The translations under genes were made by a program, and so were the position numbers. The notes beneath the pieces are model-generated. The model saw only the letters and a list, made by a program, of their open reading frames with translations, did no database searches and had not been told where the DNA came from. This document shows, piece by piece, positions 1 to 39,966 of a stretch of 39,966 nt of DNA (the stretch's first letter is position 1; every line of letters starts with the position of its first letter). This stretch comes from a candidate division WWE3 bacterium. Lineage in GTDB: Bacteria > Patescibacteriota > 4484-211 > GCA-002791395. The DNA lies in assembly GCA_013335095.1 (NCBI GenBank), contig JAAXWF010000003.1, forward strand, positions 220,048 to 260,013, in the 5' to 3' direction.

Positions 1-7
1 GAAAACG

Positions 8-850
8 ATGGAGTTTGGAGTTGGTGCAGTTGGATTAATTCGAAGTCGAATTGACGTATCGAGGTATTGCTATGGTTTAAGATTACTCTGGCTTGCATTT
101 ATATCACTAAAATTACAATCTGTATTATTATTTATCGCATCGTATTTAAAGAATCGTAATGGCGCAAAAACCACGTTGGAGCTTAAAAACGGTATTCGTG
201 TTGAAGCCAGAAATCATACCAGTGATATGGGGGAAACCGTTAATATCCTTTCTGGAAAAGAATATAATGAAATAGATCGATATTCAAAGATACTAAATCA
301 TCCGCTTATAATTATTGATGCGGGAGCAAACATCGGTCTATTTACATTATTTATTGCACATAAATACACTCTAATAACTTCCTATCTAATCGAACCCGAT
401 GCTGAGAATGTAAATCAACTCCGGACTAATCTTGAGTTAAACCACTTAACTGACCGAGTTCATATTTTTGAAAATGCGCTTTATATGCAGACTAAAAAAG
501 TCTCATTTAATAGTAATGCTGATCATTATTCAAAACATGTTATTTACGATGATGAGAGCAATACATCCACGGTAGATGGAATATCGTTCGTTGATTTTGA
601 TAGTCAATGCGCATTGGAATCGATTGATATTTTAAAGCTCGATATTGAAGGAAGTGAGTGGGATCTATTAACGCCGGAGAATTATGCAGTATTTAATAAA
701 GCAGCTCTCATTATTATTGAATATCATTTAGATAAAAATCCAAGAAAATTAGAAATATCAGACATATCTAATTACTTTGAAAAAGATTATGAAATATATC
801 ATCAAAAAAAAGATGAACGAATTGGCTTAATTTATGCTAAAAGAAGATAA
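8..850 (+). CDS. FkbM family SAM-dependent methyltransferase (start uncertain; frame is open to the window edge)
   Basis: IIDAGANIGLF SAM-binding motif, IEPD and ILKLDIEGSE motifs typical of FkbM (Methyltransf_21). Confidence 0.9.
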   Translation: MEFGVGAVGLIRSRIDVSRYCYGLRLLWLAFISLKLQSVLLFIASYLKNRNGAKTTLELKNGIRVEARNHTSDMGETVNILSGKEYNEIDRYSKILNHPLIIIDAGANIGLFTLFIAHKYTLITSYLIEPDAENVNQLRTNLELNHLTDRVHIFENALYMQTKKVSFNSNADHYSKHVIYDDESNTSTVDGISFVDFDSQCALESIDILKLDIEGSEWDLLTPENYAVFNKAALIIIEYHLDKNPRKLEISDISNYFEKDYEIYHQKKDERIGLIYAKRR

Positions 851-1691
851 CAATACTATTTCTATTATTATTAGAACACTCAACGAAGAAGAGAATATTT
901 TGAAATGTCTAGATTGTTTATCTAGTCAAACTCTCTTACCAAACGAAGTTTTAATTGTAGACAATGGATCAACTGATAAAACACTAGAATTAATTCATCC
1001 TAACCAATATTCGTTTCCAATAAAAATTATTAAAATTACTGAAAATGGTTTTACGCCTGGTTTAAATAAAGGTTTCGATAAATCCGTTGGGCAATTTATA
1101 GTTTTTATTTCAGCGGACTGTTATGCAAATAGTAACTGGTTAGAGAGTTTACTAACAACTCAATCTAAATATAACGCTGATGTGGTACAAGGAAATGAAA
1201 TTGCAGCTCCTCCAAATGATATTCATTTTGTAATAAATTACTTTAGGAAAGTACAAGATCAAGCAGTGGACGAAAAAATAGTTTTTTTCAATAATACAAA
1301 CACATTGTATAAACGGGGAACATTGAGCAAATTTATGCCTTTTAAAGAAGAGAAAGGTCGTGGAGGCGAAGGTGGAGAAGATACATTAATGTCTATTGTG
1401 TATGCTGAAAATGGATACACTGCGTATAAATCTGCAGATGCAATTGTTAATCACAATATGTTTCCCAATTGGGATGATTTTAAAAAACGGGCTTTGAAAC
1501 ATGGGAAAACAGCATTCTTTTTATTTCAAAAACAACCTTTGCATCCACGTATTTATCTTAATGCTTACTATTGGTCATTAAAAGAATTTATGACATTTTT
1601 GGTTACAGGGGATCGACGTTTTTATCATGTGGCAAAAGAACGATTTAAAAATAATCTGAGAGGTTTGGTTAATGTAATAATAAAAAAATGA
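834..1691 (+). CDS. Glycosyltransferase family 2
   Basis: ISIIIRTLNEE...VLIVDNGSTDKT, variant DxD (SADC), GEDT motif. Confidence 0.9.
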   Translation: MLKEDNNTISIIIRTLNEEENILKCLDCLSSQTLLPNEVLIVDNGSTDKTLELIHPNQYSFPIKIIKITENGFTPGLNKGFDKSVGQFIVFISADCYANSNWLESLLTTQSKYNADVVQGNEIAAPPNDIHFVINYFRKVQDQAVDEKIVFFNNTNTLYKRGTLSKFMPFKEEKGRGGEGGEDTLMSIVYAENGYTAYKSADAIVNHNMFPNWDDFKKRALKHGKTAFFLFQKQPLHPRIYLNAYYWSLKEFMTFLVTGDRRFYHVAKERFKNNLRGLVNVIIKK

Positions 1692-2755
1692 AAAATATAA
1701 GTGTTGTCTCTTTCGCAGATATTAGATGTCCTCGAAATGGTTACCATATTAGAACGAGGTACATGATTAATAAATTAGTTCAACGAGGTTATAAAGTTAA
1801 CGTGTTTCAATTGTCTTATAACAGCGATACGGCGATTTATAAAAGAATTGCTATATACAATTTAAGAACATCAAAAAAGAAAAAAACAATAGTCGATAAG
1901 GTTCTTGTAAGATTGATGGGTGTTAACCCCTTAAGATCCGTTGTTACTATCGTTAAGAGTTACTTTCTTATTAAAGAAAAAGAATCGGTATTTCGAAAAT
2001 CAAAGATTGTCTTACTCAGCGGTTGCTTAATGATTGGTGGTTATTTAAATTCAAAGCGAAATAATCAAAGAATTATAGTCGATACTCATTGCATTAATAC
2101 TGATATTGCTTTAAAAATGATGCGTTCAAAATTTATTATCGGCTCATTACGATTGCTATTCTGGTTTTGGATTGAATATATATTTTTCAAATCAGCACAC
2201 AGAATTATCGTTATATCAAAGGAAGACAGGGATTTCACTTTAAAACATTTTCGTATAGACAAAAATAAAATAATTGTAATCCCTCATTCCATTAATGAAA
2301 AACTGGAAATAGATAATAATAATCTTGTTAAAATAAAACATAAATTTAACAGACTTAACAATTTAGTTTGTTTTGTTGGTGATTTAGGTGCTATTCATAA
2401 CGCGGAGGCAGCTAAATATATTATAGATAAATTGTCTAAGAGCTGTTCCGATGTTAACTTTATGATAGTAGGCAACAACCCTAACGAATTAACGAATCGA
2501 GAAAATGTATTTTTTACAGGATATGTAAAGAACTTAGATTCTTATATTTCGGCATCAACTATTTGCATAGCCCCATTAGCATATGGTGGAGGAGTAAAGA
2601 CGAAAGTTCTTGACTATCTAAAAAATAACAAATTAACATTATCGACCCCGATTGGTGCTGAAGGTATCAATGTATATGACTATCCCAATTTAGTAATTGC
2701 TGATCTCAACGAATTCGCTAATAAGATAAAGGAACTCCTTAAAATAAATAAATGA
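1688..2755 (+). CDS. Glycosyltransferase family 4 (GT-B)
   Basis: C-terminal FTGYV...IAPLAYGGGVKTKVLDYL...STPIGAEG typical of Glyco_trans_1_4; 4-bp overlaps with both neighbours. Confidence 0.85.
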   Translation: MKNISVVSFADIRCPRNGYHIRTRYMINKLVQRGYKVNVFQLSYNSDTAIYKRIAIYNLRTSKKKKTIVDKVLVRLMGVNPLRSVVTIVKSYFLIKEKESVFRKSKIVLLSGCLMIGGYLNSKRNNQRIIVDTHCINTDIALKMMRSKFIIGSLRLLFWFWIEYIFFKSAHRIIVISKEDRDFTLKHFRIDKNKIIVIPHSINEKLEIDNNNLVKIKHKFNRLNNLVCFVGDLGAIHNAEAAKYIIDKLSKSCSDVNFMIVGNNPNELTNRENVFFTGYVKNLDSYISASTICIAPLAYGGGVKTKVLDYLKNNKLTLSTPIGAEGINVYDYPNLVIADLNEFANKIKELLKINK

Positions 2756-3963
2756 AAATATTATATTGTCCTGTCCATTACTGGTTTGATGAAATACAAG
2801 GCGGCTCTGAACTCGCGTGGTCATATAATATTGCCCATCGGATAGCTTTACTGAATGATACTTCTATTATTGTTACTGGCAAAACTAATTTAAAAGATAC
2901 TCCACGCTATGTAATCCAAGAGATACAAAGTTCTAAAACGACCTTGGATATGAGTCCAACTAATGCGGTTAAATTCATGTTCGCTTATACAGTGTTCATG
3001 AGAAGGTTCTTGAAAAATGCAAAAGTAGATTTGATTCATCATGTCCTTCCATTTGGTATCGATCGAACTTTCAATATTTATTCAATAATGAAACGAGAGA
3101 TGCCAGCTCCATATGTAATTGGCCCTTTGCAAAGTCCATTAACAGTTGTTGACTACGATATGGATTCTAGTAACTTAAGAGATTATGGCGGAGTTAAATC
3201 AACAAGTTTTGCTATAAAAATAAATTTTCTATCAATTTTTAAAAAACCACTTAGATATTTATCAAGGTTAACATTATTGAAGTCTGATCAAATAGTAACC
3301 ATTGATATAAAAACACGTAATCTACTTATAGAAGCAGGAATTCCTTCGAATAAAATTACAATAATACCGCCAGGCATAGATACAAATCGCTTTATCCCCC
3401 ATGATAATAGCAACGAGGAGATTATAATCATTACTACAGGTAACTTAATAAAAAGAAAGGCAGTTGAAAAGCTTATTTGGCTGGTCTCTCAGCTCGTAAA
3501 TATAAATAAACCAGTTAAGCTCATGATCGTTGGTGATGGGCCCGAAAGGAATAACCTTGTGAAGCTCGTTAACCAGTTAGGTCTATGTGAAAAAGTCATA
3601 TTTGTTGGTCATGTTTCAAACGACAAAATACATGAATATTATTCAAAGGCTCATATATTCATGAGTTTAAGTATTTCTGAAAGTTGGGGACAAATGTACT
3701 TAGAAGCACTTTCAAGTGGTTTGCCAATTATTACCGTAGATAATGGTGGTAGTGCCTCAATCGTTGACCACGGAATCAATGGATATATTTTTTCACAAGA
3801 TGATTATCAAAATCTTTTACATTTTTTAACTTTATTAGTTAATAATGATGAATTAAGAAATAAAATGTCTATAGAAGCACGTAAAAAGGCTATAGAAAAG
3901 TTTGACTGGGACAAATCGATCATCCCACAGTATTTAGTTTTATATAATAAACTAATCAAATAG
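2752..3963 (+). CDS. Glycosyltransferase family 4 (GT-B)
   Basis: IIPPGIDT, IVGDGPER, ESWGQMYLEALSSGLPII (E-x7-E motif). Confidence 0.92.
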   Translation: MKILYCPVHYWFDEIQGGSELAWSYNIAHRIALLNDTSIIVTGKTNLKDTPRYVIQEIQSSKTTLDMSPTNAVKFMFAYTVFMRRFLKNAKVDLIHHVLPFGIDRTFNIYSIMKREMPAPYVIGPLQSPLTVVDYDMDSSNLRDYGGVKSTSFAIKINFLSIFKKPLRYLSRLTLLKSDQIVTIDIKTRNLLIEAGIPSNKITIIPPGIDTNRFIPHDNSNEEIIIITTGNLIKRKAVEKLIWLVSQLVNINKPVKLMIVGDGPERNNLVKLVNQLGLCEKVIFVGHVSNDKIHEYYSKAHIFMSLSISESWGQMYLEALSSGLPIITVDNGGSASIVDHGINGYIFSQDDYQNLLHFLTLLVNNDELRNKMSIEARKKAIEKFDWDKSIIPQYLVLYNKLIK

Positions 3964-3988
3964 ATATCTTTACTTTAAATTCCAAAAA

Positions 3989-6900
3989 ATGCAGATATTA
4001 TTAAGTCTACTACTCTCAATTCTCACATTTTCTAGATGGTTTGTATTTAAAACATTAACTTTTGGTGATTGGGGGTATTTATTCAATAAGACGTTAATAG
4101 AATGGTTCAATCTACCCTTTATCTGGAATTCACAAAGCGGACTCGGAAGTGTTAATTTAACAGCGTCCTCTTGGTTTATCAATGCGATGTTTGGGTTAGT
4201 TGGGTTCTTATTTAATACCGATTCCTGGCTCTCAGATAAGTTAATTTATATGATTCCAATAGCGATCATGTTACCTTTTTCAAGTTATTTTTTAATGGGA
4301 TTATGGATTAAAAATAAATGGTCGCGAATGATTGGATCGATAGTTTATTCGTATAATACATACTCGTTATTACTTTCATCTAACCATCTAACATTATTAG
4401 CCGCATATTCAATAGCACCTCTTTTTTTGCGTTTCTTCATAAGTCTTTTTGATAATCCTACTTTCCTTAAGATAATATTGACAGCATTAATTGCTGGAAT
4501 ACTTAGTTTCTATGATTTTAGAGTGTTATACATATTATTTGGGGTTTGCTTTATTTATTATTTATTCAATATTTCATTCGCTAAAAACAAAATAAAAATC
4601 ACAATATATTCTGCTTTTACATTAGTAATCGTAGGTCTCTACCATATCTACTGGATATTGGGTCTAGCTAATCAGGGTTCGATTACTGAAAATGCAATTT
4701 TCAGTAGAGGATTATTTGGTAGTTCATTTATGGATATTGAACAGTCTCTTACCTTGTTTCACCCTTTTTGGACTGGTGGATTACCAGCAGACTTTATCGT
4801 ACAGCCGATACCCCTATATTTGTTTTTAGTTCCAATAATAGCATTTACTTCATTTATGCTATTTCCTAAAAATAAAAATGTATTATTTTGGGTAGTTATT
4901 AGTTTAGTTGGAATATTTTTGACAAAACAAGAATCAATTCCATTTAGGAATGCTTATTTATGGTTATATCATTATCTTCCTGGGTTTAATGCCTTTAGAG
5001 AAGCAAGTAAGTTTTATTTATTAATTTCATTGGGATTCAGTGTTTTAATTGCATATACGACTGATTATATTTTAGTAAGGAAGAATAAAATCCTTAAAGT
5101 TACGTATATAGCTATCGTTGTTGGAATTTTTGGGATAAATATAGTTCCTCTAATTACAGGCAAGATTGATTCGCTGTTCGTTCCACGAACCATTGATAGC
5201 GACTATCAATTAGTGGCGAATAATTCTATTAATGATAACCGATATCATCGAACATTATGGGTACCATCTAATGTTAAATGGTCATTTTATTCATATCAGC
5301 ATCCAATACTATCTGCAGTGGGCTTAATGAATGGTCCTTTAGAACAATTTATGTTAAGCAAATCGATCGGCGTGCGTTTACCGATACAGAATCAAATCAC
5401 CGAATTGTTCAAGTATTCATATTCCGATAGGATTTTAGATTCATCATCTATACAGTATATATTCATACCCACCGAAGATTATAAGAACAATAGTAATATT
5501 TTTAAATTTTATGGTTATGATCGGCAATTTTACATAGATAGTCTCGATAATATTCCATACATTTCCAAAACGAACTCGTCACTTAATGAGCTAATAAAGT
5601 ATGAAAATGCTAACTCAGAAAATTATTTCTGGTCTGACACACAATTTTTCCAATTAGTAAAAGATGATAATTTGGACCAAACATACCATTTTGTAAGCAA
5701 TCGTTTTGATCAAACGGCTGATTTTACAACACAAATTGGTGCGAACATCAATTCATACTACATTAAAGACGTTTTTGGCTCAACCAATTACCCGGAAATA
5801 TCTAATAAAAAGATAGAAAAAAACCTACAATCTGCTAGTGCATTATCTAGTATTTATTGGAATACGGGTATGTACAACATTTTCATCGAATTGAAAAATA
5901 ACTCATTGAATGTAAGCAAAAAAATAGAAAAAGCTTTAAGAATAAATAATAAAGAGCTCAGTTTGAGTGACTCTGAGTCAATCAATCTATATTCACAGAC
6001 AGTAGATACAAATAATGATTTTTTTATACGAACTGGAAATACAATTACAAAAGTTAACGACAATAATCCAATAGATCTTGGAGTCATAAAAAAAGATATA
6101 ACTATTTATCAATCTCAGTCAACTAATTTGATCGAAAATCCATCCTTTGAAGATGGACCATGGTCAGACCGCGTAGGTGACTGTAATGCATATGACGATA
6201 ATGCAAATATAAAAATGGAAGTAGTAAATGATTCGATAGATGGGGCCTCATCTTTAGGCCTTTCTTCTATGAACCATATTGCCTGCACCGGAACCCCAAT
6301 GATACCCACTGAACCAGGTGAGTATGTATTGTCATTTAGTTACAAAAGTAATGATGCAAGGCAAGCCGGTTACTATTTGGGGTTCAGCAACGAAGATATA
6401 CCAGCAATCTCCAAGAGATTGCCGATAACATCTTCAGATTGGGTTAATTTTAGTACGCAAATATCAGTTAAACCTGAAGCTAGTGGTATTCGCTTAACTA
6501 TTTATGGATACCCAACAGATGAAAAAGAATATATCGAAACTCTGTATGACAACTTCAAATTAGTCAAAGTTACTCAAATCGCAAATTTAAATCCCAATTA
6601 TATTGAAAATTATCAAAAATTTATCCTTGAAAACAAATCTGATTACAATATTACATATTACGATGATAACTTTTTGGGTAAAAATAACATACGAAATGCA
6701 TCGTTTGAAACAGGACTTTGGCAAAATTCGGTCGGTGACTGCAATGCGTATGATGATAATGGTAAATTAGGGTTCGGTCTCGATACTGATGAAAAATCTG
6801 ATGGTGATTCATCCCTACGTCTTGAAGCTACTCGTCATACGGCATGTACAGGACCAGGTTTACTCAATGTTTCAGAGGATAAATCCTACTTATTTAGTTT

Positions 6901-7648
6901 TGATTATCAATCACCGAATGCTGAGCAGGTAGGGTATTATCTCGGATTTAACGATGATAATAACTCAATAAATAGCCGCCAAATTCCTGTAGAAAATCAA
7001 AAATGGAATACTTTTAATAAAATAATCAAAGCACCATCGGGAGCGACTGCGGTATCTCTGACCGTATATGGATACAGTAAGGATGATAAAACTAACGTTA
7101 TCACTCGTTACGATAACTTTCACCTCATTGAATTGCCAGATATCGAAGATCGGTTCTATCTTGTGAGTGAACCTGATAAAAAGCTAGAACAACCTAGAGA
7201 TATTCAATTTCAACTGATTAACCCTACACTAAAAACCGTACAAATAACTGCTGCATCAACACCTTTCTACCTAAACATGAGCGAAGCATATCATCCACAA
7301 TGGCAAGCACAAATCGAAAATACAAAAAACACTGGATTTTGGAACAGTTGGTTGCCATTTGTTAAGCCAGATCGAATCGAAGACGATAAACATTACAAAC
7401 TTAATAACTTCTTAAATGGATGGTATATCGACACTCAAGAAATTTGCAACAATAAATCGCTATGTACCCAAAATGATGATGGAACATACAACATCAAATT
7501 ACGAATAGAATTCTTTCCCCAACGCTGGTTTTATTTGGGATTGCTCATTTCGGGCACAACCCTGGTAGCTTGCTTAATGTATCTGTCGATAATCGGAGGG
7601 AAAACATTCTATAAAAAAATCCGGGAGCACAGGGCTCCCGGTGGTTGA
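3989..7648 (+). CDS. Large polytopic membrane protein (GT-C/AftD/YfhO-like N-terminus) with two carbohydrate-binding (CBM4/9-like) repeats and a C-terminal TM helix
   Basis: About 11 hydrophobic segments in the N-terminal ~390 aa with PGFNAFREASKF; two N-x-I-x-N-x-SFE-x-G repeats; SEAYHPQW and NGWYI motifs before the final TM. Confidence 0.7.
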   Translation: MQILLSLLLSILTFSRWFVFKTLTFGDWGYLFNKTLIEWFNLPFIWNSQSGLGSVNLTASSWFINAMFGLVGFLFNTDSWLSDKLIYMIPIAIMLPFSSYFLMGLWIKNKWSRMIGSIVYSYNTYSLLLSSNHLTLLAAYSIAPLFLRFFISLFDNPTFLKIILTALIAGILSFYDFRVLYILFGVCFIYYLFNISFAKNKIKITIYSAFTLVIVGLYHIYWILGLANQGSITENAIFSRGLFGSSFMDIEQSLTLFHPFWTGGLPADFIVQPIPLYLFLVPIIAFTSFMLFPKNKNVLFWVVISLVGIFLTKQESIPFRNAYLWLYHYLPGFNAFREASKFYLLISLGFSVLIAYTTDYILVRKNKILKVTYIAIVVGIFGINIVPLITGKIDSLFVPRTIDSDYQLVANNSINDNRYHRTLWVPSNVKWSFYSYQHPILSAVGLMNGPLEQFMLSKSIGVRLPIQNQITELFKYSYSDRILDSSSIQYIFIPTEDYKNNSNIFKFYGYDRQFYIDSLDNIPYISKTNSSLNELIKYENANSENYFWSDTQFFQLVKDDNLDQTYHFVSNRFDQTADFTTQIGANINSYYIKDVFGSTNYPEISNKKIEKNLQSASALSSIYWNTGMYNIFIELKNNSLNVSKKIEKALRINNKELSLSDSESINLYSQTVDTNNDFFIRTGNTITKVNDNNPIDLGVIKKDITIYQSQSTNLIENPSFEDGPWSDRVGDCNAYDDNANIKMEVVNDSIDGASSLGLSSMNHIACTGTPMIPTEPGEYVLSFSYKSNDARQAGYYLGFSNEDIPAISKRLPITSSDWVNFSTQISVKPEASGIRLTIYGYPTDEKEYIETLYDNFKLVKVTQIANLNPNYIENYQKFILENKSDYNITYYDDNFLGKNNIRNASFETGLWQNSVGDCNAYDDNGKLGFGLDTDEKSDGDSSLRLEATRHTACTGPGLLNVSEDKSYLFSFDYQSPNAEQVGYYLGFNDDNNSINSRQIPVENQKWNTFNKIIKAPSGATAVSLTVYGYSKDDKTNVITRYDNFHLIELPDIEDRFYLVSEPDKKLEQPRDIQFQLINPTLKTVQITAASTPFYLNMSEAYHPQWQAQIENTKNTGFWNSWLPFVKPDRIEDDKHYKLNNFLNGWYIDTQEICNNKSLCTQNDDGTYNIKLRIEFFPQRWFYLGLLISGTTLVACLMYLSIIGGKTFYKKIREHRAPGG
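6125..7126 (+). repeat. Intragenic tandem domain duplication (~146-148 aa units at 6125-6562 and 6683-7126)
   Basis: NLIENPSFEDGPWSDRVGDCNAYDD...HIACTG...GYYLGF...LTIYGY...YDNFKL versus NNIRNASFETGLWQNSVGDCNAYDD...HTACTG...GYYLGF...LTVYGY...YDNFHL. Confidence 0.9.
7613..7641 (-). terminator. Intrinsic terminator, array unit 1
   Basis: CCGGGAGC-acagg-GCTCCCGG (7621-7641) with A7 on + (U-tract on -); lies inside the last codons of the 1219-aa gene. Confidence 0.85.
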
Positions 7649-7658
7649 TGCGAAACGA

Positions 7659-8402
7659 CTAGGCATTATCTGCTTCGTCGATCTCCTCCAGTGTTACCAG
7701 GTAGTTTCCCTTGGCTGCGATTTCGATCTGGATAAAAGCGAAATGCCTTTCGCTACTTGCCTCTGGGCAAGTCCAGTCGTGAATCACATAACCAGACGGA
7801 TCGACCAGCGTCAATCCGATGTGATCATTGCAAATCTCGATCGTCATGGTAGCGTCTGTCTTTGACGGATCCCATGACAATGGACGTTCGATAATAATCC
7901 GATAATTCAGGCTCGCCATGGTACCCAAAGCTCTGGAACCATAGTTATACTGAAACCGGATCCGGTGCGGGTGCATTCTCACCGCGCATTGGGTCAGCTC
8001 GCTCCGGACTGCAGCAAGAATCGCCCCTGAATCGACTGTCGTTCGTGGTCGAGTACTATGCGATGTCACGCTGACGCCGCTGGGCATGATGATTCGAAGA
8101 CAAGCCGTTACGACATCGAATGGAATAATCTCATCGAACAGCTCGACCATCTTCAGCATGCGTCCGACCTCATCGTACGTCATGTAAAGGACGTGCTGTC
8201 GATGCTCACCGACGAACACAAACGCGTGCGTCGTCGTACAGATTCCGCTCTTTTCAGCATGAACGACGGTTACCGACTCGTACATACCCCCGTCCTGCGC
8301 GAAAACCAGCGCGGCTGTGGGTGGCAGAAAGCCAGCCATTGGCTGCACTGCGACGTTGAGTAACTGCTCAATCCGTTCCATTTGACTCTGGGCTGCACCC
8401 AT
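7659..8402 (-). CDS. Array gene 1: two-domain hypothetical protein, paralog of 10092-10832
   Basis: SD AAGGAGCGCCCT-ATG; C-domain HPHRIRF..NY...LNYRIIIERPL..DP..T.ATMT; collinear with gene 5 over its whole length. Confidence 0.85.
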   Translation of the reverse strand: MGAAQSQMERIEQLLNVAVQPMAGFLPPTAALVFAQDGGMYESVTVVHAEKSGICTTTHAFVFVGEHRQHVLYMTYDEVGRMLKMVELFDEIIPFDVVTACLRIIMPSGVSVTSHSTRPRTTVDSGAILAAVRSELTQCAVRMHPHRIRFQYNYGSRALGTMASLNYRIIIERPLSWDPSKTDATMTIEICNDHIGLTLVDPSGYVIHDWTCPEASSERHFAFIQIEIAAKGNYLVTLEEIDEADNA

Positions 8403-8486
8403 AGGGCGCTCCTTTCACTCTCATGAAAGACCGATAGTGTAATTATAGCATAGGAAAAAGTAAAACCGGGGACATTAAGCCCCCGG
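8403..8486 (-). promoter_or_regulatory. Intergenic module: terminator + extended -10 + CTATCGG box + SD
   Basis: Hairpin 8466-8486; TGCTATAAT (8442-8450); CTATCGG (8431-8437); AAGGAG. Confidence 0.85.
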
Positions 8487-8504
8487 ACAAGAGAAAAATC
8501 TTAA

Positions 8505-8939
8505 CTACTCGATATACCCAACCGCACGGGCGATCAATTCGCTCATCACGATGGACTGATTAGTCTGTTCAATCGCCAAGGACACGATTCCGGCACTGGG
8601 GAATACCCCAAGAATCCATCCCAGTAAATCGTCGGCACACTCATAAGCACATACAGCATGTGCTATCAGAATCCCATTGCTGTACCGAAGTATCATTTCG
8701 GCCGCGAGATCGTAAAGGGAAATGGTCATGGTTGCGACCGTAATGGGCGGATGATCAGTTAACGGACGTTCGATCACAATCTGATAAATCAGATCCGAAA
8801 CCTCCTCGGCTTGTGGCGCATTATTAAAAAGAACCCGAACTCGATGAGGATGACCAACTACCTGATTAGTGGTAAGTTCGGCCACAACCCGTTCGATCAT
8901 ACCATCCATTGAGACTGCAGTTAGATCTGCACCAGACAT
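8505..8939 (-). CDS. Array gene 2: single-domain hypothetical protein
   Basis: SD GAGGAG; GHPHRVRVLFN...LIYQIVIERPL...ATMTI...LLGWIL....AGI matches the C-domain of genes 1 and 5. Confidence 0.85.
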   Translation of the reverse strand: MSGADLTAVSMDGMIERVVAELTTNQVVGHPHRVRVLFNNAPQAEEVSDLIYQIVIERPLTDHPPITVATMTISLYDLAAEMILRYSNGILIAHAVCAYECADDLLGWILGVFPSAGIVSLAIEQTNQSIVMSELIARAVGYIE

Positions 8940-9038
8940 ACCGGTCTCCTCTCGTGGTAAGTACCACTGTATCTAACTTTGAACCCAAAAGATTGTAACA
9001 TGAACAACAAAAAAACCGGGAGCAAAGGCTGCTCCCGG
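8940..9038 (-). promoter_or_regulatory. Intergenic module: terminator + extended -10 + leader hairpin + SD
   Basis: CCGGGAGCA-aaggc-TGCTCCCGG (9016-9038); TGTTACAAT (8992-9000); GTGGTA-ag-TACCAC (8954-8967); GAGGAG. Confidence 0.85.
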
Positions 9039-9063
9039 CATTGGTTTGGCACGGTCTATTTTT

Positions 9064-9441
9064 TTATTCGAAGCTGATCGCGTTGATCCCACGCGCCTTC
9101 AGAAGGCGAAGGGTCAGGTAGAGCACCTCCATCGGATTGGTGATCGGAACGGAGGTGTAACCGAGATCCTCAACGGTGGTTAGCTCGGTATAAGCCTCCT
9201 TGGAGACTATAATCTCCATCGTGTACTCACCGATATTGACAACGACAGCGCTGTCATTGTCATGAAAGATCACGATCTGGGCTATCTTGCCGGGTACAAA
9301 TCGGCAGATAACCGTTTTGACGACTTTGACGTCTTCATTTAGTGAAAAGAGTCCGAAGATGTCATCCGAACCTGTGCGGCTTGTCAAAACGCCTTGACCA
9401 AGCAACTGCTCGATCACTTCACGAGAATCTTGCGCATCCAT
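9064..9441 (-). CDS. Array gene 3: hypothetical protein
   Basis: SD AAGGAGCGTCCA-ATG; N-terminal MDA...IEQLL as in genes 1 and 5; QIVI strand; C-terminal NP.EVL...L.LL.A.GI. Confidence 0.8.
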   Translation of the reverse strand: MDAQDSREVIEQLLGQGVLTSRTGSDDIFGLFSLNEDVKVVKTVICRFVPGKIAQIVIFHDNDSAVVVNIGEYTMEIIVSKEAYTELTTVEDLGYTSVPITNPMEVLYLTLRLLKARGINAISFE

Positions 9442-9520
9442 TGGACGCTCCTTACGCTAACTAAAGACCGATAGTGTTTAGTATACCATAAAAAAACCGG
9501 GAGCATCAAATCTCCCGGTT
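9442..9520 (-). promoter_or_regulatory. Intergenic module: terminator + extended -10 + CTATCGG box + SD
   Basis: AACCGGGAG...CTCCCGGTT (9495-9520); TGGTATACT (9480-9488); CTATCGG (9468-9474). Confidence 0.85.
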
Positions 9521-9543
9521 GTAGTTTACTCACGTATCACTAC

Positions 9544-9972
9544 TTAAATGACAGAGGCATTCACATTTGCCATTTCAAGACGTACACTCCCAAGCTGAAG
9601 TTGTGCGAACATGCGAAGCGTCGTGGCAACGTATTCAGCGCCGTTTATCACGCACATGTTCATATGGGCTAGAGGATGAAAGATATCATCGCCAATCACC
9701 ACCAAGACAATGAGTTGGCGAAAAATATTGATGCTGATGCCGACCATGGACTTCTCATCCTTTGGTCTTACCACAATCCGAACAACGACGCCGCTGGTAC
9801 TGACCTCATCGTAAAATAGGCCAGTAATAACAAGCTCCCCGTGATCTCTCCGCAGTTCTTGCAGCCGATTACTCAGCGTGTATAAGAACTCCGAAATCGA
9901 ACACTCAAGTGGAAAGCAACCAAACAGACTCCCGGAGTCATTCAGGTAGTCGATCCATTGACGTGCATCCAT
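9544..9972 (-). CDS. Array gene 4: hypothetical protein
   Basis: SD AAGGAGCGTCCG-ATG; MDA start; VRIVVRP resembles the family RIVIERP strand. Confidence 0.8.
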   Translation of the reverse strand: MDARQWIDYLNDSGSLFGCFPLECSISEFLYTLSNRLQELRRDHGELVITGLFYDEVSTSGVVVRIVVRPKDEKSMVGISINIFRQLIVLVVIGDDIFHPLAHMNMCVINGAEYVATTLRMFAQLQLGSVRLEMANVNASVI

Positions 9973-10067
9973 CGGACGCTCCTTACGTATTAGACTAGAC
10001 CGATAGCACGTATTTTAACATAAATATGAAAAGAAAATAAAAACCGGGAGCATAGGACTGCCCCCGG
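9973..10067 (-). promoter_or_regulatory. Intergenic module: terminator + extended -10 + CTATCGG box + SD
   Basis: Hairpin 10044-10067 (G.U pair on - strand); TGTTAAAAT (10012-10020); CTATCGG (10000-10006). Confidence 0.85.
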
Positions 10068-10091
10068 TCAACTTATACGAACTGAATATCG

Positions 10092-10832
10092 TCAATCTAT
10101 ACTGTCGGTGAATTCGTAAGCAACCTGCCTGATGCCCGCCGAAGCGATTTCGATCTGTAGCCAGACCAACATCGACTCAAACTCAGACGTCATGCAGATA
10201 ACCTCCCTCATCACGATCCCGGACGAGTGGATCAAGCTGAGTACCGTTCTATCGTCGAATAGATCCACTGTCATTGTCGCTTCTGTCTGAAGTGGATCGG
10301 CGCCCAATGGTCGTTCGATCACGATTCGATAGTTCAGTTTCGCGGGCAAACTGATAGCTGTCTCGCCGTAATTGAACTCGATGCGAACTCGATGTGGATG
10401 CCCGGGCAGAGCCCTTTCAGTTAGCTCACTTCGCACAAGTGCGAGTAGCCCTTCTGAATGGACTTCCATGATAGGACTCATCGATGACGTGATCACATTG
10501 ATCTGGTTCTCAAGAAGAATACGCAAATACACACACCCGATTTCGTGTGTATTCTTTACCGTAAACACTTCTGGTCCAGCCAGAATCTTACCGTCTGAGT
10601 CATAACTCAGATAGGTTACCTGCTCACCCTTTTCTCCGGAAAAGGTGAATGCATACGTGATCGCGTACCGTACATCATCACGGAGGTGAACGACATCAAG
10701 CCACTCATACATTGCGGCTTGACCTGGAGCAGCGAAAATCATCTGAGCACTGGGTCCCTGAAATCCTTGATGAGGTTTGACAGCCACAAACAAGAGCTGT
10801 TCGACACGATCCAATGAACTGATTGCATCCAC
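10092..10832 (-). CDS. Array gene 5: two-domain hypothetical protein (GTG start), paralog of gene 1
   Basis: SD AAGGAGCGTCCT-GTG; VRSELT...GHPHRVRIEFNYG...LNYRIVIERPL..DP..TEATMT...QIEIA..G. Confidence 0.85.
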   Translation of the reverse strand: MDAISSLDRVEQLLFVAVKPHQGFQGPSAQMIFAAPGQAAMYEWLDVVHLRDDVRYAITYAFTFSGEKGEQVTYLSYDSDGKILAGPEVFTVKNTHEIGCVYLRILLENQINVITSSMSPIMEVHSEGLLALVRSELTERALPGHPHRVRIEFNYGETAISLPAKLNYRIVIERPLGADPLQTEATMTVDLFDDRTVLSLIHSSGIVMREVICMTSEFESMLVWLQIEIASAGIRQVAYEFTDSID

Positions 10833-10915
10833 AGGACGCTCCTTTACTTATATCTATAGCCGATAGTGTTGATTATATCATTTGAAAAAAATCCGGGAGC
10901 AAGATATGCCCCCGG
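10833..10915 (-). promoter_or_regulatory. Intergenic module: terminator + extended -10 + CTATCGG box + SD
   Basis: Hairpin 10893-10915; TGATATAAT (10872-10880); CTATCGG (10860-10866). Confidence 0.85.
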
Positions 10916-10933
10916 ACAGAGCGGTTTAACTCA

Positions 10934-11365
10934 TTAGTACCCTAAAGCTAGATGCATCTCTTTAGGGATGTAGTCCTTCTCATCGATGGCCTTCATGGTC
11001 AGATCTGTCATTCCAGCTTTCGTGAGTAGGCCCAGAATCCAGAAAAGGGCACCTTCAGGGTAATCGATTTCACTAATGAGGTGAACCGGAGCCCCTGCAT
11101 CTTGTTCGAGCGTTGCAATCACGAATGCTGAATCATAGACGGTACAGACAACCTGACCTGCGCCATTAAACGTACCGTCAGCATTCGGCAGTTCAATGAT
11201 TATTCGGGCACAAAGGTCCGAGCTCACCAGTGTTAGCGCTTCGCCGACGTTGAATTCAATCCGAATGCGAGGAAGGCAGCCATCGACACTTCGACCGCTA
11301 AAGAGTTCTGGAAAGTATCGCTCCAGATCCTCTTCGTTCACAACTCGATATACGACGCCTGACAT
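10934..11365 (-). CDS. Array gene 6: hypothetical protein
   Basis: SD AAGGAGCTGACC-ATG; PRIRIEFN...DLCARIIIELPNA...PEGALFWILGLLTKAG; closest to gene 7. Confidence 0.85.
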   Translation of the reverse strand: MSGVVYRVVNEEDLERYFPELFSGRSVDGCLPRIRIEFNVGEALTLVSSDLCARIIIELPNADGTFNGAGQVVCTVYDSAFVIATLEQDAGAPVHLISEIDYPEGALFWILGLLTKAGMTDLTMKAIDEKDYIPKEMHLALGY

Positions 11366-11453
11366 GGTCAGCTCCTTTCGGCATCTGCCGACATCAACGA
11401 ATCACGGTTTATGAATTGTACCATTATAAATATGGGAGCATTGCTGCTCCCAT
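11366..11453 (-). promoter_or_regulatory. Intergenic module with degenerate terminator + extended -10 + leader hairpin + SD
   Basis: ATGGGAGCA-ttgc-TGCTCCCAT (11432-11453); TGGTACAAT (11415-11423); TCGGCA-tc-TGCCGA (11378-11391). Confidence 0.75.
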
Positions 11454-11490
11454 TCATATTCACATAAAATTGTGGACGAACCCCGATCAC

Positions 11491-11895
11491 TTAATCGATC
11501 GCAATATACGCTTCAGCTGGTACCTGAACCTCTTCCTGAATGCAACTGAGCCTGAGGTTATTAACCCCGGCATTGCCAATAAGCTCAAGCATCCATGCAA
11601 GAAATCCATCAGGATTATCCAGCGGTCCGAGCAATACCGGTAAGCTCGGATCGGGGAAGGTAATCACCGCGACGCAGATGTACACATCCATCTTGATCTG
11701 CTCGGCTAAACCACCAGCATTCGGACGGTTTATTATGATACGAAAGCACAGATCCGTGGCTTCGGTTTCCAGCAACTCACTTGAGTTTATCTGAACGAGT
11801 GCCTCAAGGTTGCGTCCGTGCGTCAAGTTATCCGTGATCTCTTTCTTCCAGAGCTCTAAAAGCTCTTCGTCAAAAATAACTCGATACTCTGACAT
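11491..11895 (-). CDS. Array gene 7: hypothetical protein
   Basis: SD AAGGAGCTGACCT-ATG; YRV..EE.LE, DLCFRIIINRPNA, PDGFLAWML.L...AG shared with gene 6. Confidence 0.85.
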   Translation of the reverse strand: MSEYRVIFDEELLELWKKEITDNLTHGRNLEALVQINSSELLETEATDLCFRIIINRPNAGGLAEQIKMDVYICVAVITFPDPSLPVLLGPLDNPDGFLAWMLELIGNAGVNNLRLSCIQEEVQVPAEAYIAID

Positions 11896-11988
11896 AGGTC
11901 AGCTCCTTATGGCATACGCCATCTTCGATCAATTACGGCATCTGGATTGTACCATCAAATGAAAAAACCGGGAGCGTGATGCCCCCGG
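11896..11988 (-). promoter_or_regulatory. Intergenic module: terminator + extended -10 + leader hairpin + SD
   Basis: Hairpin 11968-11988; TGGTACAAT (11946-11954); ATGGC-atac-GCCAT (11909-11922). Confidence 0.85.
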
Positions 11989-12009
11989 TACCTTGTATTT
12001 GGCTTTTGT

Positions 12010-12432
12010 TTACACCGACAAATCGTCAAAGCTGAATGAAACTTCAACGATCGGATCACATACATCCATGTGGATGTTCGTGTTTAAGGTTTGTCCAATA
12101 ATCTCGAAAACACGCGACACAAAAGTCGCGATATTTTCGATGTCACACACTAAGATCTCACTACGAACAATGCCACCACTCAACGTTCGTTGAAGAAACG
12201 CCTTATTGGCGTGCAACGAAACATATGTTGCCACCTGGCCCGAAAAGCCAGGTTGATCATACGGTGGTCGCTCGATGACAATTCGACGATAAACCGCTAC
12301 TGATCCAAGGGGAGCGGCTTCACGAAGCCACGTAATCCTTGGCTGGACTCCTGACGGATGACGATATTGCAATTCCTGAGTGAGGCTCTGCAATACCTCC
12401 TCTATGGAGACATGACGCTGGGGGTCGGCCAT
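12010..12432 (-). CDS. Array gene 8: hypothetical protein (start revised to ATG 12432); second gene of a bicistronic unit
   Basis: GGAGG-aagtt-ATG 12 nt after the gene 9 stop; QPRIT...RRIVIERP.YDQPG. Confidence 0.8.
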   Translation of the reverse strand: MADPQRHVSIEEVLQSLTQELQYRHPSGVQPRITWLREAAPLGSVAVYRRIVIERPPYDQPGFSGQVATYVSLHANKAFLQRTLSGGIVRSEILVCDIENIATFVSRVFEIIGQTLNTNIHMDVCDPIVEVSFSFDDLSV

Positions 12433-12444
12433 AACTTCCTCCAA

Positions 12445-12861
12445 TTACATGTATCCGAGGGGTTCCTTAAGACGATCAGGCATGTCTTGGGGAAGATCCT
12501 CAAGCTCCTCAATCTTAAAGCTTGCGATCCCACATCGCTTCAAGATTGTCAGAATCCATCCAAGCACGTCATTCGGATCAACGATCTCACACACGGACAT
12601 CATTGCAGGCTTGTCTGCGTCCTGATACTGAATGACAAGCTCCGCGGCCTCCTCATAAATATCGAGGGTGATAGTTGACGCTATTAGCGTCGGCTCAGGC
12701 GTGCTTGAGGTGATCACGATCCGATATGCCAAAACGGAGACTATCAGCTCCTCAGTGCACAGAAACAAGACTGCGTTAGCCGTATTCCCAGCTCGAGACT
12801 GATCCAGTAACTCTGATTCAATGCTCAGAAGCAGCGAATCGTCCGATACGAGATCTGACAT
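12445..12861 (-). CDS. Array gene 9: hypothetical protein (start revised to ATG 12861)
   Basis: SD AAGGAGCTGACT-ATG; the longer ORF call runs through promoter and terminator; LAYRIVI, IYEEAAELVIQY, DVLGWIL...GI and terminal LGY resemble genes 2 and 6. Confidence 0.85.
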   Translation of the reverse strand: MSDLVSDDSLLLSIESELLDQSRAGNTANAVLFLCTEELIVSVLAYRIVITSSTPEPTLIASTITLDIYEEAAELVIQYQDADKPAMMSVCEIVDPNDVLGWILTILKRCGIASFKIEELEDLPQDMPDRLKEPLGYM

Positions 12862-12959
12862 AGTCAGCTCCTTTACCAACTTCTTGTTGGCATAAACTAG
12901 GGCCGATAGTGTATTGATTGTACCATGAAAAAAAATGCCGGGAACAAAACGTCCCCGGC
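12862..12959 (-). promoter_or_regulatory. Intergenic module: terminator + extended -10 + CTATCGG box + leader hairpin + SD
   Basis: Hairpin 12937-12959; TGGTACAAT (12917-12925); CTATCGG (12903-12909); CCAAC-ttctt-GTTGG (12876-12890). Confidence 0.85.
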
Positions 12960-12982
12960 TGTTTGAGAAAGATGCCAAACCT

Positions 12983-13357
12983 TTACCGAGATGAGTACAT
13001 CGGATGAACCATGCGGATCATACAAAGTCCCATCTGGGCAGTCCACTCATGGACAAAGTCCATAAGCTGACACTTATTAACTTCATTAAACACACGGGGT
13101 GCACGTACGACCTGCCCCATCGCTTGTGTTTCATACATCTGAGCCGTGCCATCGTTCTCAACAACGAGATGGACACATTCGTCTAGAACAGCGTTCGGTC
13201 CAAATTCCGACTTACGGCGATGCTGCGCAATTATCGCGCGAACATCTCCGGTGTCATCGGTAAGGATATGCACAAACGGCATATCAAAACCGACCCGGGG
13301 TGCGGTCATAAGTACATATACCCGATGAATATCGGGCGCCGCGACTATGTGGTTCAT
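12983..13357 (-). CDS. Array gene 10: hypothetical protein; second gene of a bicistronic unit
   Basis: AGGAG SD within the 14-nt gap after the gene 11 stop; P..GF..P...and G....P.VF pattern resembles the N-domain of genes 1 and 5. Confidence 0.75.
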   Translation of the reverse strand: MNHIVAAPDIHRVYVLMTAPRVGFDMPFVHILTDDTGDVRAIIAQHRRKSEFGPNAVLDECVHLVVENDGTAQMYETQAMGQVVRAPRVFNEVNKCQLMDFVHEWTAQMGLCMIRMVHPMYSSR

Positions 13358-13371
13358 TGCCCATCTCCTAG

Positions 13372-13791
13372 TTAGATAAGGGGGAAACCGATTTCACTAT
13401 CATTCGTGCCAAGGGTATGAACGTAAACAGTCACGATTGGCAATCCCGCACATAAGGCGAGTACGATTCCGATGATCCGGTCTGACGATTCCATATCGAA
13501 TCGCTGGGGTTGATTACGAACATATCCGCCATGAAATGACGTCACAAACTCCACAAACCCTACACCGAACTGAATAAACGTGGTGCTCGTTTTTACGGCA
13601 CCAGGTTGTTCACTCACATCCCATTCAATCACTACCCGTCCGTTGATCGTTAGAGTCTCGGGTGATACAGGATCTTCGATGAGGATCGTTATCCGAGGGG
13701 GAAAACCTTCGACGCATTTTCGCTTGATTCTACGTTGCAGTTCCTGCAAAGCATAGATCAGGCTAGCGTTCTCCAGATCACTTCCTGACAT
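13372..13791 (-). CDS. Array gene 11: hypothetical protein (start revised to ATG 13791)
   Basis: SD AAGGAGCTGACC-ATG; PPRIT...GRVVIEWD..EQPG...S.TFI; closest to gene 13. Confidence 0.85.
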   Translation of the reverse strand: MSGSDLENASLIYALQELQRRIKRKCVEGFPPRITILIEDPVSPETLTINGRVVIEWDVSEQPGAVKTSTTFIQFGVGFVEFVTSFHGGYVRNQPQRFDMESSDRIIGIVLALCAGLPIVTVYVHTLGTNDSEIGFPLI

Positions 13792-13873
13792 GGTCAGCTC
13801 CTTTATACTCAATCGACCGATAGTCAAAGTGATTGTATCATAAAAAAACCCGGATGCGATGTGCACCCGGGTT
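13792..13873 (-). promoter_or_regulatory. Intergenic module: terminator + extended -10 + CTATCGG box + SD
   Basis: Hairpin 13847-13873; TGATACAAT (13832-13840); CTATCGG (13817-13823). Confidence 0.85.
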
Positions 13874-13897
13874 CCGTTTGACTCGAATCTGCTTTGG

Positions 13898-14305
13898 TTA
13901 GTGGATCGGTCGATCAAGAACGATGTCGTTGGTTTGCGCCTCACGAATCGAGGTGATTTGTTGCAGCGCGCATAAGCGACGGATGGCTGCGATCGTCTCT
14001 TCAACCGAATCAATTGGGTAGTAAAGCGAAGCGGTTCGCTTTAGGCCTCCGTCGTAGACAGTGAATAATTCGACTTCATTGTCGTAGAAGACGACAAACA
14101 TCGTCTCATTCCCAGCTAAGCCAGGGCGGAATCGGGGATTCCTTTCGATCACGAACCTCGCCCTAAGCAACGTAGCGTATCGCGTGGCGACGGCACCGTC
14201 ATTTTTCAGGAGAGTAACCCGAGGAGCTCGGGTTTTCTCAGGATCGAAATGAAGCGACACAGCGACCTCGGCTAAAAGCCGTTCCATCGGATGGCTGTCT
14301 GACAT
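13898..14305 (-). CDS. Array gene 12: hypothetical protein
   Basis: SD AAAGGA-CTGACC-ATG; APRVTL...ARFVIERNP...PG...VELFT..DGG. Confidence 0.85.
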   Translation of the reverse strand: MSDSHPMERLLAEVAVSLHFDPEKTRAPRVTLLKNDGAVATRYATLLRARFVIERNPRFRPGLAGNETMFVVFYDNEVELFTVYDGGLKRTASLYYPIDSVEETIAAIRRLCALQQITSIREAQTNDIVLDRPIH

Positions 14306-14352
14306 GGTCAGTCCTTTCCTTATATGTGATATCCGATAGTGATATTATAGCA
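14306..14352 (-). promoter_or_regulatory. Extended -10 + CTATCGG box + SD (no terminator hairpin upstream)
   Basis: TGCTATAAT (14344-14352); CTATCGG (14333-14339). Confidence 0.8.
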
Positions 14353-14379
14353 TCCCATAGTACTCATTTATATGAACGG

Positions 14380-14808
14380 TTATGAATCGGACATTCCTAT
14401 ATCAAAAGACTCTTTTTTGTCCGAAATACTTACGGGAATCTTGTGCACCTGAATTATTTTGATATCGTAGGTTGCGCCTAAAATGAACAATGCTCCAAGA
14501 ATAACTGACGGGGATTCCACACTAGCAATGTGATATGGACCATGAGTAAATCCACCATCGTCAGTAGTAAATAGCACCACTTGATTTGGAAGTAGATCAA
14601 TAAAGGTGCGAGATTGTCCTATACCACCAGGATGGTCTTTTAGATCCCACTCGATAGCTATTCTACCGGTGAGCTCAGTTAAACATCCCGCCAGTGCCGT
14701 AGGGTGAATTGCGACACTGATACGACCAAAGCTTCCTTTCGAATGGGTCGTTTCCAAGATATGTCGCAGTTGAGCGAGCAAATCATCTAGTGTTACCTCG
14801 ACTGACAT
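14380..14808 (-). CDS. Array gene 13: hypothetical protein
   Basis: SD GAGGAGG; GRIS...GRIAIEWD..DHPG...SRTFI...VVLFT..DGG...ES...ILG. Confidence 0.85.
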   Translation of the reverse strand: MSVEVTLDDLLAQLRHILETTHSKGSFGRISVAIHPTALAGCLTELTGRIAIEWDLKDHPGGIGQSRTFIDLLPNQVVLFTTDDGGFTHGPYHIASVESPSVILGALFILGATYDIKIIQVHKIPVSISDKKESFDIGMSDS

Positions 14809-14892
14809 AAGCCCTCCTCACATAACGGATGATTGAACCTATAAAATTATATAGTATTTGAATTAAATGCCGGAAAGTTAGACTTCCCGGCA
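14809..14892 (-). promoter_or_regulatory. Intergenic module: terminator + -10 + SD
   Basis: TGCCGGAAAGT-tag-ACTTCCCGGCA (14868-14892); TATAAT on - (14846-14851), no TGn extension. Confidence 0.75.
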
Positions 14893-14899
14893 GGCATTA

Positions 14900-15301
14900 T
14901 CACACCATAGAATCAGGAGATGCGTCATGTGCTCGTACAAAAACAATTTGCGCACCAACAGATCGTATAGTCGCGGCACACACTATGTGACCGACGATAG
15001 CGATCGGGTCAATATCCTCAAATCGCTCAACATCACGAGAGTTGACGCCGGCAGCAATCACTTCTCGAATCTGCAAAGAATGCATTCCCGAATCACTCAT
15101 ACTAAAGAGATACAAGTACGTGACTCGACTCTCTCCTCCAGGAGCCTGCGGATCATCGTGCTCAATAATGATCCGTCGGATAGTTGGTTCGGTGTGCATA
15201 CCAGAGGCGAGTACGGTAAGTGTAATATTGTGTCGCGTCTTTTGTCGATCTATATGCCGACTAATGTGCTCAACAAGTCCTGGGGGAAGACTGATGGCCA
15301 T
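14900..15301 (-). CDS. Array gene 14: hypothetical protein (start revised to ATG 15301)
   Basis: SD AAGGAGTGGTCAT-ATG; RRIIIEHDDPQAPGG...TYL...DIDP. Confidence 0.8.
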   Translation of the reverse strand: MAISLPPGLVEHISRHIDRQKTRHNITLTVLASGMHTEPTIRRIIIEHDDPQAPGGESRVTYLYLFSMSDSGMHSLQIREVIAAGVNSRDVERFEDIDPIAIVGHIVCAATIRSVGAQIVFVRAHDASPDSMV

Positions 15302-15385
15302 ATGACCACTCCTTATGATTACAACACCTGATTGTAAGTTTTTAGATTGTAACATGAAAAAGGGGAGGCAACGGTCTGCCTCCCC
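15302..15385 (-). promoter_or_regulatory. Intergenic module: terminator + extended -10 + leader hairpin + SD
   Basis: GGGGAGGCA-acggtc-TGCCTCCCC (15362-15385); TGTTACAAT (15346-15354); TTACAA...TTGTAA (15319-15337). Confidence 0.8.
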
Positions 15386-15393
15386 GGTTTGAA

Positions 15394-15762
15394 CTACGAC
15401 TGGTCCTCAGTTTCGAGGACAAACAGGATCGACTGCGCAAGTTGTGCGCAGCACCATACCAGACACTCCATGATCCGGCTCGGATGAATGTCCTTTATCA
15501 CCGACTGCTCGGTGCAAAGGCCAGATTCTTCGAAATACAGGTGCTGACCCAACAGAGACACGACGATCCTCCGCTGCTCTGTTCCGGCTTCATCGTAGTG
15601 GAGGATTTGAATCACATCAGGTATGGCACCATACGATGTCGTGATTACCCGAACCGCAACCTCATGACCGGGCAAAGCCGGTAACATGAGCATGAGCTGA
15701 GCCCGAAGAATCACGTCGCGGATGTCCTGGCAGAACCCAGTTCCGGCAATTGTGTCAGACAT
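15394..15762 (-). CDS. Array gene 15: hypothetical protein
   Basis: SD AAAGGA; contains ALPGH (as gene 5) and KDIHPSRIM (compare EDIDPIAI in gene 14, YVDPSQLM in gene 16). Confidence 0.75.
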   Translation of the reverse strand: MSDTIAGTGFCQDIRDVILRAQLMLMLPALPGHEVAVRVITTSYGAIPDVIQILHYDEAGTEQRRIVVSLLGQHLYFEESGLCTEQSVIKDIHPSRIMECLVWCCAQLAQSILFVLETEDQS

Positions 15763-15875
15763 AACCTGACGTCCTTTGCTCTATGCGGATTAACCGATAG
15801 TACGTAGTATATCATAAATGAAAGTAGTAGCTAAAAAATACAAAATGAAAGCCGAGAGAAAAAACTTCTCCCGGC
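15763..15875 (-). promoter_or_regulatory. Intergenic module: terminator + extended -10 + CTATCGG box + SD
   Basis: Hairpin 15851-15875; TGATATACT (15806-15814); CTATCGG (15794-15800). Confidence 0.8.
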
Positions 15876-15883
15876 CCGTTTTA

Positions 15884-16228
15884 CTAACGTGTAATTATGC
15901 GAACCTCACCGTCGAAATGATCGTTAATGAGTTTCATGAGTTGAGAAGGATCAACGTAGGCAAGTTGCTGCTTACTATCGATCCATTCTCCACCATTGTG
16001 TCCGATATGGTATCGAATCCCGCCTGCATCAATAATGAAGAAGACGGAATGAGTTCGATAAGTGCCAATCGAACGCTTGTGGCGGTGATTTACCACGATC
16101 TGCTCAAGGGACCTTGCGTCATCGACAAAACGATAGATCAACAGGATTTCTGGTTGATTATAGTCTTGAGCCTGAGCTAGGCTCTCTCGCAAAAGCTCCA
16201 GGACATGCTGTCCGCCAACGGCTTGCAT
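15884..16228 (-). CDS. Array gene 16 (first in transcription order): hypothetical protein
   Basis: SD AAGGAGCTTGCA-ATG; TGGTATAAT at 16277-16285; LELL helix, QIVVNHR strand, VDPSQLM helix cap. Confidence 0.8.
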   Translation of the reverse strand: MQAVGGQHVLELLRESLAQAQDYNQPEILLIYRFVDDARSLEQIVVNHRHKRSIGTYRTHSVFFIIDAGGIRYHIGHNGGEWIDSKQQLAYVDPSQLMKLINDHFDGEVRIITR

Positions 16229-16369
16229 TGCAAGCTCCTTCCATATTGTGAAGTTCGCTTAAAACCGCGCAAATCGATTATACCAATTCAATGTAACTTT
16301 AAAACCTGTAGTATACTCATACCTGAGAATCGGTCTCATGATTGGCAAGGATAGGTAGGAGGACCAACA

Positions 16370-17434
16370 ATGTTGGCATCATCAGGAGTTGATCGCCGCA
16401 CAATCCGTCAGGAAATCAATGAGGCAATCGCTGCTGAATTGAACCAGCTTCATTGTATGACCCGCGAACGAATTCGCGAGATTGCAACTGGTATTTTTGA
16501 TAAATACCAAGTCGAGCGGAAACGGCGTCAGATTCAATTCAACCGAATCTTTAATCGGTTGTGCTTGGAGCCTGACACCTTTACCGATGGGCATTCGCTA
16601 CTTCGATTTCCGCCGGGATGGTGTACCAGCGGCGTTAAGCAACTGAGCTCATATACCTTCTGGGCTTTAATTGCCCATGGAGGGTACAGCTTCGTTGATC
16701 TAAGGATCGCGACATCGGCGTTATCTAAGGAGTTATCTCAGGATGTCGATTTCGTCGTCGATGACCTGATTGCGTCTCAATTGGTGAGTCAGCACGATCA
16801 TGACCTGTTGCCGACCGCAATAGCCCTGCAGCTTGCTGAATGGGCTTTTTCCGATGGCACTAATGAGCGCTTGCTTGGTCATGTCATGACCAGTTGGTGC
16901 TTGGCAACCAATCGACCCGCACTCGATTTTGGTCATTGGTTGGTGGCTTTTCTTCCGGGACGATTCACTCAGCCATTGAATGAATTAGCCGAGTACTTGG
17001 GTCAGCTTTATCAAAAGACGACAAGTGGTGCCTGGGACATTCCAACAACAGAAACCCTCCATTTATCGTCGCTTACCCCAGTCCAAACCGCCATGATCGG
17101 TCATATCGTGGCAATTCTGGCTGAAACTCCGAGTACCATATGGCTTTCCGTACGGCAAATCGCCAAAACGGTGCTCGGCAGCACGGTGGAGTTTCGTGAG
17201 TACTTACGAATCTACGACGAAGTGCTTGCGTTTCTGGAACAAACGAAAGTTATCCAGCGGAGAGGTGTCGACCCTGAATGGTCGACGATTCGGCTGAACC
17301 GCCCAGCAGAAGGAGTGGCACATCACAATGTCCAAGCCGTTGTGATCATGCGCACGAATGATCATGCCGAGATTCAAACCGAGGTACTCGCCATAAAGCC
17401 CAAACAGCTCGTGGTGATTACTGAAGGTGAGTAG
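16370..17434 (+). CDS. Hypothetical protein with probable winged-helix segments, divergent from the array
   Basis: SD AGGAGG; segments ALIAHGGYSFVDL...VVDDLIASQLVSQ and WLSVRQIAK...LAFLEQTKVIQRRG...TIRL have a wHTH-like pattern. Confidence 0.6.
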   Translation: MLASSGVDRRTIRQEINEAIAAELNQLHCMTRERIREIATGIFDKYQVERKRRQIQFNRIFNRLCLEPDTFTDGHSLLRFPPGWCTSGVKQLSSYTFWALIAHGGYSFVDLRIATSALSKELSQDVDFVVDDLIASQLVSQHDHDLLPTAIALQLAEWAFSDGTNERLLGHVMTSWCLATNRPALDFGHWLVAFLPGRFTQPLNELAEYLGQLYQKTTSGAWDIPTTETLHLSSLTPVQTAMIGHIVAILAETPSTIWLSVRQIAKTVLGSTVEFREYLRIYDEVLAFLEQTKVIQRRGVDPEWSTIRLNRPAEGVAHHNVQAVVIMRTNDHAEIQTEVLAIKPKQLVVITEGE

Positions 17435-17456
17435 GGTTGTTCGTTGAAAATAATAT

Positions 17457-17488
17457 GCCCCGGGGAGAACTTCCCCGGGGCTTTTTTT
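17457..17488. terminator. Intrinsic terminator between convergent genes, possibly bidirectional
   Basis: GCCCCGGGGA-gaact-TCCCCGGGGC followed by T7, with A-rich left flank. Confidence 0.9.
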
Positions 17489-17810
17489 ATGGGTCCTTAT
17501 TAGACACTCGTTTGCGAGACGAGCCCGTTTCTGGCGCACGTCTTAACTTATCCAGCACGATAGCTACCGCCACGTTAAACGGAATCGCGTAGAAATTAGA
17601 TTCCACGATTCCGGCACGTTCCTGTATGGATACCCACAGGACGATAACGCCACCACCAAACGGCTGAACCTGGAGTGTTTCGTTTGGTAGCGAAACGACG
17701 AGTAGTTCAGATGGAATGTTCCACCATCGCGAAAGCGCCTGATCAGAATCTTTAAACACCGCAAACTTCCGCTTAAGCACGCGTTCAAGTCGTGCTTCAT
17801 GGGCGCTCAT
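17487..17810 (-). CDS. Hypothetical protein (start revised to ATG 17810); helix/beta/helix pattern
   Basis: GGGAGG-gtgatt-ATG; upstream -10 candidates at 17850-17875; leader hairpin TATCACTG-gt-CAGTGATA. Confidence 0.7.
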   Translation of the reverse strand: MSAHEARLERVLKRKFAVFKDSDQALSRWWNIPSELLVVSLPNETLQVQPFGGGVIVLWVSIQERAGIVESNFYAIPFNVAVAIVLDKLRRAPETGSSRKRVSNKDP

Positions 17811-17951
17811 AATCACCCTCCCTGTATCACTGGTCAGTGATATCCATGACTTATACCAGTACGGATATTATAACCATTAAGAAAAGCCTACCGGTCAATT
17901 GCTATAATACTGGTGCTGATTAAAGTGGTGAATACTATTTCGGAGGTGACT

Positions 17952-18623
17952 ATGTCACAGTATCTGTTGGGATTGGGATTTCATGCCATTATGGCATCCA
18001 TCGTTGCACTGATTCACACCTACGGACATCTATATGCTGCCCGAAAAAGTGGAATCGAAGTTATCGGTTGGTGCGTCGGGCCGATCGGCAACAATCATCC
18101 GAATAAGGAATCGGCAACAATCGGGTATGGGTTACTCCCGTTTTCGAGCCGAATCCAGGCCGATGACTTTCATAACGCACCGATGTGGGCTAAGGTTCTT
18201 ACACTGCTGGGCGGAGCAATCGCCAACCTCGTGTGTGCACTGGTGATCGCTGGAATTCTCGCTACTACCGCATGGATTACACACAACCAATCACTTGTGT
18301 TTCAAGTGATGAGTCGCATTCCACTACTCCAACCGACTCTGGTGCCGCCACTCATTGGATGGATGAAGACTGTCGTGCTTACCGGTGAACTCGGGTCAAC
18401 GCCTGATATCTGGGTATTCGTCATACATTGTGTCGTCATGGTGATATGGTATTCGAGCGCAGCGGCAGTCGTTTCGTTAATGCCAATCGCACCGTTTGAT
18501 TTGGGTAGGATTCTCACACTGCATCGGGGCGGCAACAACACCGCCTTCGACAATAACTTCCACCTATTTGCAGTGGTTGCTCTCGGATTCCTTTTTGTCC
18601 TTATAGGATTGGGAACCCTCTAA
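17952..18623 (+). CDS. Site-2 protease (peptidase M50) homolog with degenerate active site (start revised to ATG 17952)
   Basis: IHTYGHLYAARKSG (HExxH position), GGAIANL, SLMPIAPFDLGRIL (NLLPxxPLDGG position); TGCTATAAT at 17900-17908; SD GGAGGT. Confidence 0.8.
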   Translation: MSQYLLGLGFHAIMASIVALIHTYGHLYAARKSGIEVIGWCVGPIGNNHPNKESATIGYGLLPFSSRIQADDFHNAPMWAKVLTLLGGAIANLVCALVIAGILATTAWITHNQSLVFQVMSRIPLLQPTLVPPLIGWMKTVVLTGELGSTPDIWVFVIHCVVMVIWYSSAAAVVSLMPIAPFDLGRILTLHRGGNNTAFDNNFHLFAVVALGFLFVLIGLGTL

Positions 18624-18629
18624 TATGTT

Positions 18630-18660
18630 GAGCCGGTTGTTTTTAACAATCGGCTCCTTT
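18630..18660 (+). terminator. Intrinsic terminator
   Basis: GAGCCGGTTGTT-ttt-AACAATCGGCTC then CTTT. Confidence 0.7.
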
Positions 18661-18676
18661 CATTCCATAAATATCG

Positions 18677-18991
18677 CTAATGCGGGGGGAGGTATGGTGA
18701 TCTATTTCCATACTCATCAACAGTTCCACAATTGGGACAGCTCCAGTGCTTGCAATTCTCTACCGATATCGGTTCACCGTCTTGAAGATATGTGGAAGGA
18801 CCAAACCACATGTACGATTCTTCACCACAGGTGCTGCAGTCGTACCAAACCAGAGATGAGCGTAAGGGCTCTTCGGTTTGGCTGGCAGAATCAGGTTTTG
18901 ACTCTCCCTGATAGAACATGAAATACCAACCCAGCAGCAGTACTGCTCCGACTCCACACACTAAACACCAAAAATCGATGCCCCTTAGCAT
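18677..18991 (-). CDS. Membrane-anchored zinc-ribbon protein
   Basis: N-terminal hydrophobic helix; CSTCG and CPNCG pairs; SD AGGAGG; TGCTACAAT at 19030-19038 (-). Confidence 0.75.
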   Translation of the reverse strand: MLRGIDFWCLVCGVGAVLLLGWYFMFYQGESKPDSASQTEEPLRSSLVWYDCSTCGEESYMWFGPSTYLQDGEPISVENCKHWSCPNCGTVDEYGNRSPYLPPH

Positions 18992-19042
18992 AACGGGCCT
19001 CCTAATGAAACCGACAGATGTTCAGCGTTATTGTAGCATTCT

Positions 19043-19071
19043 TTGACGCGATATAGTTCGCACACTATAAT
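19043..19071 (+). promoter_or_regulatory. Near-consensus sigma70 promoter
   Basis: TTGACG-17 nt-TATAAT. Confidence 0.85.
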
Positions 19072-19111
19072 GCGGGAAGGCTGTAGGAACTACACATGCA
19101 GGAGGTTGCCG

Positions 19112-19573
19112 ATGCAATCAATACTAACGTCGGCCATTGATCTTTCAATCATTGAGGGGAGTTATGGACCTCAAGTTGCAATAGCGCTTGAGGAAATACT
19201 AGAAGGAGGAGATAGGATTGTCATTCTGATAGACGAAACACTCGATCCATTTGCTCTGAACATGTCGCTCATTAGTACCAGAGAGCATATCTTTCTAGTC
19301 GGTCAACGAGGTGTCTACATACCACTTAACGTATGGTACCAAACCACTCGTGAAAGACTCATCATCAGTAATCAACCGGTCATCGACTGGCACATTTTAC
19401 TAACAGCCCTAAGAACAATGTTTGCAACAAACCAAATTATTGGGGTGGTTGCGGACACACTGTTTTCCCTGGATGATCAACTAAATCAACATCATCGACT
19501 ACGACAAATAGTACATTTACTACTCGCAAATCCAGAACTTCTGATCATTACCGAATCAATCCGCAATGATTAA
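19112..19573 (+). CDS. Hypothetical protein (start revised to ATG 19112)
   Basis: AGGAGG-ttgccg-ATG downstream of the promoter; the TTG start at 19043 is the -35 box itself. Confidence 0.75.
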   Translation: MQSILTSAIDLSIIEGSYGPQVAIALEEILEGGDRIVILIDETLDPFALNMSLISTREHIFLVGQRGVYIPLNVWYQTTRERLIISNQPVIDWHILLTALRTMFATNQIIGVVADTLFSLDDQLNQHHRLRQIVHLLLANPELLIITESIRND

Positions 19574-19580
19574 TGAGTTG

Positions 19581-19612
19581 CCCGGTGTACTATATTGTGC
19601 ACCGGGTTTTTT
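19581..19612 (+). terminator. Intrinsic terminator of the CCGG type
   Basis: CCCGGTGTAC-tatatt-GTGCACCGGG-T6. Confidence 0.9.
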
Positions 19613-19682
19613 AAATCAAACTTGTAAGTTATTTCTTTTTTTCGTATACTAGCGCCACATCATTGCCCCGAAAGATTACCCA

Positions 19683-20609
19683 ATGGGGCAAAAACAACAT
19701 AATAACTTTCTATCAAAAGTATTTAATCGGAAATTATCAGAATCGGAAATATCAACTCCTGAGCGGATAATTGTTATTTGCCAGGGATCAGAGCGTCTCT
19801 CGCTGCTTTTAATAAAACTACGTCATAACTTTCCAAAATCAGCGTTACTTTTATTAGTGTTAGATCGACAACATCATGCCGCTATGCTTGGTGAACTATT
19901 TGAAATCCCAGTTATCCCAATAAATGAGGTCGAACTGATTAGTCAATACATTAGTACGAATAGTAATGAGCAGGTCTGGGCCATCGAAGACCAATATAAT
20001 GATGTATCAAAGTTGAAAATGTTTGTCGACTTCTCAACTCTTCTGGAATGTATCAAAAATGACAAAACATATTCAAGAATTCCCGAACAAAGTTTACTAA
20101 TTGAACCGATCTTAAGTTTATTCAAGCCATTTATTATTCGTTCTTTTAGGCCGTTACTTTACGGAATGGCCGTTACGATATGTGGATTTGTCTTAATTTC
20201 CATCTTCTCTTTCTATTATGATAATCAGAGTAAACCAAATGAGGATAACCGAACACAAATTTCCGAAGCTACAACTAATATTGGTCCAACAATAACGCCT
20301 GTTGCAATATCATTAGGATCTATTACGGTGATAACTCCAACACCTACCACTGAACCGAAACCAGTTTATGAATATACCGTTGAAAAGGGACAGAGTTATT
20401 GGTCTATCGCGCTAAAAGCAGTCAGAGAGTATCAAACAAATAATCATAAAGAATTTGATATCAATACCCAACGTCGTATCGCGAATCAATTAGTACTTAT
20501 GACGAATAGAGAAAGTTTGTATGCCGGGCAAAAAGTGATTTTTGATACGAATTCTATGGACACAGCCGTATACACAATCATTCCATCTCTCGCAACTGCT
20601 AACCCATAG
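19683..20609 (+). CDS. Single-pass membrane protein with C-terminal LysM-like domain
   Basis: Central TM, Thr/Pro linker (TPTPTTEP), YTVEKGQSYWSIA...LYAGQKV. Confidence 0.7.
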   Translation: MGQKQHNNFLSKVFNRKLSESEISTPERIIVICQGSERLSLLLIKLRHNFPKSALLLLVLDRQHHAAMLGELFEIPVIPINEVELISQYISTNSNEQVWAIEDQYNDVSKLKMFVDFSTLLECIKNDKTYSRIPEQSLLIEPILSLFKPFIIRSFRPLLYGMAVTICGFVLISIFSFYYDNQSKPNEDNRTQISEATTNIGPTITPVAISLGSITVITPTPTTEPKPVYEYTVEKGQSYWSIALKAVREYQTNNHKEFDINTQRRIANQLVLMTNRESLYAGQKVIFDTNSMDTAVYTIIPSLATANP

Positions 20610-20610
20610 T

Positions 20611-20639
20611 TTGACGGCATCTTACACATTTGTTACTAT
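20611..20639 (+). promoter_or_regulatory. Sigma70-type promoter
   Basis: TTGACG-17 nt-TACTAT with TG extension. Confidence 0.75.
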
Positions 20640-20682
20640 AGCAAAATCCACCGGAACAATAGCAACGCACAAGGAGGTAGCT

Positions 20683-21024
20683 ATGCTATCAATGAGACCG
20701 GATGGTCACGTCGACCGCACCTGGCGTGACTTGCATCCTCGAGACGAAGGTGTCATTGAGGATGACGAGACGCCCCAAAACCCATTGGAGGCGCAGCGGA
20801 TGTTGCAGGGATTCTGCAATATGGTGACCATGCTGGTTCTTGGAGCCCTGACATTTATGTCAAACTACCGCGAACCGCTGATTTTATCAGGGGTTATTCC
20901 AGTGATGATACTCACAGCAATCGTCGTGAATATCTCATGGAAGAGAGCTGGTTGGGCAATTGGATGGGCACTGTTCATCGGAGCAATCCTCTTGGGTACA
21001 TATGTAGGTGCCTTGCCACTATAG
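20683..21024 (+). CDS. Small membrane protein, ~3 TM (start revised to ATG 20683)
   Basis: AAGGAGGT-agct-ATG; three hydrophobic segments after an acidic N-terminus. Confidence 0.75.
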   Translation: MLSMRPDGHVDRTWRDLHPRDEGVIEDDETPQNPLEAQRMLQGFCNMVTMLVLGALTFMSNYREPLILSGVIPVMILTAIVVNISWKRAGWAIGWALFIGAILLGTYVGALPL

Positions 21025-21039
21025 AAGGAGGCGATCTCT

Positions 21040-21408
21040 ATGGTGCTTCGTTTCCTGGCCTGCCTCATCGGCCGGCATGACTGGGCAGCTTGTGGCTGTA
21101 GAAACTGCCACAAGGAATTGTCGTATGGGCTGACTCATGCATACCCGGCAAACGGGTGTAAATGCACTCGATGTGGCCATGTTGATCCGACTCGAATCCA
21201 CCGCCTCATTGGCTGTGAATGCCATGATTGCGGTACGATTCAGCATCACTGGGTCGGGGACTACCTCGGGACCCAAGATTTGGGGCTCGTAATATCATCA
21301 GCATTGATGTCAAGCACAATGCTGTACCCAACCGGGAGATACTGTTACCGCTGTAAAGTGCGAGAGTATGTTATCCCTGGGTTCTTTACTCCTGGGATAA
21401 TGCCGTAA
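21040..21408 (+). CDS. Cys/His-rich repeat (zinc-finger-like) protein
   Basis: SD AAGGAGG; three H-x(3-6)-C-x-C-x2-C units plus a terminal CYRC; N-terminus CLIGRHDW is DUF1660-like. Confidence 0.75.
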   Translation: MVLRFLACLIGRHDWAACGCRNCHKELSYGLTHAYPANGCKCTRCGHVDPTRIHRLIGCECHDCGTIQHHWVGDYLGTQDLGLVISSALMSSTMLYPTGRYCYRCKVREYVIPGFFTPGIMP

Positions 21409-21417
21409 CCAACTTGA

Positions 21418-21450
21418 TCGGCGTGAACATATCGTTCACGCCGAATTTCT
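21418..21450 (+). terminator. Intrinsic terminator
   Basis: TCGGCGTGAAC-atatc-GTTCACGCCGA then ATTTCT. Confidence 0.8.
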
Positions 21451-21473
21451 AATATTGTTACAATATATCTACA

Positions 21474-21878
21474 ATGATTAAGCTTTCTGAGTTTCTTTTG
21501 ACAACTCAAGACGTTAGATGGTTGTTTCGTAATATTACGAAACTAAGAAAACCATTCCATCTGGTTCGAATTTTTATTCTCATCGCATGGTTATTGATTA
21601 CTCGATTTGTATTACTGTTTAATTATGAACTAGCAATATTCTCTAGCTATTTGCTTAGTATGATTCTTTGGAAGATAGATAGCCGTTTATCAATTGGCCT
21701 CGGTATTTTATGTCTAACTCTAATTCCTCTTTGTGAATTTCTTTCCCGTATTAATATCTTTATTTATGGAGACACCCTTAGTGAATATTTGGCTGTGTAT
21801 GCATTTTATTTTCTTTCAATTGGTGTGATTGTACAGCTTTCTGAATTCTTTAATCCTGATATTGCTAAAATAAAATAA
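21474..21878 (+). CDS. Small AT-rich membrane protein
   Basis: About four hydrophobic segments; TGTTACAAT 9 nt before ATG; no SD. Confidence 0.75.
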   Translation: MIKLSEFLLTTQDVRWLFRNITKLRKPFHLVRIFILIAWLLITRFVLLFNYELAIFSSYLLSMILWKIDSRLSIGLGILCLTLIPLCEFLSRINIFIYGDTLSEYLAVYAFYFLSIGVIVQLSEFFNPDIAKIK

Positions 21879-21958
21879 GACCCATAGGTATTTGTGTTTT
21901 TACGTTATAATATGAGTGTCTATGTGTTGAACGGAAGGCTAGACGCAAGGAGGCGACA

Positions 21959-22360
21959 ATGTCGCAGGCACGGCTACCTTGGGAGTGGCCCAAATGGATG
22001 TCACTAACAGATGTGGGATGCCAGCTTCTGCTGGCACAACTACTATTCGACGTGGCTCCGGTTGGACCGCGCACGCCTGACGAGCGCACCGAGTCTCTTG
22101 ATCGCCAGTTGACGGCAGCTGCCGAAAAATATGGGTTCACCCATAAACGACGGGCCTGGTACGAACGAGCTGCTGAAAAACTGACCCAGCTTTTCAATCG
22201 GCTGGATAATCTCTTCCCAGCGCTAATCCCGATGGAAATTCGCAATCAGGCTGCCGCCAGCCAGTATACCTGGCTGTATGATCAGGGTTTGATTACGCAT
22301 GCCGAACTTTTGGCAATAAAGGTTCGGTTTGGCGATCTCTGGGAATTTACCGGAGACTAG
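21959..22360 (+). CDS. Hypothetical helical protein
   Basis: SD AAGGAGG-cgaca-ATG; TATAAT at 21906-21911; GC-rich like the cassette genes. Confidence 0.75.
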   Translation: MSQARLPWEWPKWMSLTDVGCQLLLAQLLFDVAPVGPRTPDERTESLDRQLTAAAEKYGFTHKRRAWYERAAEKLTQLFNRLDNLFPALIPMEIRNQAAASQYTWLYDQGLITHAELLAIKVRFGDLWEFTGD

Positions 22361-22434
22361 GGCAATAATCCTTGACACAAGAACACTGGTTTTATATACC
22401 AGTAGTACCGTGTCATCTTAGCCAGGAGGCGACT

Positions 22435-22566
22435 ATGAGAGGATGTGTGATCCGGCCAACAACAGCTTGGACCGTGAGGTCCAAAAGGCGGCATACAATC
22501 CGCTACACAATTGGTCCCCGGCCGGGACGCACAAAACGGAAAGCACGCATAATGCGTGCAATGTAA
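22435..22566 (+). CDS. 43-aa Arg/Lys-rich peptide (start revised to ATG 22435)
   Basis: AGGAGG-cgact-ATG; TTGACA at 22372; terminator follows. Confidence 0.6.
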   Translation: MRGCVIRPTTAWTVRSKRRHTIRYTIGPRPGRTKRKARIMRAM

Positions 22567-22591
22567 GGAATTGAACTACGCGTAACATGAT

Positions 22592-22620
22592 GGCCGTCAC
22601 AATTGTGGCGGCCTTTTTTT
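22592..22620 (+). terminator. Intrinsic terminator
   Basis: GGCCGTCAC-aatt-GTGGCGGCC-T7. Confidence 0.9.
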
Positions 22621-22688
22621 GAACTAGTTATTTTCAAATATCCGATATACCACTATTATGTATTTGTCACCACGTGTGACCATTAATC

Positions 22689-22997
22689 GTGCAGGGCTCA
22701 TCGTATGCTTTACCAGCCGACGTCTTGGTTCAGCTCATGAAGGGATCTCGCATGGAAGTAATGCTTCTTTGTGCGTTGGTGATAGCCTATATTGGCTATA
22801 GTACGCTTCGAAACTACCTTCTCGCTACTCATTGTCCGAAAAGGAACTGGGGTCCTCATCGTATGGATCAGAGGAGCAGTGATCAGGTATGTGTCTCATG
22901 TAATTGGCCGATGTATGCGCATCCAGAATTTGCGGTGCGTCTAGCATTATTAGCCACGCTTCGTGATCTTCACAAGCGGTACAACTCTAATCGTTGA
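22689..22997 (+). CDS. Small membrane-anchored protein with C-x6-H-x10-CxxC motif (true start possibly 22737 or 22752)
   Basis: Hydrophobic helix then CPKRNWGPH...CVSC; terminator follows. Confidence 0.55.
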   Translation: MQGSSYALPADVLVQLMKGSRMEVMLLCALVIAYIGYSTLRNYLLATHCPKRNWGPHRMDQRSSDQVCVSCNWPMYAHPEFAVRLALLATLRDLHKRYNSNR

Positions 22998-23021
22998 CGA
23001 TGCGTACGTGAGCTTTGCACC

Positions 23022-23054
23022 CTCCCCGGTTTACCTATAAACCGGGGAGATTTT
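23022..23054 (+). terminator. Intrinsic terminator of the CCGG type
   Basis: CTCCCCGGTTT...AAACCGGGGAG then ATTTT. Confidence 0.8.
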
Positions 23055-23089
23055 GCACCTTTGTTTCAATAAGTGAGTACAATATACAC

Positions 23090-24697
23090 ATGAGGATATC
23101 AATTAAGTGGGTGATTGTGTATGCCTGTATAGTCTTTCTCATACTCGGACCGATGCTCACACCAGGGTATGTTTTCTTTCTAGATTATGTAGTACCGCCC
23201 CATGAAACGCTATTCAAATTACTCGCTTCACCCATCACGCCGCAATTGCCACTCTCCCTTTTTCTCTGGTTATGTTCATTTGTGTTCCCAACATGGATCA
23301 TACAGAAGTTCATCTTGTTTGGAATATTAATTGGTATTCCAATGAGTATGTACCTCGCAACCTCACTTATCATAAAAAATTCATATAATGGGTTGAGTGG
23401 ACTCATATTTCTTCTTAATCCATATGTTTACGAACGACTTTTTGCAGGCCAATGGCTTGTTCTTGCAGGATACGGATTTTTTCCACTATTTATTGGAACT
23501 TTAGTACAGAGTATTCATACTCCGACACGAAAAAAGGTATTACTATCAACGCTGCTATGGCTTGTATATCCCCTGATCAGCATGCACTGGTGGTACATAG
23601 CTACCGTAAGTAGTTGTCTTTATATTGGAATATTGATTATTACAGATAAACCAATACGTCTGACATTTAAACTCAATTGGTGGTTAATTCCACTCTTGGG
23701 AGCTATCTTCATCGCAGTTCATTGGTGGTGGATAGTACCGTCGACTGGTATCGCCAATCTAGTGAGCAATTACACAGTAAATCAGCTGGCTGCGTATCAG
23801 ACATCAAGCGATCCTGTTGTCGGTATTTTATTGAATGTGTTGAACTTGTATGGTTTTTGGCAATCTTCAATACTTCTTCCCAAAGACGGCATTGTATGGT
23901 GGTGGACGATCGGTTTACTAATCGCAGCATCATCTGTTTTTGGTGCATTTCGTTTATTTAAAAAGGATCAGCAAATAGTCATGTTTTTACTATCAATCAC
24001 AGCTTTCTCACTATTTATTGGGATTGGATATGCCCACCCAATCACGAGGCCATTTGCTGTCTGGGTGTACTCCAACATACCTGGTTTTCGAGGATTACGA
24101 GAATCGGCCAAAATAATTGGAGTACTTGCCTTTGTATACGCTTTATTAATGCCTTATGCTGTAATGGTCATTTCGCAAAGTTTGAGTAATCAAAGGTGGA
24201 AAATTCTTATTTTAATAATGGGATTATCAATCCCTATCGTAATGACTCATTCAATATTTTGGGGAGCGTCTGGGCAAGTGACTTCATCATGGTATCCCCA
24301 AGATTGGGAACAAGTAAATCAGATCATAAAAAAATCACCCAGCGGAAATGTACTCATACTTCCATGGCATACATACATGAGATTTCCAATGAACAATTAT
24401 CGGTTGATTGTAGATCCATCAAAGGGATATTTTTCATCAACGATCATCAGTTCGCAACTTCTTGATAATGCATTTGTCGACTCAAATCTCAGTGAATGGG
24501 ATCAAAAAATGTTGTTTTGGTTAAATGACAGTGAGGGACCTAAACAGATCTCACAGTATCTTAACCAACAATCAATTTCATACATTATTCTGCATTCTGT
24601 CGAAGATTATGATCGATATACATTTCTAACACCTGATGTCGTAACAACTGTTTACCAGGGAGATACAATCAGCCTTTACAAAGTCGTGGATAAATAA
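23090..24697 (+). CDS. Polytopic membrane protein, GT-C/AftD-like (start revised to ATG 23090)
   Basis: Many TM segments; NPYVYERL and PGFRGLRESAK, compare PGFNAFREASK in 3989-7648; TACAAT 6 nt before ATG. Confidence 0.7.
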   Translation: MRISIKWVIVYACIVFLILGPMLTPGYVFFLDYVVPPHETLFKLLASPITPQLPLSLFLWLCSFVFPTWIIQKFILFGILIGIPMSMYLATSLIIKNSYNGLSGLIFLLNPYVYERLFAGQWLVLAGYGFFPLFIGTLVQSIHTPTRKKVLLSTLLWLVYPLISMHWWYIATVSSCLYIGILIITDKPIRLTFKLNWWLIPLLGAIFIAVHWWWIVPSTGIANLVSNYTVNQLAAYQTSSDPVVGILLNVLNLYGFWQSSILLPKDGIVWWWTIGLLIAASSVFGAFRLFKKDQQIVMFLLSITAFSLFIGIGYAHPITRPFAVWVYSNIPGFRGLRESAKIIGVLAFVYALLMPYAVMVISQSLSNQRWKILILIMGLSIPIVMTHSIFWGASGQVTSSWYPQDWEQVNQIIKKSPSGNVLILPWHTYMRFPMNNYRLIVDPSKGYFSSTIISSQLLDNAFVDSNLSEWDQKMLFWLNDSEGPKQISQYLNQQSISYIILHSVEDYDRYTFLTPDVVTTVYQGDTISLYKVVDK

Positions 24698-24698
24698 A

Positions 24699-25265
24699 CT
24701 ACTTCTTAATTACCAAATGAGCAACAAATGAGTTTCCGGTATCTTCACCAGAAATATACACGGTATCATTAACTTTAAGCTTTGATAGTGTCTTCCCAAT
24801 AAACCGAGTTGAAGGAGTTATCATGAAATTTATATCTGATATTTTCGTCTTAACTTCCAAGGTATTCGATGTTTTGTCGATAATCTTACCTTCAGTAATA
24901 ATGACATTAGTACCTTCGCTTCCATATCCCTCTCCGTCACCGCGTTTAATGCGTACTATGTTGGCAGTAACGCGAGAACCATTAACTTTGCCAGTTAGAT
25001 CAATATAATCACCATTATGTAGAGCGGTATGTCTTGGTGTAATGACAGTCTTTCGATCATATGAAACTTTAATTGGATCAGAACCAGACGCATAAAATAC
25101 AAAAGAATTATTTGTCACCGAACCGACAACCCCATCTGCTAAGAGTGAATTTTTTGTATACAAAAAACGAGCTTGTACAATATCGGCACTCGCAAATAGC
25201 AAAAGTCCAGCAATACTTATGATCCCTAAACTACCGATGATTTTTTTTATTGTTTGCTTATTCAT
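24699..25265 (-). CDS. Secreted protein with two DUF5666-like OB-fold repeats
   Basis: Signal peptide; two G.(V/I)....T.......L..(G/N)D.(I/V)...G units. Confidence 0.65.
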   Translation of the reverse strand: MNKQTIKKIIGSLGIISIAGLLLFASADIVQARFLYTKNSLLADGVVGSVTNNSFVFYASGSDPIKVSYDRKTVITPRHTALHNGDYIDLTGKVNGSRVTANIVRIKRGDGEGYGSEGTNVIITEGKIIDKTSNTLEVKTKISDINFMITPSTRFIGKTLSKLKVNDTVYISGEDTGNSFVAHLVIKK

Positions 25266-25403
25266 GCCTCAAATACTAAGTTATACGGCTATCATTGTCA
25301 ATCAATATTATGACATAATTTGATAATAAACGTGTATAATTGATAGATAATTTACGAACCTGTAGTATAAAGTATTCAATAATTCTTGAGTTAATATACA
25401 TAT

Positions 25404-26402
25404 ATGAACGAATTACCTTCGAATAAACAATCTTGGTTCCATTTTTCAATAGGTGGTTTACTGGTTAGTCTTGCAGGATTTATTTTCCTCTGTAACAACT
25501 CAAAGATCGTATCATGGAACGTTTGGCTTCTTTTGGTTCAATTCTGGCCAGTACTGCTGATTATTTCTGGATTAACATTACTCACAAAAAGAAATAGTCG
25601 TGGTCGCATATTTATGAATACTGTGAGTACGTTCATTTTGGTTATACTTGTTTGCTTTGCTATTGCCTCAACAGATCAACGTATTGATACGAGACTAAGC
25701 CAAGCCATTCCTCAATGGAAGATGCTTTCTGATCGGTTTATTGGAGATACTCAAGAAAAAACACGAGAGGTGATTATCAATGACCAGCAGTTTGAATCAG
25801 CCGAAAAACGTACACTATCAATCAATTTTGGTAGTGGAGAACTCGATCTACACGATGACGACTCTGACAATTTTGCCAAGGTTAACGGCACTTATTACAA
25901 CATAGCCGCCGAACCTCGGGTTACTGCTGCTATGAATAATGCTACTGTATTGATTACAGTTGACCATGGATTTGAGATTGGGAAAATAAATCCTTTATTA
26001 AAAGACAAACGATATTCTGTTGTACTTGGACGACCACAACTTACTACAGACATATCAGTTCGAGTAGGTTCCGGCACCGGTACCGTGTCTGTATCTGCGT
26101 TACTACTTAACTCCGCTCAGTTTGAAGTTGGTTCGGGTGCGTTAACAATTGATCTTTCAAACAGTACGTCATTACCAAATCAACTCGATATAAATGTTGG
26201 CTCTGGATCTGCTACAGTATCTATTGCCCAGGGGATCGGAATTATGAGCACGATTCAAAAAGGAAGCGGAACCGTTACTATTGATAAAACCAATATTGAT
26301 GACGAAAACGAATATAAAACGCCATCGTATTCAACTGCGGAGCAAAAAGTAACACTAAATCTGCGTGTGGGATCTGGAAATATTGCGATCAGATATCTAT
26401 AA
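25404..26402 (+). CDS. Membrane protein with LiaF/DUF5668-like TM region and toast-rack/adhesin-like beta repeats
   Basis: FWPVLLIISGL motif; repeated (V/F)GSG units. Confidence 0.7.
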   Translation: MNELPSNKQSWFHFSIGGLLVSLAGFIFLCNNSKIVSWNVWLLLVQFWPVLLIISGLTLLTKRNSRGRIFMNTVSTFILVILVCFAIASTDQRIDTRLSQAIPQWKMLSDRFIGDTQEKTREVIINDQQFESAEKRTLSINFGSGELDLHDDDSDNFAKVNGTYYNIAAEPRVTAAMNNATVLITVDHGFEIGKINPLLKDKRYSVVLGRPQLTTDISVRVGSGTGTVSVSALLLNSAQFEVGSGALTIDLSNSTSLPNQLDINVGSGSATVSIAQGIGIMSTIQKGSGTVTIDKTNIDDENEYKTPSYSTAEQKVTLNLRVGSGNIAIRYL

Positions 26403-26457
26403 CAGATAACGTTGATGAATAGTATAGAATAATTAGTGTGTAAAGGAGGTGAATGTA

Positions 26458-27249
26458 ATGGAATCAACAACGTCTACAAATTCTTCGGTTCAACAACCTG
26501 CTCCGACATTAAATACACCTGTAGCAATCGTACTTGCTGGTTTATTAGTTGCCGGTGGTATTTATTTTGGTATGCAAAGTGGTGGCGTTACTGTACAGCG
26601 GGCAACCAATCCAGGTACGGTACCTGCCGTAATAACAGCAGGTCAAAAAGATCCAGAGATCACCACTCCCGCAGAAAAAGTTCAAGTATCTATCGATGAT
26701 GATGCAGTAGAAGGCAAGAAAGATGCACCGGTAACGCTTATTGAGTTCAGTGATTATGAATGTCCGTTCTGTAAACGAAGTTATGAAGATACTCTGGTGA
26801 GCTTACGAAAAGATTATATCGAAACAGGAAAGGTGAAAATGGTCTTTCGCGATTTCCCACTATCATTCCATGATCCTCTCGCTACAACTGAAGCTATTGC
26901 CGCAAATTGCGCTCGGGAACAAACAAATGACGAAGGATATTATAAGTACCATGATGAATTGTATAAACGTACGACCTCTAATGGTAATGGTCTTAAAGAA
27001 GAAGATTTAACTGCAATTGCAAAAGATCTTAAACTCGATGTATCCAAATTTGAAAATTGTCGCCAAAGCGGAAAATATCGAAGTGAAATAGAGAAGGATA
27101 TTACGGATGCAACAAACGCTGGCGTAACAGGTACTCCAACGTTCTTTGTTGGTAAATCAACGGAGAATGGTACGATTGAGGGTGAAATAATTGTCGGGGC
27201 AGTGCCATATGCCTCACTAAAACCGATTATTGATAAGTACCTCCAGTAG
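26458..27249 (+). CDS. DsbA family thioredoxin-fold oxidoreductase (start revised to ATG 26458)
   Basis: EFSDYECPFC, FRDFPL, GVTGTPTFF; N-terminal TM; SD AAGGAGGT. Confidence 0.92.
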   Translation: MESTTSTNSSVQQPAPTLNTPVAIVLAGLLVAGGIYFGMQSGGVTVQRATNPGTVPAVITAGQKDPEITTPAEKVQVSIDDDAVEGKKDAPVTLIEFSDYECPFCKRSYEDTLVSLRKDYIETGKVKMVFRDFPLSFHDPLATTEAIAANCAREQTNDEGYYKYHDELYKRTTSNGNGLKEEDLTAIAKDLKLDVSKFENCRQSGKYRSEIEKDITDATNAGVTGTPTFFVGKSTENGTIEGEIIVGAVPYASLKPIIDKYLQ

Positions 27250-27251
27250 TG

Positions 27252-27950
27252 TCAGTTATTAAAAACGGTGACTAAATAATTGTGTGAGCGGAGCCATTGG
27301 CGATGTTCGGAATAATTCGGATCGAAGCGTTCTACACATCGCCAAAAACTCTGTTTGTGATGGGGATAGATCAAATGACAGACCTCATGCACAACTACGT
27401 AATGCAATACGTCTGGTGGTACACACGCTAAAGCGATGTTAAAAGTTAGATATTTACTGTTTCGGCAACTTCCCCAAATAGATCGGGTATTTTTAATATT
27501 TATTGATTCATACGACGATTGCAACATATCCGAAAGTTGTTTTGCCACAGGTGTAATTATCGTTAACAAATATGATCTATAAGTCTTTTTTATCTGTTTT
27601 TTTATATCGTGTATTGTGATGATTGAGCTATCTTTAGATGTTTCATAAATTAAACGATTGTTATCAACAATAATCCGGTCGTACTTTCGCGCTGTATATC
27701 GAAATTCGAGCAGTTGAGATGTTCCTTGAAACGGTATGTGCCAGGTGCCACCGTGTTTTTTAATAACGAGCTCGCGCGGTGACATCGAACTCATCCGATC
27801 TTTTATCCAATCTTCATATTTACTGAGTACCGCATTTATCTCATTTTGACCTGTACGATATGGTACACGAAGACGGACGGCATCAGAAGAGATTACCTCA
27901 ATACTTATGGATTTTTTTCGACGTTTATTTTTTATTATCTGGATGTTCAT
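27252..27950 (-). CDS. M48/YgjP-like (DUF45) zinc metalloprotein
   Basis: WGSC, YVVVHEVCHL..PHH...FW. Confidence 0.9.
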   Translation of the reverse strand: MNIQIIKNKRRKKSISIEVISSDAVRLRVPYRTGQNEINAVLSKYEDWIKDRMSSMSPRELVIKKHGGTWHIPFQGTSQLLEFRYTARKYDRIIVDNNRLIYETSKDSSIITIHDIKKQIKKTYRSYLLTIITPVAKQLSDMLQSSYESINIKNTRSIWGSCRNSKYLTFNIALACVPPDVLHYVVVHEVCHLIYPHHKQSFWRCVERFDPNYSEHRQWLRSHNYLVTVFNN

Positions 27951-27986
27951 AAAAGTTGTTAACTATAATTTGGGGAATCAATTACG

Positions 27987-29633
27987 TTAATTTTTTTCGA
28001 GTTTTAGTATACAACCTTCTTTGGGTTTAAGATGTATGGTACAGACTAAATCTTGCGGATTATTGTGCGTATGCGTACGCATTATAACGGTGCCAAGAAG
28101 ACCTTTATGCTTTAATCTTAACTGTTTAATGGTCGATGTAAAATTCAACAATATAAGCATTTTTTCGGTTCTAAATGATCTAAGATAACCAATGACTCCT
28201 TCAGAACCATCGTATATGAGCTCAAAGGTTCCCTCAGACAACGAGCGATGATTATTTCGTAACTTAATAAGGGATTTGTACAAATGCAGTATGGAATTTG
28301 GACCTTTTTCTTGCTCTTGAACATTTTGTTCATTTTTAAACTCATTTGGTGGTAACCACGGCACGTGTGTACTAAATCCTACATACTTCGATGAGTTCCA
28401 TTGCATGGGGCCTCGTGAATAATCTCTTGTCCAATCACTCTTCGTATTTTTTGTATATGCATCTTGCCATTTATCTTTGCTAAGGGGCATTGATGCTAAT
28501 CCAATTTCATCACCATAGTACATCATCGGTGTTCCATGGAGCGTTAATAACATGAGTGCAGCTAATTTCAAATTGTGTTTACCAATGCGATCAGCAAGTC
28601 GTTCTTTGTCATGATTTCCAAGAACGTACATTGGCCAACTTGATCGTGGGAGTTTCTTTTCATACATTTTTAAATGTGCACCAATCTTTTTTGCTTCCCA
28701 TGGAGTTTTAAGAAGTAAAAAATCAAACGGCAATTGAACACCACGGCCATGGTCATAGAAACGTTGAATAAAATCAATCGAGCGGGCTTCAACCTCACCG
28801 ATACCAACCGCATCATATAAATCTAATACACGTCGGAATACCGCAATGATCTGATGAACCTCAGGTTGATAATAGGTCTTACTAAAATCGAATTTTTTCA
28901 CTTGAGGATCGACATTCTTTTTATATGCAAGATTGCAGGGTGCGTCTTTAAACGTTGGATCAAAAAGCAATCTATCGACGACATCCATGCGAAAACCATC
29001 CACACCTCGCTTAAGCCAAAAATGCATAATATCAACAAGCGCTTGATTAACTTTAGGATTCCAATTATTAAGATCGGGCTGTTGAGGAGCAAACTTATGG
29101 AGATAATACTGATTTGTTGTTTTGTCGAGGGTCCATGCCGATCCTCCAAAGTAGCTCAACCAATTATTCGGTGGGCCGCCATCCGGAGCAGGATCTCGCC
29201 ACACATACCAATCTCTCAAAGAGTTGTTTCTACTTGCTCGAGACTTAATAAACCAAGGATGTTGATCACTTGTATGGTTTGCGACCAAATCCATAATTAC
29301 GCGAATTGAGTGCTGATGAGCGGCTTCTATTAGTCGGTTAAAAATCGTTAACGTACCAAAACTAGGATCAATATTTCTATAGTCCGAAACATCATATCCA
29401 TGATCGAACATCGGCGAAGGATACACGGGAGATAACCAAATCGCACCAATACCCAATGAATTTGATGATCCATTAAGATAATCCAGTGAATCAATGATTC
29501 CTTGTAAGTCACCAATACCGTCACCATTCGAATCCTTGAAACTGCGTGGATATATCTGATACATGACAATATTTCGCCACCATTTTGGTGATTGAGGTAC
29601 CGATGGAATTAAAAAATTAATATCCTGGTTCAT
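27987..29633 (-). CDS. GH13 alpha-glucosidase / oligo-1,6-glucosidase
   Basis: YQIYPRSFKDSNGDGIGDL, DLVANHTSD, GVDGFRMDV, NHD motifs. Confidence 0.93.
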   Translation of the reverse strand: MNQDINFLIPSVPQSPKWWRNIVMYQIYPRSFKDSNGDGIGDLQGIIDSLDYLNGSSNSLGIGAIWLSPVYPSPMFDHGYDVSDYRNIDPSFGTLTIFNRLIEAAHQHSIRVIMDLVANHTSDQHPWFIKSRASRNNSLRDWYVWRDPAPDGGPPNNWLSYFGGSAWTLDKTTNQYYLHKFAPQQPDLNNWNPKVNQALVDIMHFWLKRGVDGFRMDVVDRLLFDPTFKDAPCNLAYKKNVDPQVKKFDFSKTYYQPEVHQIIAVFRRVLDLYDAVGIGEVEARSIDFIQRFYDHGRGVQLPFDFLLLKTPWEAKKIGAHLKMYEKKLPRSSWPMYVLGNHDKERLADRIGKHNLKLAALMLLTLHGTPMMYYGDEIGLASMPLSKDKWQDAYTKNTKSDWTRDYSRGPMQWNSSKYVGFSTHVPWLPPNEFKNEQNVQEQEKGPNSILHLYKSLIKLRNNHRSLSEGTFELIYDGSEGVIGYLRSFRTEKMLILLNFTSTIKQLRLKHKGLLGTVIMRTHTHNNPQDLVCTIHLKPKEGCILKLEKN

Positions 29634-29635
29634 AT

Positions 29636-30916
29636 CTATCTACGAACGATGACGACTGCATTTGGCAGTAGTCGGCCTGGCCCGACCTTGTACGCACCAT
29701 TAATATATAAAGCCGATGATCCTCCTCCATCAAGATTTAATGCGTCTGTCGCGCCAAGTGATTGCATAACATACGCAGCATCAACAACAGTCGCAGAGGA
29801 TATCAGGGCTAAATAGACATGAGAGCCATTAGTACCGATCGCACCCCGAACACCTTTTACATCTTTTTGATAAGAAGCGAGCTGATTCACATCAACAATG
29901 ACATTTGATTGCTCAACTAATGAAGGGAAGTTTGCGATTCCAGCGGTTACAGTGCTTAGTGAATAATTTTTACTTTCACGGTAAAATTGCGGGGTAGATC
30001 CATTAAAAGTTGCTAAACCAATATTATTCCATGATAAACTATGCTGATTAATCCACGTATTGGAGCTAGAGTTAAATACAGAAAAATCATAGCTGTATTT
30101 TTTTGCTACGCATGTTGAATAATCAGGTGGACAAAAGTAAGTACCGTTCATTCCGGCATAGGCATTATTTTCTTGAACATATGAGGCAAGGGTCTTTGCC
30201 GGACAATTATCGCTACAGTTTTCAGTATTCGCTGTAACCGTTTTGACCGAGTAGCTCGACAGCGGTAACTTGATCACATAGGCATTAAACGTTCCCCGAG
30301 ACGTTTTAACCAATTGATAACTATATCCTTCGACTGGTTTTGATGGCGCAGAGCTGGTTGGTGTAATTGGCCTAGGTGATGGGGTTGGGGTCGGAAGGGT
30401 TGCTAAATACTGTGAATAATCTTTTTCCAAAGCTACTTTGGAAGATTCAATCTCCTGCTCAATTTGATCGTATTTTTGCTCGAGCATTAAACTACCCCAA
30501 ACCGACATCGATTGTTGATATGATTGAGTATCGAGATGTACGTCTTGGTTGCGTTCAATCGTCTTTTTTACCTCCTGATATTTTTTTGTAATCTCATCAA
30601 TACGCGATAACTTTGCTTGAGCATCTTGTGATTTAAATTGTTCATACTCGTATTCGACTTGTAGTTTTGATTCAATCAGAGCAAACTGTTCCATTTGTTT
30701 TAACTGATTTTCGTATAACGTTTTTTCGTAATCAGTTTGTAATTGATAATATTGTTTTTTAAACACCGACGCGGATGTGTGGAACTGCTGTAATGAGGAA
30801 CTCGAAGTCGAGACAATATACGAAAAGACTTCAGAGAATAACAATAATAATATGAAAGTTACTCCTAGTGAAATTATTCGATCATGCGAAAGTGATCTAA
30901 GCGAGTGCAGTGGCAT
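29636..30916 (-). CDS. Membrane-anchored phosphodiester glycosidase (NAGPA) family protein
   Basis: N-terminal TM, coiled coil, PTPTP linker, MNGTYF and ALNLDGGGSS. Confidence 0.85.
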   Translation of the reverse strand: MPLHSLRSLSHDRIISLGVTFILLLLFSEVFSYIVSTSSSSLQQFHTSASVFKKQYYQLQTDYEKTLYENQLKQMEQFALIESKLQVEYEYEQFKSQDAQAKLSRIDEITKKYQEVKKTIERNQDVHLDTQSYQQSMSVWGSLMLEQKYDQIEQEIESSKVALEKDYSQYLATLPTPTPSPRPITPTSSAPSKPVEGYSYQLVKTSRGTFNAYVIKLPLSSYSVKTVTANTENCSDNCPAKTLASYVQENNAYAGMNGTYFCPPDYSTCVAKKYSYDFSVFNSSSNTWINQHSLSWNNIGLATFNGSTPQFYRESKNYSLSTVTAGIANFPSLVEQSNVIVDVNQLASYQKDVKGVRGAIGTNGSHVYLALISSATVVDAAYVMQSLGATDALNLDGGGSSALYINGAYKVGPGRLLPNAVVIVRR

Positions 30917-31013
30917 ATATTTTATTAAATCCTGAATACACCTCTATTGGCAAGAACAAAACGATATTCAATCATCGAGCTATACATGTTACAATAACTT
31001 TTAATAAGTACGT

Positions 31014-32738
31014 ATGAAGTATTCGTCAATTTTTGGTAAAACCGTAAAAACAGTACCCGCAGAACTGAGTGCGATTAGCCATAAGCTCTTGTATCAAGGG
31101 GGATTCATTCGAGATATCTCGACAGGCCGCTATGCGTTCTTACCGCTTGGCATGAAGGTTCGACAAAAAATCATGCAAATCATCGAGGAAGAACTAAAAG
31201 AAACAGGCTCTCAACTTGTTGTAACACCAACACTTCATCCAATAGAATTCTGGACTGCAACGAATCGTGACAAAGCGTTTGGAAGTGAAATGCTTATCGT
31301 TGAAGACCATCATGGTGCAACGTTTGCGATTGGTGGAACGGCTGAAGGTATGATGGTCGAACTAGTTAAAAAATTCAAGCCATCGTATCGGGATCTACCG
31401 ATACGAATACATCAGTACAGCGAAAAGTTCCGTGACGAGAAACGTCCACGGGGAGGATTACTTAGAGTACGCGAATTTATTATGAAAGATGCGTATTCTT
31501 TCGACTCATCAGAAGAAGCGATGATGGAATCGTACTGGGCATTTTATAACGCCTATCAACGTATATTTGCTCGCTTAGAACTCGAAGCGATTCCGATTGA
31601 AGCGGATTCAGGTGCGATCGGCGGTGACTTTAATCATGAATTTATTGTTAAATGTGATGTCGGTGAAGGCTCTGCTTTTACCTGCACTCGATGTGAATAT
31701 CGCGCTCATGAAGATCGAGCTGAATTCCACCGAGACAATATCAATCTTGAAGACGAAGAGCTACCTATGGAGACAATTGAACAGCCCGAATGGGTCAAAA
31801 CAATGGAAGATAATGAGAAACATTATGGTTTACCCCAGAGTCGTTACCTTAAAAATGTAGTTTTCAAAGATGATAACGATAAACTGATCATTGCAGTAAT
31901 GCGGGGAGATCTCGAGGCTAACCCGGCTAAAATTAAGAAAGTACTCGGATTAAGTAATATTGATGAAGCATCAGACGAAGATCTAAAACGGATTGGTTCA
32001 AAACCGGGCTACGTCCACTCATGGGGTTATAAAGATGTCACAATGATTGGCGATCTATCACTTACTACCGTAAAAAACTTTATTGGAGGGCAGAAAACTG
32101 ACACACACGATACTAAAAATGTTAACTATGGTCGAGATTTTCAAGTCGATATGTTAGCTGATATCGCACTGGCTCCTGATGGTGCAGAATGCACCCGTTG
32201 TTCTGGGAAACTTAAATTATTCAAAGGGATAGAGGTCGGACATGTATTTAAATTTGATGACTTTTACACCAAGCCGATGGGTGGCACCTTCACCAATGAT
32301 GAGGGAGAATTGAAATCAATCTTCATGGGATCATATGGAATAGGTATTGGTCGGGCAATGGCAACCATTGTCGAGACTCATCATGATGAAAAAGGAATAA
32401 TGTGGCCGTGGTCTGTTGCACCGTTTCATGCACATATAGTTCAGTTATCCGAAGATCTTGAAGTGGCCCAATTAGCCAAACACGTCCACGATCATCTCGA
32501 AAGAGAATTAGGATGGGATGTACTTCTGGATGATCGAACCAATGTTACGGCTGGCGAAAAGTTTTCGGATGCAGATCTGCTTGGTCTACCACTTCGAATC
32601 GTAGTGAGTCGTAAAACAATTGCCCAAGATCAATCTGTCGAGGTCCGACGACGAGATTCAAATGAATCAATACTTATACCAACAGGAAACGATTTTAACG
32701 AACGTATTATAGAATTAGTTGAAAATCTACCTTCGTAA
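31014..32738 (+). CDS. proS: Proline--tRNA ligase (bacterial type with insertion domain)
   Basis: KFRDEKRPRGGLLRVREFIMKDAYSF, GIEVGHVF, MGSYGIGIGR. Confidence 0.97.
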   Translation: MKYSSIFGKTVKTVPAELSAISHKLLYQGGFIRDISTGRYAFLPLGMKVRQKIMQIIEEELKETGSQLVVTPTLHPIEFWTATNRDKAFGSEMLIVEDHHGATFAIGGTAEGMMVELVKKFKPSYRDLPIRIHQYSEKFRDEKRPRGGLLRVREFIMKDAYSFDSSEEAMMESYWAFYNAYQRIFARLELEAIPIEADSGAIGGDFNHEFIVKCDVGEGSAFTCTRCEYRAHEDRAEFHRDNINLEDEELPMETIEQPEWVKTMEDNEKHYGLPQSRYLKNVVFKDDNDKLIIAVMRGDLEANPAKIKKVLGLSNIDEASDEDLKRIGSKPGYVHSWGYKDVTMIGDLSLTTVKNFIGGQKTDTHDTKNVNYGRDFQVDMLADIALAPDGAECTRCSGKLKLFKGIEVGHVFKFDDFYTKPMGGTFTNDEGELKSIFMGSYGIGIGRAMATIVETHHDEKGIMWPWSVAPFHAHIVQLSEDLEVAQLAKHVHDHLERELGWDVLLDDRTNVTAGEKFSDADLLGLPLRIVVSRKTIAQDQSVEVRRRDSNESILIPTGNDFNERIIELVENLPS

Positions 32739-32769
32739 CACGTTATTCCACATAATTTTTTAAGACAAT

Positions 32770-34107
32770 TTATTCGTTGGAAGATTCTTGTATGCTAGAT
32801 AAGCGAAAATCGACTCGCTCCATATCACGTGGAAACATCGTTGCTTCACGAATATTACTTAAGCCAAGGATCTGTTTGGTGATTCGTTCTGCTCCAAATG
32901 CAAAACCACCTTCGGGGGGGACACCGTACGAGAATGCTTCAAGAAACATCCGAATTTTTGAAGGATCCATATTCCACTTTTCGACATGATCGATTAACTG
33001 CTGATAATCATTAATACGGCGACCACCCGATAACCATTCAACTCCGCGGCATAAAAGATCTATCCCTTCATTGAATTCGGGATTATCGGGCTGAGGATAG
33101 ACATAGAATGGCTTCTTCATTGTCGGGTATCCATACACAAACACTAATTCAGAACCGGTTTCTTTAAATACGATTTCACACAGATCTCGTTCGTCTTCGG
33201 GATTCAAATCTTTTTCACCACGTACATCTCGCCCGGTGGATTGGTAAATTTTTTCTTGCGCCTCAGTTAAACTAATTGTGGGAGTCTTTTCGACCGTTAC
33301 AGGAATTGTAGCGTTGAACATCTTTAGTTCCTCGGCACATGTTCTCGATAACCGTTCAAAGATATGCTTAACACATTCTTCAGAGACATCACGTACATCT
33401 TCCCATGATTCGATAAAACCCATCTCAGCGTCGAGTGAAACAATTTCGGTAAGATGACGACTGGTAACACTTGGTTCGGCACGGAATATCTTGTTTACCG
33501 AGAAGACTCGTTCAAAAGCCGACATTGCGATCTGTTTATATAACTGAGGGCTTTGAGTAAGATACGTTTTATACTGAAAATACGATACTTCAAAAACTTC
33601 GGCTCCGCCTTCTGCAAATGCTGGCACAATCGAAGGGGCCTGAAATTCCATAAACTCATTATTTTTCATGAATTCACGAAATCCATCAATAATTTCTGCT
33701 TGGACTTTAAATATGGCTTGAATCATTGGGTGTCGTAACGTTAAAGCACGATGATCTAATAACGTTGGAAGTTCAAGGTCAAGTTGCTCCTTGCTAATAT
33801 CAAACGGCAAGGGACCAGCTGATGCTAAAACTTTGTATGATTCGACATCAAGCTCTACCGTACCAAGAGGAAGATTCGGGTTTATGGAGCGTTCATTACG
33901 TTTTTTAACCGTACCGATAACTTCAACGACGTCTTCATTATGAAGCTCAGACATCTTTTGGTACGCAACTAATTGAAGCTTACCTGATCGGTCTCGCAAA
34001 TCGATGAAGGTAATCTTTCCATGATCACGTTTGGTATGAACCCATCCGCAAATACGAACCTTTTCATCGATAGTGTTGATTGTATTTTTTATAAGTGTTC
34101 TTTGCAT
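32770..34107 (-). CDS. aspS: Aspartate--tRNA(Asp/Asn) ligase, short non-discriminating type (start revised to ATG 34107)
   Basis: OB-fold GWV...RDHGK..FIDLRDRSG; YLTQSPQLYKQ, FRAEPS.TSRHL, PPEGGFAFGAER; 445 aa without GAD domain. Confidence 0.9.
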   Translation of the reverse strand: MQRTLIKNTINTIDEKVRICGWVHTKRDHGKITFIDLRDRSGKLQLVAYQKMSELHNEDVVEVIGTVKKRNERSINPNLPLGTVELDVESYKVLASAGPLPFDISKEQLDLELPTLLDHRALTLRHPMIQAIFKVQAEIIDGFREFMKNNEFMEFQAPSIVPAFAEGGAEVFEVSYFQYKTYLTQSPQLYKQIAMSAFERVFSVNKIFRAEPSVTSRHLTEIVSLDAEMGFIESWEDVRDVSEECVKHIFERLSRTCAEELKMFNATIPVTVEKTPTISLTEAQEKIYQSTGRDVRGEKDLNPEDERDLCEIVFKETGSELVFVYGYPTMKKPFYVYPQPDNPEFNEGIDLLCRGVEWLSGGRRINDYQQLIDHVEKWNMDPSKIRMFLEAFSYGVPPEGGFAFGAERITKQILGLSNIREATMFPRDMERVDFRLSSIQESSNE

Positions 34108-34306
34108 AAAAAAAGCCCTTACATGACTACTCAATATCGTATCGGGTAATCAGGTAAGGGCGATCTTTATTTCGCGGTGCCACCTTACTTTGTTCTTTAT
34201 TTAAGCGTTTACGGGCATACCCGTGAGAATCTACTTATCTTATTCTCTTGCGATAATAAAGATGTTCTGTCTCATGCTCAGCTGTGTCAGCAGCTTCATT
34301 GCGTGT
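34108..34306 (-). ncRNA. T-box riboswitch leader of aspS (Asp GAC specifier)
   Basis: AAGGTGGCACCGCG T-box (34173-34186), partner CGCCCTT, terminator GCCCTTAC...GTAAGGGC-T7, short stem I AGCTG-ctGACa-CAGCT, TATAAT at 34313-34318. Confidence 0.85.
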
Positions 34307-34313
34307 ACAGTCA

Positions 34314-34838
34314 TTATACGATTGAACCTTGGACTGTCAATCGGATGAAATAAAGGTACAGATCTTGCCACACATAAAAAATCTCCCACCCGTGATAGCC
34401 TTGAAATAACCGATCCAGTGATAGATAAAAAAAACCAATAATAAGTGCCCACAAGATCCCATGACTAACCCAACCAATTAAAGACGAAGGAAATATCATG
34501 TTAATAATCGGAAGTTGATACCAACAGATTGGAACATATTCCATATCGTCATCCATAGGAAGGACAGACTCAGGCTCTGTGATGCTTCTCTTTGGTAGAT
34601 GTAACTTAGGCAATGCAGGTAATAAAGATATCAGTTTAGTAAATTGATTAGAAACGATACGAAAAAAAGACTGAAGTATCGAAAGGGGATATTCAATCCA
34701 AACAAACCCGGCTAATGCAAGCAAGGAAGATCCTATAGCAAATACGGTCCATCGCAAAATTAGTAAAATCTGCGCAAACGACATCAGCGTGACGCTGGTA
34801 GCGAGTAAAAATATAGTGAGATTCGTCTTCGTTCGCAT
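34314..34838 (-). CDS. Hypothetical membrane protein
   Basis: Several hydrophobic segments; TATAAT 9 nt before ATG. Confidence 0.65.
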   Translation of the reverse strand: MRTKTNLTIFLLATSVTLMSFAQILLILRWTVFAIGSSLLALAGFVWIEYPLSILQSFFRIVSNQFTKLISLLPALPKLHLPKRSITEPESVLPMDDDMEYVPICWYQLPIINMIFPSSLIGWVSHGILWALIIGFFYLSLDRLFQGYHGWEIFYVWQDLYLYFIRLTVQGSIV

Positions 34839-34914
34839 GTTGGGGCTATTATATGGCTATGGGTCAAGATATGGGAGGACGAATTTACGAGCAATTATGA
34901 TACAATCTTCATAG

Positions 34915-37851
34915 ATGAAAGACCCAGGAACTACGCCACATTTTCCCGACCTAGAAAAAGAAACTCTCCAGTGGTGGGAAAAAGAACATATATTCAGAAA
35001 AACGCTTGAAAAAACAAAGGAAGGAACGCCTTTTATATTCTACGAAGGTCCACCAACTGCCAATGGGAAACCACATATTGGACATGTTCTTGGCCGTTCC
35101 TATAAAGATCTGTTTCCACGTTTTAAAACAATGCAAGGATATCATGTTCCCCGAAAAGCTGGATGGGATAGTCATGGATTACCGGTTGAACTAGAAATAG
35201 AAAAGGAATTGGGCATAACAGGAAAGCAACAGATCGAGGAGTTCGGAATCGAAGAATTTAATAAAAAGTGTCGGGAATCAGTATTTCGCCACATTGAGAT
35301 CTGGCAAAATCTAACAAAGAGAATGGGTTTTTGGGTTGATCTTGATGACGCCTACGTAGTCATGAGCAATAACTACATTGAAAGCTTGTGGTGGGTACTC
35401 AAGAATATGTGGGATCAAAATTTACTTAAAAAGGATTATAAAGTTGCTCCTTATTGTCCCCGTTGTCAAACACCGATATCTTCTCATGAGCTAGCCCAAG
35501 GATATCAAGATAATGTACCCGACCCATCATTATTTGTGTTATTTGAAATAAACCAAGAAATACCTGACATTCCGGCAGGGTTACCGGTTTATTTTCTTGC
35601 TTGGACAACAACGCCTTGGACGCTTCTTGGAAACGTAGCACTCGCCGTAGATCCCGAAGCAAATTATGTAGCGGTTAAGACCTTACACCCTACAACAAAT
35701 ACCGAGATCATCGCGATAGTTGCCCAACCACGTTTATCAGTACTTTCACACACGTATGAGGTTGTGAAACATTTTACCGGTTCTGAACTCGTGAGCATAA
35801 CATACAAACCCCTATTCGATTACATAAAATATGAACAGAAAGCACACTACGTTGTTCCAGCTGATTTTGTCTCAATGGAAGATGGGTCGGGAATAGTTCA
35901 TACGGCGGTTATGTACGGCGAAGATGACTTTGAACTGGGTAAAAAGTTTAACTTGCCACGTCAGCATGCGGTTAAATCCGATGGTACGTACACCGAAGAA
36001 TGTGGTGAATTTGCTGGCAGACCGGTGCTTAAAGCTAATAATGATATCGTTTCCCAGCTTACTGAAAAAGGAAATATCTATAAACATGAAACAATTCATC
36101 ATACCTATCCGTTCTGCTGGCGATGTAAAAACAAATTAATTTATTACGCACTAGATTCGTGGTTTATTGCAACATCAGAGAAAAAAGATCAGCTAATTGC
36201 AAATAATGAACAGATCAATTGGTATCCTGAGCATATCCGCGATGGGCGAATGGGTGACTGGCTGCGTAACATTAAAGACTGGTCTTTATCTCGCTGGCGT
36301 TATTGGGGTACTCCATTACCGATTTGGAAATGCCAACAATGCAACCATGAAACTCTGATTGGGTCGTTTGACGAGTTGCAAAAGCGCTCCGATCAACCCA
36401 TTGATATAGAATCATTTGACCCGCATCGACCGTACATCGATCGGATTACACTAACCTGTGATACGTGTGGCAGTCAGATGAAGCGGTATGAAGATGTTCT
36501 CGATACCTGGTTTGACTCTGGTGGGATGCCGTATGCCCAGCTTCACTTTCCGTTTGAAAATACCGACGAATTCAATGCTCGGTTCCCGGCCGACTTCATC
36601 TGTGAAGGGCTCGATCAGACACGTGGCTGGTTTTATACATTAATAGCCGAGGCAACCATGCTGGATAAAGGAATTCCTTCAAAGAATATTTTATGCCATG
36701 AAATGGTGCTTGATAGTAACGGTAGAAAGATGAGCAAATCAGTTGGTAATGTTATCGATCCATTTGAAACGTTTGAAGAGTTTGGCGCAGACATCATTCG
36801 TTGGTACTTTTACTCAAGTAGCCAGATTGGAAAACCATACCGCTTGGGCAAAAAAGAGCTTCAAGAAGTAAAACAACGGTTTATTAATATCCTGTGGAAT
36901 TCATATCGATTCTTTGCGACAAACGCATTACTTGATAATTGGACTCCACAAAACGAAGAGGATTCGGAATCGTCACATCTTCTTGATCAATGGATTCTGG
37001 CTCGACTGAATGAAACAGTACATACAGTAACCGAAAGCCTTGAACAGTATGATGCATATACTTCGAGCAGGGCTATCAGCGAATTTGTTGTAGCCGACCT
37101 ATCTCAATGGTATATAAGACGATCGAGAGACCGAGTCGGACCAAGTGCTACGAATCTCGAGGATAAAAATGCGTTTTATCAAACAATTTATACCGTGTTT
37201 ATGACATTATCCAAGATCATGGCTCCATTTACGCCATTTCTAGCCGATGTGATGTATCGGAATTTACGTACAGAGTCGGATCCAATATCAGTACATTTAT
37301 CCGATTGGCCAAAAGAAACCACTAATCAGGATTCTCAAAACATTATTGACGGAATGAGCATGGTTCGAGCTGTTGCGGAAAGGATTCATGCAATTCGCAA
37401 AGAGGCTAACATAAAGGTACGCCAACCACTGGCAGAGGCCCGAATCTCAACGAATTATGTTTTTGCTCCTAAAGAAAAATTTGTTTCTATTTTATCGGAT
37501 GAAGTTAATATTCGTCAGATAACGATAATACCTTTAGATACTGATGAACTTGATGTTCAGGTCGATACCGAAATTACTGATCAACTTAAACAAGAGGGCT
37601 TAGCCCGAGACCTGATTCGAAGCGTACAGGAGCTTCGACGAGATGCCGGATACGCATTAAATCAACGCATTGTGGTATATGTCGAAAATCCGTCCGAATA
37701 CATTAAATCCATGCTCTTAGAAACCAGCGCAGTCATACAAGACAAACTTTTAGCCGATCGAATAGAACAAGCACCAGCGTCATCATATAATGCAAAGGCA
37801 GAAGTAACCTTGGATGGACAGGCTATTATCGTCGGTGTTCAAGCGGTTTGA
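34915..37851 (+). CDS. ileS: Isoleucine--tRNA ligase, type 2
   Basis: EGPPTANGKPHIGH, WTTTPWTL, DWSLSR.RYWGTPLP, KMSKS; C-terminal EGLARDLIRSVQELRR without zinc finger. Confidence 0.97.
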   Translation: MKDPGTTPHFPDLEKETLQWWEKEHIFRKTLEKTKEGTPFIFYEGPPTANGKPHIGHVLGRSYKDLFPRFKTMQGYHVPRKAGWDSHGLPVELEIEKELGITGKQQIEEFGIEEFNKKCRESVFRHIEIWQNLTKRMGFWVDLDDAYVVMSNNYIESLWWVLKNMWDQNLLKKDYKVAPYCPRCQTPISSHELAQGYQDNVPDPSLFVLFEINQEIPDIPAGLPVYFLAWTTTPWTLLGNVALAVDPEANYVAVKTLHPTTNTEIIAIVAQPRLSVLSHTYEVVKHFTGSELVSITYKPLFDYIKYEQKAHYVVPADFVSMEDGSGIVHTAVMYGEDDFELGKKFNLPRQHAVKSDGTYTEECGEFAGRPVLKANNDIVSQLTEKGNIYKHETIHHTYPFCWRCKNKLIYYALDSWFIATSEKKDQLIANNEQINWYPEHIRDGRMGDWLRNIKDWSLSRWRYWGTPLPIWKCQQCNHETLIGSFDELQKRSDQPIDIESFDPHRPYIDRITLTCDTCGSQMKRYEDVLDTWFDSGGMPYAQLHFPFENTDEFNARFPADFICEGLDQTRGWFYTLIAEATMLDKGIPSKNILCHEMVLDSNGRKMSKSVGNVIDPFETFEEFGADIIRWYFYSSSQIGKPYRLGKKELQEVKQRFINILWNSYRFFATNALLDNWTPQNEEDSESSHLLDQWILARLNETVHTVTESLEQYDAYTSSRAISEFVVADLSQWYIRRSRDRVGPSATNLEDKNAFYQTIYTVFMTLSKIMAPFTPFLADVMYRNLRTESDPISVHLSDWPKETTNQDSQNIIDGMSMVRAVAERIHAIRKEANIKVRQPLAEARISTNYVFAPKEKFVSILSDEVNIRQITIIPLDTDELDVQVDTEITDQLKQEGLARDLIRSVQELRRDAGYALNQRIVVYVENPSEYIKSMLLETSAVIQDKLLADRIEQAPASSYNAKAEVTLDGQAIIVGVQAV

Positions 37852-38932
37852 TCCAATTCTACTCGGAGCATGCATCGCCTTAATCCTCATCGGCTTATCA
37901 ACAATCCAGAGTACTGTAATTGCCGGTTCGGCTCGAAATCCAGTACTTACATTTAATCTCATTAATATTCAAATACTTTCTATCAGTATCGGCGTATTAA
38001 TTTTATTTTTCTTAACCGTAATTAATTATCGATACCTCATGTACATCGCGATTCCCTTGTATGGAGTTATTAATGCGGTTTTAATCGCCGTATTATTGTT
38101 TGCATCTGCTACCCGCGGAACGAAAGGGTGGTTTGAAATAGGCGGCGTAAATATTCAGCCATCGAGCTTAGCCACGGTCGGGCTTATTATCTGTTTTGCG
38201 GCATTTTTTATCTGGATAAAGGATAGAATCAATAATCCCTTTTATATTCTACTCGCCGCCCTCATGGCGATCATTCCGGCAGGATTAATCTTGGTTGAAC
38301 CAGACATTGGTAACGCCAGTGTGGTGATGGGAGTATGGGTAATAATGCTCCATATGACCCCTATAAAGGCAAATCGGTTAATACCATTATATTTCATCGC
38401 ATTAGTATGTATGCCTCTGGCATGGATTAATCTGGCTCAGTATCAGAAGGACCGCATTTTTACATTTATGAACCCAAGTCTAGACCCATTAGGATCAGGT
38501 TATAACGTTACCCAATCGATAATTGCAGTAGGATCAGGACAAATGGGTGGGCGAGGGTGGGGCAGAGGAACTCAAAGCCATCTCCAGTTTCTACCAGAAC
38601 AACATACAGACTTCATCTTTGCCACATTTGCCGAGGAGCAAGGCTTTCTTGGGGTATTAGTAATTTTGTTCTTATATGGCCTGCTATGCTGGCGAATATT
38701 GGTTGTTACCCAACGTAGCGGAGATTATTTCGGTCAGCTTATTTGTCTTGGCAGTTTAGCCTGGTTTTCGATTCATGTTTTGGTGAATGTTGGAATGAAT
38801 ATTGGCATAGCACCGGTAACAGGAATACCGCTACCATTAGTAAGCTATGGTGGTACGGCCATGCTTACGGCTTTAATCGCAATTGGCTTCGTTCAGTCGG
38901 TCTCTGTCCACCCCGAAAGCGATGCTCATTAA
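37814..38932 (+). CDS. rodA: Rod shape-determining protein RodA (SEDS family)
   Basis: DPLGSGYNVTQSIIAVGSG, FLPEQHTDFIFA, PVTGIPLPLVSYGG. Confidence 0.9.
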   Translation: MDRLLSSVFKRFDPILLGACIALILIGLSTIQSTVIAGSARNPVLTFNLINIQILSISIGVLILFFLTVINYRYLMYIAIPLYGVINAVLIAVLLFASATRGTKGWFEIGGVNIQPSSLATVGLIICFAAFFIWIKDRINNPFYILLAALMAIIPAGLILVEPDIGNASVVMGVWVIMLHMTPIKANRLIPLYFIALVCMPLAWINLAQYQKDRIFTFMNPSLDPLGSGYNVTQSIIAVGSGQMGGRGWGRGTQSHLQFLPEQHTDFIFATFAEEQGFLGVLVILFLYGLLCWRILVVTQRSGDYFGQLICLGSLAWFSIHVLVNVGMNIGIAPVTGIPLPLVSYGGTAMLTALIAIGFVQSVSVHPESDAH

Positions 38933-38976
38933 CCCACTTGTTCAGACCTTGTCTTACATGGTAAAATACCAGCGTT

Positions 38977-39321
38977 ATGATGTACGCCGTTATTGAAACA
39001 GGTAGCAAACAATATATGGTCACCCCAGGTATGAAACTTTTCGTAGAAAAGCTTGATGCCCAAGCTGGCGAAACTGTAGTTTTCGATAAGATCGCTTTAT
39101 TGGTAAACGATAGTGAAGTACAAATAGGTTCTCCCTATGTAAAAACAACGATCGAAGCTGAAGTTGTCAGCCAAATTAAAGACCCTAAAAAGTCAGGTTT
39201 ACGATATGAGGGCGGTAGTTATCGTCGTCGATTTGGCCATCGTCAACCTAAAACAGTTGTCATGATCAAAGAGTTTACCAATAAACCTAAAAAAGCTTTG
39301 AAAGGAGAAGAACAAGCATAA
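38977..39321 (+). CDS. rplU: 50S ribosomal protein L21
   Basis: MYAVIETGSKQY, GHRQPKT. Confidence 0.96.
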   Translation: MMYAVIETGSKQYMVTPGMKLFVEKLDAQAGETVVFDKIALLVNDSEVQIGSPYVKTTIEAEVVSQIKDPKKSGLRYEGGSYRRRFGHRQPKTVVMIKEFTNKPKKALKGEEQA

Positions 39322-39324
39322 TAT

Positions 39325-39621
39325 ATGGCAAAGAAAAAGCAGGCCGGATCAACAGCAGGACAGGGAAAACGATCAAAAGGACATATCGGATTGGGTGTTA
39401 AAAAGCACCAGGGTTCACACGTTGTTGCTGGTAATATCATATTACGCCAACGTGGTACTCAAATTTATCCAGGCACTAACGTTGGTATGGGTCGAGATCA
39501 TACCTTATTTGCTATGGCCGAAGGATTCATTAATTATGGTCAACGCCGAGGTCGAAAATATGCTCATGTTCTTGATCAAATGTCGGTGAACTCACCATCT
39601 GAAGAATCAGATCAAGCCTAA
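39325..39621 (+). CDS. rpmA: 50S ribosomal protein L27
   Basis: LGVKK...[10 protein letters not shown]...[15 protein letters not shown]; directly follows rplU. Confidence 0.96.
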
Positions 39622-39677
39622 TTCCATTTATTAACAATTGATTTTTTTTCACCATACACTTAGTCTATTATCTGTAT

Positions 39678-39966
39678 ATGATACGTTTTGAATTTCGAAA
39701 TCTTGATATTTCATCGATTCTACCGAATCCATTTCGTCCAAGATTTGATATTAATCGCCAAGAGCTGATCAATTTAGCTGACTCGATCCGACAATATGGG
39801 ATCATCGAACCAATAATCGTGGTAAAGTCGTCAGCAGGATACCAAATACTATCTGGTGAGCGACGATGGAAAGCCGCAAAATTAGCCGGATTAACCGAAA
39901 TTCCGGCAATGATAGGTGAAATTGGTAAAACCGATGCTGAAATCATCTTTTTAGAGCTTTTACGTA
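39678..39966 (+). CDS. ParB/RepB/Spo0J family protein, N-terminus (truncated by window end; absent from the ORF track)
   Basis: Manual translation: ILPNPFRPR...LADSIRQYGIIEPIIV...YQILSGERRWKAAKLAGLTEIPA. Confidence 0.92.
   Translation, partial: MIRFEFRNLDISSILPNPFRPRFDINRQELINLADSIRQYGIIEPIIVVKSSAGYQILSGERRWKAAKLAGLTEIPAMIGEIGKTDAEIIFLELLR

Follow-up and report, generated by a model that had tools for sequence, protein, structure and literature searches.

Array organization and gene content

Within the window, by which we mean the whole 39,966-nucleotide stretch of DNA analysed, the ORF listing of this tiny-genome bacterium contains 16 co-oriented minus-strand genes between positions 7659 and 16228 (g1 to g16; Table 1). 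With starts chosen by ribosome-binding site (RBS), 14 of these encode products of 114-144 aa and two encode products of 246 and 247 aa, agreeing in number, strand and size with an initial annotation of this DNA. Each has a start codon and an RBS, GC1 exceeds GC2 in all 16, and g3, g4 and g5 have in common the start context AAGGAGCGTCC-N-ATGGATGC. A 33,994-bp contig produced by a second assembler, not fully independent because it derives from the same sample, was compared with the window from 5945 to 20000 and differs from it in no letter; the assembly chimera that the initial annotation raised as a possibility is not obvious.

Table 1. Coordinates of array genes and associated intergenic signals (window positions).
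Feature	Position	Strand	Description
g1	7659..8402	-	247 aa; two domains, N-half (kin of g5 N-half) and core-family C-half; C-half matches core HMM
g2	8505..8939	-	144 aa; core family, subfamily 1 (BLAST, HMM, tree); predicted homodimer
g3	9064..9441	-	125 aa; distant core-family member (profile comparison)
g4	9544..9972	-	142 aa; distant core-family member (profile comparison, 109-131 columns aligned)
g5	10092..10832	-	246 aa; GTG start; N-half and core-family C-half (BLAST, HMM)
g6	10934..11365	-	143 aa; core family, subfamily 1 (BLAST, HMM, tree)
g7	11491..11895	-	134 aa; core family, subfamily 1 (BLAST, HMM, tree)
g8	12010..12432	-	140 aa; core family, subfamily 2 (BLAST, HMM, tree); GGAGG RBS, coupled to g9 across 12 nt; lacks a separate promoter
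g9	12445..12861	-	138 aa; core family, subfamily 1 (BLAST, HMM, tree)
g10	12983..13357	-	124 aa; coupled to g11 (14 nt gap); ORF and RBS; no core kinship by statistics
g11	13372..13791	-	139 aa; core family, subfamily 2 (BLAST, HMM, tree)
g12	13898..14305	-	135 aa; core family, subfamily 2 (BLAST, HMM, tree)
g13	14380..14808	-	142 aa; core family, subfamily 2 (BLAST, HMM, tree); promoter a plain TATAAT; no terminator hairpin behind
g14	14900..15301	-	133 aa, starting with the ATG at 15301, for which RBS and promoter were also read; has an RRIIIEHD strand; core-family membership borderline
g15	15394..15762	-	122 aa; marginal (profile controls)
g16	15884..16228	-	114 aa; core-like element order and structural neighbours; no sequence link to core
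Terminator hairpins with T-runs (13)	7621-7641, 8466-8486, 9015-9039, 9495-9520, 10042-10069, 10891-10917, 11432-11453, 11967-11989, 12937-12959, 13845-13875, 14868-14892, 15362-15385, 15849-15877	-	Behind g1-g8, g10, g12, g14, g15, g16
Extended -10 boxes TGnTAnAMT (13)	8442, 8992, 9480, 10012, 10872, 11415, 11946, 12917, 13832, 14344, 15346, 15806, 16277 (each +8)	-	Before g1-g7, g9, g11, g12, g14, g15, g16
Leader box ACTATCGG	8431, 9468, 10860, 12903, 13817, 14333, 15794 (each +7)	-	Before g1, g3, g5, g9, g11, g12, g15

Genes as predicted individual expression cassettes

Sequence signals divide the 16 genes into 14 cassettes of promoter, leader, RBS, ORF and terminator, built from a terminator hairpin, an extended -10, a ACTATCGG leader box, an AAGGAGC RBS and an ORF of ~130 codons. 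A promoter of its own is predicted for 14 of the 16 genes, and a terminator of its own for 13 of the 14 units. Terminator-like hairpins number 29, against 7.8 +/- 2.4 in shuffles, and 13 of them lie directly behind array genes; most of these 13 have the stem CCGGGRG...CYCCCGG, a pattern with six sites in the genome, all inside the array, and none in 100 relatives. Of 151 genome bins of 8.7 kb, the array has the highest density of strictly defined hairpins. The extended -10 (TGnTAnAMT) occurs 24 times in the window (whole-window expectation 15.8 +/- 3.5), including the 13 minus-strand copies before array genes. A two-hexamer sigma-70 scan showed no enrichment (10 found, 13.9 expected), so that promoters are called here from the extended -10. 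The ACTATCGG box sits 3-8 nt past the -10 (10 nt in g11) and is represented in the g4 leader by the variant GCTATCGG at about 10000; seven of its 47 genome sites, and seven of nine composites of -10 plus box, are in the array. Close spacing to the preceding gene is confined to g8 and g10, in the translationally coupled pairs g9-g8 and g11-g10. The initial view of the genes as mostly individual transcription units is borne out at the level of these predicted signals, which the copies have for themselves. After the array come ~9 kb of DNA with more orphan genes that likewise have terminators of their own (16, against 7.0 expected).

Kinship and divergence of the encoded proteins

BLAST, with E-values computed in a 16-sequence database, linked ten domains (g1 C-half, g2, g5 C-half, g6-g9 and g11-g13; E 1e-4 to 4e-21), and exactly these ten were matched when an HMM of this core interrogated the six-frame ORFs of the genome. 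The tree resolves two subfamilies (support 98/96), with the sole outside relative nested in subfamily 1. The two long proteins, g1 and g5, are 41% identical over 244 aa (E 3e-59), and their N-halves match each other with an hhalign probability of 98.5%.

Other members were assessed by hhalign against the core profile. The score of g3 was reached by none of 60 shuffles and none of 120 real-protein segments; g4 likewise exceeded all 60 shuffles (marginally, 19.9 versus a shuffle maximum of 19.1) and all 120 real-protein controls. Both had initially been credited with the general pattern only; by profile comparison they are distant members of the core family. The same annotation had counted g14 with the ten BLAST-linked members; it exceeded all 60 shuffles, but four of 120 real-protein controls reached its score, and its position is borderline. 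Scores as high as that of g10 were obtained by 11 of 60 shuffles and by 87/120 and 17-32/100 controls; for g15 the figures were 4-5/100 real controls against an extended profile, and 45/120 and 53/60 against the core profile. For the N-halves of g1 and g5, as for g10 and g15, such null or marginal statistics lend no support to the proposal of a single amplified fold; it does stand for 12-14 of the 18 domains (ten by BLAST and HMM, g3 and g4 by profile, g14 as a borderline case and g16 by its structure model). One two-layer alpha/beta architecture is common to no fewer than 12 of these domains and probably to others as well.

Identity between paralogs is 20-40%, with several relationships beyond detection, and terminal branches exceed one change per site. 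The array proteins are very deeply diverged, and short regulatory motifs have been kept meanwhile.

Distribution and genomic surroundings

From 1.84 billion representatives (E <= 0.001), 15 matches were retrieved, comprising ten self-matches, four giant repeat proteins and one true relative, P0012 (E 7e-10). Known locations of the family are a single genome and a contig of 2.4 kb; none of 60 relatives contains it, the one positive among 61 genomes being the source genome itself. All eight array proteins looked up belong to clusters of 1-2 members, and g15 (among 5.8 billion clusters) and g16 retrieved only themselves. That no known family is represented, as first supposed, was the result in Pfam (0/16 proteins reaching any cut-off, immunity families included), in PHROGs (no family among ten proteins scanned) and in PADLOC, where no model matched and the only row paired g3 with a type I REase model (E 0.027). 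No relatives of g2 were found in viral contigs. We conclude that the tandem array is real and restricted to its lineage, and that it was made by repeated duplication of the entire cassette.

Pfam annotation of 24 neighbouring ORFs revealed glycosyltransferases, an M50-like peptidase and housekeeping-like enzymes, with no recognisable toxin, secretion or defence gene beside the array, and RHS, LXG and WXG100 had no match in the genome; the conflict system envisaged in the initial annotation is not borne out by these surveys. Integrase, capsid, terminase and other phage families were absent from the 40 window proteins searched with Pfam and the ten searched with PHROGs, and the window contains no tRNA. 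A different contig has a weakly matching VirB4-like ORF (E 8.8e-4, 18.8 bits; 23.3 with its neighbours, versus a cut-off of 21).

Predicted properties and structure

All 16 proteins are acidic (pI 4.05-6.36), which is weak evidence for a binding role because the genome's long ORFs are also low (median pI 5.73; 42% below 5.5). As first noted, no transmembrane segment is apparent, the highest 19-residue Kyte-Doolittle mean being 2.52, in a C-terminal helix/strand of g11. Invariant or near-invariant columns comprise only M1, S2 and one Arg and one Ile of the central strand.

In the AlphaFold2 model of g5, residues from about 121 to 246 form a block with pLDDT 80-97 (mostly 88-97), and the N-half is modelled at low confidence (32-59) as all-beta. 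The g16 model (pLDDT 78.9, pTM 0.74), from an input alignment without core-family rows, has the element order of the core domain, alpha-beta5-alpha-beta (helix, five-stranded meander, helix, strand), and 13 of the core domain's 30 structural neighbours recur in the top 50 of g16 among 48,161 chains. Among neighbours of the core domain, 5t86_A scores best (Z 6.0, rmsd 3.2 A, 89/104 residues), and g16 also matches it (Z 4.3, rmsd 3.6 A, 87 residues); a Z of 6 falls below 7-8, the tool's typical best score for models without a true match. Similarity to eL38 (8esq_k), SRP9/14 (2w9j_B, 7nfx_w), TT1805 (1wn9_A) and 5t86_A, a CdiA-CT toxin of the BECR fold (bioRxiv 10.64898/2026.05.10.723254), consists of a helix packed on an antiparallel sheet, with Z 4.2-6.0 and 60-89 residues aligned across both models; identities are 2-14%, and every Z is below 8, which by the tool's account may reflect a mere common arrangement. 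A weak structural echo present in both neighbour lists is PIM7(Bc) (8owu_C), an immunity protein (Z 4.2 and 4.4). Of the folds guessed initially, frataxin appears only for g16, at Z 3.9 and rank 49, and no YbjN or type III chaperone chain occurs within either top-50 list. No solved or viral structure stands out, and Foldseek gave no match at E <= 0.001, viral structures included. For the core architecture, nothing related was detectable in Pfam, PHROGs, PADLOC or the PDB, nor among predicted viral structures.

For g2, a symmetric dimer through the C-terminal helix and last strand is predicted, with an ipSAE of 0.58 (median of three) versus 0.01 for the best control, at least 96% of contacts in agreement between runs and a partner pLDDT of at least 86. 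Of 30 proteins solved as one-chain pairs, 20 attained this mark, as did one of 23 solved as single chains; these counts are only rough because our own alignment was used. The predicted interface is no more conserved than the remainder (mean pairwise BLOSUM 0.32 versus 0.51 elsewhere, one-sided p 0.45), so that a shared interface for mixing of paralogs is not supported.

We regard the following attributes as highly probable: a real, lineage-restricted array arising by cassette duplication, deep protein divergence with regulatory motifs kept, small acidic proteins without membrane segments, at least 12 of 18 domains of one architecture, and a predicted symmetric dimer of g2.

Possible roles of the array

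As a possible explanation, advanced tentatively, the array may constitute a putative library of specific, non-enzymatic binders of immunity or inhibitor type. Conservation is confined to sheet-core positions with no invariant polar set, which argues for binders rather than enzymes; the acidic pI values, the predicted g2 homodimer and the weak PIM7(Bc) echo would fit this reading. The paralogs would be expressed constitutively and each separately, and would differ in which variant of an incoming protein (a toxin of a neighbour or host, or a phage protein) they neutralise. Immunity families are as a rule spread widely by transfer, and the restriction of this family to its two known locations counts against such a library, as do the doubtful membership of four of 18 domains (g10, g15 and the two N-halves), the lack of Pfam immunity matches and the surroundings devoid of recognisable toxin, secretion or defence genes.

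The library would parallel the immunity strings of esaG, tipC and SUKH. The type VII immunity paralogs esaG/DUF600, tsaI and tipC form tandem strings in Firmicutes, and resemble the array both in their numerous co-oriented, non-identical paralogous genes for a small cytoplasmic protein and in having short conserved DNA blocks beside variable parts (5' and 3' homology blocks in those strings, intergenic motifs here) (PMC9484751). Unlike them, the array has proteins of no related sequence, no adjacent toxin or secretion locus, far more diverged paralogs and its own promoters and terminators, and its conserved blocks span at most about 30 nt, so that recombination between blocks is not evident. 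The SUKH superfamily likewise includes tandem arrays of divergent paralogs, some proteins having two tandem domains, read as immunity to non-self toxins (PMC3113570); SUKH genes, however, are widespread in bacteria, whereas the array family has one outside relative and no SUKH/SMI1_KNR4 Pfam match. A format of one promoter and one terminator per gene does not appear in the available portions of these accounts of immunity strings (PMC9484751, PMC3113570).

Rather unlikely, in our judgement, is a role in lineage-specific cell biology instead of conflict, with the paralogs serving as cooperating subunits of one hetero-oligomer or as dimeric chaperone-like adaptors, each with its own client, possibly exported by a type IV-like machinery of the lineage. 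The predicted g2 dimer, the two-domain fusions g1 and g5 (a hint of domain pairing), the two coupled pairs and the VirB4-like ORF are consistent with this, and secretion chaperones are typically small, acidic, dimeric alpha/beta proteins. But 14 units with separate promoters and terminators would be an odd route to a stoichiometric complex, absence of the family from 60 relatives implies no role in a conserved machine, the array has neither a client nor a secretion gene beside it, and no Pfam chaperone family was matched.

Less probable again is that an old mobile element, or the remains of a prophage, carries the array as cargo; its genes would then be 'moron'-like accessories, for example for anti-defence or host takeover. 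Like phage morons, the array units are self-contained from promoter to terminator, encode family-less proteins and have GC above the genome mean (GC3 0.35-0.63 versus 0.362 +/- 0.081 for long ORFs), and further orphan genes with terminators follow the array. Unlike morons they are paralogous and contiguous, with an array-specific hairpin stem in the genome's densest terminator cluster; and the lack of phage families among the window proteins scanned and of tRNA in the window, together with the negative searches of viral contigs (with g2) and of viral structures (E <= 0.001), speaks against a mobile origin.

That the proteins are RNase-type toxins of the BECR fold we consider very improbable. 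Recurrence of 5t86_A as a neighbour and a conserved Arg and Glu on central strands would suit such toxins, but the Z-score is below that usual without a true match, uniform acidity is unlike RNA-binding toxins, the D/E/N-H-R/K triad is not invariant across the family, and 16 toxins without recognisable antidotes are implausible. An assembly artefact, or chance non-coding ORFs, is scarcely credible: the DNA is present in one sample only, but the same-sample second contig, the coding signals of all 16 genes, the confident fold models and the outside relative oppose it.

Returning to the tentatively favoured library of binders, the array is, on our analysis, mostly one previously unseen family, and it resembles a diversified set of putative binding proteins.

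An array of duplicated cassettes

The array consists of whole-cassette duplicates in which control elements are conserved around hyper-diverged coding sequence. Its sixteen consecutive minus-strand ORFs (g1 to g16, numbered left to right) confirm the paralog array described in the initial annotation, and occupy 8.7 kb, or 0.65% of an assembly of 1,339,809 bp in 8 contigs (contig GC 0.40-0.44). With starts chosen by ribosome-binding sites, fourteen encode proteins of 114-144 aa, and g1 (247 aa) and g5 (246 aa) each encode two domains, denoted N and C. The glycosyltransferase cluster on the left has a GC of 0.31; in the array GC stands higher, at 0.45-0.50, and this level is kept to ~19 kb. GC3 of array genes is 0.35-0.63, compared with 0.362 +/- 0.081 in 488 long ORFs of the genome, and every gene has a higher GC1 than GC2, the pattern expected of coding sequence in this frame. 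DNA repeats within the array are nearly all short intergenic blocks (30 nt or less); between coding sequences, similarity at the DNA level is confined to the surroundings of the RIVIERP strand in g1, g2 and g5. Coordinates are collected below.

Coordinates of the array and associated features (window positions unless a contig is named)
Feature	Coordinates	Strand	Properties
Window in the genome assembly (G000)	C2:220048-260013
Left block	1-7648		low GC (0.31); FkbM-type methyltransferase, three glycosyltransferases, 1219-aa protein
1219-aa multi-pass membrane protein	3989-7648	+
Part covered by the Logan contig, up to the end of the stretch compared	5945-20000
Array, g1 to g16	7659-16228	-	16 consecutive ORFs
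Leader of g1	8403-8504
Leader of g3	9442-9543
Start codon of g14	15301	-	ATG behind AAGGAG
Unannotatable genes	16300-25300		16 terminator-like sites vs 7.0 +/- 2.3 expected
354-aa orphan gene	16370-17434	+
Hairpin at the 354-aa gene	17457-17481		bidirectional
236-aa membrane protein	17913-18623	+	Peptidase_M50 match, E 1.5e-11, 44.5 bits
560-aa membrane protein	23015-24697	+
Non-array -10 plus ACTATCGG composite	C3:475285-475309	+
Non-array -10 plus ACTATCGG composite	C8:6914-6931	-

The DNA is present in one sequencing run, probably the source sample. An assembly chimera, the doubt raised at the outset, was checked against the Logan assembly of that run, in which a 33,994-bp contig, not fully independent since it was built from the same reads, carries both the GC step at ~7600 and the entire array unbroken, with zero differing letters.

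Read along the minus strand, the intergenic regions present a G+C hairpin with T-run, an extended -10 (TGnTAnAMT), the leader box ACTATCGG, AAGGAGC and ATG, in that order. The hairpin stem is mostly CCGGGRG...CYCCCGG and is followed immediately, after the T-run, by the extended -10; ACTATCGG lies 3-8 nt past the latter (10 nt in g11), at or just past the expected transcription start. A terminator scan yielded 29 hairpins, compared with 7.8 +/- 2.4 in shuffles, 13 of them directly behind array genes. A stricter scan placed 10 in the array (mean 1.0 per 8.7-kb bin), and when strict hairpins were counted by bin the array bin ranked top of 151 (9, next 6). Thirteen of the 24 TGnTAnAMT sites in the window precede array genes on the minus strand; the g13 promoter is a plain TATAAT, and a hairpin search behind this gene found none. 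Because the -10 box of g14 falls inside a long ORF, its true start is placed further in, at the tabulated ATG. An own -10 box thus accompanies 14 of the 16 genes, the promoterless exceptions being g8 and g10, which start 12 nt after g9 and 14 nt after g11, respectively. These signals predict 14 transcription units, 13 with a terminator. A classical two-hexamer promoter scan showed no enrichment (10 found vs 13.9 expected) and no RNA run is listed as containing this DNA, so the units count as predicted rather than observed.

The hairpin stem pattern has six sites in the genome, all inside the array, and none in 100 relatives with genomes of 0.5-2.1 Mb. The array likewise holds seven of the nine genomic composites of a -10 box plus ACTATCGG; frames downstream of the other two show no relation to array proteins. 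A start context of AAGGAGCGTCC-N-(A/G)TGGATGC is common to g3, g4 and g5, and g1 has the variant AAGGAGCGCCC-T-ATGGGTGC. The leader box is possibly an operator for a shared regulator. As the start of an mRNA 5' stem-loop it was rejected, with z from -3.12 to +1.50 over eight leaders and below -2 in one of them. In minimum-energy folds of the g1 and g3 leaders, the ribosome-binding site AAGGAG is paired with a TCTTT stretch that follows the leader box; the energies do not improve on those of shuffles (z -0.54 and -0.79), and the pairing may therefore be due to chance.

An integron cassette array was considered and rejected: integron cassettes are promoterless, whereas most array genes have their own -10 box; the array hairpins, as G+C stems with T-runs, have the form of intrinsic terminators and not of attC sites; and a Pfam scan of 40 window proteins (six ORFs at 31-39.3 kb lie outside it) found no phage family and no integrase such as the IntI tyrosine recombinase that would sit beside an integron array.

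Membership and distribution of the family

All-against-all BLAST joined ten domains into a core family (g1C, g2, g5C, g6, g7, g8, g9, g11, g12 and g13), and an HMM built from these, run at E <= 10 against the genome's six-frame ORFs, matched only the same ten. Their tree separates subfamily 1 (g1C, g5C, g2, g6, g7 and g9) from subfamily 2 (g8, g11, g12 and g13), with support 98/96 and with terminal branches of median 1.27 changes per site. One Ile is invariant in the alignment, with M1, S2 and one Arg nearly so, and no His is conserved; the best-conserved columns comprise the central strand (R-I-V-I-E), the Arg before it and a few Gly and Pro. The remaining domains were compared with controls in three tests, the last using a profile extended by g3, g4, g14 and P0012, the sole relative outside the array.

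Controls scoring at least as high as each remaining domain (core local, 60 shuffles; core global, 120 real segments; extended, 100 real segments)
Domain	Core local	Core global	Extended
g3	0/60	0/120	part of profile
g4	0/60 (19.9 vs max 19.1)	0/120	part of profile
g14	0/60	4/120	part of profile
g5N	28/60	14/120	2-3/100
g16	18/60	100/120	3-4/100
g15	53/60	45/120	4-5/100
g10	11/60	87/120	17-32/100
g1N	59/60	81/120	local 0/100 (13 N-terminal columns only), global 85/100

The initial annotation had proposed a single fold throughout, which holds for most domains and not for all, g10, g15, g1N and g5N being without consistent core-profile signal; g1N is plainly a relative of g5N (hhalign probability 98.5%). 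That no known family was recognized in the initial annotation is borne out: none of the 16 reaches a Pfam cut-off (listed rows, E 0.14-0.19, are to unrelated families), and the nine scanned against PHROGs gave no match. A PADLOC scan of seven array proteins and three neighbors returned g3 against REase_I as its sole row (E 0.027, 12.2 bits).

Interrogation of 1.84 billion representatives with the profile (E <= 0.001) retrieved 15 proteins, namely the ten window domains, P0012 and four giant repeat proteins. P0012 (131 aa, E 7e-10, on a 2.4-kb Logan contig) nests in subfamily 1, so the subfamily split is older than its divergence. The giant proteins (P0011 and P0013-P0015) were rejected as false positives, since in these tandem-repeat proteins, with 7-13 weak stretches each, small per-repeat scores sum up. 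The core family was found in none of 60 relatives; for P0012, reference genomes and JGI metagenomes yielded pattern matches of which none was confirmed; a single-protein scan of viral contigs revealed no relatives of g2; and g15, g16 and the divergent 354-aa neighbor retrieved only themselves among 5.8 billion clusters. Literature searches, covering most papers at the level of listings, returned no description of an equivalent array in candidate-phyla bacteria. The array family is new and near-orphan.

Predicted structure and dimerization

When g5 was modelled by AlphaFold2 from the family alignment, its C-domain came out as confident (block pLDDT 80-97, for the most part 88-97), comprising H126-139, E148-154, a short helix, E166-175, E183-192, E195-202, E207-214, H218-231 and E237-242; the N-half model is poor and all-beta (pLDDT 32-59). 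Circularity was to be avoided, and g16 was therefore modelled from an alignment of unassigned domains only (g16, g10, g5N, g1N and g15). Its best model (pLDDT 78.9, pTM 0.74; the other four 65.5-44.6) contains H4-17, E27-35, E38-50, E59-67, E70-77, E81-83, H94-104 and E109-113, a predicted order identical to that of the core domain. When 48,161 PDB representatives were searched, 30 of g5's best 50 rows aligned to the C-domain, and 13 of those chains recurred in g16's best 50 (chance ~0.03), an overlap that generic small alpha/beta chains inflate and that is accordingly read as shared architecture, with homology unproven. In these models the array family shows a small alpha/beta sandwich architecture.

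The best structural neighbors, 5t86_A for g5 (Z 6.0, rmsd 3.2 A, 89 aligned) and 8esq_k for g16 (Z 5.2, rmsd 2.7 A, 65 aligned), both score below the 7-8 typical of no match, and 5t86_A against g16 (Z 4.3, rmsd 3.6 A, 87 aligned) lies within the search background range. Of the folds guessed at in the initial annotation, frataxin/CyaY appeared for g16 at rank 49 (4hs5_A, Z 3.9, rmsd 2.8 A, 64 aligned), was absent from g5's best 50 and had no Pfam match; type III secretion class I chaperone and YbjN chains occurred among the best 50 of neither model and likewise had no Pfam match. Nothing at E <= 0.001 came from Foldseek, whether in the PDB (both models) or in predicted viral structures (g16). 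The ESM Atlas yielded no usable match, and a profile search of PDB sequences gave only three de novo designed proteins (E 0.02-0.44).

The g2 protein passes as a predicted homodimer, with a median score of 0.58 (best control 0.01), contact agreement of at least 96% between runs and partner pLDDT of at least 86. This mark was attained by 20 of the 30 proteins whose solved structures are one-chain pairs and by 1 of the 23 whose structures are single chains, counts that are only rough since our own alignment was used. In the prediction the chains meet at residues 36, 38 and 101-125, the last stretch comprising the C-terminal helix and final strand. This interface is not supported as the family's conserved part (0.32 vs 0.51 for the rest, p 0.45), and free mixing of paralogs through it is unsupported, its columns being no better conserved. 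The array proteins are acidic, soluble-looking and probably dimeric.

Genomic neighborhood

The left block ends 11 nt from the g1 stop codon; in the Logan assembly it is found as separate small contigs (word depth 4.9-6.5 vs 11). At the other end, the 354-aa orphan gene diverges from g16 over a 141-nt intergenic region, and its product has no Pfam, PHROGs or PADLOC match; by eye, the termini of the protein look helix-turn-helix-like. The product is a candidate array regulator. The M50-like peptidase lies in the array's GC-rich stretch, and to its right are ~6 kb more of genes that could not be annotated, of which many have a terminator each. By eye, too, the 1219-aa protein is similar in its N-terminal membrane part to the 560-aa protein, with a like stretch ...PGF..(L)RE(S/A)(A/S)K..., and the two may be paralogs flanking the orphan region. 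No tRNA occurs in the window. Among five same-family genomes, a YgjP-like neighbor has matches on very small contigs (33-39% identity, loci 1.7-3.3 kb) and the 1219-aa protein was not found.

Discussion

Conservation restricted to sheet-core positions, and the lack of an invariant polar set, make it more likely that the array proteins are binders than enzymes. The nearest arrangement known is that of strings of diversified immunity paralogs, esaG/tsaI/tipC (PMC9484751) and SUKH (PMC3113570); on this likeness we rank first, tentatively, an immunity- or inhibitor-like library of binders. None of the 16 proteins matches a known immunity family in Pfam (EsaG/DUF600, SUKH/SMI1_KNR4, Imm, CdiI), no toxin domain occurs in 24 neighboring ORFs, and RHS_repeat, WXG100 and LXG, the three families searched, have no match in the genome (92.6% complete), which encodes one weak VirB4-like ORF on another contig. 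With all testable features of known immunity families having failed, the library would describe a possible mode of working, not an identity. A conflict system would be a plausible interpretation of the array.

That the paralogs act as co-operating adaptors or subunits is less probable than such a library, and old mobile-element cargo, moron-like, in a window without phage or integrase families among the proteins scanned, is somewhat less probable again. Derivation from BECR-like toxins is very improbable: although the best neighbor of g5 belongs to this class, the array family differs from BECR-fold RNase toxins (CdiA-CT of 5T86, RelE, colicin D/E5) in having no conserved D/E/N, H and R/K, the catalytic set given in bioRxiv 10.64898/2026.05.10.723254. 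An artefact, set beside the unbroken second assembly, is scarcely credible. The remaining probability belongs to something not yet imagined.

A bolder form of the library, which we hold unlikely and on a par with adaptors, is that an unseen fold family expanded to ~18 separately expressed dimeric recognition modules, an innate "binder library" by which an ultra-small symbiont with a genome of just 1.34 Mb would neutralize diverse incoming proteins or manipulate its host. If so, the promoter-leader-terminator scaffold and common ACTATCGG box would let dosage and switching be set separately for every member, and the array would represent a locus for conflict or recognition of a new type, without homolog in known immunity, defense or effector families.

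The family would add a new small fold tolerant of extreme sequence change, useful to studies of protein evolution, and its cassette design is a clean natural case of genes that duplicated and then diverged while their regulation stayed constant. Ultra-small symbionts shed most genes, yet here 16 paralogs of a near-unique family are maintained with strong predicted expression signals; if these proteins are specific binders, they would provide a first handle on how such symbionts deal with toxins, phages or hosts.

What the first reader, a model, noticed from the sequence alone, without database searches (positions are those of the whole stretch)
7613..15875. Repeated terminator-promoter-RBS spacer; hairpin mismatches favour the minus-strand RNA
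Seen: 13 related hairpins (7621, 8466, 9016, 9495, 10044, 10893, 11432, 11968, 12937, 13847, 14868, 15362, 15851), mostly CCGGG(A/G)GC-loop-GCTCCCGG plus a U-tract. Inside the array each is followed within ~1-35 nt by a -10 box (nearly always TGnTA-x3-T) and then an SD. In eight hairpins (8466, 10044, 10893, 11968, 12937, 13847, 14868, 15851) the stem mismatch is A.C on + but G.U on -. No consistent -35 is present; the terminator occupies that position. Inference: selection maintains mostly monocistronic, insulated expression, resembling phage early/host-takeover regions more than an operon. The spacers could also seed unequal crossover.
Basis: partly seen in the sequence, partly recalled or inferred. 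Interest (0 to 1): 0.8.

Follow-up and report, generated by a model that had tools for sequence, protein, structure and literature searches.

The report
Tandem gene cassettes with coupled terminators
A small-genome bacterium carries sixteen diverged copies of an unknown small gene in a row, nearly all with their own transcription stop, start and ribosome site; the wiring is tidy but of a kind already described.

Summary
All 13 hairpins are at the stated places. All read as minus-strand RNA hairpins followed by T-tracts. Their stem shows covariation: 96% of 104 cells pair, 6 of 8 pairs change on both sides, and 0 of 500 shuffles reach this.

The hairpins are intrinsic terminators of 16 minus-strand genes (7659-16228). 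The genes encode small acidic proteins of an orphan family: 11 clear paralogous domains and 7 looser ones, with no Pfam, PHROG, PADLOC or NCBIfam match. There is one outside relative among 1.84 billion representative proteins.

Twelve hairpins are followed 7-37 nt later by an extended -10 box. That box is the genome's usual promoter type. A Shine-Dalgarno site follows, and 8 spacers carry an array-specific CTATCGG box at the predicted start.

The layout matches the "promoter-coupled terminators" of a 2026 preprint, which are enriched between tandem related genes.

Third codon positions of the paralogs are saturated, yet the spacers remain alignable. This points to selection on the regulatory parts.

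No phage or mobile-element signal was found, and no RNA data exist.

Verdict: real and well preserved, a dense example of a known architecture. The proteins' function is unknown. Interest is moderate to low.

The parts
7621..7641 (-). Terminal hairpin after g1 (CCGGGAGC-loop-GCTCCCGG plus ATTTTTTT). It ends the array. It overlaps the last codons of the convergent + ORF 3989-7648.
7659..8402 (-). g1, 247 aa, a two-domain protein (loose B half, then family A half)
8403..8504 (-). Spacer before g1: hairpin 8466-8486, -10 TGCTATAAT 8442-8450, CTATCGG 8431-8437, SD
8505..8939 (-). g2, 144 aa, family A. Modelled with AlphaFold2 at pLDDT 92.
8940..9063 (-). Spacer before g2: hairpin 9015-9039, -10 TGTTACAAT 8992-9000, SD. 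No CTATCGG.
9064..9441 (-). g3, 125 aa, loose group B
9442..9543 (-). Spacer before g3: hairpin 9495-9520, -10 TGGTATACT 9480-9488, CTATCGG 9468-9474, SD
9544..9972 (-). g4, 142 aa, loose group B
9973..10091 (-). Spacer before g4: hairpin 10042-10069, -10 TGTTAAAAT 10012-10020, CTATCGG 10000-10006, SD
10092..10832 (-). g5, 246 aa, two-domain (B then A), 41% identical to g1
10833..10933 (-). Spacer before g5: hairpin 10891-10917, -10 TGATATAAT 10872-10880, CTATCGG 10860-10866, SD
10934..11365 (-). g6, 143 aa, family A
11366..11490 (-). Spacer before g6: hairpin 11432-11453, -10 TGGTACAAT 11415-11423, small stem-loop next to the SD. No CTATCGG.
11491..11895 (-). g7, 134 aa, family A
11896..12009 (-). 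Spacer before g7: hairpin 11967-11989, -10 TGGTACAAT 11946-11954, small stem-loop next to the SD
12010..12432 (-). g8, 140 aa, family A. Follows g9 after 12 nt with an SD only, so a bicistronic pair.
12445..12861 (-). g9, 138 aa, family A
12862..12982 (-). Spacer before g9: hairpin 12937-12959, -10 TGGTACAAT 12917-12925, CTATCGG 12903-12909, SD
12983..13357 (-). g10, 124 aa, loose group B. Follows g11 after 14 nt with an SD only, so a bicistronic pair.
13372..13791 (-). g11, 139 aa, family A. The start was corrected from 13794 to 13791.
13792..13897 (-). Spacer before g11: hairpin 13845-13875, -10 TGATACAAT 13832-13840, CTATCGG 13817-13823, SD
13898..14305 (-). g12, 135 aa, family A
14306..14379 (-). 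Spacer before g12: no hairpin. -10 TGCTATAAT 14344-14352, CTATCGG 14333-14339, SD.
14380..14808 (-). g13, 142 aa, family A
14809..14899 (-). Spacer before g13: hairpin 14868-14892, -10 CTATATAAT 14846-14854 (no TG), SD
14900..15301 (-). g14, 133 aa, the most diverged family A member
15302..15393 (-). Spacer before g14: hairpin 15362-15385 (GGGGAGGCA/TGCCTCCCC), -10 TGTTACAAT 15346-15354, SD
15394..15762 (-). g15, 122 aa, loose group B
15763..15883 (-). Spacer before g15: hairpin 15849-15877, -10 TGATATACT 15806-15814 (37 nt after the stem), CTATCGG 15794-15800, SD
15884..16228 (-). g16, 114 aa, loose group B, the first gene of the array
16229..16369 (-). Region before g16, shared with the divergent + gene at 16370: -10 TGGTATAAT 16277-16285 and SD. 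No array-type hairpin.

Best explanation
WHAT IT IS. The region is a tandem array of 16 minus-strand genes made by old serial duplication of one self-contained expression cassette. The cassette is extended -10 promoter, 25-40 nt leader, strong SD, an ORF of about 115-145 codons, then an intrinsic terminator.

The 13 hairpins are Rho-independent terminators of the minus-strand mRNAs. Twelve of them sit 7-37 nt upstream of the next gene's -10 box. The terminator's 3' arm and T-tract therefore occupy the spacer and -35 zone of the next promoter. This is the 'promoter-coupled terminator' layout.

HOW IT WORKS (INFERRED). The housekeeping RNA polymerase starts at TGnTAnAAT without a -35. It transcribes one gene, or two for g11-g10 and g9-g8, and perhaps g13-g12. 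It stops at the GC-rich hairpin plus U-tract. The next promoter fires independently, so every paralog is expressed without polarity or read-through from its neighbour.

A CTATCGG box at the predicted start of 8 of the 14 promoters suggests a shared extra control. This is inference only.

THE PROTEINS. They are small and acidic, with an alpha+beta fold that has no clear match. Their function is unknown. My weak guess (about 0.2) is binding or neutralising proteins of the immunity or anti-effector type.
For: SHOWN BY SEQUENCE.
- Hairpins with T-tails on the coding strand, 29 against 8.7 +/- 2.4 in shuffles.
- Fold energies of -15 to -21 kcal/mol. All 9 G.U cells of the core stem favour the minus strand and none favours the plus strand.
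- Covariation in 6 of 8 stem pairs, reached by 0 of 500 shuffles on four of five measures. Loops are not conserved.
- 13 of 14 spacers carry TGNTANAMT. All 14 carry an SD and a start.
- The SD-proximal part of the spacer tracks the gene downstream: AAGGAGCGTCC before the genes that start MDA or MGA, and AAGGAGCTGACC before the genes that start MS. The pair g6/g7 shares 75% over 59 nt of leader. So promoter and gene were duplicated together.
- Third-codon identity of the paralogs is 24-41%, whereas the spacers keep 58-74% matches against 47-55% when shuffled.
- Coupling exists genome-wide but is concentrated here. An extended -10 lies within 40 nt after 11 of 14 array hairpins, 21 of 415 other hairpins and 22 of 5000 random sites.
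- The spacer family is array-specific. It was not found in 149 other genomes of the phylum.

FROM A PAPER. The preprint 10.64898/2026.08.19.745784 describes terminators within 35 bp of a same-strand start. It reports the T-tract just upstream of the -10 and the stem DNA in the -35 position. It reports enrichment between tandem genes of related function. I read the abstract and Results parts 1 and 3.
Against: - No RNA evidence exists. No RNA run holds this DNA, so starts, ends and termination efficiency are predictions.
- Two hairpins are further from the -10 (24 and 37 nt), and one junction has no hairpin.
- The primary sequence of the stem (CCGGGRGC) is kept better than pairing alone requires. 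This leaves room for a second role of the palindrome.
- The CTATCGG box is unexplained, and 6 promoters lack it.
- The function of the proteins rests on no homology. The structural matches are weak: best Z 5.9, no Foldseek match at E <= 0.001 in the PDB, and best viral E 2e-3.
Confidence: 0.78

Rival explanations
1. One long operon. The hairpins would be mainly intercistronic RNA-stabilising or processing elements, or weak attenuators. The -10-like boxes would contribute little.
For: All 16 genes share one orientation with short spacers. Three junctions lack a terminator. No RNA data exclude read-through.
Against: Every hairpin has a U-tract. 13 of 14 spacers keep a near-consensus extended -10, of the same type that precedes genes elsewhere in the genome. 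These boxes are conserved across paralogs whose synonymous sites are saturated.
Confidence: 0.1
2. The stem palindrome also serves as the DNA operator of a dedicated transcription factor, and the CTATCGG box may do so too. The terminators would then have a dual function and the array would be one regulon.
For: The stem sequence CCGGGRGC/GCYCCCGG is array-specific (5 of 5 strict matches). CTATCGG directly after a -10 occurs 10 times in the genome, 8 of them in the array. The preprint shows one terminator palindrome that is a LexA site.
Against: The stem-to-(-10) distance varies from 7 to 37 nt, which is poor for a fixed-geometry activator. Stems show compensatory changes and G.U intermediates, as expected for RNA-level selection. 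No regulator has been identified.
Confidence: 0.1
3. A phage-derived or mobile-element early, anti-defence or host-takeover module.
For: The proteins are small, acidic orphans with strong autonomous promoters. Array genes have GC3 of 51% against a genome mean of 36 +/- 8%. The two best viral fold matches are uncharacterised phage proteins at E about 2e-3, TMq 0.40-0.41.
Against: 0 PHROG families for the 10 proteins tested. No PADLOC family at E <= 0.01. No integrase in the window; the two tyrosine recombinases lie on other contigs. No tRNA. The flanks are housekeeping genes. The promoters are of the host's usual type.
Confidence: 0.07
4. A cassette array of the integron type, in which the hairpins are recombination sites.
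For: Same-orientation small ORFs are separated by imperfect inverted repeats.
Against: The cassettes are paralogs, each with its own promoter. The hairpins are short, carry U-tracts and favour the RNA strand. No integrase lies nearby. No Rfam family reached its gathering score. No joints appear in the only assembly.
Confidence: 0.03

Closest known systems
Promoter-coupled terminators (Fletcher, Forrest, Cooper, Adams, Kapanidis, Grainger; bioRxiv 10.64898/2026.08.19.745784, 2026). I read the abstract and Results parts 1 and 3.
   Same: An intrinsic terminator lies directly upstream of a same-strand promoter. The T-tract sits just before the -10. The stem DNA lies in the -35 zone. The site is between tandem genes of related function.
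   Different: Here the promoter is a TG-extended -10 with no usable -35. The layout is repeated 11-12 times in 8.7 kb, as a duplicated sequence family with its own stem consensus. The predicted gap from termination site to start site is about 12-23 nt for most, rather than the paper's peak near 10. Nothing is mapped experimentally.
Homogeneous polyimmunity loci and polyimmunity proteins of polymorphic toxin systems (Zhang et al. 2012, PMC3482391). I read passages found by term search.
   Same: Many tandem paralogs of one small alpha+beta protein lie in one orientation. They are functionally equivalent rather than pathway partners. Some members are fused as two-domain proteins (g1, g5). There is one such locus in the genome.
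   Different: No match to any Pfam family. By recall, Pfam includes the Imm and SUKH families. There is no toxin gene or recombinase next to the array. The paper infers small intergenic gaps and a polycistronic message, whereas these genes have 74-141 nt spacers, most with a terminator and each with a promoter.
Extended -10 (TGn) sigma-70 promoters (established knowledge, recalled).
   Same: TGnTAnAAT is present without a -35 hexamer.
   Different: None in kind. It appears to be the standard promoter of this genome.
Integron gene-cassette arrays with attC sites (recalled).
   Same: Small ORFs lie in one orientation, separated by hairpin-forming repeats.
   Different: The ORFs are paralogs with their own promoters. 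The hairpins are terminators with U-tracts. There is no integrase nearby.

Membership tests
Intrinsic (Rho-independent) terminator | GC-rich stem-loop on the transcribed RNA strand | tested here: met
   13 hairpins with stems of 8-13 pairs and -14.9 to -21.1 kcal/mol on the minus strand. Covariation.
Intrinsic (Rho-independent) terminator | U-tract directly 3' of the stem | tested here: met
   All 13 pass the rule of at least 5 T in 8 nt on the minus strand. The plus-strand tails shown look T-poor by eye; that call did not apply the 5-in-8 rule to them. The scan, which does apply it, also lists the 9015-9039 hairpin as a plus-strand site.
Intrinsic (Rho-independent) terminator | Lies downstream of a stop codon on the coding strand | tested here: met
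   The stem begins 6-37 nt after the stop of the upstream gene.
Intrinsic (Rho-independent) terminator | RNA 3' ends map to the U-tract | not testable with these tools
   No RNA run holds the region.
Promoter-coupled terminator (bioRxiv 10.64898/2026.08.19.745784) | Termination site within 35 bp upstream of a same-strand transcription start | tested here: inconclusive
   Prediction only. The stem end lies 7-24 nt before the -10 hexamer in 11 of 12 spacers and 37 nt in one. No mapped RNA ends exist.
Promoter-coupled terminator (bioRxiv 10.64898/2026.08.19.745784) | [quoted passage not shown] | tested here: met
Promoter-coupled terminator (bioRxiv 10.64898/2026.08.19.745784) | Located between tandem genes of related function | tested here: met
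   The flanking genes are paralogs.
Promoter-coupled terminator (bioRxiv 10.64898/2026.08.19.745784) | The coupled promoter raises termination efficiency | not testable with these tools
   This needs in vitro transcription or reporter assays.
Extended -10 sigma-70 promoter | A TG one base upstream of a TATAAT-like hexamer | tested here: met
   13 of 14 spacers. The same layout precedes genes elsewhere in the genome.
Homogeneous polyimmunity locus (PMC3482391) | Four or more tandem paralogs in one orientation | tested here: met
   16 genes, with 11 clear family A domains.
Homogeneous polyimmunity locus (PMC3482391) | The proteins belong to a recognised immunity family (SUKH, Imm families) | tested here: not met
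   No Pfam family at E <= 0.1 for any of the 16 proteins. No NCBIfam family above its cut-off for the 7 tested.
Homogeneous polyimmunity locus (PMC3482391) | Linked toxin gene, toxin cassette or recombinase | tested here: not met
   None among the window's ORFs scanned. The recombinases lie on other contigs.
Homogeneous polyimmunity locus (PMC3482391) | Neutralises a toxin | not testable with these tools
   This needs an experiment.
Integron cassette array | An adjacent integron integrase | tested here: not met
   No PF00589 match on contig C2. The two matches are on C7 and C3.
Integron cassette array | Promoterless, mostly unrelated cassettes bounded by attC sites | tested here: not met
   The cassettes are paralogs with their own promoters. 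The attC core sites themselves were not tested.
Phage early / host-takeover module | Phage genome or prophage context | tested here: not met
   0 PHROG families for the 10 proteins tested. No tRNA. The flanks are housekeeping genes.

The most novel reading that the evidence does not exclude
The array is a lineage-specific locus of a new alpha+beta fold family in a Patescibacteria genome. It would be analogous to a polyimmunity or anti-effector locus. Every paralog is an autonomous cassette built on a promoter-coupled terminator. The conserved stem palindrome and the CTATCGG start box would be operators of one dedicated regulator. The whole battery could then be switched together, while cassettes are gained or lost without polar effects.
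Probability: 0.12. Interest if true: 0.55.

Novelty: new member of a known kind. Interest (0 to 1): 0.35.

Why it matters
The locus is a natural, repeated example of terminator-promoter coupling. It has thirteen diverged copies of one terminator, twelve of them followed by a promoter, so it carries its own comparative data.

It shows which positions selection keeps once neutral sites are saturated. It shows G.U intermediates of compensatory change. It could serve as a compact part set for insulated expression in small-genome bacteria that are hard to study.

It also flags an orphan protein family with a confident but unmatched fold, expanded 16-fold in a 1.3 Mb genome. Such an expansion in a reduced genome suggests a strong local selective pressure.

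None of this overturns current understanding.

Tried and rejected
- RNA evidence: no RNA holder is listed for the region.
- Read variants: laying the two DNA runs gave only one contig, possibly the source of this DNA, with no variants, joints or loose ends in the array.
- The single outside relative P0013 found nothing in genome or metagenome contigs. Its own search returned only itself, on a 2.4 kb contig.
- P0012, P0014 and P0015 from the profile search are long repeat proteins. I reject them as accumulated weak repeat matches.
- ESM Atlas: no usable hit for g2, and scores of 0.83 or less for g5.
- The AlphaFold2 model of the two-domain g5, from a 2-row alignment, was poor (pLDDT 42) and was not used.
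- Complex prediction for g11 with g10 gave no verdict.
- hhalign found no relation between family A and group B (probability 1.5%). The A profile hits g3 at E 4e-4 and g4 at 0.019 in a 16-sequence database. By eye they share a C-terminal helix-strand motif. I leave the link open.
- Synteny with the five same-family genomes was not informative. The 1219-aa neighbour was not found. The amylase is only 39-43% identical.
- A likeness of CACTATCGG to single-subunit phage polymerase promoters (recalled) was considered. No PF00940 match was found, but the control genomes gave none either, so the test is empty.
- Literature: searches for such arrays in the candidate phyla radiation found nothing relevant. 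A search on terminator-promoter overlap found only the preprint already cited.
- Supplementary tables of the preprint were not seen.

Full report
SETTING. The window is part of contig C2 of a 1.34 Mb, 42% GC genome in 8 contigs. Relatives of its class II aminoacyl-tRNA synthetase (Pfam tRNA-synt_2) are Patescibacteria MAGs. The genomes nearest to it are 0.5-2.0 Mb.

The finding's span is filled by 16 ORFs on the minus strand, 7659-16228. To the left lies a 31% GC glycosyltransferase cluster and a convergent 1219-aa membrane protein. To the right lie unknown small genes, then an amylase, tRNA synthetases, FtsW/RodA and L21/L27. Array genes have 49% GC and GC3 of 51%. The genome's 516 long ORFs average 42% GC and 36 +/- 8% GC3. 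The spacers themselves are at 42% GC.

THE OBSERVATION. The consensus scan found 29 terminator-like sites in 7000-17000, against 8.7 +/- 2.4 in shuffles.

I folded both strands as RNA. No plus-strand fold has a G.U. The energies sum to -227.5 kcal/mol on minus and -186.7 on plus.

On an alignment of the 13 hairpins, an 8-pair stem pairs in 96.2% of 104 cells. Six pairs change on both sides (15 cells). There are 9 G.U cells. The only 4 unpaired cells are in the outermost pair. Four of five measures were reached by 0 of 500 shuffles and the fifth by 1 of 500. Sliding the 3' partner destroys the signal. My first bracket string was one column off, which the slide control exposed. Loops are not conserved.

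These are therefore selected RNA hairpins of the minus strand. Position 13/26 of the stem (A-U 6, G.U 4, G-C 2, U-A 1) looks like compensatory change caught in passing.

THE SPACERS. Aligning the 14 long spacers gives one plan:
- stop codon;
- 6-37 nt;
- hairpin;
- T-tract;
- (A)TGnTAnAAT;
- 4-8 nt;
- CTATCGG, in 8 spacers;
- AAGGAG;
- 6-9 nt in 12 of the 14 spacers;
- start codon.

The g13 row read 3 nt between SD and start. The g11 row was computed with a start 3 nt off; the true start is 13791 and the gap is 6.

TGNTANAMT occurs 24 times in the window (15.8 +/- 3.5 expected). Thirteen of these sit in 13 of the 14 spacers on the minus strand. CTATCGG occurs 9 times (4.1 +/- 2.0 expected), 8 in the spacers. 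The stem ends 7-37 nt before the -10 hexamer, and 18 nt or less in 10 of 12. So the 3' arm and T-tract lie where a -35 and spacer would be. The two-hexamer scan finds no excess of classical promoters (12 against 14.9).

Three junctions differ. g13/g12 has a promoter but no hairpin. g9/g8 and g11/g10 are 12 and 14 nt with only an SD. The prediction is 14 promoters, 13 terminators, and mostly monocistronic RNAs.

IS THE MODULE GENERIC? It is partly generic in kind, but not in sequence.
- Extended -10 followed by an SD and a start is the genome's common layout: 42 pattern matches, 31 outside the array. It also stands before the window's M50 peptidase, ProRS, IleRS and L21 genes.
- My own scan lists 432 terminator-like hairpins in the genome. 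Of these, 37 have CCGGG or CCCGG in the 5' arm, 12 in the array and 25 elsewhere.
- An extended -10 within 40 nt downstream is found after 11 of 14 array hairpins, 21 of 415 others and 22 of 5000 random sites. Terminator-promoter coupling is thus a genome-wide habit, about 11-fold over chance, and is concentrated in the array.
- The array's sequence family is its own. The strict CCGGGRGC-N3-9-GCYCCCGG occurs 5 times in the genome, all in the array.
- A covariance model of the whole spacer (R1) scores 13 array spacers at 50.4-84.9 bits and the hairpin-less one at 33.8. The best site elsewhere scores 33.9. About a dozen weaker sites are plain terminator, -10 and SD junctions.
- The model found nothing at E <= 0.001 in 149 other genomes of the phylum.

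THE GENES.
- BLAST links g1, g2, g5-g9 and g11-g13 at 21-41% identity. With g14 they form family A, which has 11 domains and the motif YRIVIERP.
- g3, g4, g10, g15, g16 and the N-terminal halves of g1 and g5 form a looser group B.
- hhalign sees no A-B relation. The A profile hits g3 at E 4e-4 and g4 at 0.019 among the 16 proteins, colinearly. By eye they share a C-terminal helix-strand motif. I leave this open.
- Family A occurs nowhere else in the genome. It was not found in the 40 nearest genomes or in 400 other genomes of the phylum (the two sets overlap).
- A profile search of 1.84 billion representatives gave 15 proteins at E <= 0.001. Eleven are the window's own. Three are long repeat proteins that I reject. 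One 131-aa protein is a real relative (E 4.8e-8). It is a singleton on a 2.4 kb contig.
- Word-indexed searches with A and B returned only the window's proteins.
- Family scans gave no usable match: none in Pfam, none in PHROGs for 5 array proteins, none at E <= 0.01 in PADLOC for 8, and none above cut-off in NCBIfam for 7.
- All 16 proteins are acidic (pI 4.05-6.36). Several have a hydrophobic stretch near the C-terminus, with a Kyte-Doolittle 19-residue mean up to 2.5.
- In the AlphaFold2 model of g2, residues 102-126 are modelled at high confidence as a helix (102-112) followed by a strand (121-126). The model has pLDDT 92 and pTM 0.87 from 12 rows.
- The fold has no clear match. Foldseek found nothing at E <= 0.001 in the PDB. 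The best Z is 5.9, to a chain of a contact-dependent inhibition complex, below the tool's stated noise range. Two uncharacterised phage proteins match at E about 2e-3, TMq 0.40-0.41.

AGE AND SELECTION. In 13 paralog pairs, third-codon identity is 24-41%, which is saturation. Their upstream spacers keep 58-74% matches, against 47-55% for shuffled partners. The gap is largest for g1/g5, g3/g4, g3/g5 and g4/g5.

The SD-proximal part of the spacer follows the downstream gene's type. The leaders of g6 and g7 share 75% over 59 nt. So promoter, leader and gene were copied as a unit.

Loops and the sequence between motifs have diverged, which argues against recent gene conversion. The longest near-identical tracts are 17-23 nt. 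That is little substrate for homologous exchange today.

COMPARISON WITH WHAT IS KNOWN. A 2026 preprint (10.64898/2026.08.19.745784; abstract and Results parts 1 and 3 read) defines promoter-coupled terminators. These have termination sites within 35 bp of a same-strand start. The T-tract lies just upstream of the -10 and the stem DNA lies at the -35. They have shorter intergenic regions and are enriched between tandem genes of related function. The coupled promoter aids termination, and one stem doubles as a LexA site. The array fits the anatomical criteria by prediction. Its mechanistic criteria cannot be tested here.

For the proteins, the nearest concept is the homogeneous polyimmunity locus with fused polyimmunity proteins (PMC3482391, passages read). 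The array shares the tandem paralogs, one orientation and domain fusions. It fails on family membership and on a linked toxin or recombinase. It also differs in having a terminator and a promoter at most junctions, where that paper infers a polycistronic message.

Phage, integron and mobile-element readings lack support.

VERDICT. The monocistronic, insulated reading is the best one available but rests on sequence alone. The phage analogy is not supported.

The architecture is a dense, duplicated instance of a layout that is now described and that this genome uses elsewhere. What remains unexplained:
- the array-specific stem consensus;
- the CTATCGG box at the predicted start;
- why a 1.3 Mb genome keeps 16 diverged copies of an orphan protein.

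Noticed in passing
own genome contig C3, about 274432-275010 (+): This is one of only two sites outside the array where an extended -10-like box is directly followed by CTATCGG (TGATATGAT-ACGA-CTATCGGCC, after its own terminator), and the only one where the box follows within a few bases. It precedes a 157-aa protein with a zinc ribbon and a weak sigma-70 region 4 match (E 2.7e-4, below cut-off). It is a possible member of the same regulon, or its regulator.
   Followed up: partly
window 11366-11400, 11897-11925, 12862-12895 (minus strand): The leaders of g6, g7 and g9 each carry a small stem-loop directly upstream of the SD (CGGCA..TGCCG, ATGGC..GCCAT, CCAAC..GTTGG). These may be leader stabilisers or translation controls.
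   Followed up: no
window 1-7000 versus 7600-19000: There is a sharp composition step. The glycosyltransferase and methyltransferase cluster and the 1219-aa membrane protein are at 31% GC. The array and its right-hand neighbours are at 45-50% GC. The genome mean is 42%.
   Followed up: partly
window 16370-24697: The right flank also holds orphan genes, several of which end in their own terminators (17457, 19580, 21418, 22592). They include a 354-aa protein divergent from g16, an M50-type membrane peptidase, and two small Cys-rich proteins (18677-18991 minus, 21040-21408 plus). At 21418-21464 the stem's 3' arm supplies a -35-like TTCACG for a TG-extended -10, which is another coupled site.
   Followed up: partly
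window 3989-7648 (+) and 23015-24697 (+): Two large membrane proteins on either side of the island match NCBIfam MmpA (trehalose lipid delivery) below its cut-off, at E 3.7e-4 and 4.2e-47. The first ORF's last codons run through the terminal hairpin of the array.
   Followed up: no
loci L009-L011, L014, L015 and others: Several MAG records that are the closest relatives by this aminoacyl-tRNA synthetase are titled 'uncultured Gammaproteobacteria'. They sit among Patescibacteria records at similar identity. The labels are probably wrong.
   Followed up: no
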